Part shown: one piece after another, positions 1 through 49,291 of the stretch
How positions within the stretch are numbered: position 1 is the stretch's first letter
Layout of the letters: the number at the start of each line of letters is the position of its first letter
Virus record (IMG/VR): IMGVR_UViG_2757320985_000001
Source: a virus
Lineage: Duplodnaviria; Heunggongvirae; Uroviricota; Caudoviricetes; Demerecviridae
DNA: 49,291 nucleotides
Strand: one strand, 5' to 3'
Program-made: the position numbers and the translations under genes
The notes under the pieces: model-generated
Told to the model about the DNA's origin: nothing
The model's input: the letters and a program-made list of their open reading frames with translations, nothing else
Databases searched by the model: none

Positions 1-2004
1 GGTGTTTATATTGACTCTGATAGCATCACCGAAGTAGCTGTACATTATCTCCAGAAAATTCTGGATAGCAAGAATCATCAGATCGTTTTCCATAACTTGA
101 AGTTCGATATGCACTTTTATTCCTACCATCTAGGACTTTCCTTCGAGAAAGCACATAAAGAGCGTAGACTTCATGATACCATGTTACAACACTATGTTCT
201 TGATGAACGTCGTGGTACTCACGGCCTGAAATCTCTGGCTATGAAGTATACTGATATGGGCGATTACGACTTTGAACTGGATAAGTTTAAGGATGATTAT
301 TGCAAGGCACATAAGATCAAAAAAGAGGATTTCAGCTATGATCTAATTCCTTTCGATATTATGTGGCCATATGCTGCAAAAGATACCGATGCTACTCTGC
401 GTCTGCATAACTTCTTCTTACCGAAAATTGAGAAGAATGAAAAGCTTTGCAGTCTGTACTATGATGTTCTGATGCCTGGTTGTGTATTCCTGCAACGTGT
501 TGAAGATCGTGGTGTACCAATTTCTGTTGATCGCTTGAAAGAAGCTCAGTATCAGTTAACTCACAACCTGAACAAGGCTCGTGAGAAGCTGTATACTTAT
601 CCAGAAGTCGTTCAGCTAGAGAAAGATCAGAACGAAGCGTTTAACCCGAACTCTGTTAAGCAACTTCGTGTTCTTCTGTTTGATTATGTTGGTCTGACTC
701 CAACGGGTAAATTGACGGATACAGGTGCAGATTCTACAAACGCAGAAGCTCTGAACGAACTAGCAACTCAGCACCCGATTGCTAAAACTCTGCTAGAGAT
801 TCGTAAGCTGACTAAGCTGATCTCTACTTATGTTGAGAAGATTCTTCTGAGCATCGATGCAGATGGTTGCATTCGTACCGGCTTCCACGAACACATGACT
901 ACTTCTGGTCGTCTGAGTTCTTCTGGTAAGCTGAACCTGCAACAGTTACCACGTGATGAGTCTATTATCAAGGGTTGTGTAGTAGCTCCTCCTGGATACC
1001 GTGTAATCGCATGGGACTTAACAACTGCGGAAGTTTACTATGCTGCTGTTCTGTCTGGTGACAGAAATATGCAACAAGTATTTATCAACATGAAGAATGA
1101 GCCTGATAAATATCCTGACTTCCACTCAAACATCGCGCACATGGTATTTAAACTGACCTGTGAGCCACGTGATGTTAAGAAGCTGTTCCCAGCTCTGCGT
1201 CAGGCTGCTAAGGCAATTACCTTCGGTATTCTGTATGGTTCTGGCCCAGCGAAAGTAGCTCATTCTGTTAACGAAGCTCTTCTGGAACAGGCTGCTAAGA
1301 CAGGTGAACCGTTTGTTGAATGTACCGTTGCAGATGCGAAGGACTATATCGAAACTTACTTCGGTCAGTTCCCTCAGCTTAAGCGTTGGATTGATAAGTG
1401 CCACGATCAGATCAAGAACTTTGGATTCATCTATAGTCACTTTGGTCGTAAGCGTCGTCTGCACAACATCCATTCCGAAGATCGTGGTGTTCAGGGTGAA
1501 GAAATCCGTTCTGGATTTAACGCAATCATTCAGTCTGCATCTTCTGATAGCCTCCTGTTAGGTGCTATTGATGCTGATGAAGAAATCCTGTCCCTGGGTC
1601 TAGGAAAAGAGATGAAGATCGTCATGTTGGTTCACGACTCCGTGGTTGCTATTGTACGTGAAGATCTGATTGATCAGTATAACGAGATTCTGATTCGTAA
1701 CATCCAGAAGGATCGTGGTATTAGTATCCCTGGCTGCCCAATCGGTATTGATTCTGATTCTGAGAAAGGTGGTTCTCGTGACTACTCTTGTGGTAAGATG
1801 AAGAAACAGCACCCATCAATCGCTTGTATTGATGATGATGAATATACTCGTTATGTTAAGGGTGTATTACTCGATGCAGATTTCGAGTATAAGAAGTTAG
1901 CTACAATGGATAAAGAGCATCCAGACCACAGCAAGTACAAGGATGATAAGTTTATTGCTGTATGTAAAGATCTGGATAATGTGAAAAGGATTTTAGGTGC
2001 TTGA
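1..2004 (+). CDS. pol: DNA polymerase, family A (T5-type), 5' part lies outside the window
   Basis: Frame 1 is open from base 1 (GVYIDSDS...FHNLKFD). It has exonuclease motifs HNLKFD and YAAKDTD and PolA motifs TSGRLSS, DLTTAE, RQAAKAITFGILYG and LVHDS. Confidence 0.97.
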   Translation, partial: GVYIDSDSITEVAVHYLQKILDSKNHQIVFHNLKFDMHFYSYHLGLSFEKAHKERRLHDTMLQHYVLDERRGTHGLKSLAMKYTDMGDYDFELDKFKDDYCKAHKIKKEDFSYDLIPFDIMWPYAAKDTDATLRLHNFFLPKIEKNEKLCSLYYDVLMPGCVFLQRVEDRGVPISVDRLKEAQYQLTHNLNKAREKLYTYPEVVQLEKDQNEAFNPNSVKQLRVLLFDYVGLTPTGKLTDTGADSTNAEALNELATQHPIAKTLLEIRKLTKLISTYVEKILLSIDADGCIRTGFHEHMTTSGRLSSSGKLNLQQLPRDESIIKGCVVAPPGYRVIAWDLTTAEVYYAAVLSGDRNMQQVFINMKNEPDKYPDFHSNIAHMVFKLTCEPRDVKKLFPALRQAAKAITFGILYGSGPAKVAHSVNEALLEQAAKTGEPFVECTVADAKDYIETYFGQFPQLKRWIDKCHDQIKNFGFIYSHFGRKRRLHNIHSEDRGVQGEEIRSGFNAIIQSASSDSLLLGAIDADEEILSLGLGKEMKIVMLVHDSVVAIVREDLIDQYNEILIRNIQKDRGISIPGCPIGIDSDSEKGGSRDYSCGKMKKQHPSIACIDDDEYTRYVKGVLLDADFEYKKLATMDKEHPDHSKYKDDKFIAVCKDLDNVKRILGA

Positions 2005-2494
2005 TTTCAAATTGCCCGTATATGCTTTACGGGCATTTGTATCAATTGAGCAGGAAGGTGATTATTCCGTAATTACAACAAGATATAATAAATATGTGCT
2101 AGATAACAGGGAGTTGCCTGGCACATTCTCTAAACGTAGGTTAGCCTTATTTGAGAAGCGGAAAGAATTACCGTATAAGCTCTACCCTATTCGTGGTAGA
2201 ATATCAATGTTGTCCCAATTAGTTGGGTCAAAGCGTAGCCAGTTCATAGATTCTGATGGAAATCTTATTAACTGGAAGAAAACTACGTTCTATGATGTTA
2301 TCACATCTAAAGTTCTGCATTCTGCAAGAATTTATAATGGAAAGTATCAATGTTATGTGGCCAAAGTTCCATATCCATTCGTGCTATCCTATGTTCCAGC
2401 TTATATAAGCTATATTCTGGTAAATAATAGCCCTGTTATTTATCAAGTCCATCAAGAGGAGCCTGAAATTCCTAGACTTAGAATAAAATTATGA
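1997..2494 (+). CDS. Conserved T5-like hypothetical protein (165 aa) between pol and D10
   Basis: ORF overlaps the pol stop and the D10 start (translational coupling); position matches T5 gene order. Confidence 0.8.
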   Translation: MLDFKLPVYALRAFVSIEQEGDYSVITTRYNKYVLDNRELPGTFSKRRLALFEKRKELPYKLYPIRGRISMLSQLVGSKRSQFIDSDGNLINWKKTTFYDVITSKVLHSARIYNGKYQCYVAKVPYPFVLSYVPAYISYILVNNSPVIYQVHQEEPEIPRLRIKL

Positions 2495-3843
2495 AGGTTG
2501 TTATATCTAATAAAGCCTATTTCAAGCCCGATGATGAACTCTGGGATTATTGTAGTAAGCAAACCACTTATCACATTGAGACAATGACTAGTAAATACCC
2601 TATTATGTATAAGAATAGTGGTGTTGTTGCTAAAGAGATTAAGTGGATCCCCATTACGCGTCTGGATTTACTAGATGCTAAGGGAGTGAAATACGAATTA
2701 GTTGATAAACGCACGTTAGCTCCAGTAGAAATACCAGAACCTCAGTTCAAGCTACGTGAAGAAGATCAGCTTCCTATATATGAAGAGTGTGATGATACTT
2801 GTATTATTAATGGTAAGCCTGGATTTGGTAAAACTATCTTAGCGCTAGCTCTTGCATATAAGTTTGGCCAGAAAACTCTGGTAATCTGCACCAACACATC
2901 CATACGGGAAATGTGGGCTGCAGAAGTTCGTAAATGGTTTGGATTCGAGCCTGGTATTATAGGTTCTGGAAAGTATAATATTGACCCACCAATCGTGGTC
3001 AGTAATATACAAACCGTGAATAAACATGCGAATAATCTTTCTAAGGTGTTCGGTACTGTTATAGTTGATGAAGTTCACCACTGTGTAGCTACAACTTTCA
3101 CTAATTTCCTAGAGATCTCATGTGCTCGCTACAAGATCGGTCTATCAGGTACATTAAAACGTAAAGATGGGCTACAAGTTATGTTCAAAGATTTCTTTGG
3201 ATATAAGATCTTTAGTCCCCCTGTTAATAACACTGTTCCACCCACAATCCATAGGTACTCCGTACCTGTCGAGTTATCAGGAAACCAGAACGTACCATGG
3301 GCACTACGTGCTAATGATGTATATAATCATCCTGAATATCGGGAAACTATTATAAACCTAGCACATTTATATGTGTCTATTGGGCATAAGGTTCTCTTTG
3401 TAAGTGATAGGACGGAACTAATCCAAACAATATTAGAAGCTCTCGCACAACGTGGTGTTACAACCTATGAGATTATAGGTGCAACTCCTTTGGATGACCG
3501 ATTGAGAATCCAGAAAGATGTAGCGGAGGGCAGACCCTGTGTGCTTGCAGCAGCTCAGAGTATCTTCTCAGAAGGTATTTCTCTTAACGAGCTGTCTTGT
3601 TTAATAATGGGAAGTCTCATTAATAATGAATCTCTCATAGAACAGCTAGCAGGTCGCGTTCAACGTATTGTTGACGGAAAACTAGATCCGATCGTTGTAG
3701 ATTTAATTATGAAAGGAGGTACTGGTTTAAGACAGGCTTCTGGACGTATGGCCGTGTATCGCAATAACGCATGGAAAACTATTACTATGACTCCGGAGAA
3801 AGCAGTACAATTAGCTAAAATTGCATTTGGCAACTGCTCATAA
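2491..3843 (+). CDS. D10: SF2 DEAD/DEAH-like helicase D10
   Basis: Walker A GKPGFGKT, DEVH box, SGT motif III, QLAGRVQR motif VI; T5 synteny. Confidence 0.93.
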   Translation: MKVVISNKAYFKPDDELWDYCSKQTTYHIETMTSKYPIMYKNSGVVAKEIKWIPITRLDLLDAKGVKYELVDKRTLAPVEIPEPQFKLREEDQLPIYEECDDTCIINGKPGFGKTILALALAYKFGQKTLVICTNTSIREMWAAEVRKWFGFEPGIIGSGKYNIDPPIVVSNIQTVNKHANNLSKVFGTVIVDEVHHCVATTFTNFLEISCARYKIGLSGTLKRKDGLQVMFKDFFGYKIFSPPVNNTVPPTIHRYSVPVELSGNQNVPWALRANDVYNHPEYRETIINLAHLYVSIGHKVLFVSDRTELIQTILEALAQRGVTTYEIIGATPLDDRLRIQKDVAEGRPCVLAAAQSIFSEGISLNELSCLIMGSLINNESLIEQLAGRVQRIVDGKLDPIVVDLIMKGGTGLRQASGRMAVYRNNAWKTITMTPEKAVQLAKIAFGNCS

Positions 3844-3975
3844 TTATTGTATAATATATACATAAATTTGAGAGAAAGTTTCGGATTGATAAGAAAGTCC
3901 GAAGCAGAAAAATAAAAATTGTACTTGTCAAATCCTCCCGATTTAATGTATAATATATACATAAATTGATGAGAG
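3815..3975 (+). promoter_or_regulatory. Tandem sigma70 promoters of the T5 early (N25-like) type
   Basis: TTGGCA(3827)-17-TATAAT(3850) and TTGTCA(3925)-18-TATAAT(3949). Both are followed by the same ATATACATAAATT..GAGA initial region, and an A-rich UP-like tract precedes the second. Confidence 0.8.
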
Positions 3976-3981
3976 ACAAAA

Positions 3982-4344
3982 ATGAAATTCTTTGATTACG
4001 AGAGAATTTACCTCTTAGCTAGAGGTAACTCCGACCTGATTGTCAAGCTATTTAATAGAATGCTTGCAGAGCCTGATGCTCACCAACTACTGGTCGGTTC
4101 TTCATTCATCTTGAATGAATCAACTATTGTTGATAACCCTTACAAATTGTCTAATAGACAACTGGCAGAATATCTAGGAATTCTAAGTCTACGAAATTAT
4201 GCCGAATATAAGTTTACAAACGATCCGAGTTTGGACATGCAATATGTTCCCGTATGGATACCACGTTCTGTAATCGACACTAACCCACTAATTGCAATCA
4301 ATAAATCGAAGATAATCTTTAAAGAGGAAATAAAATATGGCTAA
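3982..4344 (+). CDS. Conserved T5-like hypothetical protein (120 aa)
   Basis: ORF directly after the promoters, overlapping the D11 start; T5 synteny. Confidence 0.8.
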   Translation: MKFFDYERIYLLARGNSDLIVKLFNRMLAEPDAHQLLVGSSFILNESTIVDNPYKLSNRQLAEYLGILSLRNYAEYKFTNDPSLDMQYVPVWIPRSVIDTNPLIAINKSKIIFKEEIKYG

Positions 4345-5110
4345 GTCTTGGGGCGAAACTACTGGCGGTTCTAACGATAAAATCGACTTCCTGAAATTCA
4401 ACAACGGTGTAACTCGTGTTCGTATCGTTTCTGGTGTTCTTCCACGTTATGTCTACTGGCTGACTAACAAAGATGGTAATGCAGCTCCGTTTGAGTGTCT
4501 GCGTTTCAACCGTACTAAAGAGAGCTTCGTTCGCGGTAAAGCTGACCCGATTCACGAAATGGGCTTCTTCGAGAAAGAGCTGGACAAAGATGGTAATCGT
4601 GTTCCGCTGAAACCGAAGAAAAACTACATTGCTTTCGTTATCGACCGTTCCGATAACAAACTGAAAGTTATGGAAGTTAAAGCTACTATCCTGAAAGGCA
4701 TCCAGTCTATCATGAAGCAGCTTGAACTGGCAGATCCATTCGATATCGATATTTCTATCGAGAAGAAAGGTAAAGGCTTCGATACTGAGTACGATGTACA
4801 GCAGATCGCAGCAATGCAGTTCCAGATGAAACTGAAAGATCCTACCAGTGCTGAGTCTAAACTGCACGCCGCTGATGTTGATATCCTCGGTGAAGCTATG
4901 TGTGATGATACTGGTGAGTTCATCAAGTTCGAAAAAGTTCCTTCTCTGGAAGAAACCTACCCGGTTCCGTCCTACGAAGAGCAGAAAGAAGCTATTCTCG
5001 CCTTCATGGAAGGTCGTGAGAAGCAAGACGGCGGTGACGCTAAGTCTGGTGGTGATGCTGGTTCTCAGAAAGGCATCGACGCTGAAGCTGCTAGCGATCT
5101 GGACGACTAA
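4337..5110 (+). CDS. D11: D11 protein, probable ssDNA-binding/recombination protein
   Basis: 257 aa with an acidic flexible C-terminus (…AASDLDD) typical of phage SSBs, strong codon bias, T5 position upstream of D12. Confidence 0.85.
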   Translation: MAKSWGETTGGSNDKIDFLKFNNGVTRVRIVSGVLPRYVYWLTNKDGNAAPFECLRFNRTKESFVRGKADPIHEMGFFEKELDKDGNRVPLKPKKNYIAFVIDRSDNKLKVMEVKATILKGIQSIMKQLELADPFDIDISIEKKGKGFDTEYDVQQIAAMQFQMKLKDPTSAESKLHAADVDILGEAMCDDTGEFIKFEKVPSLEETYPVPSYEEQKEAILAFMEGREKQDGGDAKSGGDAGSQKGIDAEAASDLDD

Positions 5111-5116
5111 TAAACC

Positions 5117-5144
5117 AAGGGGAGCTACGGCTCCCTTTCTTTTT
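5117..5144 (+). terminator. Rho-independent terminator after D11
   Basis: GGGAGC-TACG-GCTCCC stem followed by TTTCTTTTT. Confidence 0.8.
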
Positions 5145-5149
5145 AACTT

Positions 5150-6127
5150 ATGAGAATACTATTTAGTGCTGATCATCATATCAAATTAGGACAAGATAAA
5201 GTTCCAAAGGAATGGCAGAAGCGTCGCTTCCTGATGCTAGGAGAACGGTTAAATGACATATTCCATAATCATAACTGTGATCTGCATATTGCTGGTGGTG
5301 ATATTCTTGATGTTGCCGACCCATCGTCGGAAGAAATAGAACTTCTTGAACAGTTCATGTCAAGACTTGACCATTCAGGCAAGATCTTCACTGGGAACCA
5401 TGAAATGTTAACTAAAACTATTTCATGTCTGTATCATTATGCAGGAGTTATTAATAAAGTAACAAACGGAAATTGGGAAGTCATTACTAAACCATATCGT
5501 TCTCCTGAATTTGATATTATCCCTTATGATGAAATCCACAAACCAAAGTGGAAACCATCTGAGTCAAAACTATGTTTCACGCATGTTCGTGGTGAAATCC
5601 CTCCACATGTAAAACCAGAGATTGATCTAACGAGGTATAACTGTTATGACACTGTAATTGCTGGCGATTTACATTCTTATACTAATAGTCAAACTGTTGG
5701 TTCTACTAGACTTCTTTATCCAGGATCTCCATTAACTACATCGTTCCATAGAGAACGAACAAAAGGTACAAATGGTTGTTTTATCATTGATACCGACACA
5801 TTAAAAGTAGAATGGATTGAACTTGGTGACTTACCACAACTGATTCGTAAAACAATCGGAGTTGGTGAGGAAATGGAGCCTAGTGACTATGACCGTGTAA
5901 TTTATGAAGTCACTGGTGACGTCGTTCAGTTAAAGTCTATTAAAGATTCTGATCTCTTAGATAAAAAGATTAACCATCGAGTTACTAAAGATGCTAAGTT
6001 AAATCTTGTTGATCTTGATATGTTAGGCGAGCTTGAGCTTTACTTCCGTGAAGTTGAAAAGCTGTCTCAAGACGACATTGATAGAATCTTGGCTAGAGCT
6101 GCTAAATATGTCAAAGATTATAATTAA
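5150..6127 (+). CDS. D12: Recombination nuclease, SbcD/Mre11-like subunit D12
   Basis: Metallophosphoesterase motifs ADHH, GGD, GNHE, HVRG and GDLH. Confidence 0.92.
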   Translation: MRILFSADHHIKLGQDKVPKEWQKRRFLMLGERLNDIFHNHNCDLHIAGGDILDVADPSSEEIELLEQFMSRLDHSGKIFTGNHEMLTKTISCLYHYAGVINKVTNGNWEVITKPYRSPEFDIIPYDEIHKPKWKPSESKLCFTHVRGEIPPHVKPEIDLTRYNCYDTVIAGDLHSYTNSQTVGSTRLLYPGSPLTTSFHRERTKGTNGCFIIDTDTLKVEWIELGDLPQLIRKTIGVGEEMEPSDYDRVIYEVTGDVVQLKSIKDSDLLDKKINHRVTKDAKLNLVDLDMLGELELYFREVEKLSQDDIDRILARAAKYVKDYN

Positions 6128-7946
6128 GACACTAAAATTCAGCAACGTTATGTCTTACGGTAAGGATATCGTAATTCATTTCGATAAGAATCCAGTTACT
6201 CAGTTAATCGGAGGAAACGGTCTAGGGAAGTCCACTATTGCTACTGTTATTGAGGAATTGTTTTATAACAAGAACTCACGTGGTATCAAGAAGGACGCCC
6301 TATTCTCTTGGGGTTCTCCGAAGAAAGAGTATGATATGCATGCTTACTTCTCGAAAGATGAAGATGAGTATGAATTGCATAAAGTAGTTAAATCAACTGC
6401 TAAGGTTACACTGATTAAGAATGGAGAAGATATCAGTGGACACACAGCAACTCAAACGTACAAGATGATTGAAGAGATTATGGGTGGTGACTTCCAAACA
6501 TTCACTAAACTAATCTATCAATCTGTTGGTTCCAATCTAGACTTCCTCAAAGCAACTGATGCAACACGTAAAGCTTTTCTTGTTAATCTGTTCAATCAGG
6601 AACAGTATAAAGAGATGTCAGAAACTATTAAGGCTGATCGTAAAGAAGTGGCAAGTACGTTAAGTAACTTGCAAGGCCAGATGGCCGTAATTACGAAGAT
6701 CCTCAATGGAAAAGGTAATCTCGGAAGTTTACAGGAGCCAGTTGAAGTTCCAGAATTTGATGAAGAACCGTTAGCACAAGAACTTACTGAATCGAAAATT
6801 AAGGCGGCATTAGCCAAGTCACAAGAGGCTAATATTACTAAACTCCGTAATTTGGACAAAGCTGTACAAGTTGCCGAACAATCTTTCGAGCCTTTCAAAA
6901 ATTTCCCTGCGCCCACTGACCAATCTGAAGAGATCTCAAGTGTTACGCGTGACTTAACGATTGTTACCTCACGTGCGGGAGAAGTCAAGAAACGTTATCA
7001 GAAGTTTAAGCAAGAGGCTTCAAATACTGAATGTCCTACTTGTGGTACGCATCTTGATACAACTGCTGCTCAAAAAGCAATGGATATGGCTAGAACAGAA
7101 TATGATCCTCTGTTTAAAGAGAAACAATCTCTTGAAGCTACATTGGAGCAGTTGAAGAAAGAACAAGTCGAGTACACTGCATATACTAGAGCTAAGGATG
7201 CTTTGGATAAGGCAATAGCAGCTAGGGACGAGTTCAAAAATTCAATGAGTGATGCTTCTTTTGAAGAACTCAATGTGCAAATCCTACAGGTGCAAATCCG
7301 ACAATTAGAACAGGAAATCGCAGATGGACGTTCTAAAGTTGCAATTGCCAAAGAGCATAATGCAAATGTCGAATTAGCCAATGCAAAATATAAAGCGAAA
7401 CTAGAACAGATTGAAAAAGCTGAGGCAGAAATGTCTGAGATAACGTCCAAACTGGATGGAGTATCAGAAGCTGTTGCTGATCTTGATATTCTGATCGCTG
7501 CATTGAAAAATCTGGTAGGATATAAACTAGAGCATAGTGTGAAAGTATTTGAGGAATTGATTAATAAATATCTTTCTATTATGACTGGTGGTAAGTTCGC
7601 ACTTGGATTTGAACTTGATGAAACTAAATTACAAGTAGTAATCTTCAATGATGGAAACCGCACCAGTATGGAGAACTGCTCTACTGGTCAGCAGAGTAGA
7701 ATTAACCTAGCAACTCTGTTAGCTATTCGAATGCTGTTAACATCTATTAGTAAAGTTAATATTAATCTTCTGTTCCTTGACGAAGTTATTAGCTTTATTG
7801 ATACGAAAGGACTTGATACTCTCGTTGAATTATTAAATGAGGAAGATAGTCTGAATTCTATCATTGTTTCTCATGGGCATACGCATCCATTAGCCCATAA
7901 GATTACTGTCAAAAAAGATGCAGAAGGATTTTCCTACTTAGAATAA
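6108..7946 (+). CDS. D13: Recombination ATPase, SbcC/Rad50-like subunit D13 (612 aa; start corrected to ATG 6108)
   Basis: Walker A GGNGLGKST, coiled coils with a CPTC zinc hook, signature CSTGQ, Walker B LFLDE. Confidence 0.93.
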   Translation: MSKIIIKTLKFSNVMSYGKDIVIHFDKNPVTQLIGGNGLGKSTIATVIEELFYNKNSRGIKKDALFSWGSPKKEYDMHAYFSKDEDEYELHKVVKSTAKVTLIKNGEDISGHTATQTYKMIEEIMGGDFQTFTKLIYQSVGSNLDFLKATDATRKAFLVNLFNQEQYKEMSETIKADRKEVASTLSNLQGQMAVITKILNGKGNLGSLQEPVEVPEFDEEPLAQELTESKIKAALAKSQEANITKLRNLDKAVQVAEQSFEPFKNFPAPTDQSEEISSVTRDLTIVTSRAGEVKKRYQKFKQEASNTECPTCGTHLDTTAAQKAMDMARTEYDPLFKEKQSLEATLEQLKKEQVEYTAYTRAKDALDKAIAARDEFKNSMSDASFEELNVQILQVQIRQLEQEIADGRSKVAIAKEHNANVELANAKYKAKLEQIEKAEAEMSEITSKLDGVSEAVADLDILIAALKNLVGYKLEHSVKVFEELINKYLSIMTGGKFALGFELDETKLQVVIFNDGNRTSMENCSTGQQSRINLATLLAIRMLLTSISKVNINLLFLDEVISFIDTKGLDTLVELLNEEDSLNSIIVSHGHTHPLAHKITVKKDAEGFSYLE

Positions 7947-7949
7947 AAC

Positions 7950-8432
7950 ATGGCCGTAGATAGTAGAGAGAAAGGTAAACGTGGTGAATATCAGGTAAGA
8001 GATATACTACGTGAACGTACAGGTCTTGAGTGGGAACGTGTTCCAGGTTCTGGTGCTTTTGGCCAGAGCCATGGACTGAAGGGTGACATCTACCTTCCAC
8101 CACAAAGCGGACACATTAGTAAATACTGCTTCGAAGTTAAGTGGTATAAAGATGATAACATATCAAGTAATTTATTTAACGTTGGTGAATCCACTCTAGA
8201 GAAGTGGTGGCAGCAGTGTTCCCGTGAAGGTGAACAGATGAACTCCAAACCAGCCTTAATATTCAAGAAAGACAGAGGACAGTGGTTAATTGCTTTGGAT
8301 AGCTCAGACCCGATGGTCGACAACTTAATGAGTCGTACCCATATGGTGTTAAATAAGAAAGACATGGAAATCGTAATCGGGTTATTCGAACCGTGGTTAC
8401 ATCACGCATCTGTTGAGGACTTAATTAAATAA
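7950..8432 (+). CDS. D14: D14 protein, PD-(D/E)XK nuclease / Holliday-junction-resolvase-like
   Basis: KGKRGE...GD...EVK motif; T5 synteny. Confidence 0.85.
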   Translation: MAVDSREKGKRGEYQVRDILRERTGLEWERVPGSGAFGQSHGLKGDIYLPPQSGHISKYCFEVKWYKDDNISSNLFNVGESTLEKWWQQCSREGEQMNSKPALIFKKDRGQWLIALDSSDPMVDNLMSRTHMVLNKKDMEIVIGLFEPWLHHASVEDLIK

Positions 8433-9307
8433 TGAGTAAATCCTGGGGAAAATTTATTGAAGAGGAAGAAGCTGAGCTGGCTTCTCGTCGCAACCTAATG
8501 ATTGTTGATGGAACTAACTTAGGCTTCCGCTTCAAACATAATAATAGTAAGAAACCCTTCGCTTCAAGTTATGTTTCTACAATTCAATCTCTCGCAAAAT
8601 CCTACTCAGCTAGAACTACAATCGTTCTTGGTGATAAAGGAAAGTCTGTATTCCGTTTAGAGCACCTTCCTGATTATAAGGGCAACCGTGATGAAAAGTA
8701 TGCTCAACGTACAGAAGAAGAGAAAGCACTAGATGAACAGTTCTTCGAGTATCTTCGTGATGCTTTCGAGTTGTGTGAAACCACATTCCCAACTTTCACT
8801 ATTCGTGGTGTAGAAGCAGACGATATGGCAGCTTATATTGTTAAGCTCATTGGTCATTTATATGATCACGTTTGGCTGATCTCTACTGATGGTGACTGGG
8901 ATACTCTATTAACTGATCGAGTTTCTCGCTTCTCCTTCACCACACGTCGTGAGTACCATCTTCGTGATATGTATGAACATCATAACGTTGACGATGTAGA
9001 TCAGTTTATCTCTCTGAAAGCAATTATGGGAGATCTTGGTGATAACATCCGTGGTGTTGAAGGCATCGGTGCAAAACGTGGTTATAATATTATCCGAGAA
9101 TTTGGAAACGTTCTGGATATTATTGACCAACTTCCATTGCCTGGGAAACAGAAATATATACAGAATCTGAACGCATCGGAGGAGCTGCTTTTCCGAAATC
9201 TGATTCTGGTTGATTTACCGACTTACTGTGTAGATGCTATCGCTGCGGTTGGTCAAGACGTACTTGATAAGTTTACGAAAGATATTTTGGAGATTGCTGG
9301 ACAATGA
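8432..9307 (+). CDS. D15: 5' flap endonuclease / 5'-3' exonuclease D15
   Basis: 291 aa with IVDGTN, YKGNR, GVEADD, STDGD and GDLGDNIRGVEGIGAKR (H3TH) motifs, characteristic of T5 FEN. Confidence 0.96.
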   Translation: MSKSWGKFIEEEEAELASRRNLMIVDGTNLGFRFKHNNSKKPFASSYVSTIQSLAKSYSARTTIVLGDKGKSVFRLEHLPDYKGNRDEKYAQRTEEEKALDEQFFEYLRDAFELCETTFPTFTIRGVEADDMAAYIVKLIGHLYDHVWLISTDGDWDTLLTDRVSRFSFTTRREYHLRDMYEHHNVDDVDQFISLKAIMGDLGDNIRGVEGIGAKRGYNIIREFGNVLDIIDQLPLPGKQKYIQNLNASEELLFRNLILVDLPTYCVDAIAAVGQDVLDKFTKDILEIAGQ

Positions 9308-9750
9308 TTAAAATTAAACTAACTCACCCAGATTGCATGCCGAAGATTGGATCTGAAGATGCCGCAGGAATGGATCTGCGTGCGTTCTTTGGCACTAACC
9401 CAAGTGCAGATCTAAAGGCCATAGCACCAGGCAAATCCCTAATGATTGATACCGGTGTCGCGGTGGAAATTCCGCGAGGTTGGTTCGGTTTGGTAGTTCC
9501 TCGCAGCTCTTTAGGTAAGCGTCATCTGATGATTGCAAACACCGCAGGAGTGATCGACTCAGACTACCGTGGTACTATTAAGATGAACCTGTTTAACTAC
9601 GGTTCTGAAATTCAAACACTGGAAAATTTCGAGAGACTTTGCCAGCTAGTAGTAGTACCGCACTACTCGACACATCATTTTGAAATCGTTGACGAACTAG
9701 AGGAGACTGTACGTGGAGAAGGTGGATTTGGAAGCTCAGGAAGTAAATAA
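9304..9750 (+). CDS. dut: Trimeric dUTPase
   Basis: Motifs AAGMDL, PRSS, GVIDSDYRG, ERLCQ and RGEGGFGSSG. Confidence 0.97.
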   Translation: MIKIKLTHPDCMPKIGSEDAAGMDLRAFFGTNPSADLKAIAPGKSLMIDTGVAVEIPRGWFGLVVPRSSLGKRHLMIANTAGVIDSDYRGTIKMNLFNYGSEIQTLENFERLCQLVVVPHYSTHHFEIVDELEETVRGEGGFGSSGSK

Positions 9751-9982
9751 CTATAACTATTCAGATCCTAATATGGTGGGTAATTTTGAGCAGTCAAATA
9801 CTTATCATGTTGCAGTTGCTGAACCTAACCTGAATAATGTAGTTCTTAAAGTAGATCGTGAAGGTAATGTAATCCATTGGGATGAAGACGCTTTTGTCGA
9901 ACTGTGTAGTAAGTCTGAAGATCCTACACTCAGAGCTATGTTAGCAGTATTTAATTTAGGTGTTATTGCCGGAAGTAGATAA
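9713..9982 (+). CDS. Hypothetical protein (89 aa)
   Basis: GTG start with GAGGAG 7 nt upstream; overlaps the end of dut and ends just before the terminator. Confidence 0.55.
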   Translation: MEKVDLEAQEVNNYNYSDPNMVGNFEQSNTYHVAVAEPNLNNVVLKVDREGNVIHWDEDAFVELCSKSEDPTLRAMLAVFNLGVIAGSR

Positions 9983-9986
9983 TAAT

Positions 9987-10020
9987 AAACCCCAGTGGAT
10001 TGTCCACTGGGGTTTTCTTT
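9987..10020. terminator. Bidirectional terminator between the early and late transcription units
   Basis: AAACCCCAGTGGA-TTG-TCCACTGGGGTTT hairpin with T/A tracts on both sides, between convergent genes. Confidence 0.88.
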
Positions 10021-12003
10021 TACTTAGTGAGTAGTTGTTTTACCAATTCCTTGAGTTCATCAATTTCTTGCTGCTGCTTTTCAACAACTTCATTGAGTTC
10101 ATTAAAAGCATTAACTAGGAGAGCAGTAACGCCACTATAGCTTACACCTAAATATTCACTATTAGATATCTTATAGACAGCCTCAGGCAAAACGGTTTGC
10201 ACATCTTGAGCTATTACACCCGCTTCTTCAGAGTAAAAAGAATGTTCATCTTCATCAATATTATTACGCTTAAAATAAGTGTAACCTTTTATTGCTTTAA
10301 CCTTCTCTCTAGCCGTTTTAATCTCCTTTAATTGAGCCTTTAGTCTAATATCAGAAGTGCTAACCCATTGTGTAGCAGTGGCTTGACCTGAGTCTGGAAA
10401 TGAATACGTTGCGCCTCTAACATAAAGATGTGTTTCTGCATTTCCTCCAGCCCATAAAAGAGTATCCATGGCAGTAAGCCAATCAGCACCCCATTTAACA
10501 GCTTTAAAAATATTTGCAGCAGAATCTACAGCTGGGAGTTCAATAAGCATACCGGCAGCACGATCTCTCCATGCCGCCCATGATCCAGTTTCAATCTGAC
10601 CAGCAATAAATCCATTTCCTCCTCCTGTTCTAACCCCGTGAGAGTAAATGCATCTAGATCTATCATCACCCCTATACCCAGTTGTGACAAAAGTTTCAAG
10701 AGCAGTAGGCGCAAAAGCCATAACATTTCTTGAGTCACAAATAAGCTTAATGATCCCATCACCACCCCATTTAAAACCTGTATCAACATCACCAATAACT
10801 AATGAATTATCACCAAGTGCGTTGCCAATACCACGACCTATTGTTATGGAGTTATAATTTAACGCGTTTCCATGTTCATCAAACTGATAATAGTTGTTAC
10901 CACCACCTTCTCTAGTTACCTGAATAGTTGTTTTTGCAACTCCAGCCTGAATTTCATTGTAAATTCTTGAGTATGAAATTTGAACACCTTCGGCATTCTT
11001 ATTTCTCAGATAAAGAATTCCAGAATTTGTCCCGTGTTTTTCATCAAGAGCAATTCCACGAAAAACAGGTATATCATTTTCACCAATTCCAAGATTATTT
11101 CTTGCCGCACTAACGTTATTTGCTCCTGTACCCCCCCCTAGAGATTTGAACTGTAGTCTGGGCATTGAACTGTTCTTGCCATCCTGTCCAGTTACCAGTA
11201 CCGTCAAGAACGTTAATCCAAGAACTACCAGATAATCCAACAGCACGTAGTACTCCATACTGAGCAGCACCATTTATGTCTACACCATGACAGTGGAAGT
11301 TATATGTCCACCAGCCTTCGCTAGCAGGTGGAGTATGGGTAACACTATCCCCTGAAGAATAATAACCGCTTTGGCCTGCAACTGCAATATAGTTTAATAT
11401 ACTCTCGCCATTAGGTATAACCTCTGCTAATGCACCAACAGGTACATTAAGGCTTTTTCTTGCGTCCTTAGGAGTGGTTCCGCCTGTACCACCAAACGCA
11501 ACTTTCATTGCACTAACGGCAGAAGTAGCACTATCGATTAATCCGAAATCTCCACTATTATAGATAAATAAGGAGTATTTACCATTAGGAGATACCACAA
11601 AGGTACCATTGTCCTGCTGTCTTAGACGATCTACCTCTAGTGCAGTTTTAGCACCTGCTAAAGTTTTAGCTCCGGTACCTCCTTGAGCAATAGTAATAGC
11701 TTTAGTGAGTGCATTTAATTCTGTAATATCGTTATTAGCACCTTTTGCAGCCTTAGTATCTAGAGTAGTGTTGATACCACCAAGTGCAGTATTGATGTTA
11801 CCGATTGAATCATTAATACTCTTGATCGCAGCATCAGTAGCTGTTTTATCAGTAGTATATTTTGTAATTTGTAGGTATTTGGAAGTTAGTACAACAGCAC
11901 CAGCTTCTCCATCAACAGAGAAAACGCCGGCAACTGCGGCGTCTCTATTAACTACAACATAGGGGGCCATAGCCCCACTTTTTGGCATTAAATTACGTGA
12001 CAT
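10020..12003 (-). pseudogene. ltfB: Second lateral tail fibre (LtfB-like), split by one extra base in a G8 run; 660 aa if repaired
   Basis: The 295-aa ORF (12003-11116) and the 417-aa ORF (11273-10020) join into one protein (…VQISRGG|TGANNVSAARNNLG…) if one G is removed at 11131-11138. It has GGTG repeats and a C-terminal intramolecular chaperone (SDIRLK…GVIAQDV). Confidence 0.8.
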
Positions 12004-15000
12004 TAACTAGTACCTTTCATTTTATCTAACTCTGCTTCTATATTTGATAATCTAGTCATCAAATTAAGCTTTTCGTTAATGTTTTCAATAACAGTAGACA
12101 TCTCTTGTAATTTAGTCTCAAGAGACTTATTTCTTTCAGATAATACCTTAACAGCAGCTAAAGCATCCATTAACAATGGATTGGTATCTAGGGTTAAAGT
12201 AATATCGTCGGTTTCAGGATTGCCAATAGCTTTAACATATTGAGGATCAATCAACTCTATTTGTTGTGCAATAACACCACGTCTAATATTCTTTTTCTTA
12301 TCAAACTTATAGGTGAATTTCTTGAACTCCATTTTTTCAATGTTTTCAAGAGATTCTTCACCCGATACGTCTTGAATATTATCTTTTAGATTGATATCCG
12401 ACACCGCATTTTTTGTGTAAGTAAAGTTAAAGACAACGTTATTGTAGTCTGACCCCCATCCGTCAATATCCCCTGTCATGTGGAACTGATAGGTACATCC
12501 CCAATTAGAATCTCCACGAAGTCTAAATGCATAGGCAGGCCAAGTACTAGTACCTCGAGATATTAATCCAGTAGTAGCCCTCATTGGGTAGCCACCTGTG
12601 GATTGAGTCATAGCACTAATAATAGGTACGAATCCATGATCATTGCCCGTTACATCAGAAGCTTGAAAAGGAGCGAGGAAACCAAAGGAATCATCGTCCC
12701 AACCTTTAGAATACCCTAGAGCTTGCATACGTTCTGCATTCCAAGCCCCTGAATCCATGTACAGGTTAGCATATTTAGTAGCAGTTAACGAACCATCTGC
12801 AGTACGCCTATAAGCAGCTACTGTAGCCCTTTCAGTACGAGATTGGGCATAGTTACCTTCAGCGTAAAATAATGCCTCTAAACGAGGGGTATCTGGATTC
12901 TCTGAATTATCCAGTTGGACCTGAGCAGAAAAAACTTCCGATCCTAAGTAAAACCCATCCGAAGGAACTGCGTGGTATTTACGAGTAATAATACCACCGT
13001 TCTTAATGCTAAGAGGCCAACCCTCCATATTACGTAGCTGAGTAATATCGGAGTTAATACCGGCACTTGCAGCCCCTAAATTTTTTCTAGCTTGAACTGG
13101 CTCAGTAGCTCCAGTACCACCGTGTTCAACAGGTAAAGATATCCACTTGTTTTCAGAATGGTCGTATACCCCCCAGTTTTTAGTGTCCTGAACCATAAAC
13201 ACTATATTTTGATCCTGAGAGGTTATATGTGTTCCTCCTACTAGCTGCTTTATTCTATCCACTTCTAGATTAGTTTTGGCAGAACTAACTGTAGAAGCTC
13301 CTGTTCCTCCTTTATCGAGACCTAAGACACCTTGAGTATCATTATTTAAATCAGGCTTATTTGCAGTACCATAAAGAATATTAGTATGTACTGTAGATTC
13401 TTCATCTAAATCTCTATCAGAAGCAGAAGCTACAAAAGCAACACCATTGCTATAGGCAGAACAAATAAAGGTATGGGTATCTCCAACTTTAGAGTAGAAT
13501 CCAGCAGAATACTTAGGGATTACTAAGTTACTCTCGTTATCATTTCTATAATACCCTGAACCGAAAGCACGCATTGCTTTAAAGAAGGAAACAGCATCAG
13601 GCTCATTAAGGATTAAACCAGCACCACCAAGACCAAAAGCACCTCTTAGTAATACTTCTCCATCAGTACCGTTCCAAACGTTTTTGGTTACTACGTTACC
13701 TAGTGCTAGATTTCCGTTCTCATCTGGACGAATAGTTCCATTGACCATTGCCACGTAAGGAAGCTTAATAGCTCCAGTATCATCAGCAGGACCAATTCCA
13801 TTCACAGTAGTGATATAAGGAATCTGTTCCTTAATAGCACCGCCGTCTTCTTCTCCCTTAGTAGGTGCACGAAAAGCCTGCCCTTGCATCATATCTGGTA
13901 AACGGAAGGTTGTGGAACCATCACCAGTGGAGAAGTAGAGAGTTGCACCGGCCTGCCATTCAGCTTCTGAAACAGAAGGAATTAGACCAGCTTCGATGGC
14001 TTCCCAAGTATCAGGATAGTCAACACGAAGTACTTCACGACCATCAGCTGGCAGAACACCAGGGTATCCAACACCCGAATCTTTATCGTAAGGGAACCAA
14101 GTAACTTCACCTAACCATAAAGAAGGGTTACCTCCTGGAAGAGTGATCTGTACGTTACCAGCATCATCTGCATGAACGTTATTGATTGATACGAGTTTCT
14201 GTTCAATTTCTACTAATTCTAGGACAGGAGCCTCAGCAGTACCAGCAACCTTATACCAACCATATTTTGAATCAGTTTGGTTCCAGACTAGAATCTTTTC
14301 ACCCAGAACACGATTTGAGACATCTGCATCAGCTTCTGCTTTTGTCTTATAAACTTTGATGAAACCAGATATATCTTCTTTATCCAGCTTGCTATCTACA
14401 ATCTGAGCTGCGCGATCGGCTTCAGCCTTAGCACGATTTGCCTCAGTAGTAGCATCTACAGCCTTATCTCCTGCTTCTACAGCAGAACCAGCCGCATTAG
14501 TTTCTGATTCTTTAGCATTTAATTCTGATTGTTTAGCGGAAGCAGCATGTTCTCCAGCAGTTGTAGCGGCAGCTTCTGCACCTGCTTTTGCTGTTTCAGC
14601 ACCAGTCTTAGCAGTTTCTGCAGCTGTCTGAGCTTGTTGAGCCGCAGTTTTAGCTTGTTCGGCAAGTCTACGACTGGTCTCCGCATTTTGAGCAGCTAAT
14701 TCAGCAGAATTCCTGAATCCTTTAGATTCTTCCGCCGATGTAGCGGATGCTTCAGCACTCTTTTGTGACAGACCAGCTTGTCTCTCAGCTTCCGCGGCAG
14801 ATGCCGCAGATTGAGTTGCAGATGTTTCAGAAGAAGTAGCATAAATTGCAGCTAGGTTCTCCGAGTCCTTAGCATTTGTTTCAGATTCTTTTGCTGCAAT
14901 TTCGGAATCTTTTGCTGCCGCAGCAGAAGCAGCAGAGGCTTCTACAGCAGCAGTTAATTCACCAGCAGTAATAGAACTAATAGAATTACCTAAAACTACT

Positions 15001-15086
15001 GTATATTTAGGATACTTACTAGCAGTAGTTGTAGTGTCATCTATGTTCAGAATCTGCTGTACAATAATTTTAGTTTTAAGTGCCAT
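12003..15086 (-). CDS. ltfA: Lateral (L-shaped) tail fibre LtfA-like, 1027 aa
   Basis: T5 pb1-like N-terminus, Ala-rich coiled coil, collar-like domain (…FRLPD…), GGTGA repeats, C-terminal S74-type chaperone (SDINLKDNI…RGVIAQ). Confidence 0.9.
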   Translation of the reverse strand: MALKTKIIVQQILNIDDTTTTASKYPKYTVVLGNSISSITAGELTAAVEASAASAAAAKDSEIAAKESETNAKDSENLAAIYATSSETSATQSAASAAEAERQAGLSQKSAEASATSAEESKGFRNSAELAAQNAETSRRLAEQAKTAAQQAQTAAETAKTGAETAKAGAEAAATTAGEHAASAKQSELNAKESETNAAGSAVEAGDKAVDATTEANRAKAEADRAAQIVDSKLDKEDISGFIKVYKTKAEADADVSNRVLGEKILVWNQTDSKYGWYKVAGTAEAPVLELVEIEQKLVSINNVHADDAGNVQITLPGGNPSLWLGEVTWFPYDKDSGVGYPGVLPADGREVLRVDYPDTWEAIEAGLIPSVSEAEWQAGATLYFSTGDGSTTFRLPDMMQGQAFRAPTKGEEDGGAIKEQIPYITTVNGIGPADDTGAIKLPYVAMVNGTIRPDENGNLALGNVVTKNVWNGTDGEVLLRGAFGLGGAGLILNEPDAVSFFKAMRAFGSGYYRNDNESNLVIPKYSAGFYSKVGDTHTFICSAYSNGVAFVASASDRDLDEESTVHTNILYGTANKPDLNNDTQGVLGLDKGGTGASTVSSAKTNLEVDRIKQLVGGTHITSQDQNIVFMVQDTKNWGVYDHSENKWISLPVEHGGTGATEPVQARKNLGAASAGINSDITQLRNMEGWPLSIKNGGIITRKYHAVPSDGFYLGSEVFSAQVQLDNSENPDTPRLEALFYAEGNYAQSRTERATVAAYRRTADGSLTATKYANLYMDSGAWNAERMQALGYSKGWDDDSFGFLAPFQASDVTGNDHGFVPIISAMTQSTGGYPMRATTGLISRGTSTWPAYAFRLRGDSNWGCTYQFHMTGDIDGWGSDYNNVVFNFTYTKNAVSDINLKDNIQDVSGEESLENIEKMEFKKFTYKFDKKKNIRRGVIAQQIELIDPQYVKAIGNPETDDITLTLDTNPLLMDALAAVKVLSERNKSLETKLQEMSTVIENINEKLNLMTRLSNIEAELDKMKGTS

Positions 15087-15508
15087 TATTGAGTTACTCC
15101 ATCGCTGATGTATACTTTACCTTCCATAATACGGAAAGAACTGACTTCAGAGCCAATTACATCACGAGTCATTAGGATATCATAATAACCAGCAAAACGT
15201 TGTCTTGGGTTATACTTATCACGTTCTTTAGATGCTTTTTCACCAATATTAGTAACGTCTGCAACGGAAAGACTAATTGCAGCAGCACCTTGAGCAGCAT
15301 CAATAACACGAGTTTTAAAGTTAGCTAGAACCTCGGCGTTCTCATCTAAACTAGATTTAATAGTTCCTCGGAGTGAATATCCGGTTAAGTTAACAGGAAC
15401 TTCTGTTGGTGGATATACACTGTCATCAACATCCATAAACTGCATGATAAGACCATAAGGTACTTTCTCATCAACAACAATATCAATAACTCGGTTTTCT
15501 GTACTCAT
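15086..15508 (-). CDS. Tail collar / fibre-attachment protein (T5 p132-like)
   Basis: 140 aa between pb4 and the fibre gene, as in T5. Confidence 0.82.
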
Positions 15509-15513
15509 TATAA

Positions 15514-17571
15514 TTACCTTATATGGATATACCCACTATTTAGGTCTATCTTCATCTTGTAGTATGCTTCAGGGTTCCCTGATAACGCAGCATTTCTATC
15601 GTAGATTATATTAACACCGATTTGTGATAAGAAGGCATTTCCTGCCACAATCTTATCCGCAGTAACAGTTCCATTAACAATCATATTGCCATGAAGAACC
15701 ATTGCAGGGTTAATCCATCCAGCTCCGTTCCATTGACGGATAAATGCTGTTTGTGGAGCATTACTGTTAAATTGTGTTAGAACATCGTATTTAACCGGAG
15801 GTTTTCCAAAGTTATTTTGAAAGAATGCGTTAGCTTGTCCATCATCCCAACCGCCTAATCCAGGAATACCCATGGAGTACATCCCAGGACCACGCTGTCC
15901 ATCATGTCCTATAGTACCTTCAGTACCACTCCATTGAACTACATCAGACCAGCTAGTACCTTCAAGAAGTTTGTTAGTAACTGGATCAAGTGTACCTGTG
16001 GTCGCATAGATATTTTGTGTCATATCTGTACGGTTAGGTGGAGTTTTTGACCAACCAGGAGGTGGATAATCTTGTTCTAGCGGTTTGGCCGGTAAAGATG
16101 TTGCTAACTTATAAACAAATACTGTTTGCTTACCTTGTAAACCAGTTCCAATATCTACGTCACCATTTGGTGTTCCAATTACTACACCACTAGAAATACG
16201 CAGAGTAGTACCATCATAACGTATCCATTGTGTAGCATTACCAATGTCTAACTTAGCTTTGGCAGAGGTATTATCCATACCCATCCAAATACCAGAGTTA
16301 TTATCTCCCCAGGATTTACCTTGAGTGTAAATTGCTGGGTTATCTTTACCAGATAAGTTAGTCATGATAAAGTTCGCAGCATTAATATCTCTAGTAATTA
16401 CTTTACCATCAACGTTAACAACACGGTTTATAGGGTCAAAAGAAATAGGTGCTTTACCTTCTTCATCTAGCAGACCAATGTTAATAGCACCAGTAGCTGC
16501 ATCAATTAGGAATGTTTGTCTCCAGATTTCCCCATCTTTCATGCTGCCTTTAATAAAGGCATAGTTAACATCAATACCCGTCTCATTGACAAAGCTGTTG
16601 TCTAGAGGAGTATCTTCATTCAGAATAAATGTTACAGGAACTGACTCTGTTATATCTTGTTTATTTGGTCCCCAGGCAATTGATGATACCTTAAAAGTAT
16701 GTTCAACTTTCCATGGGAATGATATAATTGTTGCAGCTCTGGCAGCACCCACGTTTATCTTTTGAGCTTTAGCCCATCCGGTTTTAGCATATTCCTCGGA
16801 GTTTATGTAAGTAACCAAGAATTCACGAACGTTAGCACCAGCACCACGTTCCCAGTCCCACTCAATTCTAACATCATATCGTTCTTTACCATCAGCAATT
16901 CGTGCAGCTTTAAAAACAATATCGATAGGTGCAGTAGGAGGAACAAAATTATAAGCTACAGTTAGAATATTAGGGAACTCATAGTACCCAGAAGAATCAA
17001 CTGTAACACCATCAGGCATAGTTACTTGACCAGATATTCTGATCTTATAATCTCCGATAGGAACTCCACCAAATTTAATAGTAGAACCTAAAGCCCCAAT
17101 ATAATATTTAGTCCATGGACTGTCTTCAGTGGCTGTACTTTTTAACTCAATAGTACAGTAGCTTGCTTCACCAGTTGTTTCCACAACAACTATTGGTGCG
17201 CCCACCCCAACATCCACAGGTTCTGACTCAGATCTTGCTGCAACAATTATTGGCTTCTCTTTTGTTTTAAAGTTAGTTTCATTAGAGAGGTTAATACCAA
17301 TTTTTGCATTTAAAAGTTCTGAGTCAATAATTGAGTCATAAAAAGCTCCCTGAACCTGATAGGTAGTTGAGGGAGTTAAGTTATTGATCATAACAAAGAA
17401 AGTGTCGATTCCAGTGAAATCTCTTCTATCCACTTCTTCGCCAAGTTTAAGCCAGAATGATCTACCGATAACATCGTAGTCGGTATAGATAGAATGCTGG
17501 ATATACGCCATAGTATATCCAGTCATAATACTATTTAAGACCATCTTGGCTGGTGCATTATTCGAAATCAT
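15514..17571 (-). CDS. D17: Central straight fibre protein pb4
   Basis: 685 aa, beta-rich with FnIII-like segments; T5 synteny. Confidence 0.85.
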
Positions 17572-20421
17572 TTAAATAGATGCCCAATCCACAGATTGCT
17601 CGCCATTATCACCTTCTGCTCTTATACGGAAGCGTAACTTCCTATTAATACCTAGAGCATCCTCGTTATGAAGAGCATAGTCTGCCTTATTGTATATCAG
17701 TAGATAATCGTAGACATACTGATCTTCAATTCGTACACTTCTTAATAAACGATCTAGGTTATTGTAGATTTCGAGAGTGTAGAAGATTCCATCAATAATA
17801 TCTTCTTCGGGAATTCTATCCCAGGCCAACTTAACGTCTGGTCCTACAAACTCCGATGCATCTCCTGAAGCTGTGTTAGTAACCCTGAAATTACTAACGA
17901 CGCTTAAGTTTTTAGCAGAGTTAAGTTCTACCGATAATGTTACAGGAGAACTTCGTCTACCATTAATATCTACAGCTCTAATCTCAAAGACTGCTAAACC
18001 AGCAGGTTCTCCAATAATTTCTTGGATCATTCGTAGATTTGGATTAGTTTCTAGTTGCTGTACTATATAAGGATCAGCATGCCCAGAGTGAACGATGGAG
18101 TAATAAACAACGTTATTAGTTAAGCTAGGAAGCCAAGATAGCTCACCATTCTTACCAATAGATCCTACTTGTCCACCCGGTGTTGGTGTATACATAAAGT
18201 CTCTAGGAGGCAGTACGTTATTACTAACATCAGGGATATCGTTACCACTATTATCAACCTGCTCGGAGTTAATGAATACATCCTCACCGTACTCTTGCAG
18301 TGTAATATTAATCTTACCTTCTCTAGAGTTTTCAACTTCATCAACTAGGAAGTATTTCTTGTCCCAACCATAACGACCGTATGTAAAAGCAATCGGATCG
18401 TTAGGCTCAATGCCTATGAAATGATATGGTAATGAGAATGTGAGAGTTCGTGAGTAACGAGACTTTTTCAGTTCTCTATCTGCAAAGCTACGCGCAGTAT
18501 AGTAGTTAGTGATGTTTGCAAAAGAAAGCTGAAGTTTTTTATCTAACCCTTTATCTTGCTCCTTAAATATAGAGTTAAAGAATGTAATGGAGTTAGTTTT
18601 CCAGCTTAATGCGGGATCTAGTATAGAGGCCTGTACTGAGTTAAACTTATTTCTACCAGTAGTATCTGATAGCTCCAGATCACCATAGGTATCTAAGAAG
18701 TCAATCTCCAGTGGAGTATTCGAGAACTTCTCAACAGTTATTCTATACTGACCAGATAAGTTGTTGATAGCACCTCCATAAGACTCTATTAATCCCTGCA
18801 CGTTTTTAAATACTGACTCAGAGGTATCGAGAATAGTATTCATTTGAACTATTTGTCTATTCTCTCCTACAGCATCAGTCCATCCAACGTATCTCCAGTA
18901 GGGTTGCCAAGAAACCTGATAGGATTCATCAATGATATCCAGGATAGCTGCTTCTTGAATAAGTTGCTGGAGAGGGAACTGATCAATAGTGATATTAGCA
19001 CCGTAGCGGTCAGAGGTTAGGTAGTCCAGAGTTTGCCAGATACCATTTAAGCTAGTCTTATCAGCAGTTACTCTACCATCTGAATGATAGATCTTAATCT
19101 TCTTACCTTGAACTTCAGCGCTAACTTCTGGAATTTCTGTTCTGTTTTCATTAATAGTAAAGCGAACAATAGCATAAGCAGTATCTAACAGTTTATAACG
19201 AGAGTCCCAGTATTCCGGTCCATTCTCATTCATGTTCTGTAGATAGAAACCTTTCTCTTTTGCAATGTTAACTAGAACATCAGCAGCAGATTGATCAGCC
19301 TTACCATGATAAGTCCAGATACGGATATCGCCATTACCATCATTATACTTATATTCCTGTCCATGAACAGAAGGTTCAGAGCTTGGTTGACCAGAAGCAA
19401 TACGTTGCATGGTATCACCAGCTACTTTCTTAGTACCAAAGCAAGTACGAGACTTACTATCATTAGGATCAATACAGATCATTGGTACATCACCAAAGTA
19501 AAAATCTAGGAACCCATCAATCTCACCCTCACAGAAAGCGTATACTACATATACGATATTAGGATTATGCAGTTCAGTATCTGCAAATACTGGGATTCCA
19601 GGAATTTTCTGAACTCCATATACTACTGGCAGGAATTTAGCAGCTAAGTTAAAATCAAGATCTACTTCCTTAGTTACAGTCTCATAATATTTCTTTAGAC
19701 TATAGCTTCTAGAAAGACCAAATAATTTTTTCTTAGATTGTAACTTATAACGTTCTTCCTGAACCTGATACTTAGCAAGAATAGAGATACTCTTGTTAGC
19801 GTGGAAGAACCCGTAGTCTTCTTGATATTCAGGTCGCTTAGCACCATTAGACGGAACTAATTGGCCGGCAACAATCTCAAGCCCTCTATGGTCAGCATCA
19901 TCTGTGAAACGTCCATTTACTCTATCAAAGTCATAGAATTGGTTTGAACAGTTCCATGTAATAACGGATGTACTAACTCCAGAAGTACCAATGTTATCCT
20001 TAATACCACCACCAGTAATTTTACCACGGAAGTAAAGTAAAGGACCATTAGTGTCTGGATCTACAGGAAGAATGTTACCCTCTTCATCAATAACCGCTTG
20101 ATGGATTGAAATAGATCTATCTAGGAAGGATACACCATTTTGGACTAGTTTTAATACTTCATCCTCAGCAGTACCTGTGATAGTAAAAGAAAGGCTACCA
20201 ATGGAAAGTTTTCTATTTTGTTTATGTGTTGTTATAGACTTAACTTTACCGGATGTGTAAAGAATACCATTATAAATTACATCCCTAAAATAGTCTGTAA
20301 GATAAATGTACGCAGAACTTGATCCGGTAGAGCTTGGCAATTCAAGAGTAATAAGGCATGCAGTTTTTATTTTATTATTGGTTCTTAGATACTCTCTTGC
20401 ACTGTCAAGAATTTTCTTCAT
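17572..20421 (-). CDS. D16: Baseplate hub protein pb3
   Basis: 949 aa with C-terminal FnIII-like repeats; lies between pb9 and pb4. Confidence 0.87.
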   Translation of the reverse strand: MKKILDSAREYLRTNNKIKTACLITLELPSSTGSSSAYIYLTDYFRDVIYNGILYTSGKVKSITTHKQNRKLSIGSLSFTITGTAEDEVLKLVQNGVSFLDRSISIHQAVIDEEGNILPVDPDTNGPLLYFRGKITGGGIKDNIGTSGVSTSVITWNCSNQFYDFDRVNGRFTDDADHRGLEIVAGQLVPSNGAKRPEYQEDYGFFHANKSISILAKYQVQEERYKLQSKKKLFGLSRSYSLKKYYETVTKEVDLDFNLAAKFLPVVYGVQKIPGIPVFADTELHNPNIVYVVYAFCEGEIDGFLDFYFGDVPMICIDPNDSKSRTCFGTKKVAGDTMQRIASGQPSSEPSVHGQEYKYNDGNGDIRIWTYHGKADQSAADVLVNIAKEKGFYLQNMNENGPEYWDSRYKLLDTAYAIVRFTINENRTEIPEVSAEVQGKKIKIYHSDGRVTADKTSLNGIWQTLDYLTSDRYGANITIDQFPLQQLIQEAAILDIIDESYQVSWQPYWRYVGWTDAVGENRQIVQMNTILDTSESVFKNVQGLIESYGGAINNLSGQYRITVEKFSNTPLEIDFLDTYGDLELSDTTGRNKFNSVQASILDPALSWKTNSITFFNSIFKEQDKGLDKKLQLSFANITNYYTARSFADRELKKSRYSRTLTFSLPYHFIGIEPNDPIAFTYGRYGWDKKYFLVDEVENSREGKINITLQEYGEDVFINSEQVDNSGNDIPDVSNNVLPPRDFMYTPTPGGQVGSIGKNGELSWLPSLTNNVVYYSIVHSGHADPYIVQQLETNPNLRMIQEIIGEPAGLAVFEIRAVDINGRRSSPVTLSVELNSAKNLSVVSNFRVTNTASGDASEFVGPDVKLAWDRIPEEDIIDGIFYTLEIYNNLDRLLRSVRIEDQYVYDYLLIYNKADYALHNEDALGINRKLRFRIRAEGDNGEQSVDWASI

Positions 20422-21032
20422 AGACTTTCCCTCAAGGAAAGTGAAATACCAGTATATGTACCATTACTATTTAACGTAGAGCCAAAACTGTCTCCGTTCA
20501 TTAATTTAGTTCTAAACAGAATACCATTAAATACCGGTTTCTCACTACCCGTAGTAGTAATGAATAGATCAGGATAAACACTTATATTCCAAGTATTTCC
20601 TGCTGTGTTGATAGAAGTGATTTTGTACACTTTTGGATGGTTGGACAATTTAAATAAATCGCCTGGTTTAGGCAGTCCACGAAGTGTACCTTTAGTGTCC
20701 ATAATAACTGTTGAACCTTTTTGTCCAGCAGGAATATTTACAGCACTAGTATCACCACGAACTCGGAAAGCTTCATATTGTGGTAATAACACATCAATAT
20801 AGCTACCTGTTCTTTTATAATCTAGAATGAATGAGTCTAATTTAGCAAATTCATCTGGGAATAATTCTGGATAAGAGATATTAATACCCCAATATTGAGC
20901 AGACACCTTAACCTCCCTAACTTTACCATTAGGTAATTCATCACGAATCATAGGGTCATTGTCTACTAAGTTAACGCTTTCAAAACCTAACCCTGATAGC
21001 TCTGGGTTCGTGTATGGGTCTGGTAGTCTCAT
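20418..21032 (-). CDS. Distal tail protein pb9
   Basis: 204 aa starting MRLPDPY, downstream of the tape measure gene; T5 synteny. Confidence 0.87.
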   Translation of the reverse strand: MRLPDPYTNPELSGLGFESVNLVDNDPMIRDELPNGKVREVKVSAQYWGINISYPELFPDEFAKLDSFILDYKRTGSYIDVLLPQYEAFRVRGDTSAVNIPAGQKGSTVIMDTKGTLRGLPKPGDLFKLSNHPKVYKITSINTAGNTWNISVYPDLFITTTGSEKPVFNGILFRTKLMNGDSFGSTLNSNGTYTGISLSLRESL

Positions 21033-21100
21033 AGTTAATTTCTCCTCTTAATAACAATATTATAATAGGATTGGAAAATTTTATCAAGAAATTTTTATTT
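21033..21100 (-). promoter_or_regulatory. Strong late promoter (T5 G25-like) with strong RBS for pb9
   Basis: Minus strand reads AAAAATAAAAATTTC-TTGATA-17-TATAAT, then AAGAGGAGAAATTAACT-ATG. Confidence 0.88.
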
Positions 21101-21106
21101 TTCCAT

Positions 21107-21140
21107 AAAGAAAAGGAGGACATAAAGTCCTCCTCCAGTA
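21107..21140 (-). terminator. Terminator after the tape measure gene
   Basis: Minus strand GGAGGAC-TTTAT-GTCCTCC followed by TTTTCTTT. Confidence 0.8.
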
Positions 21141-24100
21141 TTAAGAATTACCAAGTGATTTCAGGGTGGTTCCATTCTCATTAAGAGCCTGTTCCACGGC
21201 ATCCCTGAAAGCAGCACTGTTGCTCGAAGCAAAGTCTCGGAAGCTAGCCGCATCCATCGTACTGATGTTCAGCACAATAGGTCTACCCGATGTACCCTTT
21301 GAAGATCCTTTGAGTTCATCAGTAGGAGTAGCCTTCATCGGAACCATAGGAGTGATTACTTCGGTACCATGCTCACCCATCTGGTAACTAACTCCAGGGT
21401 ACATAGTACCACCTTCTGCACGAGGTACGAAAGAGTTAGCATTACCGATCCCTTGATCACCTCGAATATAAGAAAGTTCACCTGCGTTAGCCGACATAGA
21501 AACGTCTACGTTCTTCTGGCGCTCTCCAAGAGTTAAGTAACCAGCCGTCTCAGCACCAGAGTCCCCAATAGAAGACATACCAGATGCAGAGGATGCTTGA
21601 GCAAGAGCCATAGCACCTGCTAAACCAGCCGCAACCATCAGAGGAATAGAGAATGGGTACGGAACAGCTGTTGCTGCTTGCATCACCGCTACTGCCGTCT
21701 GGATAATGATTTGCTTCTTAGCTGCATCTTGCTGGATCTTGAGCTTTTCAGCCTCTAACTTCTTGATCTTAGCTTTGGATTGCTCAGATTTACCGTCACG
21801 TTTCTGTTCTGCTGCAATAGCTGCATCAATAGCACTTACCTGTTGACCAACACTATACTGAATCATTGAAGATACAGTTTGCATACCCGCCGCTACTAGA
21901 GAAGTGGTATCCAGAGATCCTTGAGAGAACTGGATCATAGCGTTAGTTAGGTTACCCATGCTTTGTGCTACAGCAGTTGCTTCGGAGTTCAGCTCAGACA
22001 GCTTAGAAATAGCCTGGTCGTAGGATGCCATTCTATTCTGCATATCTGCGAAGTTTTTATCTTCTCCAGTTAATCCAGTAGTAGGAGTATACGTAGCCCC
22101 TACAGCCGCACCTACAGAAGACTGCATTTCTGCATCGCGCTGTACTCTTAAAGCTGCGAGCTGGGCTCTAGTTTCTGCTAGCTTTTTATTATACTCTAAC
22201 TGAGCAGCAGCATTCCCTAAAGTTTTTTGCTTAAGGTCTTCGAATAGCTGGATTTGCTCCTTGATACGTTCCGCAGCTCCCATTAAAGGATTTGCGGTAA
22301 ATTTCCTTTGTTGCTCCTCTTCCCTGCCAGCAGCCATTTCCTTTTGCTGATCCTGACGGAATTTCCAGATTTCACGTTCAATTTGTGCCTGAGCACGTCT
22401 TGATTGTTCAGCTTCCTTATGCTTATCAACCTGTTTGGAGTACCATTCATACTTTTCTTTCTCGATAGTCAGTTCAAGGTTCAACTGAGCTAAACGATAT
22501 TGAGTATCTGTCATAGTACGGTTATTCAGGAGAGCAATTTCACGATCAACACCAAGAATCTTATCCGTATAATCCTTAACTTTCTTCTGAGCTTCCATAC
22601 CCTGGTTAGTGATCTTGATACGTTCTAGCTGAATCTTGGCTATCTCACCTTCGATTGCTTTGTTACCCTTGTTAGTTTCTAGGACACGCTTAAGAGCTGC
22701 TTCCTGTTCTTCTAACTGTTGGATTTCCAGACGTCTACCAGCTTCCTGTGCTTTCTCTTTGTCCTTAGTCTGGTTATACACTTCGGCAATCTTCTGCTGA
22801 ACTTCTAGCTGATTCTTAGTCTCATTACCAGTTAATTTTACATAACCAGCAAGAGCTTGTGAAGCAGTCTTCATCTCACTAAGAGTATTATACCCTAAGT
22901 TCAGGCTCTTAACATACTCATCAGCATTTTTACCAGTACCCGCGGATAGAGACTCAATAGTCTTAATCGTATCTGATAAGGATGCACTAGTTTTAGCCGC
23001 AGTATTAGTATTCTGAGCAATGTTCTGGATATCGTTAGCTAAGTCACTGGCAGTTTTCTTAGCTTGGTCATACGCTTTCTGCTGTTCTGTCAATCCTTTC
23101 AGAGTTGCAGAGTTAAAGTCATAAACCGCATCCGGGTCATTTGCATCTTTCTGTAGGTTAATTTGCTTCTGGAATTCTGTATTAGATTTGGCTGCGGCAG
23201 CACCAGCAGCTTGGTATGCCGATTTCCATGCATTAAGATTACCAGTTGAATCCTCTACTTCCTTATCAAGACGCTCTACCTGGAGAGCTAATGCAGCAGT
23301 ATCTGCAATGAATTTCTGGTTTTCTTCAGAAGATCCTATGCGAACTCCTCCTACTTCAAAACCTCCTGCAGCTAATCCTACCGGTGCACCTTGAGCAACT
23401 AAACGAATAGCCCCTGCTGTAGATGCATCTGCTTGCTGCATACGCTTATCTAGATCAGCTTTTAACTTATTACGCTTTTCTAGAGATTCTTTGTACATAT
23501 CAAGAGCTTTATTATATCCTTCCTCAGAAGCGGAAAGACTTAAAGCTACAGCACCAACGTTAGTTGGGTCAATCTGACGGTTAGTTTCTTCCTGTGCTCT
23601 AGCAGCAGAGGCCGAGATAGATGCTTGAGAAGTATAGAACACTGCGTTGATAGAATCAATTACTGGCCCTAAATACTTAGCAGCAGCCTGTTGAACCTTT
23701 CTCAGTGCAGCATCAGCATTAGCAGCAAACTGTTCCCAAGGGGTTGCACGAAGTACATCATCAAGATAGCCGAAACGTTTAGTAGATTCAGCGATTACTG
23801 CGTTAGCATATGCTTGTTGCTTCTGGAAAGTAGAGAGACTATTAACGTTATATGTAATACCTGTGTTAGCAGCATTTAACTGTTTAACGTAGTCAGCATA
23901 AGCATCATTAAGACGAATAGTAACACCAAGTTCGTCCAGAAGTTCGATTTCTTGTTTAGATACACCCTTGATTACACGGTTAAGTGCATCAGTCATATCA
24001 ACACCAAGAACAGCAGCAGCACGACGAGCTACTAGACCAAATTTATTAAGTTGTTCAGCATCAAATCCATATGCAGAAGCAGAGGATGCCTGTCTCATTG

Positions 24101-24848
24101 CTTCTTCGAAGGAAATTGCATAACCAGCAGCCTCTTGTAGGGATCTAGCTAGAGTTTGTACCGGAGTACCTGTTTGAGTACCAACAATAGTACCAAACTT
24201 CTCAAGACGGTTTAACTGATCCCCCATCTTAAGTTGTTCGAAGGCAGATTGTAGAACGAACACGTTAGATGCGATAGCAGCATACATAAGAGGCAAACTA
24301 CCGCCCACTTTAGCCATAGCTGCGAAATCACGAGTAGCACCACGTGCTGAACCAGAAGTATTACCAATTGCACGACTAGCACGTCCTGCTGCAGTAGTCG
24401 TATCATTAAAGCCCCTAGCAGTATTACCTAGTGCTCGGTTAGTATCATATAATCTATCTTGAACTTTTTCAGTTGCAGCAGCTACATCGTTACCCATCGC
24501 CTTAACAGATTTACCAACATGTGTAAATCCAGACTCTAGCTTATCGGATACCTCAATCATAGCAATAGCAAGGTCATCTAACTTAGCACCAATACTATCC
24601 ATAGATTTGGTGATACCCATCATACCTCTGCTAGCCTGCATTTTTGTTAGACTTTTAGCTGCTCTATCCGCCGCCCTCTCAATGGAGTAAAGAGTTTTGG
24701 GCATTTTTCCCAACTGCTCGTTAGTCAGTTCGGAAGCGGCAGCAGCATTTTCTAACGCATCGGAAACGTTCTCAATAGATTTTGCAGTACGGGTTGCCCC
24801 TTTCTGCTTTACATCTATAAGTAGTTCTCGTATTAGCTTATCAGTCAT
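21141..24848 (-). CDS. D18-19: Tape measure protein pb2
   Basis: 1235 aa, Ala/Gln-rich helical, with hydrophobic segments; follows the chaperone genes. Confidence 0.92.
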   Translation of the reverse strand: MTDKLIRELLIDVKQKGATRTAKSIENVSDALENAAAASELTNEQLGKMPKTLYSIERAADRAAKSLTKMQASRGMMGITKSMDSIGAKLDDLAIAMIEVSDKLESGFTHVGKSVKAMGNDVAAATEKVQDRLYDTNRALGNTARGFNDTTTAAGRASRAIGNTSGSARGATRDFAAMAKVGGSLPLMYAAIASNVFVLQSAFEQLKMGDQLNRLEKFGTIVGTQTGTPVQTLARSLQEAAGYAISFEEAMRQASSASAYGFDAEQLNKFGLVARRAAAVLGVDMTDALNRVIKGVSKQEIELLDELGVTIRLNDAYADYVKQLNAANTGITYNVNSLSTFQKQQAYANAVIAESTKRFGYLDDVLRATPWEQFAANADAALRKVQQAAAKYLGPVIDSINAVFYTSQASISASAARAQEETNRQIDPTNVGAVALSLSASEEGYNKALDMYKESLEKRNKLKADLDKRMQQADASTAGAIRLVAQGAPVGLAAGGFEVGGVRIGSSEENQKFIADTAALALQVERLDKEVEDSTGNLNAWKSAYQAAGAAAAKSNTEFQKQINLQKDANDPDAVYDFNSATLKGLTEQQKAYDQAKKTASDLANDIQNIAQNTNTAAKTSASLSDTIKTIESLSAGTGKNADEYVKSLNLGYNTLSEMKTASQALAGYVKLTGNETKNQLEVQQKIAEVYNQTKDKEKAQEAGRRLEIQQLEEQEAALKRVLETNKGNKAIEGEIAKIQLERIKITNQGMEAQKKVKDYTDKILGVDREIALLNNRTMTDTQYRLAQLNLELTIEKEKYEWYSKQVDKHKEAEQSRRAQAQIEREIWKFRQDQQKEMAAGREEEQQRKFTANPLMGAAERIKEQIQLFEDLKQKTLGNAAAQLEYNKKLAETRAQLAALRVQRDAEMQSSVGAAVGATYTPTTGLTGEDKNFADMQNRMASYDQAISKLSELNSEATAVAQSMGNLTNAMIQFSQGSLDTTSLVAAGMQTVSSMIQYSVGQQVSAIDAAIAAEQKRDGKSEQSKAKIKKLEAEKLKIQQDAAKKQIIIQTAVAVMQAATAVPYPFSIPLMVAAGLAGAMALAQASSASGMSSIGDSGAETAGYLTLGERQKNVDVSMSANAGELSYIRGDQGIGNANSFVPRAEGGTMYPGVSYQMGEHGTEVITPMVPMKATPTDELKGSSKGTSGRPIVLNISTMDAASFRDFASSNSAAFRDAVEQALNENGTTLKSLGNS

Positions 24849-24862
24849 TTATTTTTCCCAAT

Positions 24863-24893
24863 AAAAAAGGCTCTGGGCAAATCACCCAGAGCC
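24863..24893 (-). terminator. Terminator/attenuator between the tail chaperones and pb2
   Basis: Minus strand GGCTCTGGG-TGATTTG-CCCAGAGCC followed by TTTTTT. Confidence 0.75.
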
Positions 24894-24929
24894 AAGCCTC
24901 ATCGTGGAACGCCCATTGGAGGAAACTTT

Positions 24930-25298
24930 TTACTGAGCTCGAGATCTAGCATGTGGCTTAATGTTCGGGGTACGACCATTAGGTTTACTATGCTTCTCGG
25001 CTCTCTTACGAGCTGCATCTACAGCTTTCGAATCAAATATATTGATGATGTGTAGAACAAACTCTTTCTCTATAGGATCAGTAATCCCATAGATATCAAA
25101 TAAAACACCTAATGCACTTTTGTCTTTTCCTATAAAGATAGGAAAGTCACCTGGTATGAAACAGTCAATAAGACTGTTATAAATATTCATACTAGTAGAT
25201 ACAATAGGTGGAAAATCTTCGAGTTCAACAGGCATTGCCTTAGGATCAGGTTCAATACCTAGAGACTCACAAAGCATTAAATATTGTTGTTTTGTCAT
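24930..25298 (-). CDS. Tail assembly chaperone, downstream ORF (probably the C-terminal part of a frameshift fusion)
   Basis: Lies between the upstream chaperone and the tape measure gene; no Shine-Dalgarno sequence before its ATG; its frame stays open back into the preceding gene. Confidence 0.75.
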   Translation of the reverse strand: MTKQQYLMLCESLGIEPDPKAMPVELEDFPPIVSTSMNIYNSLIDCFIPGDFPIFIGKDKSALGVLFDIYGITDPIEKEFVLHIINIFDSKAVDAARKRAEKHSKPNGRTPNIKPHARSRAQ

Positions 25299-25359
25299 TT
25301 TAGATGCTGAGGATTTAATGCATTTATCTGCAAAATCGGCAACAGCATCTAGTAACTGC

Positions 25360-25764
25360 TTACGCTTTTGAGCTACGAAAAGTGTCTAAGTGGAACACTG
25401 TCTGGTTGATCCAAGAATCAAACGCAGCAGAGTTCTGCATAAGCATGATAGCGTTATCGCGACTAAATGGAACTTCAGTAGTAGGATCAGCCTCAGTTTC
25501 GATAAGCATCAGCTTCTCAACATCTCCAATCGTCAAGCCAGTCCAGCCAGCAATTGCAGTATCAACGAAAGCTTCAATAAACTTATCATCATCCTGAACC
25601 TGAATCATAGTACCGTTAACCCACTCGTCACGCTTAGCGGAAGAGATAACACGCTTAGATGCAGCACGAGACATGTAGTTCAGTTGTAGCTTGAAGTTAG
25701 GCATACCTGGGTAAGCCAGCTCAATAGTACGAGTTTCAAGGGTAATATCTTTTAAATTGATCAT
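25360..25764 (-). CDS. Tail assembly chaperone (lambda G-like position)
   Basis: 134 aa, canonical position between tail tube genes and tape measure. Confidence 0.82.
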   Translation of the reverse strand: MINLKDITLETRTIELAYPGMPNFKLQLNYMSRAASKRVISSAKRDEWVNGTMIQVQDDDKFIEAFVDTAIAGWTGLTIGDVEKLMLIETEADPTTEVPFSRDNAIMLMQNSAAFDSWINQTVFHLDTFRSSKA

Positions 25765-26660
25765 TTCTTTATTTCTCCAAAGAAGTCGATTCTTACCGGA
25801 TCAGAGTCTGCAGTAGGGATTACATCCCATTCAACTCTGTATATATCCGAGAATTGTAGGCGTTTTGTTATACGTGCTGAAGGAAAATCAATCGAAATAT
25901 GTTCATTTCGGATGGTTAATGGTATGTCAGTTTCGGGTTCAATATTATAAAACATATCACCAGCAAATCGCTTGGTGTAGTAAAATGCAATTGTTGCCGA
26001 AGCATTCATCTCATTAACATAAGCTCTCTTATTATTATATATTTTGTTTATGTCAAATACGCTTTTATCTTCTCTCCAAGAACATTGTTGCTGGAATGAC
26101 ATAGAAGCGGATAAAAGAGCCGGTAAAACGTTACTGTTAGTAGATACTCTAGGAGGACTATATGACATAACTTCACCCTGAACAATAGAACCAGCAGGAG
26201 TAAAAGTAGACACCTCAGAGAACTTACCAGATTCAATTCCTACGTTTAGAATAGGAACGCTTTTATCTAGAGAAAAGTCTACAGTAGATACGTAGCAATT
26301 CTCAAAGTACACACAGTTATTATCTTTATTAACTATGTATATATTGAACATTGTTGGCTCAATATTTGTACCATAAAGTGGTAGTAAGAATGTGTTACCC
26401 TCTCGGTCAAAGCCCATCCATTCAAAGAAGTTAGCTTCAGTAAGGGTATTACTAAAATTTATAGCCAGCGATATTGAAGATGGAGTTTGTGCATTAATAA
26501 TAGAGTCAGCATAGTTGGTTCTACGATGGATAGTCCTACGAAGAGTTTTAAATTCCTCATAGGACGTATTGATATCGTAATTTGACAGGGCATCAAAATG
26601 ATAAGCCCTGCCATCATACTCAACTATAACTTTTGACTCCCTCATTAGAGAGTAGTACAT
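25761..26660 (-). CDS. Baseplate tube / minor tail protein (T5 p140-like)
   Basis: 299 aa directly after the major tail protein; T5 synteny. Confidence 0.8.
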   Translation of the reverse strand: MYYSLMRESKVIVEYDGRAYHFDALSNYDINTSYEEFKTLRRTIHRRTNYADSIINAQTPSSISLAINFSNTLTEANFFEWMGFDREGNTFLLPLYGTNIEPTMFNIYIVNKDNNCVYFENCYVSTVDFSLDKSVPILNVGIESGKFSEVSTFTPAGSIVQGEVMSYSPPRVSTNSNVLPALLSASMSFQQQCSWREDKSVFDINKIYNNKRAYVNEMNASATIAFYYTKRFAGDMFYNIEPETDIPLTIRNEHISIDFPSARITKRLQFSDIYRVEWDVIPTADSDPVRIDFFGEIKK

Positions 26661-26664
26661 TTAA

Positions 26665-28074
26665 TTAGCCACCAGAAGCAGTAACTGTAATGCTCTTAGT
26701 ACCTTCTACACCAGAACCATCTTTAGCTACGGCTTTCACAGTAACTGCACCAGTCTTAGAAGCATCAGCGGTCAGTAAACCAGAAGTTGCATCAATAGTA
26801 GCAGCAGTACCGGAGGAAATAGACCAAGTTACTTCCTTATTAGTAGCTTCAGCAGGCAAAACATCTACAGTCATCTGAAGAGTTGCACTATTATCAACGG
26901 AAGCTGCATCACCCGCGGATTTAACAGTAATACCTGTTACCTTAACCGGAGCTGCTTTACCACCGTCACCAGTTGCAATCAGATTTGCAATAGTAGTTTT
27001 GGTGTACTTATTAGAGAAACCAAGATAACCTTCATCACCAGTATCCAGATCAGTAGGAATTGCTTTGAACTCTACAGAAGTACCAAGTACATCGTCAGTC
27101 TCAATAGTTGGGATGTTAACGTGAGCTTGCTTAGCAACTAGAACAGCGGCTGGGCGCTCATCATCATATTCACCGCCAAGTACTAGAGCGATTTCGAAAC
27201 GGTTAACTACCTTCAGGGTCTTAATCAGATCTTTATACAGATCCATAGAACCTAGAGCTTTATCGTTAAGATAAGCGGTCAGAGAACCAGTTAATTCGAA
27301 TGCACCAGTAAATGAACCGATTGGGATGTTAACACGGGACATGACGTTAGGAGTCAGATATGTGATGTTGTTGTTAATTGTAAAGCTACCACCAGTGATC
27401 GGAATGTCATATGCCTTACCAGTATCCATATCCTTAATTTTGAGGATAGTCAGTTTGTTCTTGATGTAAGAACCCTGGATAGTCATGTAAGTTTCATCAT
27501 CAATACCCACAGTATCAGGATCAAAGGGAGCAGCGTCCAGAGGGATCAGCTGGTTACCATTACCTGACCAAGTTACACGACCGATATCTTCGATATCAAC
27601 GTTTACTTCAGCCTGGTTGATCTGACAGGAATCGATGTAGCTCCATGCTTTATCAGTAAGGATGTAAATATGTAGCATTGCCAGCTCGTGGTATGCGTTA
27701 TCCTTAAAGTTAACCATGAAGTTAGTTTCGTTAGTGTGAGCACCTGTATCACCATCTAGGTTGATAGGCTTACCACTAGAAAGAGCATGCCACAGCATGT
27801 AGTCCGGAACGATCTGCTTACTAGTAGTCTTATCTAAGTAAGGCAGGATGTAAGTAGAGAAACTCCACTCAGCTGCGTTCAGGGAGTCGTTGAAACGTTT
27901 TGAACCACGAGTTGGACGCGGACCAGCTTCGTTAACAGTAATATCGGTTGAGTTACTGTCCTGACCCCAAGAAATATCATCTTGAACTAGAATCTCTTGC
28001 GTGTTGGTCTTATCGTGACCAGTCTTAACCGTAGACACGAAGATTCGAGTATTACGTAATAGTTGTAAAGACAT
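26665..28074 (-). CDS. N4: Major tail tube protein pb6 with C-terminal Ig-like domain
   Basis: 469 aa starting MSLQLLRNTRIFVSTV; C-terminal Big_2-like segment (VTGITV…TNKEVTWS…VTVKA). Confidence 0.93.
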   Translation of the reverse strand: MSLQLLRNTRIFVSTVKTGHDKTNTQEILVQDDISWGQDSNSTDITVNEAGPRPTRGSKRFNDSLNAAEWSFSTYILPYLDKTTSKQIVPDYMLWHALSSGKPINLDGDTGAHTNETNFMVNFKDNAYHELAMLHIYILTDKAWSYIDSCQINQAEVNVDIEDIGRVTWSGNGNQLIPLDAAPFDPDTVGIDDETYMTIQGSYIKNKLTILKIKDMDTGKAYDIPITGGSFTINNNITYLTPNVMSRVNIPIGSFTGAFELTGSLTAYLNDKALGSMDLYKDLIKTLKVVNRFEIALVLGGEYDDERPAAVLVAKQAHVNIPTIETDDVLGTSVEFKAIPTDLDTGDEGYLGFSNKYTKTTIANLIATGDGGKAAPVKVTGITVKSAGDAASVDNSATLQMTVDVLPAEATNKEVTWSISSGTAATIDATSGLLTADASKTGAVTVKAVAKDGSGVEGTKSITVTASGG

Positions 28075-28100
28075 TTATTTATATTCTCCTAATCTGTAAC

Positions 28101-28586
28101 TTATCTGCGAAGTGCCCTACGAGGTGGCTGATACCTCACTGTTACATTTATTTCCGCTAAACCATATGGGGCCAGTAGACCCTCATCTGTAGCTACTGAG
28201 GTGATGCTCATATCAGTTGCCTCACATGGGAAGGTCGATCCATTAGGTTTACTAACAGTATATTCTAAATTTCCACCTGTGTCAATGACGGTTTTTATGT
28301 CAGCTACGAGTTTTTCAAGTTGCTCTTGAATATCTGTTTTCTCTTTGTCATACACGAGGATTGGAAGTTCTAAAAACATCCACTGTTGGCCTGAGGGAAG
28401 ATACTGCCCAGTTTCAGTTCCGATATGGACTGCCACATAAGGAAATTCTCGGATTTCCTCGAATTTATAAGTTTGACGAGAAACGTTTCCATAAAGGTTA
28501 TTGAAATACTCGTCAGGTTGTGAACCATCCATTTGTGTGGCGATTCGGTCAACCACTGCTTGTGCAATACTTGTTCTGTGATCCAT
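28101..28586 (-). CDS. Tail terminator protein (T5 p142-like)
   Basis: 161 aa, synteny. Confidence 0.78.
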   Translation of the reverse strand: MDHRTSIAQAVVDRIATQMDGSQPDEYFNNLYGNVSRQTYKFEEIREFPYVAVHIGTETGQYLPSGQQWMFLELPILVYDKEKTDIQEQLEKLVADIKTVIDTGGNLEYTVSKPNGSTFPCEATDMSITSVATDEGLLAPYGLAEINVTVRYQPPRRALRR

Positions 28587-28589
28587 TTA

Positions 28590-29357
28590 TTAGGTTCCTT
28601 GATTAACCTTGATTTTATATCTAGAGTGAATCAGGTCTCTTGCAGCTTTTGCGATTGCTTCCCCAATAAGTTTTTGAGGGTTTCGAGCGCCAGGGTAAGG
28701 TCGTAGAGAAAGTCTTCGATATGTAGAAACTGCGGGGTTGAACACAGAGTAAGGACGAACCATATAGTTATACGTCACATTCAGCTCTGGAGCACCTTTA
28801 CTAGTTTCTGCATCACGTAACATAACATCTTTAATCTTTAAGGAGTTAGCAAAGCGACCAGTTCTGAACTTCAATGGTGCCCCTGCTTTTTTCATATCCT
28901 TGATTAAATATTCCTTAGCTACTATCTCAAGAATAGCACGCATGTTACTATTTGATACGAAACGACCGGAAGCACCTGTTACTGCACCTGAATAGCCATC
29001 TTCAGTATCTCTAGGATCTCCAAAGTTTACCTGAACTCTACCGGTAGAACGTTTTTTACCAACAGCAGAACGTTTACCTGCGGTTGCTTGAATTAAATTC
29101 TCTAGAGCGCCTAAATCACCAGAAAGATCTAAGTTAGAAGAAACAGCCTTCAGTATAGATGCTGTCCTAACATTTAATAAGTCTTGTGATACTGGTTTTG
29201 AGAATTTGAAAGATACCTGTGCAACTGTGCCATCTCTTGTAGGATCCTTCAAACCAGTCTCAACTGTATATACAACAGTATTCTTATTATTCTCAGATCG
29301 TCCTGCAGTATCTAGCTGCTCTTTAATAATTTGTCTAGCTAGATCAGAAAGAGCCAT
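28590..29357 (-). CDS. Tail completion protein (T5 p143-like)
   Basis: 255 aa, synteny. Confidence 0.78.
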   Translation of the reverse strand: MALSDLARQIIKEQLDTAGRSENNKNTVVYTVETGLKDPTRDGTVAQVSFKFSKPVSQDLLNVRTASILKAVSSNLDLSGDLGALENLIQATAGKRSAVGKKRSTGRVQVNFGDPRDTEDGYSGAVTGASGRFVSNSNMRAILEIVAKEYLIKDMKKAGAPLKFRTGRFANSLKIKDVMLRDAETSKGAPELNVTYNYMVRPYSVFNPAVSTYRRLSLRPYPGARNPQKLIGEAIAKAARDLIHSRYKIKVNQGT

Positions 29358-29869
29358 TACACTCTCCTATAGACTTCGATGATTGTACGAATATGTTCTG
29401 GAATACCAGACTTAGTATTGTTAAACGTAACTGTCTCACCACCAATAGTCTTGGCTTGACGATAATCTTGCTTATGCCAGTGATCTACTAACAGACATGC
29501 TGCCAGTTTAAGATCTTCAGGCATTGGATTGAAACCACCTTGAGTATACTCTACATCCATATATCCTTCAGGAGGATTAAACTTAAGGAGAATAACACCA
29601 TCAGGATACAGTTTAAACTGTTCCGGATCTATTTCATTCTCGTTAATAGTCATCTTTGTAATAGATGTGGCTGAAGGAGAACTCAGGAAATATTTCCTAC
29701 GGCTAGGTTTTGTGGTAATTAATTGATCTACCGCATCTGCATCATCCATACCTAGAAGGCTTGTAATCAGCGTATTGGCAGCTTTAATCATCATCTCAAC
29801 CTGAGTTTCCATATCAGGACGTTTTAAATTCCCATATAGTTTATAATCTTCAACAGTGATGATTTGCAT
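29357..29869 (-). CDS. Head completion / head-tail connector protein (T5 p144-like)
   Basis: 170 aa after the capsid gene; PEDLKLAACLLVDHW motif typical of head-tail connectors. Confidence 0.8.
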   Translation of the reverse strand: MQIITVEDYKLYGNLKRPDMETQVEMMIKAANTLITSLLGMDDADAVDQLITTKPSRRKYFLSSPSATSITKMTINENEIDPEQFKLYPDGVILLKFNPPEGYMDVEYTQGGFNPMPEDLKLAACLLVDHWHKQDYRQAKTIGGETVTFNNTKSGIPEHIRTIIEVYRRV

Positions 29870-29883
29870 TTATTTTTCCCAAT

Positions 29884-29910
29884 AAAAAAAGGAGAGCCGA
29901 AGCTCTCCTT
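29884..29910 (-). terminator. Terminator after the major capsid gene
   Basis: Minus strand AAGGAGAGC-TTCG-GCTCTCC followed by T7. Confidence 0.9.
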
Positions 29911-29929
29911 ATCGGCTGAAAAGCCTGTA

Positions 29930-31306
29930 TTAAGATGCAGCGTAAGCACCAGATACAACGCCGTTTTCGAAGTAACGTTGCAGGTTAACACGCTGGGTAA
30001 CGTAGTATGCATCACGCTGTTTGCCAGCTTGGCGCTCACGTTCAACAGTAACGGCACGCTGACGCGGCATTACGAAGTTATCTTTATAAACAATAACTGC
30101 GAATTCAGCGGAAGCAGCTTTAGCTGGGAAGTACTCAGAAACTACAACCGGCAGACCGTAAATACGACCAACCTGACCCTGCAGTTTAACAGCATCGTTA
30201 CCAACCTGGGCAACATCCTGCCATTCTTCATCTTCCAGCAGATCGTAGTAAGCATCCATAGATACGATCAGTACCAGTTTGCTCAGTTTCAGACCGTGAC
30301 GGCCCAGTTTACGACGCAGCTTGGAGATAGTCTTAGCAGTTACCAGAACAGAACCGTCAGCTTTAGCTTCGGTAACAACCTTAGCACCATCATCAGCAGC
30401 CAGTTTCAGCAGACCCTTAGGCTGACCAGTACCATTACCGGACATGAAAGCTTCTTCGATAGAAACAGCGTGTGCTTCGATCAGACGCTTACGCAGCAGA
30501 GGCAGCAGGGAGAAGATTGCATCTTCTTCAGTTTCATCAGTGATGAAGGATTTAGCAGCCAGCTTGTAAGTTTTGAAGCTGATTTCAGTCAGTTGACCTT
30601 TAACTTCGTCACCAACAGTTTCGTCAGTACCGAATTTGGAAGCATCTACCCAAGTAGCACGACCAGCTTCTGGTTCAACGAGCATAGTAAGGATTTTGCT
30701 GGACATTGGCAGTTCATCGAACAGTGCACCAACTACCAGTTCCTTCTGCAGGTCACGGATAATACGGGTAGAGAAGATAGTTTCGTATGCTTCGCTAGAC
30801 ATGGAAACGGAAGAAGAACCGTTAACAGCTTTAACGTGAGCCTTACCATGTTCAGTTTCGAATACGTCTTTCTCCATCATATAAGACAGAAGAACCAGTT
30901 TCTCAACTTCATCTTCGAAAGCATCCTGAGTGCCATAAAGAGCTTTAGCTACGCTATCACCAACGAAGGAACGACCTTCACGAGCTGCCAACAGAGACTT
31001 GATTTCGTCCTGAAGACCAACGATGGTTTCCTGTTGCTTTTCTACAGTCTGTGCAAACAGTTCTGCGCTCTTCTTAGACTTCTCATCCAGGTTCTTAACC
31101 AGATCCAGAGCTTCTTCCAGACGCTTACGGTCTTCACCAACAGCTTTAGATACTAGGTCGTTCATACGAGCCAGTTCTTTTTCTTCCTGCTCTTCACGCA
31201 GACGCTTAGCTTCCGCAGCTTTCTGAGCAGCAGTCAGACCTTCCAGAGATTTAGCCAGATCACCCAGACCAAGTTCTTCCTTCAGCTTATTAATATCAAT
31301 AGTCAT
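29930..31306 (-). CDS. D20-21: Major capsid protein pb8 (HK97 fold, N-terminal coiled-coil scaffold domain)
   Basis: 458 aa; coiled-coil N-terminus, then HK97-type capsid sequence; strong codon bias. Confidence 0.96.
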   Translation of the reverse strand: MTIDINKLKEELGLGDLAKSLEGLTAAQKAAEAKRLREEQEEKELARMNDLVSKAVGEDRKRLEEALDLVKNLDEKSKKSAELFAQTVEKQQETIVGLQDEIKSLLAAREGRSFVGDSVAKALYGTQDAFEDEVEKLVLLSYMMEKDVFETEHGKAHVKAVNGSSSVSMSSEAYETIFSTRIIRDLQKELVVGALFDELPMSSKILTMLVEPEAGRATWVDASKFGTDETVGDEVKGQLTEISFKTYKLAAKSFITDETEEDAIFSLLPLLRKRLIEAHAVSIEEAFMSGNGTGQPKGLLKLAADDGAKVVTEAKADGSVLVTAKTISKLRRKLGRHGLKLSKLVLIVSMDAYYDLLEDEEWQDVAQVGNDAVKLQGQVGRIYGLPVVVSEYFPAKAASAEFAVIVYKDNFVMPRQRAVTVERERQAGKQRDAYYVTQRVNLQRYFENGVVSGAYAAS

Positions 31307-31323
31307 TTTTAAATAATTCTCCG

Positions 31324-31956
31324 TTATTCTTTAACGTAGCCTAAAGCTATCGCAAGTTTTTCTAGTTCAGAAAGATTACGTTCTTGAGCTGGGACAGCCT
31401 TAGAACTTGTTGCAGTAAAAGATTTGCGCCATTCAGTGTAATCGTGGCCATTCATACTCTTAGCGAGGTTGAACGTTGAGTCCTGATTACAAGGTACAGA
31501 AACTACCGAAACTTCGTATAGTTCTAAATCTTTAATAATAAATATGTCAGTAGCTTCATCCCATTCTGCGTCTAGGCAGCGGAATCCGATACTGAAGGTT
31601 TTCAGTACACCGTTTTTAATTAGTGAGAAGATAGCTGGATCAGAACTTTCATAAATCTCGCATTCAATTTCGAGACCCATTTCAGTAGGGTTAAGATCAA
31701 TACACTTGCCGATTGGACGACGATGGTCGTGGCCGAAAAGAATAATCGGGTTTTTCATGTAGTTAGCAAGTGCATTAGACGTTTTCCATGCCGAAGCAGG
31801 AATTACGTCACCAGCGCGATCTTTACTAATTGTATTAGCGAATCCACGGATTTTTACAACACCCTCTTTGGATTCGCTATCAATAGACTTAATGTAAGCG
31901 TCTAAATGAACCGGAGCTGATTTTAACTTGTTATAGTCAATAGCAGCATTTGTCAT
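31324..31956 (-). CDS. Prohead maturation protease pb11
   Basis: HK97-type protease motifs LFGHDH…PIG, FSIGF and LYEVSVVSVPCN. Confidence 0.93.
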   Translation of the reverse strand: MTNAAIDYNKLKSAPVHLDAYIKSIDSESKEGVVKIRGFANTISKDRAGDVIPASAWKTSNALANYMKNPIILFGHDHRRPIGKCIDLNPTEMGLEIECEIYESSDPAIFSLIKNGVLKTFSIGFRCLDAEWDEATDIFIIKDLELYEVSVVSVPCNQDSTFNLAKSMNGHDYTEWRKSFTATSSKAVPAQERNLSELEKLAIALGYVKE

Positions 31957-31959
31957 TTA

Positions 31960-32442
31960 TTAAGCCTCCGGCGCAGGGTTGATAGTTGTTACACACTCAT
32001 TAGAAGTAATGGAAGTAGATTTACTATCCGTTACAACAACTTTGTAAGTACCAGCATCTTCTGCAGCAGCTGTAGCTTTGTTGAAATTAGGGCCAGTAAC
32101 ACCACTAAGTGGAGAACCGTCTTTAGTCCAAGCATAAGTATATGGTGCAGTACCACCAGTAACTGTTACGCCCAGATTAATTGCTGCACCAGTATCAACA
32201 GCTAGAGTTTTAGCCAGATTCTTCGTGAAAGCTAGAGCCGGAACAACCGGAGCAGTAACTTCGTATGCTTCTTTGAACTTATTCCAAACCTTGCGGTTGG
32301 TATGTGCAGTGGTCATTCCAAACTCTTTACGTAGAGTAGCGTAGTTTGGAACGAACTTGTGTGCTGCAACCGTAGCAAAGAAGATATGAGATTCTGGCAG
32401 CTTTTCACCAAAAATGGCCTTTAGACCATCATAATCAATCAT
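31960..32442 (-). CDS. N5: Capsid decoration protein pb10 with Ig-like domain
   Basis: 160 aa; C-terminal Ig-like segment (YTYAWTKDG…DAGTYKVVVT). Confidence 0.87.
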   Translation of the reverse strand: MIDYDGLKAIFGEKLPESHIFFATVAAHKFVPNYATLRKEFGMTTAHTNRKVWNKFKEAYEVTAPVVPALAFTKNLAKTLAVDTGAAINLGVTVTGGTAPYTYAWTKDGSPLSGVTGPNFNKATAAAEDAGTYKVVVTDSKSTSITSNECVTTINPAPEA

Positions 32443-33656
32443 TCTTTATCCCCATCGGCAGTGCCTTGCGGTCTACCACCTTCTTGACCAGATACACCTG
32501 TTGCAGAACCAGCAACGTTAGCAGGAATACGAATCTTATTCATCTGCTCATCATCTAAAGGTTCAAGGTTAAGCTCTTCACGAGCCTCGTTACCAGTCAT
32601 GATACCGTTATTAACCAAAGAGGTTAAATGTTTAGCCTCAGCTTCTTTATCTGGCGTCAGTGCAGCTACTTCCTTAGTATTAGGAGTAACCTTGTAGCCA
32701 AAGAAGAAAGTAAGAGAACTAGTCAGCTTGTTCAGCATAGGAATGATAGTCATGTAATAAAACAATTCGATGTTTGGTCGAATATTAGCATTATTACCAC
32801 CATCAAGTAACACTTGCGGAACACCAAAGGCAAGACAGATGGATTTATTAAATCCTTCGATATCTTCCTTGAAGTCTAGATCTTTAAAAGAGGATATTTG
32901 GGAGTACGGTTTTGCTTTCATACCACCATCTAGAATCAGGACAGTAGACTGACCAGTACTAGGATTATAATCGAGTTGTAATTCTTCTTGTTTACGCTCA
33001 CGCAATTTCTTGTTCAGGATTTCATCCGTCTCAAGAATAAGACCAATCACTGTGCCGTTATCGAGGAACTTCTCTTTAAAGTTAAGCATTTTAGAACGCT
33101 TCTCAAGAGAGTCAATAACTGTAGCAACACGAGATTGTCCAGAAATTTGGGAGTTTGTGCCACACACGTAACTGTTATCCTTTATAAAGATAATCTCATC
33201 TACGCGATAGTCTATCTGGTTATTAAATATGAATTTTTTGATAAACTTATTGGCATCTGCCTCTACTTGCATTAGTGCAGCAGGGACATGATAAAGTGCT
33301 GTGCCATCCCAATAGATGTATGCACAACCCTCAAAAAGTAGGTCAGTGACTACAAGTCTACGGAATGTGCTTATATCCATGAATGGATTAGGTCGTACAT
33401 TTAAGAGAGTGTCTAGAGTCTTTGCCTTGACGCCGTTAGCGTACGTGACAATATTATATTTATCTCCGACAGTATAAGAACACTCCGCCGCACTATCGAT
33501 AACCATGTTAGCAGTTCGGTTGAGAATCTCAATCTTACTGTAGGCTTGTCCAGTGGTAAATGGCTTACGGTTAGTGCGATGACTAACTGGTTCCATGTCT
33601 CTTATAATACGTTGACCCGGATTTAGCTTTTCAGTAATCCAGCTTTTTAAACCCAT
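32439..33656 (-). CDS. Portal protein pb7
   Basis: 405 aa, HK97-family portal features (AFGVPQVLL, GIMTGNEARE). Confidence 0.93.
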   Translation of the reverse strand: MGLKSWITEKLNPGQRIIRDMEPVSHRTNRKPFTTGQAYSKIEILNRTANMVIDSAAECSYTVGDKYNIVTYANGVKAKTLDTLLNVRPNPFMDISTFRRLVVTDLLFEGCAYIYWDGTALYHVPAALMQVEADANKFIKKFIFNNQIDYRVDEIIFIKDNSYVCGTNSQISGQSRVATVIDSLEKRSKMLNFKEKFLDNGTVIGLILETDEILNKKLRERKQEELQLDYNPSTGQSTVLILDGGMKAKPYSQISSFKDLDFKEDIEGFNKSICLAFGVPQVLLDGGNNANIRPNIELFYYMTIIPMLNKLTSSLTFFFGYKVTPNTKEVAALTPDKEAEAKHLTSLVNNGIMTGNEAREELNLEPLDDEQMNKIRIPANVAGSATGVSGQEGGRPQGTADGDKE

Positions 33657-34093
33657 TATAAGAACCTTGCGAATCCTGATTTAATTTCAGTCTTGACTTG
33701 TGTCTTTTCTTGAGGATTCTGTAGCTTTTCCTTTTGTTTAAGAACCCATACCTTCTGCTTATTAGCAGAGAAAAGGGGAGGTTCTTTAGTGTACACCTTA
33801 TGTAATAGTTGGTGATGGTGGACACAAAGGGTAACAGTGTCATCTACTAGCTCATGCCTATATCTTTCATAGAATGCCGTCCTATTTGAGAGGACTGTTT
33901 CTTCGTCAGTGAAATCCAATTGGAGTTCTTTAGCAAATTTTTTAACTAGTAGAGACACTGTATGGTAATGATGAAGCTCTAATTCTTCACCACAACCACA
34001 GATTTCGCAGCGATCGGCTTTTTTATATTGACTTTTTATACCGTCTCGCATGAGTGATATAGCATCACGTTTATATTTTACATTTCCTGCCAC
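33656..34093 (-). CDS. HNH nicking endonuclease (T5 p151-like; 145 aa, GTG start)
   Basis: CEICGC…LELHH…CVHHHQLLH zinc-finger/HNH motif; GAGGAG upstream of GTG at 34093. Confidence 0.85.
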   Translation of the reverse strand: MAGNVKYKRDAISLMRDGIKSQYKKADRCEICGCGEELELHHYHTVSLLVKKFAKELQLDFTDEETVLSNRTAFYERYRHELVDDTVTLCVHHHQLLHKVYTKEPPLFSANKQKVWVLKQKEKLQNPQEKTQVKTEIKSGFARFL

Positions 34094-34119
34094 AGTATTC
34101 TCCTCAACTGTATGAATAT

Positions 34120-34160
34120 AGTATACATAATCATGTCGAATTTGTAAAGGGGATTTTAAA
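34120..34160 (-). promoter_or_regulatory. Late promoter for the head operon
   Basis: Minus strand TTTACA(34148)-17-TATACT(34125). Confidence 0.82.
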
Positions 34161-34165
34161 ATGCA

Positions 34166-34199
34166 GGAATGGGATACCAACTGAGTAGTATCCCATCCT
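34166..34199 (-). terminator. Hairpin after terL (possible terminator)
   Basis: ATGGGATAC…GTATCCCAT inverted repeat directly after the terL stop; weak T-tract. Confidence 0.5.
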
Positions 34200-34207
34200 A
34201 TACTTAT

Positions 34208-35524
34208 TTATTTCCCACGGGAAATTGAGTAAATTCCATAACGCAGTGCGTCACAAAGGTGAGAGTTTGCATCATGACGTGGTTTTTCACGTGATAATTT
34301 CTCTTCGCCTTCCTGGAAGTCCCACTTGTAGTTCGCTAGGGCGTGGATCAGTGAGGTACATGAAGCATCTACGATGATCTTACCTTGCTGGAACAGTGCT
34401 TGCAGGCATGCCAAACCATCTAGGACAGATTTCTTAGCAGGAGCAGAAGCGATTTCATGTTCATATGCTAAGTCCTGACGGAACTGAGCAGCAGCGGAGT
34501 CTACAAATATACGATCAACACTATAACGATCTATGCAGTGTTGGATATAAGCAGCGTGTTGAGCTGTAGTCTTTTCAGCCTGCTGATACTCTTCTAGTAC
34601 GTAATAAACATCAGTATCATAGTGATACTTGATAGTAAGAACTGCTGTAGGGTCACGATAACCAACGTCGATACCAAGTAATGTTTCGAAAGCCTCATCA
34701 TCTTTAAAGAAGTGACGCATACCTTTGAGGTCTTTAACATGTTCGATAGCATTGAAGGTGTCAAAGATCTGACCTTCGAATACAGAGAAGTCAGCCTCAT
34801 ATTCTTGACGGAAGTAGTTTTTACTAACAGTACGACGCGCTTCTTCGATATCGTTCAGATCAGCACGTGGGTTATCACGATATGTACCATGAATAGATAC
34901 CCAGTTAGGTAGCGTTTCGTTAAATCCTTTCTCATAGAACTCTTTAAACCAGTTACCACCACGAGGTGTGGAAATAAACAGAGCTTTAGAGTTTGGCTTA
35001 TCTAGAGTAGGACGTAACTGAATATCGAAAGCTGCACCACCAACGTCGGAAATCGCTGCTTCGTCAAAAATGATGAAGTCATATGAACGACCAACCGCGG
35101 AGTCAGCCTGCGCCGCAGAAGCCAGCTTAAAGAGAGAACCATTCGCTAGTTCAATCTCTTTATCTTTTGCGTTCTCACGTTCAGTCTGTAATCCATACTT
35201 CTTAATAAGACCACGAATCTGTGACCAACCTATGTTAGCCAGTGAGTAGTTAGGTGCAACTACCAGCACCTTCACATTGGGTTCCAGAAGTTTTAGGAAC
35301 CCAAGTGTATATGCGATGAATGACTTACCTACACGACGTGATACACATGCAGTCACGAAGCGGTGTCTTGGGTCTTCCAGCGCATTAATGATTGCAATCT
35401 GAGGGGCATTAGGTGTAATCCCCTCTTGAGCTAGAATGCTAGAGACTGGCAGACGGAAGAATCGTTTGTCAATACCAAAGTCAATAACATCTGTGGTGTT
35501 AATATAGTTTCTAGAGACTTTCAT
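34208..35524 (-). CDS. terL: Terminase large subunit
   Basis: 438 aa; SRRVGKS Walker A, IIFDE Walker B, ISTP coupling motif, GIDVG nuclease motif, C-terminal HLCDALRY. Confidence 0.96.
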   Translation of the reverse strand: MKVSRNYINTTDVIDFGIDKRFFRLPVSSILAQEGITPNAPQIAIINALEDPRHRFVTACVSRRVGKSFIAYTLGFLKLLEPNVKVLVVAPNYSLANIGWSQIRGLIKKYGLQTERENAKDKEIELANGSLFKLASAAQADSAVGRSYDFIIFDEAAISDVGGAAFDIQLRPTLDKPNSKALFISTPRGGNWFKEFYEKGFNETLPNWVSIHGTYRDNPRADLNDIEEARRTVSKNYFRQEYEADFSVFEGQIFDTFNAIEHVKDLKGMRHFFKDDEAFETLLGIDVGYRDPTAVLTIKYHYDTDVYYVLEEYQQAEKTTAQHAAYIQHCIDRYSVDRIFVDSAAAQFRQDLAYEHEIASAPAKKSVLDGLACLQALFQQGKIIVDASCTSLIHALANYKWDFQEGEEKLSREKPRHDANSHLCDALRYGIYSISRGK

Positions 35525-36006
35525 TATCTCTTACCTCCTCCTGCTAGAGCGGTAATAAGATTCATATAGTTTTCGTCACCACTTCCAGCAATAATATTAT
35601 TCTGAATATTAGTCTGGTTAGCCGGAGTACGGGCTGCTGCCTTCACTTTCTCCAGTTCTACCATCATTTTCATTTCTTCCATCTTCATCTTGTGCGCCTT
35701 CCAGAGAATATCCATGATATCCTGGTCAGAACCCATGCCAGTTTCTTCAAGTTCTTCCAGCTTACGCTTGATAACTTCGTCAAGAACTCCGAATAAACGG
35801 TCACGATTACGGAAGCCACTTTCCATAAATATATCGTTGAGATAGTTTTTAACTTCTCCACGGTTCATTATATCACGAAATGCAATCTCGGACATCCCAA
35901 GACTACGAGCAGCGGCAGGAATATCACTACCACACTGTAAGTAGGCTTCAATAACATCCATGCCTTCGGGAGACATGAGATCGGGAACTAATACATCATT
36001 TGCCAT
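35524..36006 (-). CDS. terS: Terminase small subunit
   Basis: 160 aa, N-terminal HTH-like segment then helical oligomerisation region; coupled to terL. Confidence 0.85.
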
Positions 36007-36016
36007 ATATCCTCCT

Positions 36017-37798
36017 TTAGGTTAGGCGTTGAACTGTTACACGTAGTCTTGGTAAGAAGATAGCAGCTGCTTCGGCAGCATGGATAATAACTCCTAATTC
36101 AACGTTACCATTACCAAGGTTTTTTACTGTATAAATATACCCATTTCTACGAAAAGCCATCTCATCAGGTCTACTAGCCCAAGTTTGTGTGTAACTATAG
36201 GAAGTTGTACTGTGATATGGTACTAGATAGCCAGGTGGTAGGGTAAGGATTTGGTGAAATATACCATCCCCCGCAGTGTAACTCTGTTGGCGTCTACCTT
36301 GTACACGCCAGGCCTGCCCACTGTATGTACTAACACGTTGTCCCGCAGTGTTAATGTTGCCCATAATAACTTCGGTAGTTAATATGATAGTAGAGTTGGT
36401 GTTAGGCAGTCCTAACCAGACTGTTGCTAAAGGCTGGTAGTAATCACCTGCTGCAGGATAAGATGGATTGAGGTCATCCCCAACATAAGTACTGACAACA
36501 TTGCTAGGGAATAACCTTAAAGGTACTGTACTAGGACTCCATACAGGTCCATGTTCATTACCAATGGAGTTAGTATTAGTATCTACATACCATTGTTTAC
36601 CTACACCAAATTTATAAAGGCTAATTTGGGAAGCTGCACCTCCATAGTTAATGGGTGACCACAATCCACCATTACTGGAGCCTATAAATTCACATCGTGC
36701 AGTATTATCACCAAAAACTCCAGTATATGCAGCATTATTACCAACATACTCCATATCAGGGCGATAGCCTAAGTTTCCAAAGGCATTCTGGTTAATGAAT
36801 TTATATCCTGTATTTGGTAAACTAACCCCTTTAATAGTAAAATTAGAGGGAGAAATAAGGATATCAGAACCAGTAAATGGATTACCAGAAACTCCCATAT
36901 TACCATTAGAATAGCGCAGATTTAGCACATACCAAATAACCTTAGTAGGAGTAACGTTATACCAGTCCTGTACATATACCTTTCTAGTGGCTTGCGCAGC
37001 TATATTAGTCGTAGAACCCCTACAAACATATACTTTAGTAGGAAAGGAAGGGGATTGGTAGTTAATGTTTACATTAGAAGGTATCTCCCCTTTTTTACCT
37101 ACAAATCCACGTATATTAGAGTTACATACATAAAAATGATCATGCCCTCTGCCAGCAGATCCAATAGGCGCCTGCCAGTTAGGATCCCAATAATCTGTAT
37201 TTGCTGCATCTAGTGGAGGTACTGAAACTCCTGAAGGAAACCCAATAAGAGCCCAGGCTCTGGCAATGGCTTCACCAGCAGAAACACCACCAGGTCTATA
37301 GATCTGGAAACCGGAAGACTGTAGTAAAGTACCTCCAGTTCCTTGCCGAGCAATAGATTCCTCATGACCAAGACTACCATTATACGTATAAGTACCATGA
37401 GCTAGACTATCACCGATTGCAAAAGCAGAAGTTAGAGCTAACTCAGCGCCAGCACGTGGTTGATCTTCAAAAAAGTTTAGCATCTGGCCAACCTGAGATT
37501 GTGTACCATTAAGGAAACCCCTATGAGTACCATTTATCTCAATAGCAGTTAATATAACTCTACCAGGATCATTGGATTTAATGTTTATAATATCCCAAGG
37601 CATCTGAGTAACAAAATACCCATTACCTGCATCACCTAGAGCAGCCTCGTAAGTCCCATCAACTAGGACAAATGGCATATCTGAGTGGAAGATACTATTA
37701 GTATTTGGAGAGTAGTGCTGATTTATATCACCACCATTAGCAGCGTTTAGAGATAATACAGTTTTACCATCACTAAATTTTCCTGCGAAAAAACTCAT
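36017..37798 (-). CDS. oad: Receptor-binding protein pb5 (593 aa)
   Basis: N-terminus MSFFAGK…IFHSDMP of the pb5 family; located between terS and llp. Confidence 0.9.
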
Positions 37799-37809
37799 AC
37801 AATCTCCTT

Positions 37810-37870
37810 CTTTAAAAATGTATTTGCTTAGATCCCTCTATTTTGCTATAATATATTTATAAATTAAACA
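37810..37870 (+). promoter_or_regulatory. Early promoter of llp (N25-like)
   Basis: AAAAATGTAT-TTGCTT(37824)-17-TATAAT(37847)-ATATTTATAAATT. Confidence 0.88.
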
Positions 37871-37881
37871 GAGGAACGATT

Positions 37882-38148
37882 ATGAAAAAGTTACTAGCCA
37901 TCGTAGTTGCAGCAGTAGTGTTGACGGGTTGTGTACCAGCTCCCGAGCCATTCTGTAAGGCATACGTGAAGTCTTATGGTCATGTTGGTGAAGAACACTA
38001 TGCTTTAGATATTCGAGAAGCACGTACTGTGGGCTACCGATTCCCTAAAACTCAGTTACGCACTAAGTTTGGGTGGTGGGATTTGTCACAGTTTGATCTC
38101 AAATATGGCGATTGCAAATTTAAACTAGAACAATCTGGTCACTTGTAA
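37882..38148 (+). CDS. llp: Receptor-blocking (lytic conversion) lipoprotein Llp, 88 aa
   Basis: Signal peptide MKKLLAIVVAAVVLTG|C with lipobox; divergent from pb5 as in T5. Confidence 0.9.
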   Translation: MKKLLAIVVAAVVLTGCVPAPEPFCKAYVKSYGHVGEEHYALDIREARTVGYRFPKTQLRTKFGWWDLSQFDLKYGDCKFKLEQSGHL

Positions 38149-38150
38149 TT

Positions 38151-38195
38151 AGTATAAAGTAAAAAGATCTCGAAGTAAACAAAAATTTTTATTTC
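38151..38195 (-). promoter_or_regulatory. Leftward late promoter for pb5-terS-terL, firing through llp
   Basis: Minus strand AAATAAAAATTTTTG-TTTACT(38179)-17-TATACT(38156). Confidence 0.78.
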
Positions 38196-38222
38196 TGGGA
38201 TGAGGTACAGGTAGCAAACACA

Positions 38223-38537
38223 ATGCAAGATGAAGAAAAGTCCTTTCAGGAACCTGTTAACTTTGAAATAGATCCCAGGACTAAAGCAATACATGATGCG
38301 ATTAACGAAATCATTCAAGACGTCATAGAAGATACAATGGAAGATGTGATGGGAACATCCTTCTTGCTAGAAGAATCCGGCTTCGACGAAGTAATGGATC
38401 TAATCGGGACAGTCGTAATGGTTCGTGCAATTGCTAGGATATTCCAAATACCGGGCTTACAGGAGAAGCAAAGAGATGTCAGACGACAACAGAAGAAAGA
38501 ACAGACGCGGGGAAGTGTACGAAAGTTGGATAAATAG
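38223..38537 (+). CDS. Hypothetical acidic protein (104 aa)
   Basis: ORF only; weak RBS; overlaps the next ORF by 62 nt. Confidence 0.5.
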   Translation: MQDEEKSFQEPVNFEIDPRTKAIHDAINEIIQDVIEDTMEDVMGTSFLLEESGFDEVMDLIGTVVMVRAIARIFQIPGLQEKQRDVRRQQKKEQTRGSVRKLDK

Positions 38538-38610
38538 TTTCGGATTCGGAACTGTATTATTCTTTATCTTTGTACTCTTTTGGTTAGCGGCTATGGCGGG
38601 GTGGTTATAA
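38476..38610 (+). CDS. Small membrane protein (44 aa; start corrected to ATG 38476)
   Basis: AGGAG upstream; C-terminal hydrophobic helix FGFGTVLFFIFVLFWLAAMAGWL. Confidence 0.7.
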   Translation: MSDDNRRKNRRGEVYESWINSFGFGTVLFFIFVLFWLAAMAGWL

Positions 38611-38714
38611 TGGAAGTAGTAATTATTGCTTTACTAGTTGTGGTAATTATCGGGCAGTGCATTTTAGATAACCACTTAGCTCGTATCGAACGTAAGCTGC
38701 GGGGAGACAAATAA
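38610..38714 (+). CDS. Small membrane protein (34 aa, not in ORF track)
   Basis: MEVVIIALLVVVIIGQCILDNHLARIERKLRGDK; TAATG overlaps with both neighbours. Confidence 0.7.
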   Translation: MEVVIIALLVVVIIGQCILDNHLARIERKLRGDK

Positions 38715-38908
38715 TGGATTGGTTAGGACTTATTACACTTGTAGTATGGCTTGTTTGGATTGTTGGATATATGACGTCGCACCGTAATCGCATACAGCGG
38801 CTAGAGGATAAAGTCACCCAACTGAATATTAATATGGATAAGTTACTGGACTCCCAACGTAATGATCGGGCACGTATTCACCAACTTGAGAGGGAATTAG
38901 ATGTTTAG
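38714..38908 (+). CDS. Small membrane protein (64 aa)
   Basis: N-terminal transmembrane helix plus heptad-like tail; coupled start. Confidence 0.75.
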   Translation: MDWLGLITLVVWLVWIVGYMTSHRNRIQRLEDKVTQLNINMDKLLDSQRNDRARIHQLERELDV

Positions 38909-39146
38909 CTTTGTAGCTATCTTCATTATCGGGGTACTTGCGGGAATCTTCGGAACACTCGGGGCTATTAACAAACATCGTGAATATATTGCGGTGGTAT
39001 CGCGAGAGCTTTCGGAAAGAGAGCGGAAGTTTGCGGAGAAACGGGAGGAGTTTGAGCGAGAGTGGTCGGATGGATCTCGGGCGTCGCGGAGGAGATTTCG
39101 TATGTCAGAATCAGGAGACAAGCCGGTAGACAGGAGAAGCTCATGA
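38901..39146 (+). CDS. Small membrane protein (81 aa)
   Basis: N-terminal hydrophobic helix plus charged tail; GAGGGA RBS. Confidence 0.72.
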   Translation: MFSFVAIFIIGVLAGIFGTLGAINKHREYIAVVSRELSERERKFAEKREEFEREWSDGSRASRRRFRMSESGDKPVDRRSS

Positions 39147-39358
39147 AAGAATTCGGGCGGTTTTTCGGGGAGTTTGAGATAACCCAAGAAGAACTCGAAA
39201 AGATGGGCATCACCCAAGAGATGTTACAAGTTTTTCCTAAGTCTTCGGAAATTCCAGAAGGATTTATGAGATTTGATGAAGCTATTGAGTACATCAATAA
39301 TCTTGTTAAGACTGACCCTCTATGGCAGTCCATTCTCAAGCAGTCAGTCCGTAAATAG
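39143..39358 (+). CDS. Hypothetical protein (71 aa; start corrected to ATG 39143)
   Basis: AGGAG at 39132; ATGA overlap with the preceding stop. Confidence 0.7.
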   Translation: MKEFGRFFGEFEITQEELEKMGITQEMLQVFPKSSEIPEGFMRFDEAIEYINNLVKTDPLWQSILKQSVRK

Positions 39359-39464
39359 CGCTAATTTGACTTTTGCCAAATCTCATAAGATTACACATGA
39401 AGGTGTGCCCAGAGGTTCCCTAGATGAGAATGAGTCTCATTACCGCCCCCTTACTTAGCAAGCT

Positions 39465-39510
39465 AATAGTCACACCATGTTATCATTACACAGTGTGACT
39501 ATTTTATTTT
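39465..39510. terminator. Hairpin between convergent transcription units
   Basis: AATAGTCACAC-17-GTGTGACTATT followed by TTATTTTT; lies just beyond the dmp stop. Confidence 0.6.
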
Positions 39511-39516
39511 TAATTG

Positions 39517-40251
39517 TTAGGCAACTTTTAATTTATCAATGAATTGTTGCGGTGTGGTACTATATTCCGCGCGTTCTTCCTCGGTCATACCTTCCCAACA
39601 CATTTTTAAACGTTCGGCTAGGAATTGATAATCGTTATCATCATCAAGCGATTCATCAATAAAGGTTTCACCGATCAATGTTACGCCGATTGATAGGATA
39701 TCGTTAACGGCTTGAGCGTCCAGCGTTTTAAATCCAGCACTTGCCGCCGCTGATAATACACCTTTATGATCATCAATCATCGTAAAATCAGCGTTAGGAT
39801 ATAGCTGTTTAAACAGTTCAAAGTAATAAGACTTATATACAGCGTCTTTGCTGTGATATATTTCGCTAACCTTACCCGCTTCAAAGTATTTATGTAATGT
39901 ATCGCGGGAAAATACGCGAATATTACTATTTCCGCGCCCTCTTAGACTTTGTTTACGCAAGAAATAATAATCAGATTTACCCATTAAGCGAGCGGTACAA
40001 ATAAGGTTTAAGGTATTGGGATCATTCATACATTGGCGCATATATTCAACCAATGGCAATAAAGAATCCTGCATAATTAAATCATGCTTGCAGGCTTCGC
40101 GGGAATATTTATTTAAATCTAAATTCCCATTATCATCAAAACAAGGCCCGACACGGTGCATTGAGTTAATGATTGTACCGTCTAAATCCCAAATCATAAC
40201 GCGGGAAATATGCGGGAAAGTGCGGGTAATATTCATATTGACTTGATTCAT
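39517..40251 (-). CDS. dmp: Deoxynucleoside-5'-monophosphatase (HAD family)
   Basis: 244 aa; HAD motif I WDLDGT and IDD motif; first pre-early gene in T5. Confidence 0.92.
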   Translation of the reverse strand: MNQVNMNITRTFPHISRVMIWDLDGTIINSMHRVGPCFDDNGNLDLNKYSREACKHDLIMQDSLLPLVEYMRQCMNDPNTLNLICTARLMGKSDYYFLRKQSLRGRGNSNIRVFSRDTLHKYFEAGKVSEIYHSKDAVYKSYYFELFKQLYPNADFTMIDDHKGVLSAAASAGFKTLDAQAVNDILSIGVTLIGETFIDESLDDDNDYQFLAERLKMCWEGMTEEERAEYSTTPQQFIDKLKVA

Positions 40252-40338
40252 TTGTTACATTCTCCATTTAAGGGATTTAGGTTAATTCAATCTTGCCAGC
40301 TAATTATATTAGATTAGCTGGCAATGTTCAATTAACTA

Positions 40339-40731
40339 TTAGAACGCCAGACCAAAAGCGAGAGCATCGGCGATAAAGCTAAGATCTTCACCATGTACGC
40401 TAGAGCGAATCCCCGCGCAAGTGTAAACCATCGCGCTAGCTTCGGGATTGCAGACCGGACACGGCTTAACAACTGCAAACGCTAGACCGGATTTAAGCGC
40501 ATCAATAATAATTGTTTGCACTGTCAAAGTATCAGCGTAAACGCCTTTTGCTTTTGTATGGCTTGCCACTTTGCCGGTATCATAAGCAAAGGTAGTAACC
40601 TGCAAAGCGTCGTTATAATTCAGCAAATCGAAATTAACTTGCCCCGCCTCGACGTGATAACGTTCGCCATTAGAATAAACTAGAACGATGGAAGAAGTAG
40701 CACGATCAAAAGGAATGTTTTGGTTTTTCAT
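40339..40731 (-). CDS. Pre-early hypothetical protein (130 aa)
   Basis: GGAG RBS; T5 synteny. Confidence 0.8.
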   Translation of the reverse strand: MKNQNIPFDRATSSIVLVYSNGERYHVEAGQVNFDLLNYNDALQVTTFAYDTGKVASHTKAKGVYADTLTVQTIIIDALKSGLAFAVVKPCPVCNPEASAMVYTCAGIRSSVHGEDLSFIADALAFGLAF

Positions 40732-40763
40732 GTTTATGACTCCAGATTATTTAATTACGGGAT

Positions 40764-41042
40764 TTATTGAAAAAATACATTTAAAGATAAATCAGTTTTA
40801 CGAAAATATGTTTCGTCGCCGTCTTTCCTTTCTTGATTAAGGTAATCGCCTGTCATTACCTGAATAGAATCTTTTCCGAAAAAGATCATATTTTCGCCAA
40901 TATTACTATCCCATACGGCGTACATTCCCGCGTACATTCCACGGGTAACTAAATAAACGCAACTATCAAAAGACATTTCAGACCATGCAATATCTTCTAA
41001 ACAATTGCTATCAGGGATAGATATATTAATTTTACTAGCCAT
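40764..41042 (-). CDS. Pre-early hypothetical protein (92 aa)
   Basis: ORF between A1 and the 130-aa gene; AAGG RBS. Confidence 0.7.
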   Translation of the reverse strand: MASKINISIPDSNCLEDIAWSEMSFDSCVYLVTRGMYAGMYAVWDSNIGENMIFFGKDSIQVMTGDYLNQERKDGDETYFRKTDLSLNVFFQ

Positions 41043-41094
41043 TTAATAAACCTTTTATTAATGGCGGTATATTTCAACCGCCGATTAAATTTAA

Positions 41095-42759
41095 TTATGC
41101 AAAGAATTTACCGTTTTTGAAATCAATCAAAGTACGTTGCCCGTTTGCATAGGTAATTAAATGCGTTTGCGTCCAGCTTGACGCGCCCACGTTGTAGCCC
41201 ATATCAAGGGAACCAGCAACGCCAGCGGTATAAACGCCGCCGTAAATGCTAGCCGTGTGAGTGTGACCAGTGTTAAGGCGTCCCAACTTTTTAAACTGCT
41301 TAGGATTGCCACGACTGCCGTTAATGCCATTGTGACCATGTACGCCGCACTCAATGCCCGCGATTTTAAACGACTGGTCAGTAGTCAGGAATATGGCGTT
41401 AAATTCGCAACCTGCGACATTACGCAAGGCGTAATCTAACACGTTAAACGTTTCGTCACGTTCACCGATTGCGGCGTAAATCGCAGCATTCAGGCGGTGA
41501 TATAGTTCGGCGTTTGCGGGATCATCCTTAATGTTAGCGTTACGATCATCAAGCCAGCGTGAAAGCGCTAAATCATGGTTTGATTCCACAATGATTGTTT
41601 GAGAGAAATCACGCTCCATAGACTCTAAAACGCGTCCAGTGTCGATAAGATCATCTAAAACCTTGTCACGTCCGGCGGCGTACTGTTTAGCAAGGAATAC
41701 ACCACTTGCGCGGTTATGATGATTGCGGGATGTAAAATCATGCACATCATGAATAAACTGATATTTCGGCTTGAGAATATCAAGCAATGAATTTTCACTA
41801 GCCCATGAAGCAACGGCACATTCATCATCTAATTTTTCGGCGTGAATATCGCCATATTGCAAGCCTAAAACGTGTCCAGACGTTTCAAAACATCCGGTAG
41901 CGGTAGCGCAAATATTCAAATCATAAAACATTCCGCTTTCGTCCATTGTTTCAAGCTGGCGCACAAAAAATTCGCCGTCGTCGTCAAACTCCACCAGCAA
42001 AGCGCCGAAATTATGCAGCGCCTCGGCTTTTTGACCTGCTTTCTGCTGAATGTAGTTTTTAAGCGTAGCCGTTCCGGTTGAATACATACGGCGCACAATT
42101 TCACCTTTTAACGCTGGTACACTTTCAGCGGTGATTTTAGCGTGACCGATTGCCAGCCCTTCAATATTTAAAGTCGTGGCGGTTTCTGCAAAACCTGTAA
42201 GCGGATAATCTGCCGTTGGTAATGCGTTAATTTCAGCCATGAAAGCAAAGCGGCGATTATTTAGGAAAACGTTTTTCTCGCAGATATATTTATTAAATGC
42301 GGGATCATATTTAATCCCTTCGTTACCTTCCCCATTCTGGAAGCCGTTTTTATTGTAAATGAATTTACTAACCAGCAATTCAGCGCCGATATAATCAGCG
42401 AACTTTTCCAGACTTGCTAAAAAGTTTTTATGCGGGAAAGTGTTATTTTGAATCGACGTTAGAATAAAACGGCGACCGGATTTAACTTCCCATTGTTCAA
42501 CGGTACTAGAAACAATTCCCGCCGCTTCGGGGCGATCATCATTTTTAATCGCCTTTTCAGCTTTTGCCGCTTTCGGTTTCGCTGGCTTATTTGCTTCCAG
42601 CCAGTCACAAATTGCGGTCGAATGTTTCGGCGTATCATAAACAGCTTTTGAAATATCGTCGCAAACTTCCAATTTAGTAGCGCGTAAACGCTTACCATAG
42701 AAATTAAAATCAGCGGCCATTTTCAAAATTTGAGCTTGTTTTTCTGCGGAAATATTCAT
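41095..42759 (-). CDS. A1: A1 protein (host DNA degradation / second-step transfer; metallophosphoesterase-fold nuclease)
   Basis: 554 aa; GDIH, DVHD, SNHD, HGH and GHTH metal-binding motifs; T5 position and size. Confidence 0.92.
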   Translation of the reverse strand: MNISAEKQAQILKMAADFNFYGKRLRATKLEVCDDISKAVYDTPKHSTAICDWLEANKPAKPKAAKAEKAIKNDDRPEAAGIVSSTVEQWEVKSGRRFILTSIQNNTFPHKNFLASLEKFADYIGAELLVSKFIYNKNGFQNGEGNEGIKYDPAFNKYICEKNVFLNNRRFAFMAEINALPTADYPLTGFAETATTLNIEGLAIGHAKITAESVPALKGEIVRRMYSTGTATLKNYIQQKAGQKAEALHNFGALLVEFDDDGEFFVRQLETMDESGMFYDLNICATATGCFETSGHVLGLQYGDIHAEKLDDECAVASWASENSLLDILKPKYQFIHDVHDFTSRNHHNRASGVFLAKQYAAGRDKVLDDLIDTGRVLESMERDFSQTIIVESNHDLALSRWLDDRNANIKDDPANAELYHRLNAAIYAAIGERDETFNVLDYALRNVAGCEFNAIFLTTDQSFKIAGIECGVHGHNGINGSRGNPKQFKKLGRLNTGHTHTASIYGGVYTAGVAGSLDMGYNVGASSWTQTHLITYANGQRTLIDFKNGKFFA

Positions 42760-42867
42760 AACTAAATCAACTCCTATAAAGGGATAAATATTAATACTGG
42801 CAATATTGCCAAATATAACGCCTTGCCTGAAGTGAGGACAATTTAAAAGGCGTTATAATTTGCAATA

Positions 42868-43095
42868 TTATTCTAGAATTGGCATAAGACTAGAACTAAA
42901 CCCGCAACTAATAGCCAGCGTTAAAAATATAATCGCCAGATATTTTTGTTTATTAGCTTGACGTTTAAACATATCAGCGGCATAAGCTGAATTAATGCCG
43001 ATAATAGAGATTATATATTTGCCGTAATTAAATATAAATATAGCGGCAACTATAAATAAACCTAAAATAAACGCTTCACTAGGAAAGAAGATCAT
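42868..43095 (-). CDS. Pre-early membrane protein (75 aa; start corrected to ATG 43095)
   Basis: Two hydrophobic segments; GGAG 9 nt upstream; lies between A2 and A1. Confidence 0.75.
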   Translation of the reverse strand: MIFFPSEAFILGLFIVAAIFIFNYGKYIISIIGINSAYAADMFKRQANKQKYLAIIFLTLAISCGFSSSLMPILE

Positions 43096-43152
43096 TTTAA
43101 TAACTCCGGTCAAGGGGAATTATAGCGGGGAATATTCCCCGCTAATTAGAAT

Positions 43153-43569
43153 TTATTCACCTGCGGCCTGTTTTACTTCCTCCGCTACGCCTAACAATTG
43201 CGCTACGGCTTCCAGCGTTTCCAGTTTTGCACTTTCCAAACTTGCCAGATCGTCGGCATCTTTAATAACGCCAGCATCAATGGCATGTTTAGCCATAACG
43301 CGCACATAGTGAGCTTTACGGACACTAGACCCGCCGCCAACTTTACGCGGTTTATCGCTTTTCTGGTAGGCTTTTGCACTGGTCAATTTAGAACGTACAG
43401 AAACAGGACTTGCAGCGCCAACGGCGGCGGCAATTTCTTTTAAGCCGTCAGTGTTAGCAAATTCAATTCCGCTTTTAGCGACCATTTCAGAATACATAGA
43501 AACAGCCTTTTCGGTGTTTTCTTCGTTCCAAGAGAATTTTGCGGTTTTTTCGGTTTTAACGTTAGACAT
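43153..43569 (-). CDS. A2: A2 protein (DNA-binding, second-step transfer; 138 aa, start corrected to ATG 43569)
   Basis: MSNVKTEKTAKFSWNEENT…SVRSKLT sequence of T5 A2 type; GGAG RBS. Confidence 0.9.
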   Translation of the reverse strand: MSNVKTEKTAKFSWNEENTEKAVSMYSEMVAKSGIEFANTDGLKEIAAAVGAASPVSVRSKLTSAKAYQKSDKPRKVGGGSSVRKAHYVRVMAKHAIDAGVIKDADDLASLESAKLETLEAVAQLLGVAEEVKQAAGE

Positions 43570-43793
43570 AATAAATACTCCATTCAATTATTAATTAAGG
43601 GATTATGATTAACTAATGTTAATCGTTATATTGCCCATATTTCAGGGCAATATAAAAGTAACACTAATCATATAAGTTTAAATTGTGTGCCATAACATTG
43701 TTCACACTACATGGTTAATATATCGAAAATCTAACATGAGGCGCTAGCCTTATTTATTTACGCCGATTAAAGGCGCGGGTTAATAATAAGCTA

Positions 43794-44045
43794 TTAGGCG
43801 ATAGCTTGCCATTTATCATCTTTCTGAATGACCTTTACAACGTCGCCAGATTTAACACGGACGGTATAAATCGGCTTACCGTTGTTGCTACGTTCCGTTT
43901 CCGCGTAAACCGCTTCGATTTTATCGAAAGGATCAAGCGCCGCACCTTTAATACGTTCGGCTTTTCCGGTTAATTCATCCGTTTTAGTAACAAAAGGAAT
44001 GAATACAGATTGACCTACTTTCGGCGCGGTAATAACGTTTTGCAT
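43794..44045 (-). CDS. Pre-early hypothetical protein (83 aa)
   Basis: GGAG RBS; T5 synteny. One of the small genes here may be the T5 cell-division inhibitor, but I cannot assign which from sequence alone. Confidence 0.8.
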   Translation of the reverse strand: MQNVITAPKVGQSVFIPFVTKTDELTGKAERIKGAALDPFDKIEAVYAETERSNNGKPIYTVRVKSGDVVKVIQKDDKWQAIA

Positions 44046-44155
44046 TTTTAATACTCCGGTTTATTGGGGGATTATTCCACAATAGCGCCTCGATACTTTG
44101 AAACGCTATTAGATTATAATCCGCTAGGAGTTAGCCTAAACATTACCGTTATCCA

Positions 44156-44170
44156 AATTTTTAAAGAGCA
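44156..44170 (-). promoter_or_regulatory. boxA-like antitermination element (second copy)
   Basis: Minus strand TGCTCTTTAAAAATT(TGGAT); matches the rrn boxA consensus TGCTCTTTAA(C/A)A. Confidence 0.65.
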
Positions 44171-44210
44171 GTTACTACGGGGAACATCTTAAAACCTATC
44201 GGCTAGCGTG

Positions 44211-44429
44211 TCAAGCGTTTTTTAAACTTTTTTCTATTTGATGTGAGTTATATAAATCAATCATTATATTACGCCACACCATTTCCAGACCTTGTTGCTT
44301 GCCTTTCTTGTATTGCTTGAATCTGTATTTTACAGATCGTTGCGCTACTGTCAACAAATTTTTTGTTCTGCTATCTAATGCGCTAGCAGGTTTTGCACTA
44401 ATCACTAAAGCGTTTTTTGATTTGATCAT
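44211..44429 (-). CDS. Pre-early basic hypothetical protein (72 aa), first gene of the leftward operon
   Basis: AAGGA RBS; Lys/Arg-rich; bracketed by a 24-bp inverted repeat. Confidence 0.75.
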   Translation of the reverse strand: MIKSKNALVISAKPASALDSRTKNLLTVAQRSVKYRFKQYKKGKQQGLEMVWRNIMIDLYNSHQIEKSLKNA

Positions 44430-44487
44430 TATCGTCAGTTCCTTATAATATCTAAGTTTACCGCCGATAGGCTTTAAGATGTTCCCT

Positions 44488-44524
44488 AATTTTTAAAGAG
44501 CATGGCGGTTTAAACTTCCCCGCC
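44488..44524 (-). promoter_or_regulatory. Hairpin (boxB-like) plus boxA-like element in the leader
   Basis: Minus strand GGCGG-GGAAGTTTAAA-CCGCC-A-TGCTCTTTAAAAATT. Confidence 0.65.
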
Positions 44525-44569
44525 GTGTAATCTTGCGTTTCGTTTCCGTCCCGCCGTCCTACGAGATAA

Positions 44570-44612
44570 ATAATAGCAAATTGAGAGAAAGAGACAAGCG
44601 TATTTTTGTAAA
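44570..44612 (-). promoter_or_regulatory. Leftward pre-early promoter
   Basis: Minus strand TTTACAAAAATACGC-TTGTCT(44597)-16-TATTAT(44575) with TGn extended -10. Confidence 0.7.
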
Positions 44613-45139
44613 GAAACGTAAAGACAAACGCCACCGCACCACGTCCAGCGGCGCACTAAATTTAATGAAACGGGCGCGCGAATAACACCAAAACAACCAT
44701 TTTAGCAAGTAATTTTTTCATTTATATCTGCTCTAGGGTACTTGACAAAATCTAAAATCCTCGTGGTGAGGTTTTCTCGGTGTACCCCTTATGATTGCCT
44801 ATCTTTTCCTTTGAGGCGCTTAGAATGCGTTACAGAGCGTTTTAGACCCTGTTAATAACTTATACAAAAAGCAAAAATGAAATTTAATGAGTTATCCACT
44901 TGATTTTTCAAAAAAGTATTTTCTGCTGTTATTTTTCATTGACAAATAAGTTTAGACGTGCATTGATTGGTTAGCATACTAACAATCGCTAGGATAATAA
45001 TCACGCTGGTGGATTGTAACAGCCGAAACAGTTAGCAGACTATTAATACTCTAAAAACCTATTAGCCAACTAACTATTTCATATTATATAATATACTTAT
45101 AAATTAAAGAGAAATAATAACTATAAGAAACTATCGGCT

Positions 45140-45333
45140 AAGTGAGAACCACTATCATTTAGGTTATTCACAAAGTTATCCACAGCACAAAATAACTTGA
45201 CGCAATAGGCGACGTTTTGGCGACTTATCCACAGACTTATTCACAGGTTATCCTACTGTATAAATATACAGGGTAGAATGGTAGCAGTAACAACTGCAAT
45301 CAATTTTAAGGCGTCTAGGAACGATTCTAAGCG
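45140..45333 (+). repeat. Module A: Fur-like box, four DnaA boxes, LexA box, flanking motif
   Basis: TTATNCACA at 45164, 45176, 45225 and 45237; CTGTATAAATATACAG at 45256-45271; inverted homologue at 48500-48693. Confidence 0.8.
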
Positions 45334-45521
45334 GTTTTCTCGCTGCTACCCTTATTATAATAAAGCCTTGTGTACGCTTACAGGGAGCTAGAAATAGAAA
45401 ACACGCGGTTATCATAAAAACAAGCGTTAGGCAAGGAATAAAAAAACCTTTTCTTTTTTCTTGCCTCTAGCGAACAATTATCTATATCATTCACTCACCG
45501 ATTAACGAGGGAGACAAAGAA

Positions 45522-46523
45522 ATGTCTACTGTAAGAATTGCAGTACCAGCAAACACCACTATTATTAAGGGTAGTTTGCGCAACCTGCTAGATGGTAGTA
45601 GTGCGGCAAGCGTACAACATACCGCTACTATTGTAGAAAAGATTCACGATGAAATTTTAGACAATAATGATACTCATTATTCAGTCGATGATTTCACGCT
45701 ATTACTAGACCAGACAAGGGCGCTAGTAATTTTCAACCGTGATTATCATATTTTCCGTAATAGTCGTGGAACTGATATTGATTTTATCATTGTTGGCTAT
45801 AGTGAGTCTCATAGTGGTTACATTGCGCGATTATATAACGTGCAAGAAAAGGAGCAGGTAACAGCAACAAAAGTAAATAATATCAGACTGGATAGTGTCG
45901 GATCGTTATTAAATAGTATCTGGCGTGAATTATCATCCAGTTATAAAGGCGCGGATAGTGACGCAATCGAAACAACTGGCGTATTGTGTTTTGAACGCGC
46001 TAGCGGTAACATGTTGATTCCTAACGATTATTTAGAGTATGGGAATGAATCAAACGTTGCAAACGCTGGATTTACACTTTTACCGCTTGACAATGTAACA
46101 AAACAGGCTGTACAATCTCAAACTTCAAGCGCAAATGCGCAAACTACTGAAAATAAAGGAAATATTATGTCTAAAGTATCTTCTATCGTTGCCGCTAATA
46201 AATCCGCCGTTGTTAACGCTGCTAAACTGGAAGCGGGTAAAATTGCACTGACTCAAATCACAAAAGTAGCGGCGAAAAAAGCGCCGTTTATGATTAAAGG
46301 TTATATTGATACGCCGATTGGTCGTGTAGTGATCGCTAACCTGCTGAGTGTAGCGGTTGACCAGTACGCCCCGACTAATGCGAAAGCGAAAGCGGTAGCA
46401 GGCGCGGCAATGGAAGCGGCAATGTTGGAAATGGTACAGAGTTTCAATATTGCGGAAATGATCGATGAAATGGTAAAAGGTATTGACATTTCTACTTTTA
46501 CCACTAACACCGAAACAGAATAA
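45522..46523 (+). CDS. Pre-early hypothetical protein (333 aa)
   Basis: GAGGGAG RBS; first gene of the rightward pre-early operon; probable promoter TTGCCT-18-TATCAT just upstream. Confidence 0.82.
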   Translation: MSTVRIAVPANTTIIKGSLRNLLDGSSAASVQHTATIVEKIHDEILDNNDTHYSVDDFTLLLDQTRALVIFNRDYHIFRNSRGTDIDFIIVGYSESHSGYIARLYNVQEKEQVTATKVNNIRLDSVGSLLNSIWRELSSSYKGADSDAIETTGVLCFERASGNMLIPNDYLEYGNESNVANAGFTLLPLDNVTKQAVQSQTSSANAQTTENKGNIMSKVSSIVAANKSAVVNAAKLEAGKIALTQITKVAAKKAPFMIKGYIDTPIGRVVIANLLSVAVDQYAPTNAKAKAVAGAAMEAAMLEMVQSFNIAEMIDEMVKGIDISTFTTNTETE

Positions 46524-46586
46524 TAACTACTAGCGGGGATTATTCCCCGCTTTACTATTTCCCTGTTAATTGTTAGGAGACTAATT

Positions 46587-47081
46587 ATGTCAGAAGAAAA
46601 ATATGGCTTTTCGCTAGAAAGTGTGAATGAAGCTAAACACGATATGATCGTTTTAGTTGATTGTCATACTGGCTATTGCGGGGAGGGCTGGACGGAGGAA
46701 CATTTTGTTCCCGCTGGCTGTGATCTGGACGCTTTCGCAAACGAACACGCATATGATAATGCTTCTCGTTTCGGTAGCGATGGGGAAGAAGATGAAGAAA
46801 CAGGGGAATGGATTGAAAATGATAATGTATATGCGAGTCTTTATCATTATCAATTGAGTAAGTCCGGTACTTATGTAAATGGCGGCGATCCTATTAATAC
46901 CGTTATGAAACTAATTATTAAACACGGTGGCGCGGAAATAATTGGTAACAAGGCGTTATTATATGCAAATCGATTAAAACAGCTTGTTTATATTCCTGAT
47001 AATTCCCGTTGGGATGAATATGCCGTTTTACAGAAAGAACTAAAACGCTGTTTCGGCGTGGAAGCATTAGAAATAGTCTAA
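46587..47081 (+). CDS. Pre-early hypothetical acidic protein (164 aa)
   Basis: AGGAG RBS. Confidence 0.8.
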   Translation: MSEEKYGFSLESVNEAKHDMIVLVDCHTGYCGEGWTEEHFVPAGCDLDAFANEHAYDNASRFGSDGEEDEETGEWIENDNVYASLYHYQLSKSGTYVNGGDPINTVMKLIIKHGGAEIIGNKALLYANRLKQLVYIPDNSRWDEYAVLQKELKRCFGVEALEIV

Positions 47082-47094
47082 TGTAAAGTTTTGT

Positions 47095-47131
47095 AAAGGT
47101 CGCCCTAATCGGCGACCTTTTTTGTTATAAT
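47095..47131 (+). terminator. Terminator overlapping an extended -10 element
   Basis: AAAGGTCGCC-CTAATC-GGCGACCTTTTTT immediately followed by TGTTATAAT. Confidence 0.72.
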
Positions 47132-47188
47132 GCCTTTACACCGAAACGGTGGATTGAAAATTTTCCCTGATTTCTAGGAGTTAAGCAA

Positions 47189-47401
47189 ATGTTAAAGAAT
47201 GTTTCCCTTGCCCGTTCTAAAGGTTTTAAGCTGGTGGATGTTAACACGTTTGAGCGTCCAGATTGTAAAATCGAATATGTAGCACGCAACAAAAACGCGT
47301 TTCGTGTTACTGAAAAGAAATTTGACAAGCGCGGAAATTTGGTAGCCGAAACGGTTAAACACTTTGCCACCTTTTACGCTGCTTTTCGTGGGGTATTATG
47401 A
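47189..47401 (+). CDS. Pre-early hypothetical protein (70 aa)
   Basis: AGGAG RBS. Confidence 0.78.
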   Translation: MLKNVSLARSKGFKLVDVNTFERPDCKIEYVARNKNAFRVTEKKFDKRGNLVAETVKHFATFYAAFRGVL

Positions 47402-47499
47402 GATCCTTATATATTGCTCTAGCGTTTGCTACCGTTGGCGTTGTTTGCTCATTCGCTGCATTTGTTTTAAAAATGTACCTGATATTTTCCCAGCTTTAG
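47398..47499 (+). CDS. Small hydrophobic peptide (33 aa, not in ORF track)
   Basis: MRSLYIALAFATVGVVCSFAAFVLKMYLIFSQL; ATGA overlap with the previous stop, fills the gap exactly. Confidence 0.6.
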   Translation: MRSLYIALAFATVGVVCSFAAFVLKMYLIFSQL

Positions 47500-47510
47500 G
47501 AGCTTGACAA

Positions 47511-47855
47511 ATGGTTATTTACGAGGGTAATCGTTTTGTTACTAATTGCCGTCCGGCATTATTAGCAAGCTATTTAAATCAGCTTTCACCAGTTTATAAA
47601 GGCGTGGTTAATATCTATGAGGGCAAATCACATTATAAGATTAATGCCGTTGTTGCTCGCGAGCTTGCCTTCCAGTTTCTTACTTTTGGCGCATGTGATG
47701 TACAGGTTATGGGTGAGCCATTAGTAGCAGAAAATGAAAATGAATTTATTGACATTTTCCGCAAAGTATGTACAGAGCGCCTGATTATGAAAGGCGCGTA
47801 TATTCAATCAACCGCTGAAAGTATTGAAACAGCGTTTCGGGGAATTGCGCAATGA
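47511..47855 (+). CDS. Pre-early hypothetical protein (114 aa)
   Basis: AGGAG RBS. Confidence 0.8.
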   Translation: MVIYEGNRFVTNCRPALLASYLNQLSPVYKGVVNIYEGKSHYKINAVVARELAFQFLTFGACDVQVMGEPLVAENENEFIDIFRKVCTERLIMKGAYIQSTAESIETAFRGIAQ

Positions 47856-48052
47856 CTAAAGATGAAGCGTTAGAAAAAATGAAACAAGGTTTCAAAGTTA
47901 GTAATCAATATTTTACTAGCGATGAATTTTTGTACATGAAAGAAAACGGCGTGATCATGTCGGAAGATGGTTACAATTTTAATGATTGGTTTTTCAATAT
48001 TCGCAAGGGTGAGGAATGGAAGCTAGACGGTTGGAGCGTCTACCGTGAATAG
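47852..48052 (+). CDS. Pre-early hypothetical protein (66 aa)
   Basis: ATGA-coupled to the previous gene. Confidence 0.75.
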   Translation: MTKDEALEKMKQGFKVSNQYFTSDEFLYMKENGVIMSEDGYNFNDWFFNIRKGEEWKLDGWSVYRE

Positions 48053-48175
48053 CTGGTGGCGAAAAACGCAAAGTCACAAATCTAATAATACCGCTGGGAA
48101 ACATTCCCAGCGTTTACGATTTGGGAACGGCTTCACAATGTTAATAATAATCATTCTCATTCTAGGAGCAATGGC

Positions 48176-48415
48176 ATGGCTGTAAGAATTTTACGATATG
48201 TAGAACGTAAAGAAACCGATATTATGCAGCATCATTTAACTGATGCGCAATATGCGCAATTTTTAGAAATGCAGAAAAGCGGAGCTAGTACGGCGGCGCT
48301 AGGGGCGTGGATCAATTCAGTTTCAACGTGTACGCATTTTGATTCATACGGGTATACACCAGCCGAAACCGTCCAGATCTTTGATGACTATGAGAAAGAA
48401 TACATAACAGACTAA
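48176..48415 (+). CDS. Pre-early hypothetical protein (79 aa)
   Basis: AGGAG RBS; followed by a terminator. Confidence 0.75.
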   Translation: MAVRILRYVERKETDIMQHHLTDAQYAQFLEMQKSGASTAALGAWINSVSTCTHFDSYGYTPAETVQIFDDYEKEYITD

Positions 48416-48421
48416 TAATAA

Positions 48422-48449
48422 CGGGGCGTAACTATCGGCCCCGCTTTTT
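48422..48449 (+). terminator. Terminator ending the rightward pre-early operon
   Basis: CGGGGC-N10-GCCCCG followed by CTTTTT. Confidence 0.65.
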
Positions 48450-48499
48450 CTGGCCTTCCTCAAATTTCCCCTTATTAAAGTACCTCCTCCAAAAATAAA

Positions 48500-48693
48500 C
48501 GCGTTAGAATGCGTTTGAGAGCGTTTTAGAGCTATATTAGAGTTATTCACTACGCAGGAATACTGTATAAATATACAGTAGAATAACCTGTTGATAAGTC
48601 TGTTGATAACGCCTCAAAATCGCTAGGATTTTGTCAAGTCAAATCGTGCTGTTAATAAACCTGTGGATAACTTAAATAACAGTGTTTCTCACT
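48500..48693 (-). repeat. Module B: inverted homologue of module A
   Basis: TACTGTATAAATATACAGTA at 48561-48580; DnaA-like boxes on the minus strand at 48589, 48601, 48650 and 48662. Confidence 0.8.
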
Positions 48694-48696
48694 TCC

Positions 48697-48840
48697 CTTT
48701 CTAAATGCAAATCATTCTCATTATGCGATTCATTCGTATTCCGGTAATCAAATGATAACCATTCTCATTCCGCTTTCTAAACGCAAATCATTCTCATTCA
48801 ACTTCTCAAATGCGAATCAATCTCATTATCATTCGCATTT
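48697..48840 (+). repeat. Array of Fur-box-like repeats
   Basis: TGCAAATCATTCTCA (48706), TGATAACCATTCTCA (48753), CGCAAATCATTCTCA (48782), TGCGAATCAATCTCA (48811). Confidence 0.7.
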
Positions 48841-48878
48841 CGGCAGGCAGGGCATTTTCATTTTTGCCCTGCGCTTTT

Positions 48879-49167
48879 GTGCAAATCCGACATTTGCCCC
48901 CACGGATTACGTGCCAGCGTGCATGTGCGAATCCGACAATTTTTGGTAGTGTGCAAATCCGATGGCAAATATTTTTTATATGTGCAAATCCGACCATGAA
49001 TTTTCCTAAAAACTCCAGCAATCCGCAACTGCGATGCAATCCAGCTGGATTTACTAGAGTATGTGCAAATCCGACAAGTGTTAAGGTGTGCGAATCCGAC
49101 AAGATTTTTGTGACTTCGATTGGAGGGTGTGTGATTGTGTGGGTTTGGGGAGAAGTGCGAATCCGAT
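48879..49167 (+). repeat. Seven direct copies of GTGCRAATCCGAY (presumed injection-stop region)
   Basis: Copies start at 48879, 48925, 48951, 48982, 49063, 49088 and 49155. Confidence 0.9.
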
Positions 49168-49291
49168 GAGATTTTGGGAGGAACTACGGAAGGAGCAGCG
49201 GTGATGGTGCTTTAGCACCGGTTTGCTGCGTTTTTGGGGATAATGTGGGATGTTTTGGCTAGAATTGAGATTAGTGGAGATAAAGCGAAAT

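Follow-up and report, generated by a model that had tools for sequence, protein, structure and literature searches.

Candidate rRNA-type BoxA elements and a covarying long-range helix in the pre-early leader of T5-like bacteriophages

Introduction

The closest described counterparts of the phage leader reported here are the rrn operons, in which boxB, boxA and boxC follow promoter P2 and a second set stands before the 23S gene (PMC10250234, PMC3177189). The boxA element is necessary and sufficient for the complex of NusA, NusB, NusE, NusG, SuhB and S4 (PMC10250234, PMC3177189), and in rrn it is followed by the 5' strand of a 25–40 bp leader–trailer helix that is cleaved by RNase III (PMC10250234). 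NusB–NusE has a dsRNA-binding surface at the 5' end of BoxA (PMC3177189), and a consensus, GYTCTTTAANA, has been drawn from functional BoxA sites (Baniulyte et al. 2017, PMC5725501).

The DNA analysed here, hereafter the window, is a stretch of 49,291 nucleotides (IMG/VR record IMGVR_UViG_2757320985_000001) from a T5-like phage closest to Eps7 (96.8% over 601 bases, with 498 phage records matching). T5 is a classical model phage. Outside rRNA operons, BoxA is reportedly used in the leaders of CRISPR arrays, a use said to have been described by Stringer et al. 2020. An initial annotation of the window proposed that its pre-early leader borrows host rRNA antitermination, and the literature searched here yielded no paper linking T5-like phages with boxA or Nus factors. 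Davison's preprint describes the repeats IRA/IRA' (Repeat Region 1) of this region as conserved and of unknown function, with no mention of boxA or Nus.

Results

Layout of the leader and its operon

The leader is a minus-strand reading in the pre-early (first-step-transfer) region. The promoter, hairpin, boxA, small gene and second boxA that the initial annotation had placed there are all present where it put them, and the features run as follows in the direction of transcription.

44570..44597, minus strand: predicted upstream sigma-70-type promoter, TTGTCT-16-TATTAT, with TG before the -10 (from sequence)
44504..44524, minus strand: boxB-position hairpin, 5-bp stem of GGCGG (44524-44520) and CCGCC (44508-44504), 11-nt loop (from sequence and fold)
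44488..44502, minus strand: boxA 1, TGCTCTTTAAAAATT, core GCTCTTTAAAA at 44501-44491, a perfect match to GYTCTTTAANA
44463..44486, minus strand: 5' arm of the long-range helix, 24 nt, beginning 1 nt after boxA 1 (inverted repeat, fold and covariation)
44211..44429, minus strand: hdi-like cargo gene, 72 aa, homologue of T5 gene 008 (hdi), 68% identical
44354-44327, minus strand: P-H22-like promoter, TTGACA-16-TAAAAT, inside the hdi-like gene (by homology)
44186..44214, minus strand: P-D/E20 homologue, TTGACA-17-TAAGAT, homologue of a mapped T5 promoter
44180..44203, minus strand: 3' arm of the long-range helix, pairing with 44486-44463 with one G.U
44151..44170, minus strand: boxA 2, TGCTCTTTAAAAATTTGGAT, 9 nt past the 3' arm and roughly +9 from the predicted P-D/E20 start, a perfect match to GYTCTTTAANA
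44069..44122, minus strand: covarying 19-bp hairpin in the 5' UTR of the next gene, immediately 5' of the ribosome-binding site (from alignment)
39517..44045, minus strand: A2-A1-dmp operon downstream of the leader, ~5 kb (ORFs and T5 homologues)
44045-43794, minus strand: gene 007 homologue, 83 aa, first operon gene after boxA 2
43569-43153, minus strand: A2
between A2 and A1, minus strand: gene for an 81-aa membrane protein
42759-41095, minus strand: A1
between A1 and dmp, minus strand: genes of 92 aa and 130 aa
40251-39517, minus strand: dmp, at the end of the operon

In the RNA the order is hairpin, one nucleotide, boxA 1, one nucleotide and the 5' arm of the helix; then a ribosome-binding site and the hdi-like gene; and then the 3' arm, nine nucleotides and boxA 2. 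Homologues of T5 genes 008 (hdi), 007, A2, 005, A1 and dmp occur in the region, and the leader does head an operon of ~5 kb that contains A2 and A1, as had been proposed. Untranslated gaps of 134, 165, ~190, 108 and 87 nt (about 30–200 nt overall) lie within the operon, in which a scan for terminators found no strong intrinsic and no demonstrated Rho-dependent one. A2 is a member of a DNA-binding protein family. The 19-bp hairpin at 44069..44122 has changes on both sides at seven pairs, and an Rfam search over 43700–44800 returned no relevant family.

The operon was also said to be transcribed without an N- or Q-like protein, and a PHROG comparison agrees, with zero matches to such a family among ten pre-early proteins. 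A lambda-type nut site was considered for this leader and rejected: the hairpin precedes boxA, and none of the 10 pre-early proteins has an N-like PHROG match.

The two boxA sites

The 15-mer TGCTCTTTAAAAATT occurs exactly twice in the window. GYTCTTTAANA itself is matched three times, against 0.47 matches expected, and 3 of 100 shuffles also reached three. The third match (29318, plus strand) lies antisense inside a 255-aa coding gene, looks like chance and was set aside. The nearest genome compared holds six consensus matches against two for a reversed-pattern control, and a leader context is found at the two leader sites only. The significance of the pair lies mainly in position and deep conservation, not in the count within the window.

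Aligned with the leader and spacer boxA of rrn, both phage copies are rrn-type and stand in rrn order, as the annotation had supposed. In E. coli MG1655 rrnH the leader boxA is TGCTCTTTAACAATTT and the spacer boxA is TGCTCTTTAAAAATCTGGAT; boxA 2 matches the latter at 19 of 20 bases, so that the single-base difference stated in the annotation proves correct. The exact 20-mer of boxA 2 was found in 19 bacterial stretches. Among the contexts checked, it stands between the spacer tRNAs and the 23S rRNA in several gammaproteobacteria, including an Enterobacterales MAG, and ~100 nt upstream of the first CRISPR-array repeat in two Wohlfahrtiimonas genomes. The phage boxA is the same as host rrn and CRISPR-leader sites over 18–20 nt.

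Both sites are on the transcribed strand with a promoter upstream in silico, boxA 2 behind the P-D/E20 homologue and boxA 1 behind the predicted, deeply conserved promoter. In predicted folds boxA is single-stranded, both in the MFE and centroid structures of the 424-nt leader and in 8/9 phage leaders. The distance to the next start codon, all of it 5' UTR, is 58 nt for boxA 1 (hdi-like gene) and ~105 nt for boxA 2 (gene 007). Judged from sequence, it is likely that both sites are functional BoxA elements.

Promoters and the hairpin at the boxB position

Both the -10 of the upstream promoter and the bases transcribed first (TATTATTTATCTCGTAGG) are kept out to the Klebsiella and Vibrio T5-like phages. 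The P-D/E20 homologue is built into the helix: its spacer, -10 and discriminator are the 3' arm, and the stop codon of hdi falls inside its -35 hexamer. Because the 3' arm is the core of this promoter and the P-H22-like promoter lies inside the gene, the long-range helix could form only in transcripts from the upstream promoter. By the order of the sites, the transcripts of all three promoters would carry boxA 2.

A single base (A, 44503) separates the boxB-position hairpin from boxA 1. The hairpin was found in the window, T5, Klebsiella phage Boggle, DU_PP_V, pVp-1, Quinn and rrnH itself; in a comparison of leader folds it was absent or not clear in HS37 and My1. Where present it stands 5' of boxA at a distance of 1–5 nt, the arrangement also seen in rrnH, and in two leaders (L010 and L023) the whole hairpin is flipped with the stem retained. 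A hairpin 5' of boxA fits the dsRNA-binding surface that NusB–NusE presents at the BoxA 5' end. A boxC element (UCUGUGUGGG), unlike in rrn, had no match within two mismatches in 44100–44600.

Conservation across T5-like phages

Conservation of boxA was followed through 39 IMG/VR loci together with GenBank records, and the alignment comprises 31 Markadamsvirinae leaders. Conservation in T5-like genomes, a check that the annotation had named, held for boxA 1, which is present with the hairpin in every Markadamsvirinae leader examined, its core invariant in all 31 aligned, and for a single copy in the Vibrio phages; boxA 2 is absent in Tequintavirus. Across Demerecviridae the conservation of the sites reaches well past that of their flanking sequence. 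Two copies are found in the Epseptimavirus genomes and, in the same layout with diverged flanks, in Klebsiella Sugarlandvirus and the Pectobacterium phages My1 and DU_PP_V. In T5 and every Tequintavirus locus a single copy, boxA 1, is found as CGCTCTTTAAAAATT, and the sequence past P-D/E20 is unrelated. Since boxA 2 is absent there, the P-H22 and P-D/E20 transcripts of Tequintavirus would be without boxA, and since these strong mapped promoters of T5 and Tequintavirus give untagged transcripts, boxA cannot be universally required for A1/A2 expression.

Farther out, a single perfect boxA carrying the TTTGGA extension stands between the promoter and an A2-like gene in the Vibrio T5-like phages pVp-1 and 70E34-1a. 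Their A1 proteins are merely 32–35% identical, and the inverted repeat is absent in the Vibrio phages; a small hairpin accompanies the promoter–boxA stretch in pVp-1. The longest exact word common to the leaders of the window and pVp-1 is the 18-mer GCTCTTTAAAAATTTGGA, and what has been conserved is the boxA consensus exactly, with its AANA, together with the TTTGGA extension. Phage Quinn has a degenerate boxA copy, and at the Shewanella A1 locus a leader boxA was not found. Homologues of gene 007 also occur in other genomic contexts, in Vibrio phage 70E34-1b and Klebsiella phage phi1_175008.

The long-range helix

In the window the helix measures 24 bp, one pair being G.U, and in T5 it reaches 28 bp, the range overall being 24–28 bp. 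At these lengths it lies above the about 20 bp or more of near-perfect dsRNA that marks an RNase III-type substrate. Across the 31-sequence alignment, changes on both sides occur at 5/28 helix pairs, one of them along a pathway from C-G through U.G to U-A. Between My1 and DU_PP_V one pair goes from C-G to U-A by a compensatory change and additional G.U pairs occur, and leader L018 has one extra base in each arm with the register kept. The Klebsiella and Pectobacterium arms are unrelated in sequence to those of the window and retain the pairing. The arms pair with duplex energies of -41 to -51 kcal/mol across eight lineages, versus about -20 for shuffled arms. In the sense-strand fold the helix is closed and boxA 1 free (-112 kcal/mol, z = -5.4), and the antisense fold is less stable. 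What the helix encloses varies by lineage: hdi, a divergent variant of it, hdi with another ORF, or an unrelated 66-aa ORF in My1.

Together these features suggest that the helix is an RNA-level feature. Distinct non-Watson–Crick events on the sense strand of the 31-sequence alignment number eight G.U versus two A.C; the G.U excess (about 12 versus 2 events) is suggestive and could be inflated by strand-biased mutation. A simple inverted duplication fits poorly, because the boxA copies repeat in direct orientation and the arms in inverted orientation. Conservation of the 3' arm would come in part from another cause, since that arm is itself the promoter core. Homogenisation of the inverted repeats at the DNA level is an alternative source of matched arms.

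The motif beyond T5-like phages

Phage T7 has CGCTCTTTAACAATCTGG at record positions 812–829, 63 nt past promoter A3 and before gene 0.3. The RNase III site R0.3 presumably lies between this motif and gene 0.3. The T7 boxA has reportedly been remarked on in the T7 literature; the literature searched here yielded no paper linking T7 with boxA. The extended motif, an 18-mer, is present in at least 93 viral contigs, including T7-like and SP6-like early leaders, and in ten contigs among the matches listed a phage tRNA cluster begins 26–44 nt after it. Because T7 and at least 93 viral contigs share the motif, the T5-like site is best taken as a new case of stand-alone rrn-type BoxA elements.

Discussion

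A host-factor route through the pre-early operon

There is reason to think that a virulent phage could read its pre-early genes with the machinery by which its host reads rRNA. Host NusB–S10 would bind the transcribed boxA sites and, together with NusA, NusG and SuhB, would remodel the RNA polymerase of E. coli or Salmonella into a complex of the rrn kind, which being Rho-resistant and quick in elongation could cross the ~5 kb operon and its untranslated gaps with no phage antiterminator. The 24-bp helix would then serve as an RNA leader–trailer helix around a variable small-gene cassette (hdi in the window), and RNase III would probably cut it; boxA 2 would then equip the polymerase afresh, as is presumed of the rrn spacer boxA. 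The same boxA 2 would also tag transcripts from the P-H22-like and P-D/E20-like promoters. The analysis itself obtained the sequence match, the strand and position of the sites, their deep conservation, a covarying helix, and boxA unpaired in predicted folds; the binding of Nus factors, resistance to Rho, cleavage by RNase III and reloading would follow by analogy with rrn. Taken as a whole, Nus-loaded, Rho-resistant transcription of the A2-A1-dmp operon combined with processing of the helix is an account towards which we lean by a little. Several points weigh on it: T5 has no boxA behind its two strongest mapped pre-early promoters, the promoter of boxA 1 is a predicted one, the scan of the operon gave no clear terminator, boxA can repress (as at suhB), and boxC is absent.

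A more elaborate version, which we offer tentatively and regard as rather doubtful in its entirety, makes of this leader a miniature rrn operon for mRNA. A BoxA-anchored Nus complex might hold the 5' arm at the RNA exit channel, so that the helix closes co-transcriptionally over an exchangeable cassette; RNase III might excise a cassette mRNA stabilised by its paired ends; boxA 2 might re-arm the polymerase; and the spacer-type BoxA (boxA with TTTGGA) might be a general module heading early operons and tRNA arrays in many phage groups.

Other readings of the conserved elements

Conservation of this kind could instead have been maintained by selection on the DNA. The repeats IRA/IRA' might be operators or structural sites, for instance in an A1/A2-dependent shut-off of pre-early transcription, and the A+T-rich boxA might be promoter-proximal DNA or a nucleoid-protein site. 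Such a role would sit well with a 3' arm that is the spacer, -10 and discriminator of P-D/E20, with an A2 protein from a DNA-binding family and an A1 that is reported to dampen pre-early promoters, and with earlier work that lists these elements as conserved DNA repeats of unknown function; gene conversion, moreover, could yield matched changes in the arms. It accounts less well for mismatches strongly biased to G.U on the sense strand, for boxA repeats that are direct where the arms are inverted, for a boxA the same as host rrn and CRISPR-leader sites to 18–20 nt, and for its retention in Vibrio phages without the inverted repeat, and we think it unlikely. A negative role for boxA, as at suhB, we consider slightly less probable still. 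Nus factors repress suhB through a BoxA in its 5' UTR, acting over more than 50 nt (PMC5725501), and the two phage sites are likewise found in 5' UTRs, at 58 and about 105 nt from start codons; a Nus complex hindering translation of the next gene (hdi or 007) would let Rho terminate, and toxic genes would be damped or timed, toxicity being hinted at by reports that hdi and its neighbours are hard to clone. Against this, the place where boxA is most conserved is ahead of the essential A2-A1 in every lineage, Vibrio included; the context is rrn-like (hairpin and boxA, helix, second boxA) and not adjacent to a ribosome-binding site; and T7 and phage tRNA arrays have the motif where read-through is needed.

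The sites might also act in trans, with strong pre-early promoters flooding the cell with BoxA RNA and titrating NusB–S10 off rrn, which would aid host shut-off. In favour of such a decoy, the Epseptimavirus boxA 2 lies at about +9 from the homologue of a strong T5 promoter; but Tequintavirus has no boxA after P-D/E20, Nus factors work in cis on the transcribing polymerase, and for a motif that heads phage tRNA arrays and the T7 early operon protection in cis is the simpler role, so that this explanation appears very improbable. Lowest in our estimation is a leaky intrinsic terminator or attenuator after the upstream promoter, made up of the hairpin and the U-rich boxA 1, with the likeness to boxA incidental. 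A G+C stem is indeed followed within 1–2 nt by UGCUCUUU. The stem, however, has merely 5 bp with a loop of 8–11 nt and was not called by the terminator scan; no such hairpin accompanies boxA 2 or the copies in My1 and HS37; and what is conserved is the exact boxA consensus with AANA and TTTGGA.

Significance

The initial annotation knew of no description of such a leader in T5-like phages, and none was found here; for virulent phages in general the claim of novelty does not carry over, with precedent in T7 and in at least 93 contigs. What appears to be undescribed is the rrn-like arrangement in which a pair of boxA copies flanks a covarying helix, the helix itself spanning a protein-coding cassette and overlapping a promoter. 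If the reading in terms of Nus-dependent antitermination is right, a route that uses host factors only would be a concrete mechanism for quick and complete pre-early transcription by unmodified host polymerase, and nusB, nusE, suhB and rnc would be predicted host dependencies of T5-like phages, many of which are under development for biocontrol of Salmonella, E. coli and Klebsiella. BoxA/Nus regulation, which has long been regarded as peculiar to rRNA and lambda, would then reach the protein-coding operons of virulent phages, and the bracketed cassette would be a compact natural system in which to follow how the rrn antitermination complex promotes long-range RNA pairing.

Comparison with known systems

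Lambda nutL and nutR, like the T5-like leader, are phage sites at which BoxA and host Nus factors modify RNA polymerase (PMC10250234). They differ in that the nut order is boxA–boxB and N is needed, whereas the leader here has its hairpin before boxA, no boxB-like hairpin after it, and no N-like protein found. Closer in one respect are the BoxA elements of CRISPR leaders and of suhB, where a stand-alone BoxA outside rrn recruits host Nus factors without a phage protein; these are chromosomal, however, the CRISPR transcripts are untranslated, and the outcome at suhB is repression (PMC5725501).

T7, likewise virulent, has its rrn-type boxA between an early promoter for host polymerase and its first early gene, and the ATCTGG extension is kept. 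It belongs to an unrelated family and has a single copy, and any processing site there is a local hairpin, with no long-range helix around the gene.

From the E. coli rrn operons the phage leader departs in its cargo, a small protein-coding cassette of about 220–430 nt in place of 16S rRNA, and in a helix whose 3' strand doubles as a promoter core. The helix begins 1 nt after the boxA 15-mer, a gap not longer than that of rrnH. A second boxA past the first helix, as in rrn, is found in the window, the other Epseptimavirus genomes, Sugarlandvirus, My1 and DU_PP_V, and is absent in Tequintavirus. What the phage leader has in common with E. coli rrn is the order of promoter, hairpin and boxA, the boxA consensus, a long helix that closes after the cargo, and a second boxA after that helix.

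BoxA in other viral genomes

The extended boxA 18-mer, GCTCTTTAAMAATTTGGA, occurs in at least 93 viral contigs from IMG/VR (loci L079-L171). T7-like and SP6-like genomes, where the motif lies close to the left end, and prophage-like contigs are both represented among the matches listed. Within the same listed matches, a phage tRNA cluster begins 26-44 nt 3' of the 18-mer at 10 loci, and this proximity suggests that boxA protects untranslated phage tRNA operons. In T7 itself, CGCTCTTTAACAATCTGG is found at record positions 812-829 (L172:413-430), flanked by host promoter A3 on one side and gene 0.3 on the other, and carries no annotation in the RefSeq record.

The exact 20-mer of the second phage boxA is also found in two Wohlfahrtiimonas genomes (L065:3943-3962 and L070:626-645), in both of which it sits ∼100 nt 5' of the first repeat of a CRISPR array.

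Elements surrounding the first boxA

A CGCGCGCCCGTT motif at 44669-44680 (minus strand), ∼100 nt 5' of the predicted leader promoter, is kept in T5 and has an identical copy in Vibrio phage pVp-1 (L049:3062-3073). In two T5-like phages (L010 and L023, ∼1960-1995) the whole hairpin preceding boxA 1 is inverted, such that GGCGGTAAACTTCCCGCC replaces GGCGGGAAGTTTACCGCC; the loop is complemented and the stem retained. A promoter-like site lies on the opposite strand:

44422-44449, plus strand: TTGATC-16-TATAAT, overlapping the hdi ribosome-binding site

This site is oriented back across boxA 1 and the 5' arm of the long-range helix. It may act as an antisense promoter, or it may be a by-product of TATAAGGA being conserved.

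Hairpins within and after the operon

Two further features lie on the minus strand:

44069-44122, minus strand: hairpin with a 19-bp stem, lying in the gene 007 homologue's 5' UTR immediately upstream of the ribosome-binding site
42797-42812, minus strand: palindrome TTGGCAATATTGCCA with an A/T-rich tail after it, intergenic and immediately 5' of A1

The palindrome, which lies within the operon, is a weak hairpin of the terminator-like or processing type. Downstream of dmp, the sense strand is markedly C-rich and G-poor (38980-39180, minus strand; maximum of 37 C versus 11 G per 80 nt), accompanied by a small hairpin and T-run at 39216-39204, and this C-rich stretch may be a Rho-utilisation site marking the operon end.

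The 19-bp hairpin differs among the T5-like phages compared by both-side changes at seven pairs, and Vibrio phages carry a similarly long hairpin in the corresponding position. Like T7 R0.3, an RNase III site located between the T7 boxA and gene 0.3, the 19-bp hairpin may be a target of RNase III or may stabilise the mRNA.

Follow-up and report, generated by a model that had tools for sequence, protein, structure and literature searches.

The stretch of DNA analysed here (49,291 nucleotides, hereafter the window) is a T5-like phage as judged by sequence identity: the region of interest is 93–97% identical to T5-like phages (Demerecviridae, Markadamsvirinae), with Escherichia phage IrmaTschudi as the top match (97%). 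The locus lies in the left terminal repeat, that is, in the first-step-transfer DNA with the pre-early genes, which run leftward on the minus strand of the window. The ORF list and comparison with T5 place A1 at 41095–42759, A2 at 43153–43587 and a homologue of T5.007 at 43794–44045, all on the minus strand. Next to them, the same strand encodes a homologue of hdi (T5.008) at 44211–44429, whose product of 72 amino acids belongs to DUF7416 (PF24188, E 1e-38) and shares 68% identity with T5.008. In T5, this gene encodes Hdi, a host cell-division inhibitor targeting FtsZ (PMC10714956). Expressed on its own, the protein is toxic, and to T5 it confers a competitive advantage (PMC10714956; 10.64898/2026.04.02.716235); a T5 hdi deletion is viable (PMC10714956). 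A tblastn search found hdi in 504 phage records. T5 and the window differ by in-frame indels and, in the conserved core, by changes that are mostly synonymous when read by eye, indicating that hdi is a real gene. The annotated ORF T5.009, which overlaps the hairpin, the boxA and the 5′ arm described below, may be no gene. Failure to clone or delete the hdi/009 locus has been attributed to the strong promoters residing there (10.64898/2026.04.02.716235).

An inverted repeat and promoters around hdi

The hdi cassette is bracketed by the arms of an inverted repeat, 24 nt each, which differ at one position and have 259 nt between them. In the direction of transcription, the 5′ arm at 44463–44486 on the minus strand is non-coding (RNA sense GGGAACAUCUUAAAGCCUAUCGGC; plus strand GCCGATAGGCTTTAAGATGTTCCC), and the 3′ arm follows on the same strand at 44180–44203 (RNA sense GCCGAUAGGUUUUAAGAUGUUCCC; plus strand GGGAACATCTTAAAACCTATCGGC). 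The single difference, A at 44194 and C at 44472 of the plus strand, gives a G:U pair in minus-strand RNA and an A:C opposition in the plus strand, and only in the minus-strand (coding) RNA do 24 of 24 positions pair. In the fold of 446 nt of this RNA, the MFE structure and the centroid alike contain the 24 contiguous pairs (z −5.5). In the plus-strand fold the helix is broken at the A:C position. A preliminary description of the locus had reported these arms with their length and single difference, a G-U wobble that makes the pairing contiguous in coding RNA but not in the plus strand, and an ORF of 72 amino acids in the loop; the coordinates match exactly, the folds contain the predicted pairs and the break, and hdi lies wholly between the arms. 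The 5′ arm ends approx. 20 nt upstream of the hdi Shine-Dalgarno sequence and the 3′ arm starts 7 nt past the stop codon, so that both sit just outside the translated part.

The strength of the repeat was compared with shuffled sequence by means of a gap-free stem score (Watson-Crick pair 1, G:U 0.5, mismatch −2). The repeat scored 23.5 versus best scores of 14–15.5 in each of 10 shuffles of the 10.3-kb first-step-transfer region, and with both strands scanned it was the sole long-range stem clearly above the shuffle range in that region. Further copies of an arm with up to 3 mismatches were found nowhere in the window, and none were expected by chance. At gathering score, no Rfam family was detected anywhere in the window.

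Immediately outside the arms lie two sequences resembling the boxA of rRNA operons, to which NusB-NusE binds. The boxA1-like element TGCTCTTTAAAAATT at 44488–44502 (minus strand) is separated from the 5′ arm by 1 base, and an exact copy of it, the boxA2-like element at 44156–44170 (minus strand), follows the 3′ arm after 9 bases, a spacing that had been described correctly. The two exact copies of TGCTCTTTAAAAATT compare with 0.43 chance matches expected at up to 2 mismatches. The window element agrees at 14 of 15 positions with the rrn sequence TGCTCTTTAACAATT, and the agreement extends to all positions in phages Kamaji, Stitch and H8. Directly before boxA1, in the position of the rrn boxB, a GC hairpin (GGCGG-loop-CCGCC, 44504–44524, minus strand) was recognised in sequence and fold; its stem, with other loops, is also present in T5 and in Klebsiella phages.

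The T5 pre-early promoters P_D/E20 and P_H22 reportedly come from the Bujard laboratory. The strong pre-early promoters serve as standard tools, and a T5 promoter is used in commercial expression vectors. The published P_D/E20 sequence, of which a literature search yielded no printed copy, is presumably the TTGACA-17-TAAGAT site at the end of hdi. The window contains such a site at 44186–44214 on the minus strand, with 10 of 12 consensus matches in the scan and with support from the T5 alignment. The hdi stop codon TGA falls inside its −35 hexamer, and the 3′ arm of the repeat makes up its spacer, its −10 hexamer (TAAGAT) and its start region. That this arm forms the core of a strong promoter of the P_D/E20 type had escaped the preliminary description. 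The promoter core likewise occupies the 3′ arm in Klebsiella phages, in Kamaji and in both modules of DU_PP_V, and boxA2 lies near the start of P_D/E20-type transcripts. Our assignment is based on the consensus scan, the published sequence and the stated overlap with hdi (10.64898/2026.04.02.716235). In T5, P_D/E20 partially overlaps hdi and P_H22 lies inside it (T5 RefSeq NC_005859; 10.64898/2026.04.02.716235). The RefSeq range for P-D/E20 (4338–4664) is slightly downstream of the hexamers assigned here. The P_H22 equivalent, a promoter-like site TTGACA-16-TAAAAT within hdi at 44327–44354 (minus strand), was identified from the consensus scan, the T5 RefSeq annotation, alignments and the literature (10.64898/2026.04.02.716235). 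In the accessible literature, we found no statement that the P_D/E20 core complements an upstream leader segment.

Which RNAs contain both arms depends on where transcription starts. Transcripts from the P_H22-type site would include the 3′ arm only. P_D/E20-type transcripts begin at the end of the arm and therefore lack it, leaving upstream read-through RNA as the only RNA with both arms. The likely source of the latter is a promoter-like site found in the consensus scan at 44570–44597 on the minus strand (TTGTCT-16-TATTAT with a TG). It is followed by a conserved leader, TTATCTCGTAGGACGGC, at 44569–44553 (minus strand), which is kept in T5, Stitch, Klebsiella phages and DU_PP_V. Because a leftward promoter is annotated further upstream in T5 (NC_005859) and the promoter-like leader before boxA1 is conserved, both arms should be co-transcribed.

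Conservation of the repeat among T5-like phages

For comparison, the locus was collected from ~35 distinct genomes. The position of the repeat, though not its sequence, is conserved across four genera: in the Markadamsvirinae, the Klebsiella Sugarlandvirus phages, Serratia phage Kamaji and Pectobacterium phage DU_PP_V. Helix length in the relatives ranges from 26 to 40 bp. The helix measures 30 nt in Sugarlandvirus, or 14 + 15 bp with a bulged A, and 28 nt in Kamaji. DU_PP_V has two modules in succession (26 and 29 nt), and a boxA-like motif precedes the 5′ arm of each. T5 RNA (z −8.4) and the RNA of a Klebsiella phage also form the helix in MFE and centroid structures. This support across genera comes from stem detection in each genome separately: RNAalifold on 12 sequences from different genera returned no structure, and MAFFT had placed the arms of the different genera out of register. 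A second pairing in the window fold, which joins the conserved leader to a site beyond boxA2, was rejected as it is not conserved in Klebsiella phages. Homologues of T5.007 in Vibrio phages and in a Stephanstirmvirinae phage have different surroundings and were uninformative.

Within the Markadamsvirinae, the 24 pairs of 17 distinct sequences give 408 cells, and all 408 are standard pairs in coding-strand RNA. Double-sided changes occurred at two pairs (A-U to U-A, and C-G through U-G to U-A), four pairs changed only to G:U, and one phage carries a one-base insertion compensated in both arms. None of the shuffles reached the observed pairing or covariation score, and sliding the partner strand by 1–3 columns lowered pairing to 29–44%. 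The covariation among relatives that the preliminary description had named as a check was thus found, in the form of the two double-sided changes and the compensated insertion. The constraint on pairing is not absolute, since the helices of the DT57C/Gostya9-like lineage hold two A:C mismatches each. The −10 hexamer of the promoter strand is where the two A:A mismatches counted below are located, and likewise the bulged A of other Klebsiella phages; in Klebsiella phages it is the key A in second position that is affected. At this hexamer, promoter and helix evidently make conflicting demands.

The sequence enclosed by the helix varies. The loop contains hdi alone in the window and in T5, a second small ORF together with hdi in Klebsiella phages, Kamaji, DU_PP_V, Seafire and chee24, and the second small ORF without hdi in a DT57C-like genome and in Gostya9. 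Because its cargo varies in this way, the helix belongs to the site and not to one gene, and the earlier picture of a device serving a single gene has to be given up. Two Epseptimavirus-type phages have a very different hdi allele between identical arms.

The boxA elements are conserved to different degrees. In all T5-like relatives examined that infect Enterobacterales, the sense motif YGCTCTTTAA immediately precedes the 5′ arm, and the putative boxA upstream of the 5′ strand, which resembles GCUCUUUAACAA, is a conserved motif that is itself within the inverted repeat in Seafire and smaug. Here the repeat is extended to 39–40 nt and covers boxA1 fully, pairing it with an antisense copy. The GenBank record of smaug marks one arm as a repeat_region. 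In T5, a helix extension of 7 bp pairs CGCUCUU of boxA1 with GAGAGCG downstream. boxA2 follows the 3′ arm as GCTCTTTAACAATTT, the rrn boxA consensus, in Stitch, H8, SP_Thor and Kamaji, and is also found after the 3′ arm in Klebsiella phages and DU_PP_V. It is absent in T5 and its close kin. The bracketing of the helix by two boxA copies, as proposed in the preliminary description, therefore holds for the window, where both are present, but does not extend to the T5-type phages, which lack boxA2, or to Seafire and smaug, where boxA1 lies within the repeat. The T5-like Vibrio phages pVp-1 and 70E34-1a have a leader-like element and a boxA before A2, and no equivalent helix was found in them. Their long repeats belong to the DnaA/LexA-box injection-stop repeats.

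Selection on RNA or on DNA

The type of difference tolerated between the arms can tell selection on RNA from selection on DNA. Starting from a Watson-Crick pair, one of the two possible transitions yields G:U in the coding strand and the other A:C, and both neutral strand-symmetric evolution and selection on duplex DNA predict equal numbers of the two. Among the differences between arms in 17 haplotypes from four genera, we counted 18 distinct G:U states, 4 A:C and 2 A:A (binomial p ~0.004). The wobble asymmetry, first read as a sign of RNA-level selection from one pair in the window, thus holds across the relatives. A mutational strand bias was checked as the cause and is not supported: in non-stem columns of the same alignment, which are a small sample, wobble-making transitions (C>T, A>G) and mismatch-making transitions (G>A, T>C) were balanced at 29 versus 26, and strand bias therefore fails to explain the G:U excess. 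These comparisons support the view that complementarity is kept by selection on the coding-strand RNA.

Two other readings have to be weighed, namely that its role as a promoter already constrains the 3′ arm and that an appearance of covariation could arise from gene conversion between the repeats; the G:U bias alone sets RNA pairing apart from them. Most of the single-step changes are C-to-T on the coding strand, which is the direction favoured by transcription-linked deamination. As G·T is the most tolerated mismatch in single-stranded DNA, a hairpin of the coding DNA strand is formally possible.

A repeat in the corresponding place has been known as a DNA feature. Repeat Region 1 of T5 (4682–5310), located in the left terminal repeat, contains the inverted repeat IRA/IRA′ (Davison 2020, 10.1101/866236). 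By alignment, the T5 arms corresponding to ours lie at ~4680–4707 and ~4951–4978, and T5 alignment and Davison's coordinates both put the repeat between T5.007 and the divergent promoter region. The window repeat is most likely the IRA/IRA′ of Repeat Region 1. Davison describes IRA/IRA′, whose region is conserved across T5-like phages, as an untranslated DNA repeat of unknown function; the words 'promoter' and 'RNase' do not occur in the text as accessible, and neither an RNA-level reading nor a covariation analysis was found in it (10.1101/866236).

It is conceivable, then, that the repeat acts as duplex or single-stranded DNA, be it as a site for RNA polymerase or a phage or host protein, in DNA injection or as a recombination boundary, or that the arms resemble each other through gene conversion. 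Besides its listing as a conserved DNA repeat, this is favoured by the 3′ arm being a bona fide RNA polymerase site, by the repeat of Seafire and smaug, which forms a near-perfect pair of DNA palindrome arms of 39–40 bp, and by the divergent hdi allele between identical arms, suggestive of cassette exchange at the flanks. However, the ratio of 18:4 in favour of G:U over A:C has no explanation at the level of duplex DNA, a cruciform with a loop of 243–430 bp is implausible, and recombination between the arms would invert hdi, which was never seen in 30 relatives. Nor is the inverted copy of the −10 hexamer kept in the 5′ arm: it reads TTTTAT in Klebsiella phages, with the key A lost, and is not preceded by a −35, for which reasons a divergent promoter in this arm was also rejected. 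We consider a DNA-level element unlikely.

Inverted repeats flanking a small gene, with a direct repeat outside them, might also point to an invertible DNA switch or to a mobile cassette with terminal inverted repeats, the boxA copies being its target-site duplication. Yet in all 30 distinct relatives with an hdi gene, hdi points the same way as the leader, and DNA inversion, which the preliminary description had already rated as less likely, is for this reason not supported. Moreover, neither a recombinase nor a transposase was found near the repeat, the neighbours being A2, T5.007 and small ORFs. The direct repeat lies at unequal distances from the arms (1 versus 9 bases), is lacking in T5-type phages and has the inverse orientation in Seafire and smaug, and the window has only one arm pair, which occurs at the same location across four genera. 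The locus resembles neither an invertible segment nor a MITE- or IS-like cassette, and we regard an origin of this kind as highly improbable.

Candidate function and relation to known systems

Taken together, the initial observation is confirmed, its RNA-level interpretation is supported by the comparative data, and the proposed processing mechanism is plausible. Our preferred reading, to which we assign a probability of roughly 0.55, is that of a selected long-range RNA duplex next to an rrn-type boxA, which loops out a small cassette and is probably a substrate of RNase III. The arms would pair in the leftward pre-early transcript to form the helix of 24 bp with the hdi cassette in its loop. 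E. coli RNase III cuts uninterrupted duplexes of about two helical turns on both strands; from these known properties of the enzyme we infer that the long uninterrupted duplex would be a processing site for host RNase III. If cut there, the transcript would fall into three parts: (i) the leader with boxA, (ii) the hdi message, its ends still held together by the inner, GC-rich half of the helix (CCUAUCGGC/GCCGAUAGG), and (iii) the message for T5.007-A2-A1-dmp further downstream, which would acquire a 5′ end only a few bases away from where transcripts of the internal promoter begin. The hdi message, be it stabilised or destroyed, could thereby decay at a rate of its own, independently of the other operon messages; no observation spoke for its circularisation. 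As RNA, the 3′ strand reproduces the strong internal promoter, and for this reason read-through RNA would, after processing, have nearly the same 5′ end as RNA initiated at that promoter. A literature search on phage T5 together with RNase III found nothing relevant. RNA-seq data exist for the related phage Bas33 (PRJEB101990; PMC13250531).

The comparative evidence applies equally to a selected RNA helix with a job other than excision by RNase III. Such a helix might tether the boxA-bound Nus complex and the leader while the cargo loops out, as in the rrn chaperone model, or might mask boxA1 as soon as the 3′ flank has been synthesised, a role suggested by the extensions in T5, Seafire and smaug. 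It might also clamp the ends of the message against exonucleases and RNase E without being cleaved, or block Rho loading in the untranslated gap. The extension of 7 bp onto boxA1 in T5, the complete coverage of boxA1 by the duplex of 39–40 bp in Seafire and smaug and the fact that boxA always abuts the 5′ arm speak in favour of such roles. On the other hand, an uninterrupted duplex of 24–40 bp in E. coli or Salmonella is expected to be cut by RNase III unless it is protected, and we hold a role of the helix other than excision to be rather unlikely.

A connection of the helix with Nus factors is an analogy with partial support, because the second boxA is not universal, boxA1 is paired off in part in T5 and wholly in Seafire and smaug, and the Vibrio phages have a boxA without the helix. 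No paper joining phage T5, boxA and antitermination was found in the literature. On a tentative and rather doubtful extension of the preferred reading, T5-like phages might run their first operon as a copy of an rRNA operon. boxA would recruit a host antitermination and RNA-chaperone complex of the Nus/SuhB type that keeps the 5′ strand at the polymerase until the 3′ strand has been transcribed, and RNase III would then free the toxic hdi message as a duplex-clamped unit with its own lifetime. 'boxA plus long-range helix' might in that case be a general cassette design.

The repeat was known before as a DNA feature, IRA/IRA′, and the promoters are classic. What we consider new are the positional conservation without sequence conservation, the covariation, the G:U bias, the reading of the repeat as RNA, the overlap with a promoter core and the varying cargo of the loop. 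In the literature, as far as its texts were accessible, we found no description of the RNA reading, of covariation or of a P_D/E20 core complementary to the leader. The pre-early region of T5 is a classic yet poorly understood region whose conserved repeats have so far been discussed only as DNA signals, and a selected RNA helix beside a host-type boxA would provide IRA/IRA′ with a concrete function. If our reading is true, a virulent phage may borrow the transcription and processing machinery of host rRNA for its mRNAs, and a toxic division inhibitor would have a way to acquire its own expression kinetics within one operon.

The early operon of T7 and T3 is punctuated by the RNase III sites R0.3, R0.5, R1, R1.1 and R1.3 and has a boxA in its leader. 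The locus described here shares with it an early polycistronic message of a virulent coliphage that is transcribed by the host polymerase, a boxA near the start and double-stranded RNA elements between cistrons. Whereas each T7 site is a local hairpin that has an internal loop and is mostly cut on a single strand, the duplex of the T5-like phages is long-range and uninterrupted and encloses whole cistrons; with arms 259 nt apart and a cistron between them, it is not a local RNase III hairpin of the T7 type.

Another close match is the E. coli rrn operon with its boxB hairpin, boxA, boxC and leader-trailer helices of 16S and 23S rRNA, which RNase III cuts; its order of elements is that of the phage locus. 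The succession of hairpin, boxA, 5′ strand, cargo, 3′ strand and boxA is that of the rrn leader and the 16S stalk, and the rRNA-stalk analogy drawn in the preliminary description fits this anatomy. Just as the rrn stalk, the phage helix exceeds 20 bp and its strands are hundreds of bases apart: the window has 24 pairs around a loop of 259 nt, and a duplex of at least ~20 bp formed by distant flanking sequences is characteristic of rrn-type stalks. Several features distinguish it. The phage cargo is a translated mRNA of 0.25–0.43 kb (hdi and/or the small ORF) and not a stable RNA; in the window, the loop encodes the protein Hdi and has no match in Rfam, unlike a stable structural RNA. No boxC was identified, the 3′ strand of the phage helix serves at once as the core of a promoter, and T5-type phages have no second boxA. 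Since the cargo is mRNA and cleavage is a predicted step, we do not count the phage helix as a member of the rrn-stalk family. In its layout, however, it would work like the leader-trailer stalk of 16S rRNA.

Fusion of the hdi gene end with the following promoter

The promoter that follows hdi, the T5.008 homologue encoding the FtsZ-targeting host division inhibitor, has a −35 hexamer, TTGACA, that contains the stop codon (TGA) of the gene. This is seen at 44211-44214 of the window (minus strand) and at the equivalent position in the locus sequences of the relatives L023, L024 and L025 (Pectobacterium phage DU_PP_V). The overlap is present in T5, Klebsiella and Kamaji, the hexamer of DU_PP_V reading TTGATA. 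Because it has been kept in T5, Klebsiella, Kamaji and DU_PP_V, the sequence comparison indicates that gene end and promoter are fused across a long evolutionary distance. The leader of the downstream 83-aa T5.007 homologue contains an imperfect local hairpin (window 44069-44122), the arms of which (44069-44087 and 44104-44122) are 74% complementary.

Reference annotations at the T5 locus

In T5, the TTGACA-17-TAAGAT hexamers are located at about 4690-4718, overlapping the end of hdi. The RefSeq feature 'promoter P-D/E 20' (NC_005859, 4338-4664) lies approximately 20-30 bp downstream of them; it appears to denote a fragment that was cloned, not the core of the promoter. The annotated T5.009 (35 aa, NC_005859 4915-5022) overlaps boxA1, the GC hairpin preceding it and the 5′ arm of the long-range helix around hdi, and its counterpart in the window is a 58-aa ORF (44458-44634, minus strand) with a GTG start inside the arm. 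Neither is probably a gene. In a 2026 preprint on a minimal T5 genome, '009' was retained only because the locus was uncloneable (10.64898/2026.04.02.716235).

Variable cargo between the arms

A highly divergent hdi allele, QQGLPMVWDNMM, nearer to the Klebsiella type, occurs in two Epseptimavirus-type phages (L054:3554-3913 and L033:884-1392). As this allele sits between arms identical to those of the window (compared with 44148-44505), the sequences suggest that cassettes may have been exchanged through recombination at the conserved flanks.

In many relatives the loop contains, ahead of hdi, another small ORF, about 55 aa long (L023:709-876, L026:709-876, L025:719-876, and the loop regions of L037 and Gostya9, L065). 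In a DT57C-like genome and in Gostya9, both devoid of hdi, it is the sole cargo of the loop. DU_PP_V possesses two boxA-arm-gene-arm modules in succession (136-460 and 652-1125), the first enclosing gp008; a variant boxA, TGTTCTTTAACAATCTGG, comes after the second. The DU_PP_V record also lists an odd misc_feature, 'attachment site attL' (locus 709-722), just before the ORF of the second module.

Related elements in Vibrio phages

The Vibrio T5-like phages 70E34-1a (L064:3590-3760) and pVp-1 (L063:3309), which have neither hdi nor the helix, retain a leader-like TATTATTTATCCCGTAG element and a boxA, CGCTCTTTAA(C/A)AATTTGG, approximately 140-170 nt before A2. Boxes of the DnaA and LexA types, belonging to the injection-stop repeats, are located upstream.

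Follow-up and report, generated by a model that had tools for sequence, protein, structure and literature searches.

Paired arrays of DnaA-type boxes and LexA-type palindromes in the first-step-transfer DNA of a T5-like phage: a candidate part of the injection stop signal

How phage T5 halts its DNA transfer after about 8% of the genome has been a question for some sixty years, and a pair of inverted modules in the DNA transferred first is the leading cis-acting candidate. The window analysed here (the whole stretch of 49,291 nucleotides from a phage of the Demerecviridae) carries two such modules, A and B, and raises the question of which proteins they might recruit and what role they might have in infection. 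The window was 93–97% identical to Epseptimavirus-type phages. According to the annotation of EscoHU1, a 95%-identical phage, the modules are located inside the left terminal repeat, to the right of A1/A2, and about 650 nt separate module B from the end of the repeat (by position in EscoHU1). The modules flank the second (rightward) block of pre-early genes and have dmp, A1 and A2 on their left; this gene layout supports the first-pass annotation, in which the pair brackets the rightward pre-early operon, here that of a T5-like phage (Table 1). Both modules aligned with T5 and 36 other A1-anchored loci, and in a 121,750-nt record of T5 size (L033/L035) module B was 88% and module A 80% identical; the alignment with T5 was ungapped. 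The two arms form one inverted repeat of 132 nt, 75% identical and without gaps, with the copies 3291 nt apart here and about 1.9–4.1 kb apart in relatives.

Judged by homology, modules A and B are the inverted-repeat pair already published for T5-like phages in the long terminal repeat (first-step-transfer DNA). Module A carries the T5 name IRC-spacer-IRD (Repeat Region 2), and module B the name IRD'-spacer-IRC' (Repeat Region 3, the candidate injection stop signal); Repeat Region 3 also includes DRC and DRD, the two repeat families on the right of module B (naming of 10.1101/866236). Citing work of 1987, 2005 and 2015, Davison (2020, preprint, 10.1101/866236) described eight paired DnaA boxes in 25 phages, with T5 module B just left of the FST shear point and with one box missing from T5's own copies. 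The element in the window is the same in place, in being a 131–132-nt inverted pair with a variable distance between copies, and in its eight DnaA/DnaA* boxes arranged in pairs with 3-nt gaps, and there is no difference in kind. In this phage, the proximal copy has four strict boxes and the distal copy one strict box and three position-6 variants.

Table 1. Sequence features in and around the two modules (positions in the window)
Feature	Position	Strand	Basis
Promoter-like sigma-70 site TAGCCA-18-TATAAT, T5 type, for rightward pre-early operon	45063..45092	+	promoter scan, 10/12
Module A (IRC-spacer-IRD)	45140..45271	+	inverted-repeat search; homology to T5-type loci; description in 10.1101/866236
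Conserved AGTGAGAA-N-CACT...ATTTA block before box 1	45141..45161	+	column entropies near 0, 57 distinct modules
DnaA box pair 1-2 (TTATTCACA, 3-nt gap, TTATCCACA)	45164..45184	+	motif scan
CTTGAC in 49-nt step, module A	45196..45201	+	arm overlay
DnaA box pair 3-4 (TTATCCACA, GAC, TTATTCACA)	45225..45245	+	motif scan
Degenerate fifth 12-nt unit (TTATCCTAC), fused to left arm of palindrome	45249..45257	+	sequence reading; conserved columns
LexA-type palindrome, module A (core CTGT-N8-ACAG 45256-45271; 3 mismatches to 20-nt consensus)	45254..45273	.	consensus scan
ATTCTAA (TTAGAAT on other strand), module A	45324..45330	+	arm overlay
Rightward pre-early operon, six ORFs, bracketed by modules	45522..48415	+	ORF annotation
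DUF7566 protein ORF	45522-46523	+	pre-early operon
Homologue of T5.015 Ung-dependent nicking endonuclease	47189-47401	+	pre-early operon
Terminator-like hairpin + T-run after last ORF, 10-nt loop	48422..48449	+	read from sequence
TTAGAAT, module-B counterpart of 45324-45330	48504..48510	+	repeat search + arm overlay
LexA-type palindrome, module B (1 mismatch to TACTGTATATATATACAGTA)	48561..48580	.	consensus scan
Module B (IRD'-spacer-IRC')	48563..48694	-	inverted-repeat search; homology to T5-type loci; description in 10.1101/866236
DnaA* box pair 4'-3' (TTATCAACA twice)	48589..48609	-	sequence reading + motif scan
CTTGAC, module B	48633..48638	-	arm overlay
Box pair 2'-1' (TTATTAACA + strict TTATCCACA)	48650..48670	-	motif scan
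Fur-box-like AATCATTCTCATT repeats, right of module B	48686-48862	+	repeat families D1-D3
Six or seven GTGCRAATCCGA repeats	48877-49174	+	repeat families D1-D3

The boxes were as first annotated: four perfect ones in module A (strict TTATNCACA at 45164, 45176, 45225 and 45237, + strand) and four on the opposite strand in module B, one strict (48662) and three with one mismatch (48650, TTATTAACA; 48601 and 48589, TTATCAACA). Ungapped overlay of the arms gave box offsets of 25/37/86/98 in both, that is, the same 12/49/12 geometry. All strict DnaA boxes in the window (5/5) fell within the arms (2 x 82 nt), and 20 of the 23 occurrences of TTATCCACA in five complete genomes of five genera were in the terminal-repeat region of the modules. 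Among 57 distinct modules, the GAC linker between boxes 3 and 4 was nearly invariant, box positions 1, 2, 4, 8 and 9 were nearly fixed, and variability was greatest at position 5, then 6, then 3 (A/T only). Variation at positions 5 and 3 is what DnaA tolerance predicts; position 6 (C/A) varies outside the strict consensus, with A there in half of the boxes. As read from these alignments, the substitution pattern is largely what the TT(A/T)TNCACA consensus tolerates, and appears to fit DnaA-type recognition. The searched literature contained no DnaA binding data for T5-type modules.

The palindrome was likewise found 19 nt past the last box in both modules, with CTGT-N8-ACAG at offset 117 in each. 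These two sites, at 45254 and 48561, were the only ones in the window with at most three mismatches to the 20-nt LexA consensus, and 300 Markov shuffles yielded none. Variation was nearly confined to the central 2–4 nt (centres AAAT, ATTT, ATCC and GTTT across genera), and a substitution in CTGT or ACAG occurred in 6 of 57 modules. No CTGTAT-N4-ATACAG lay outside the module region in five complete genomes from as many genera, and the reversed control pattern gave zero matches. This pattern of substitution fits recognition of the LexA type; the host motif CTGT-N8-ACAG is common to the majority of beta- and gamma-proteobacteria, Vibrio included (PMC3323433). The SOS operators of recA, sulA and umuDC are alike in CTGT-N8-ACAG and in an AT-rich centre, and the phage sites have 1 and 3 mismatches. 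In contrast to those operators, the phage site has no convincing overlapping promoter (promoter-like matches overlapping the palindrome were weak only, 9/12) and no evident regulated gene, and it belongs to a strictly lytic phage, in every case fused with a DnaA-box array. No paper linking T5-like phages with LexA boxes was found in the searched literature, and LexA, SOS and promoters are absent from the text of 10.1101/866236. The less-known point is the LexA-type reading of 'palindrome D'; neither this reading nor the proximal copy's place in the leader is in that preprint.

CTTGAC was present in the 49-nt gap of both arms (offset 57 in each), and its TTGAC was invariant in 57 modules. TTAGAAT does occur beyond the LexA box in both arms (offset 185), but at a spacing of 52–53 nt instead of the reported 33, and the proposed module size of about 190 bp was generous, as strong similarity extends over 132 nt and the next 73 nt are just 41% identical. 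The Fur-like 15-mer before the first box was weak: scored as matches to the 7-1-7 consensus TGATAAT-N-ATTATCA, it gave 11/14 in A (45143-45157, within the conserved block before box 1) and 9/14 in B, and about 0.8% of the positions in the window score 9/14 or better. A Fur box shared by both modules was rejected, the 9/14 in module B not being a close match; the better-scoring Fur-like sites at 48145 and 48753 fall within neither module.

Does the exact spacing reflect selection? From the GTGAGAA anchor to the palindrome, the distance was always 114 nt, without any indel, in 59 distinct Tequintavirus/Epseptimavirus-type modules, and 47 of the 59 had the four boxes at identical offsets. The gap sequence differs between A and B. 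Within one genome A and B are 75% alike, and orthologous copies in other phages are mostly 80–98% alike; therefore, the two copies evolve separately and both are kept. The first-pass annotation had taken exact spacing with diverged spacers as a sign of selection, which the constraint across the 59 modules supports; the shared geometry of A and B in one genome carries no such weight, because they are two copies of one ungapped repeat. The exact 12/49/12 spacing does not extend to the whole of the Demerecviridae: Vibrio phage X1 has a 51-nt step and only three boxes, and the step measures 50 nt in pVp-1, Quinn and JSF12, whose layout is different. Module A is missing from NBEco001, where TTGT replaces CTGT. 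The A1 and A2 proteins of Vibrio T5-like phages are 32–35% and 32–44% identical to those of the window, respectively, and these phages keep consensus TTATCCACA boxes adjoining a CTGTAT-N4-ATACAG palindrome. In pVp-1 and 70E34-1a, representing the two Vibrio-phage genera in which both sides were readable, boxes and palindrome flank the second pre-early operon to its left and right. No other nucleotide stretch in the whole terminal repeat is as well conserved between enteric and Vibrio phages as the 50-nt core.

Arrays of this kind are known elsewhere. The E. coli oriC, datA and DARS clusters are alike in their consensus 9-mers TT(A/T)TNCACA, same-orientation arrays and mixture of strict and one-mismatch boxes; the phage modules differ from them in that the gaps measure 3 nt instead of 2 nt, each run has only two boxes, and the fragment that carries them is not yet able to replicate; they are not known to include an unwinding element or to act as origins. 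The low-affinity arrays of oriC have a 2-nt gap between boxes. Head-to-tail arrays of the same TTATCCACAG units with 11/12-nt phasing were also found in unrelated viral contigs (IMG/VR), in which the runs are longer (4–12 boxes) and the neighbours are terminase or VapE-like genes, not a pre-early operon. CTGT-N8-ACAG at the T5 offset was present in 0 of about 54 unrelated viral contigs with box arrays. In these contigs a true third box stands where the modules have the degenerate fifth unit.

Considering the sequence, geometry and conservation that we observed, and the restriction of the motifs to the module region, we propose that the modules are arrays of candidate host-protein sites (DnaA, probably LexA) forming part of the injection stop signal, with a probability of about one half. 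On double-stranded DNA, each copy would present protein-binding sites in a fixed geometry: two DnaA-box pairs with 3-nt gaps are about five helical turns apart, and a degenerate fifth box at the end is fused to a near-consensus LexA operator. When the first-step DNA enters the cell, pre-existing host DnaA, and probably LexA, would occupy both arrays, and the nucleoprotein complexes would keep the DNA where it enters through the membrane, or close by, as part of the stop signal. Here we infer DnaA and LexA as the ligands, and their binding as cause or stabiliser of the pause. The injection-stop idea for the modules is already a published hypothesis, proposed rather than demonstrated: looping or 'knotting' and membrane-DnaA anchoring have been proposed as the injection stop and an origin role rejected (Davison, 2020; 10.1101/866236), and papers of 2026 still call the T5 injection-stop mechanism unresolved (including 10.64898/2026.04.02.716235). 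Natural variants weaken the case for a strict requirement (NBEco001, the 6/57 modules with a CTGT/ACAG substitution, and T5 minus one box), and the 3-nt gap, unlike the 2-nt gap of the oriC low-affinity arrays, speaks against our explanation, as does the A at position 6 in half of the boxes. Moreover, cytoplasmic-side proteins would have no obvious way to stop DNA pushed from the capsid, and module A, about 3.3 kb left of the stop and in the transcribed leader, would equally suit a transcriptional role.

We consider that role unlikely. The modules would then be transcription control or insulator elements, module A as an operator or roadblock array in the part of the rightward pre-early operon that is transcribed first, and module B, in opposite orientation, blocking leftward read-through from neighbouring early genes into the operon. 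At both modules an incoming RNA polymerase would meet the boxes first and the palindrome last, and early genes adjoining the terminal repeat do run toward module B (EscoHU1 annotation; pVp-1 alike). DnaA on a box inside a transcription unit is known to block RNA polymerase, as in the asnC case. LexA operators are classical repressor sites (PMC3323433). The TTAGCC...TATAAT site directly 5' of module A is also present in T5 and other relatives, and an experimentally characterised promoter is reported to precede T5 gene 011 (10.64898/2026.04.02.716235). Module A begins about 40 nt downstream of the -10 of this conserved T5-type promoter in the window and about 45 nt after its predicted start, compared with about 12 nt after the predicted start in T5, and the promoter prediction places it within the transcribed leader of the rightward pre-early operon; in pVp-1, a TTGACA-16-TACACT promoter is followed immediately by a DnaA-box pair. 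However, the promoter scan gave no convincing promoter within the modules (best TTATCA-16-TATATT, 9/12), and a block on the operon's own strong promoter would need relief within the first minutes, for which no control is known. In pVp-1, palindrome and boxes follow a different order with respect to the gene, and a terminator-like hairpin, unlisted by the terminator scan owing to its 10-nt loop, already lies 5' of module B.

Could phage proteins be the ligands instead? In this rather improbable case, the 12-nt units and the palindrome would be binding or cleavage sites for phage proteins, A2 with A1 being the candidates, serving transfer restart or the cutting and joining of terminal repeats, and the DnaA/LexA resemblance would be incidental or a means to compete with those host proteins. 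A1 and A2 are needed for second-step transfer, and cleavage at a palindrome near this site has been proposed (Davison, 2020; 10.1101/866236). A2, found in every phage with modules, belongs to the 'DNA binding protein' phage family phrog_1725, and its predicted model (pLDDT 88.9) has two three-helix bundles, the first of which may resemble GcrA-/Myb-type DNA-binding domains (Z 6.4, rmsd 2.3 over 49 residues), although these structural matches are below the tool's reliable level. Tandem helix-turn-helix domains would suit tandem direct repeats. Against this, the sites keep the host consensus (TTATCCACA; CTGTAT-N4-ATACAG) while A2 falls to 32–44% identity, and phage protein-site pairs usually co-drift; in addition, the injection stop happens without protein synthesis, so phage proteins would be unable to set it up. 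Far less probable is that the modules serve as DnaA-dependent replication origins, or as a datA-like DnaA sink stopping host initiation, despite their being clusters of consensus DnaA boxes and despite the longer arrays of the same type in unrelated viral contigs, some of which adjoin VapE-like replication genes. T5 origins map centrally in the genome, and at this stage the replication genes have yet to enter the cell (10.1101/866236). Eight sites per entering genome would be unable to titrate a protein with hundreds of chromosomal sites.

The paired modules and the injection-stop idea repeat a published description and hypothesis, and open no new question. The DnaA boxes together with the LexA-type operator are the most conserved non-coding feature of first-step DNA in the family and are confined to that DNA, and the proximal copy in the transcribed leader offers a competing, equally testable reading. 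More tentatively, the conserved unit may be a composite landing pad for host DnaA and LexA throughout the Demerecviridae, in phages of E. coli and of Vibrio alike, in which LexA occupancy, dropping when the host is in SOS, would together with DnaA set the pause (whether and for how long) or the expression of the bracketed operon; the LexA part of this reading is absent from the searched literature. The motif pair points to two host genes, dnaA and lexA. If the composite reading is true, a strictly lytic phage would read the replication and damage state of its host within the first minutes of infection.

The two modules, each carrying four DnaA-type boxes and ending in a LexA-type palindrome, are the known IRC/IRD inverted repeat pair of T5, which the Davison preprint 'Phage T5 two-step injection' treats in detail (10.1101/866236). 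Module A corresponds to the 131-nt IRC-spacer-IRD of Repeat Region 2, and module B to the near-identical inverted IRD'-spacer-IRC' of Repeat Region 3 (10.1101/866236). According to this source, consensus and variant DnaA boxes invariably come as pairs with 3 bp between them, each of 25 T5-like phages having eight, the distance between the two copies is variable, and the earliest report of the boxes dates to 1987. Membrane-bound DnaA was proposed to hold both repeats, perhaps in the form of a knot, thereby halting injection, and an origin role was argued against (10.1101/866236). The interpretation offered in the first-pass annotation is this published hypothesis almost point by point. As late as 2026, two papers describe the injection-stop mechanism as unresolved. 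The terms LexA, SOS and promoter have zero occurrences in the preprint text (10.1101/866236), and our literature search found no paper linking T5-like phages with LexA boxes; Davison 2015 (PMC4743489), Wang 2005 and the 1987 paper might mention the resemblance.

The observation behind that interpretation was confirmed with two small corrections. Direct reading of the sequence and a scan of the window bore out the positions of the strict and one-mismatch boxes, and all five strict boxes in the 49,291 bases are confined to the two modules. A repeat search returned one inverted repeat with arms of 132 nt, 75% complementary and 3291 nt apart; similarity is strong across these 132 nt, and the next 73 nt are only 41% identical. 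When the arms were overlaid without gaps, the boxes (25, 37, 86 and 98), CTTGAC (57), CTGT-N8-ACAG (117) and ATTCTAA (185) fell at equal offsets in both. This bears out the 12/49/12 spacing of the annotation, a palindrome 19 nt from the last box, and a CTTGAC in the gap between box pairs. TTAGAAT had been placed 33 bp beyond the LexA box and in fact starts 53 nt after the palindrome. In the whole window, only two sites differ from the 20-nt LexA consensus at three positions or fewer, and 300 Markov shuffles gave zero such sites. The 15-mer described as Fur-like in both modules scores 11/14 in module A and only 9/14 in module B, and scores of at least 9/14 occur at ~0.8% of window positions; the Fur-box reading was dropped for its weakness in module B. 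Better Fur-box-like sites (12-13/14 against TGATAAT-N-ATTATCA) were seen elsewhere in the region. Far from the terminal repeat, TACTGTATAAATATAC matches the palindrome's left part over 16 nt without a mismatch, which is unlikely to be due to chance.

Coordinates of the modules, their sites and other features (window positions unless a contig is named)
Feature	Position	Strand	Remark
T5-type promoter TAGCCA-18-TATAAT	45063-45092		directly upstream of module A
Module A	45140-45271	+	arm of inverted repeat
Strict DnaA boxes TTATNCACA	45164, 45176, 45225, 45237	+	module A
LexA-type site	45254		3 mismatches
LexA-type site	48561		1 mismatch
Module B	48563-48694	-	arm of inverted repeat
One-mismatch DnaA boxes TTATCAACA	48601 and 48589	-	module B
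One-mismatch DnaA box TTATTAACA	48650	-	module B
Strict DnaA box TTATNCACA	48662	-	module B
Tandem 10-11-nt units CTAAAACGC / TTCTAACGC (the annotated TTAGAAT motif)	45300-45335, 48497-48535		after palindrome, both modules
Units of this type	44820-44846
Units of this type	L041 ~9480-9515; L042 ~9900-9940		adjoin Vibrio phage palindromes
Fur-box-like site	48139-48159		before last ORF of operon
Fur-box-like sites	48686-48830		within AATCATTCTCATT repeats right of module B
TACTGTATAAATATAC	36125-36140		within 593-aa ORF
593-aa ORF	36017-37798	-
66-aa ORF	47852-48052		in bracketed operon
~50-nt block	39404-39467		just left of dmp
NBEco001 regions (distal module only)	L047 6990-7200 and 9560-9810
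Unrelated DnaA-box arrays	L053 11296-11342; L123 805-864; L106 2921-3187; L077 12324-12438; L107 951-1043

Exact spacing had been taken as a sign of selection. Equal geometry of modules A and B within one genome is uninformative in this respect, because they are two ungapped copies of one repeat, and the case for selection must therefore rest on other phages. We chose 37 loci by an A1 protein anchor, not by motifs, and both modules were present in all of them, ~1.9 to 4.1 kb apart. In 59/59 distinct modules the palindrome stood 114 nt away from the GTGAGAA anchor, which speaks for selection, and 57 distinct modules could be aligned without internal gaps. Four boxes stood at equal offsets in 47 of the 59, and the remainder had lost a box through substitution, not indel. 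Orthologous copies were mostly 80-98% identical across phages, whereas modules A and B of one phage were ~75% identical; both copies are therefore old, and each has been kept on its own. Column by column in the 57 modules, box positions 1, 2, 4, 8 and 9 were nearly invariant, position 5 was the most variable, and positions 3 and 6 toggled between A/T and C/A, respectively, a pattern that appears to be largely the tolerance of TT(A/T)TNCACA. Changes in the palindrome were nearly confined to its two central bases (an AAAT to ATTT flip and the reverse), the TTGAC of the gap was invariant, and a AGTGAGAA-N-CACT block was nearly so.

The spacing is thus conserved among close relatives, but the exact module geometry is not universal in Demerecviridae. 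In phage X1 there are three boxes, and 51 nt replace the 49; the outer half in pVp-1, Quinn and JSF12 carries one box and a second near-palindrome; and NBEco001 has a distal module only, without module A, and its palindrome reads TTGT...ACAG, not CTGT. Vibrio T5-like phages, with A1 and A2 proteins 32-35% and 32-44% identical to those of the window, retain consensus TTATCCACA boxes adjoining a CTGTAT-N4-ATACAG palindrome, and these flank the second pre-early operon on both sides in the two genera that could be read on either side, those of pVp-1 and 70E34-1a. The 50-nt core of boxes 3 and 4 plus palindrome (80-85%) is the best-conserved nucleotide stretch between the terminal repeat of the window and the Vibrio phages. 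In five complete genomes, each from a different genus (T5, IME260, pVp-1, 70E34-1a and JSF12), every CTGTAT-N4-ATACAG lay in the module region of the terminal repeat and none outside it, a reversed control pattern had zero matches, and 20/23 occurrences of TTATCCACA were in the module region. Most beta- and gamma-proteobacteria, among them Vibrio, have CTGT-N8-ACAG as their LexA site (PMC3323433). A comparison with hosts of differing LexA motif was dropped, because all true relatives infect gamma-proteobacteria. RHEph08 and KASIA, phages of alpha-proteobacteria and Shewanella, have A1 homologues, but their layout is not T5-like and A1 lies among replication genes; the A1 region of KASIA has no DnaA-box cluster and no LexA-type palindrome.

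With the array of boxes 3 and 4 as scan pattern, ~54 unrelated viral contigs were found in IMG/VR whose DnaA-box arrays are longer (4-12 strict boxes, head to tail, in alternating 11/12-nt phasing), none of them with a palindrome at the T5 offset. The 11/12-nt phasing is a common DnaA-array geometry, whereas the LexA-type fusion is specific to T5-like phages. The arrays of contigs L106 and L153 lie just upstream of the terminase large subunit, and those of L077 and L123 near a VapE-like primase/helicase.

Many T5-like phages of Salmonella and Escherichia match the stretch at 93-97% identity. EscoHU1 (95% identical) has the region within its left terminal repeat as annotated (1-9914), with dmp, A1 and A2 to the left of the region, and these genes also lie left of the modules in the window. 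As annotated, the modules bracket a rightward pre-early operon; its six ORFs include a DUF7566 protein and a homologue of the T5.015 Ung-dependent nicking endonuclease, and AATCATTCTCATT and GTGCRAATCCGA repeats follow module B on the right. For the 66-aa ORF of this operon, Pfam gives a Tad2-like (Thoeris anti-defence) match, but a weak one that stays under the curated cut-off (E 0.005). The ~50-nt block beside dmp, close to where the terminal repeat is predicted to begin, is 80-84% identical to the Vibrio T5-like phages L039, L041 and L043, and might be a genome-end or packaging sequence that has been conserved.

This setting supports a possible transcriptional role of the modules, as roadblock or insulator. 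The T5-type promoter lies just upstream of module A and abuts it in T5 and other relatives, so transcription of the rightward operon would begin with module A, and in pVp-1 a good promoter is immediately followed by a DnaA-box pair. Early genes beyond the terminal repeat direct transcription toward module B, so that polymerase reaching either module would pass the boxes before the palindrome. The case for a promoter inside the modules is weak, however, with best matches of only 9/12 and an invariant TTGAC without a usable -10 at 16-18 nt, and we regard a transcriptional role as unlikely. A function at the RNA level was rejected, since the shared motifs keep one DNA orientation although the copies would be transcribed in opposite senses; folded as RNA, the modules had no notable structure, with z-scores of -0.8, -2.1 and -1.7, due nearly entirely to the palindrome hairpin.

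The modules might instead be sites for A1 and A2, two proteins of the phage itself. The model of A2, the phage DNA-binding protein required for second-step transfer, is a pair of three-helix bundles (pLDDT 88.9), and the first of these is weakly like GcrA- and Myb-type DNA-binding domains. A phage ligand for the tandem units would be conceivable. The best VIA-align match, the GcrA DNA-binding domain (Z 6.4), was too weak to assign a specificity from the fold, and A2 had no hit in Pfam, none by sequence among solved structures, and none in Foldseek at E <= 0.001. The module sites stay at the host consensus while A2 diverges, which argues for host ligands. Binding by A1 or A2 is rated slightly less probable than a transcriptional role, and these two readings are the chief competitors of the host-protein one.

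We propose at about even odds that the modules are arrays of sites for host proteins, with DnaA as the likely and LexA as the probable second ligand, which would act in the pause of the first-step DNA. As a natural variant, NBEco001 could serve as a possible control for the LexA part of this proposal.

Follow-up and report, generated by a model that had tools for sequence, protein, structure and literature searches.

LexA-type palindromes at the tips of a DnaA-box-bearing inverted repeat in the first-step-transfer region of a T5-like phage

The window analyzed here, a 49,291-nt stretch of DNA from a T5-like virulent phage of the Demerecviridae, carries two palindromes that closely match the SOS box and that form the inner tips of a long inverted repeat, next to DnaA boxes. 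Judging from the sequence, we hold with moderate confidence that these palindromes are genuine, selected LexA operators belonging to a LexA and DnaA host-factor module, and that they are not classical promoter operators. The sequence of this module, its architecture, and its deep conservation are matters of direct observation.

Two palindromes and the inverted repeat that carries them

Both boxes were found where an earlier note on this DNA had placed them (Table 1), and they match as it had described, box 2 at all consensus positions but one and box 1 through the same core. The consensus used for scoring was the 20-bp gammaproteobacterial SOS box TACTG(TA)5CAGTA, which is the one given in PMC6590174 and applied in the Salmonella work of PMC8072944. 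The 16-bp palindromic core CTGT-N8-ACAG is exact in both boxes. In this loose form the motif is not very rare (2 in the window versus 0.69 expected, with 14 of 100 shuffles reaching 2); the strict form CTGTAT-N4-ATACAG is rare, with 2 exact copies versus 0.01 expected from 200 simulations under a first-order Markov model and 0.005 by analytical calculation. We estimate the chance that a palindromic hexamer half-site at such spacing fits the LexA consensus at about 1/4,096. An approximate heterology index, indicative only, gives about 1.0 for box 2 and about 4.0 for box 1; by this index they are the top two 20-mers of the window, and they equal or beat most of the 20 chromosomal operators on which it was built. 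As predicted from their letters, then, both sites are top-grade LexA-type operators.

The remaining matches in the window with two mismatches or fewer all lie within long ORFs, bar a two-mismatch one at 38782. LexA-like matches at 589, 5429, and 29925 and a partial copy of 16 nt at 36125, all within long ORFs, were treated as unrelated or due to chance. The claim that both boxes are intergenic stands in general, except that a mechanically called minus-strand ORF of 55 aa (45248 to 45415) runs with its 3' end into box 1. The annotation of phage EscoHU1 includes a comparable small ORF as hypothetical, whereas those of S114 and T5 do not.

Neither box is free-standing, since each forms the inner tip of one of the two arms of the inverted repeat. 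The whole is the same element as palindrome D of T5 with its IRC-spacer-IRD and IRD'-spacer-IRC' repeats (Heusterspreute et al. 1987; Wang et al. 2005, the AY587007 annotation; Davison, bioRxiv 10.1101/866236). The two phages share the arm length (about 131 nt in the T5 type, 132 nt here) and the position inside the terminal repeat, the terminal-repeat context of the window being taken from EscoHU1 and T5. Arm identity between the window and the T5 repeats is 76 to 80% (80% for the left arm and its T5 counterpart, 76.5% for matches to the opposite, inverted T5 arm), and the 16-mer core of the box is identical. The T5 counterpart of box 2 is the annotated "palindrome D" (AY587007, 9330 to 9349). 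The center of the box reads AAAT in the same orientation at both sites despite the inverted arms, in the window and in T5 alike. This inverted repeat with its DnaA boxes, that is, the known palindrome D or inverted-repeat-D structure of T5, was missed by the earlier note. In the T5 descriptions covered here, which are the Davison 2020 preprint and open-access full texts, the palindrome and the DnaA boxes are named and LexA or SOS never is (0 occurrences in the preprint).

Within the arms are eight DnaA or DnaA-like boxes, arranged as two pairs per arm with 3 nt within each pair, in agreement with the Davison preprint (bioRxiv 10.1101/866236). One copy of the repeat lies between the divergent pre-early operons and the other at the left edge of the noncoding injection-stop region, followed by the DRC/DRE and DRD repeats as in the T5 type. 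For A2 and the genes of the block between the two copies, Pfam returned only DUF families and one sub-threshold Tad2-like match, in a small ORF of the block.

TABLE 1 Features in and around the two palindromes, in positions of the 49,291-nt window
Feature	Position	Strand	Remarks
A1	41095-42759	-	Required for host DNA degradation and second-step transfer
A2	43153-43587	-	Pre-early DNA-binding protein, required for second-step transfer; rival candidate for binding the palindrome
Left arm of 132-nt inverted repeat	45140-45271	+	T5 IRC-spacer-IRD, Repeat Region 2; 75% complementary to right arm
Outer DnaA-box pair, left arm	45164-45184	+	TTATTCACA, 3 nt, TTATCCACA
Inner DnaA-box pair, left arm	45225-45245	+	TTATCCACA, 3 nt, TTATTCACA; 10 nt from box 1
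LexA-type box 1, TACTGTATAAATATACAGGG	45254-45273	.	17/20 to SOS consensus; T5 6135-6154
Promoter-like site TTGCCT, 18 nt, TATCAT	45461-45490	+	Just upstream of the block; T5 putative promoter T5P4
Rightward pre-early gene block	45522-48415	+	Bracketed by both modules; DUF7566 and several small ORFs
G+C-rich hairpin, then T run	48421-48450	+	After last block gene; T5 palindrome C/putative terminator
TTAGAAT...GAGCGTTTTAGAGC motif	48504-48534	+	Inner flank of box 2; direct copy at 44820-44846
LexA-type box 2, TACTGTATAAATATACAGTA	48561-48580	.	19/20 to SOS consensus
Right arm of 132-nt inverted repeat	48563-48694	-	T5 IRD'-spacer-IRC', left edge of Repeat Region 3/injection-stop region
Inner DnaA-like pair, right arm	48589-48609	-	TTATCAACA twice on minus strand; 10 nt from box 2
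Outer DnaA-box pair, right arm	48650-48670	-	TTATTAACA and TTATCCACA on minus strand
Direct repeats with ATCATTCTCATT ends	48686-48862	+	T5 DRC/DRE type; injection-stop region
Direct repeats GTGCRAATCCGAC	48877-49174	+	T5 DRD type; injection-stop region

Conservation across the Demerecviridae

The earlier note had called for a conservation scan, and the box is indeed kept across the family, Vibrio phages included. It is found beside DnaA boxes at equivalent places in Tequintavirus, Epseptimavirus, Sugarlandvirus, Vipunavirus, Thalassavirus, and unclassified Vibrio phages, and the box-bearing Klebsiella and Vibrio phages have an A1 only 32 to 35% identical to that of the window. Across subfamilies, noncoding similarity is strongest in islands formed by the box, the DnaA pairs, and two other motifs; the AGAGCGTTTTAGAGC part of the TTAGAAT...GAGCGTTTTAGAGC motif is kept in Vibrio phages. 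On these comparisons, the box is the best-conserved noncoding island across the Demerecviridae. Whole-genome counts covering five related records (T5, pVp-1, D30, Klebsiella B01, and Quinn) found sites of such quality confined to the first-step-transfer region. Shewanella phage KASIA, which has an A1 homologue and no first-step-transfer layout, was left out of the comparison.

Within the box, the arms CTGTAT and ATACAG are retained; it is the central four bases that vary, either by flipping (AAAT/ATTT) or by becoming ATCC/GGAT. Among close relatives the core of the box is 98% conserved versus 87 to 92% for the flanking noncoding DNA, a modest difference because the whole repeat is conserved there. 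Several Vibrio phages retain the A2-proximal box in the absence of flanking DnaA boxes or repeat arms, which argues that it is not merely hitch-hiking. Departures from the consensus also occur: the half-site distal to the DnaA boxes is ATGTAT or TTGTAT in 14 of 99 distinct contexts, and in a few close relatives CAA or TAG replaces CAG at one site. LexA would be expected to bind all of these variants less well. All known hosts have the same LexA motif, and hence there is no covariation between box and host motif to compare.

Promoter operators, phage proteins, and DNA structure

What a LexA box ordinarily does is not apparent here, because neither box has a convincing promoter over it and the block's own promoter-like site begins about 190 nt downstream of box 1. 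On the first point the earlier note is borne out, since a scan of the window for promoters over the boxes gave only weak hexamer matches (9 of 12 at most, with the -10 inside the box). Like the high-affinity SOS operators of enterobacteria (of the sulA, umuDC, recN, dinD, and colicin type), the boxes have a CTGT-N8-ACAG core with an AT-rich spacer, flanked by TA. However, those chromosomal and plasmid operators cover part of an SOS-induced promoter (its -35, -10, or start site), and unlike them the phage boxes form an inverted pair 3.3 kb apart, abut DnaA boxes, and belong to a virulent phage.

It is nonetheless conceivable, if unlikely, that weak promoters facing inward have these boxes as ordinary SOS operators, the -10 falling within the box and the -35 in the DnaA box beside it. 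At site 1, LexA and DnaA would then repress an auxiliary promoter of the block; at site 2, they would repress a transcript that is antisense or short. SOS induction or LexA depletion would be needed for either transcript to rise. Elements of this kind can be read at both sites (TTATCA, 16 nt, TATATT on the minus strand overlapping box 2, with 9 of 12 matches, and the mirror arrangement TTATTC, 16 nt, TATAAA at box 1) and in pVp-1, where TTTTCA, 18 nt, TATATT overlaps the box and is directed into the block. Chromosomal LexA boxes, moreover, often overlap the -10 or the transcription start (PMC8072944). Against this, the -35 hexamers are poor (2 to 4 of 6) and a -10-like hexamer is an inevitable by-product of the box sequence. 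A terminator-like hairpin on the minus strand (48516 to 48497), about 50 nt downstream of the putative start at site 2, would suit a short transcript, yet it is not conserved in T5 or the Klebsiella phage. Vibrio-type phages have a TTGAC hexamer after the box of their A2-proximal modules, with no acceptable -10 at 16 to 18 nt. According to the literature, a promoter upstream of gene 011 is experimentally characterized, and only three pre-early promoters have been characterized, none of them at the boxes, which also speaks against such weak promoters.

Alternatively, the palindrome may be the site of a pre-early phage protein (A2 or another), its likeness to an SOS box being incidental or a deliberate overlap to compete with LexA; we regard this as quite improbable. 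A2 is a candidate, as it is annotated as DNA binding and as needed for second-step transfer, and is kept in every box-bearing phage; the window and pVp-1 proteins still share conserved segments at 39% identity. Its AlphaFold model is confident (pLDDT 84), with an N-terminal helical domain weakly like Myb/HTH-type domains, and the recurring ATGTAT half-site is one that suits LexA less well. On the other hand, A2 has no Pfam family, and a Foldseek search of its model against the PDB gave no match at E ≤ 0.001, a result that is silent on the binding specificity of A2. A site for a phage protein would also need chance agreement with the LexA consensus at all 12 arm positions plus the AT-rich center. 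Furthermore, the injection pause is independent of phage protein synthesis (Davison, bioRxiv 10.1101/866236), and therefore any element that sets the stop must be read by host factors.

That the palindrome acts as DNA structure (a hairpin or cruciform, or a hot spot of arm exchange), or simply rides in a conserved repeat, is very improbable: the box is a perfect 6- to 8-bp palindrome at an inverted-repeat tip, and its asymmetric center flips between AAAT and ATTT among relatives as arm exchange or template switching within the palindrome would make it do, but its single-stranded DNA hairpins are weak (-4.9 and -3.3 kcal/mol, box 1 being no better than shuffles, z = -1.4), on which ground the cruciform was rejected, and a structural role would keep pairing and not letters, whereas the letters are kept across subfamilies with unalignable flanks and, in the Vibrio phages mentioned above, without the arms.

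A putative LexA and DnaA module in two-step DNA transfer

LexA-controlled switches are known in temperate phages and mobile elements, among them coliphage 186 tum, GIL01, and the CTX phage. Like the phage studied here, if its boxes are operators, these mobile elements carry consensus SOS boxes by which host LexA serves them as sensor or regulator. However, such switches gate prophage induction or lytic promoters, whereas the window belongs to a T5-like virulent phage with no lysogeny, and no gated promoter was found in it. GIL01 also features in PMC4551915. In the E. coli uvrB promoter region (PMC6015884), as in the phage module, LexA sites and DnaA sites are neighbors within a single regulatory stretch. 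The difference is that the uvrB sites regulate defined promoters of one gene, while the phage combination is inverted and repeated around a gene block, beside an injection-stop signal.

For the LexA and DnaA host-factor module that we favor, three steps can be envisaged. As the first-step-transfer DNA enters, pre-existing LexA dimers would fill both boxes and DnaA the adjoining ones, with no need of phage protein synthesis. At about 1,300 molecules per cell (PMC6590174), LexA is plentiful and already in place, and thus fits a signal that is independent of phage protein synthesis. The variable rightward pre-early block would then be flanked by the two inverted complexes, which would also make up the left edge of the injection-stop region. 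They would serve there as a barrier or marker built by the host, and as such may hold or insulate the DNA and its transcription during the pause. Finally, the complexes would be removed or bypassed once the pre-early proteins A1 and A2 act; loss of LexA after the breakdown of host DNA may help and is probably not required.

The tie to two-step transfer that the earlier note had proposed is reasonable, since box 2 is placed right on the left border of the injection-stop region; for box 1, 3.3 kb away, it is less so. A stronger version, in which LexA and DnaA are the host component of the T5 injection-stop signal, with LexA setting or holding the pause and its removal licensing second-step transfer, seems to us distinctly doubtful. 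Pre-bound LexA would there act after 8% of the genome has entered, and would be removed through RecA-stimulated cleavage following A1-driven degradation of host DNA or through displacement by A1/A2. LexA cleavage as the trigger of second-step transfer, another suggestion of that note, is somewhat disfavored by what we have. Genome-wide loss-of-function screens with T5 yield fhuA, with recA and lexA unmentioned and no dnaA phenotype, which argues against an obligatory RecA/LexA trigger, although the authors point out that such screens miss intermediate effects (PMC7553319). Its further idea that the sites serve as LexA decoys is implausible, considering that there are two boxes per terminal repeat against the cellular number of LexA molecules given above.

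How entry of T5 DNA halts at 8% of the genome with no phage protein made, and how it later resumes, is a puzzle dating from the 1960s, and the only recent model of the injection stop appears to be one that invokes DnaA boxes. The most conserved element of these DnaA-box repeats is a top-grade predicted operator for a second abundant host protein, and the boxes therefore name a testable candidate host factor, LexA, for the two-step DNA injection of T5. If they are LexA operators, a strictly virulent phage would be using the SOS repressor in an unusual way, at a distance from any clear promoter. Even if LexA does not bind it, the palindrome marks a deeply conserved protein site.

Match, rarity and genomic setting of the two boxes

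Re-inspection of the sequence confirmed the positions given in the earlier note for the two LexA-type (SOS-box) palindromes, here box 1 and box 2, as well as its count of 19 of 20 matches for box 2; we obtained the same figure against TACTG(TA)5CAGTA, the SOS-box consensus quoted in PMC6590174 and applied to Salmonella in PMC8072944, with which box 1 agrees at 17 of 20 positions. The loose core CTGT-N8-ACAG occurs twice in the window versus 0.69 times expected, a rarity that alone is not convincing, while the strict form CTGTAT-N4-ATACAG also occurs twice versus 0.01 (simulations) or 0.005 (analytical). By an approximate heterology index, computed from an E. coli operator list and indicative only, boxes 2 (~1.0) and 1 (~4.0) are the top two 20-mers of the window, followed by an intragenic one at 8.6. 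The left part of the box recurs as an exact 16-nt copy, TACTGTATAAATATAC, which encodes part of ...GYIYTVKN... in a 593-aa gene located where the Klebsiella relative has its receptor-binding protein gene; this copy is common only to one very close relative (two loci, one contig) and is probably due to chance in AT-rich sequence.

The boxes make up the inner ends of the two arms of a 132-nt inverted repeat. Each arm carries DnaA or DnaA-like boxes in two pairs, the nearer pair lying 10 nt from the palindrome at both sites. This repeat is the window's counterpart of the T5 inverted repeats C/D and D'/C'. The latter and their DnaA boxes were reportedly described by Heusterspreute et al. in 1987. 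Descriptions are also found in Wang et al. 2005 and in Davison (bioRxiv 10.1101/866236), where it is proposed that membrane-bound DnaA halts the incoming DNA and the injection pause is given as independent of phage protein synthesis. Box 2 is the counterpart of 'palindrome D' in the T5 record (AY587007, 9330-9349), and the T5 16-mer at both equivalent places is identical to that of the window. The palindrome has an asymmetric centre, AAAT or ATTT, whose orientation does not follow that of the repeat arms: both boxes read AAAT in the window and T5 despite the inverted arms, whereas in many relatives they are true mirror images, which suggests exchange between arms or template switching inside the palindrome.

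Many T5-like phages of Salmonella and Escherichia (Epseptimavirus and relatives) share 93-96% identity with the final 4.5 kb of the window. In annotated relatives, the equivalent stretch belongs to the long terminal repeat, which holds dmp, A1, A2 and a divergent block of small rightward genes as its pre-early set, and terminates in the non-coding injection-stop region. Within the bracketed block, a 66-aa protein gave a sub-threshold match to a Thoeris anti-defence Tad2-like domain (E = 0.005, 17.8 bits versus a cut-off of 25), a hint that this variable block may carry anti-defence genes.

Coordinates of the features discussed (L-numbers are loci of relatives)
Feature	Sequence	Coordinates	Strand
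Box 1	window	45254-45273	
Box 2	window	48561-48580	
16-mers with asymmetric centre	window	45256-45271; 48563-48578	
Inverted repeat, left arm	window	45140-45271	
Inverted repeat, right arm	window	48563-48694	
A1	window	41095-42759	-
A2	window	43153-43587	-
Rightward pre-early block	window	45522-48415	+
Tad2-like 66-aa protein	window	47852-48052	
TACTGTATAAATATAC copy	window	36125-36140	
593-aa gene	window	36017-37798	-
TTAGAAT...(TAC)AGAGCGTTTTAGAGC	window	48504-48534; 44820-44846; ~45318-45340 (reverse orientation)	
TTAGAAT...(TAC)AGAGCGTTTTAGAGC	relatives	L100 8495-8509, 5679-5693; L045 3771-3786	
A2-proximal module	relatives	L100 8515-8560; L085 6252-6300; L090 7841-7880; L096 8553-8600; L043 8941-8980	
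A2-proximal remnant	window	44847-44868	
AATGATAACCATTCTCATT repeat	window	48748-48770 (family 48686-48862)	
AATGATAACCATTCTCATT repeat	L093, L100, L101		

Conservation of the boxes and of neighboring motifs

Among close relatives (39 loci and the window, giving 40 sequences and 30 distinct ones per site), conservation reaches 98% in the box core versus 87-92% in the flanking non-coding DNA, an excess that is modest because the repeat is conserved as a whole. Comparison with distant relatives is much more telling. The conservation scan proposed in the earlier note found CTGTAT-N4-ATACAG boxes at equivalent places, usually adjacent to DnaA boxes, in Klebsiella phage B01 (A1 74% identical), IMG/VR contigs (44-68%) and the Vibrio phages pVp-1, Quinn, D30 and relatives (31-35%). 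In whole-genome scans of five related phages, the first-step-transfer region (the part that enters before the pause) was the only place with sites of such quality. When the non-coding DNA of the window was compared with distant phages by short-word blastn, only a few islands of similarity emerged, the strongest being the box, followed by the DnaA pairs, the AGAGCGTTTTAGAGC motif and the ATCATTCTCATT repeat unit.

Relatives retain the hexamer arms, and the four central bases flip (AAAT/ATTT) or turn into ATCC/GGAT, the pattern expected of a dimeric protein reading the arms, which fits LexA. Variants that suit LexA less well are the half-site distal to the DnaA boxes, ATGTAT or TTGTAT in 14 of 99 distinct contexts, and the CAA or TAG that replaces CAG at one of the two sites in a few close relatives.

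The inner flank of the boxes carries the motif TTAGAAT...(TAC)AGAGCGTTTTAGAGC, with TTAGA-type words spaced ~11 and 22 nt apart. Its AGAGCGTTTTAGAGC core is kept in Vibrio phages whose remaining non-coding DNA cannot be aligned, and the motif may be a site for a further binder. Vibrio-type and intermediate phages have a third, A2-proximal module consisting of a TTAGAAT...TTTTAG motif, a box (one half often ATGTAT) and, 4-14 nt past it, a TTGAC hexamer directed toward A2, for which no acceptable -10 element was found in these phages; the window retains only a decayed remnant (CTGT...ACAA, longer spacer). The injection-stop repeat unit AATGATAACCATTCTCATT (T5 DRC/DRE type) is also kept in distant Vibrio-type and metagenomic relatives.

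Candidate binders and possible role

A phage protein could bind the palindrome, for example A2, which is conserved (39% identity to its pVp-1 counterpart) and helical, with an N-terminal domain predicted to be weakly Myb/HTH-like; a structure search found no significant match for it. However, an A2 site would need to agree with the LexA consensus of the host at 12 of 12 arm positions (about 1 in 4,096 for a palindrome by our own estimate) and, since phage protein synthesis is not required for the pause, the binder is better sought among host proteins pre-existing in the cell. Classical operators at which LexA represses a promoter are not evident, and the lack of a convincing overlapping promoter remarked on earlier was borne out. 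A 9/12 minus-strand match covers box 2 (-10 in the box, -35 in a DnaA box), with a weaker mirror arrangement at box 1 and a similar weak match in pVp-1, but the scan itself gave only this weak match over box 2, its -10-like hexamer simply follows from the sequence of the box, and the promoter-like site of the block (T5P4 counterpart) begins ~190 nt downstream of box 1. A role of the palindrome as DNA structure is unlikely, because the computed hairpins are weak and exact letters, beyond pairing, are conserved.

Given the improbable coincidence required for A2 and a pause without phage protein synthesis, we favor real occupancy of the boxes by LexA. LexA and DnaA would assemble into a pair of inverted host-factor complexes on either side of the variable pre-early block. 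These complexes would constitute the left boundary of the stop region and may serve as a barrier or marker while DNA entry pauses. The mechanism suggested in the earlier note, in which A1-driven DNA breakdown activates RecA and the resulting LexA cleavage triggers second-step transfer (entry of the remaining genome), is possible and finds no support here; its alternative, LexA decoys, fails on numbers. Cloning strains carrying recA1 support T5 plating. Genome-wide transposon and CRISPRi screens with T5 reported the receptor fhuA and leave recA and lexA unmentioned, and intermediate phenotypes escape such screens according to their authors (PMC7553319). Plating and screens together make an obligatory RecA/LexA trigger unlikely, and we consider the broader reading, in which LexA is part of the T5 stop-and-restart mechanism, rather improbable.

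LexA and SOS are never mentioned in the Davison preprint (bioRxiv 10.1101/866236) nor in three recent T5/BF23 papers discussing the stop signal, and full-text searches for LexA together with T5 terms gave no relevant hit. The repeat element is already known and the window adds a member, while the searchable literature apparently contains no interpretation of it as a LexA operator. In a virulent phage, two inverted SOS boxes that are flanked by DnaA boxes and lack a promoter represent a new variation on a known type of site.
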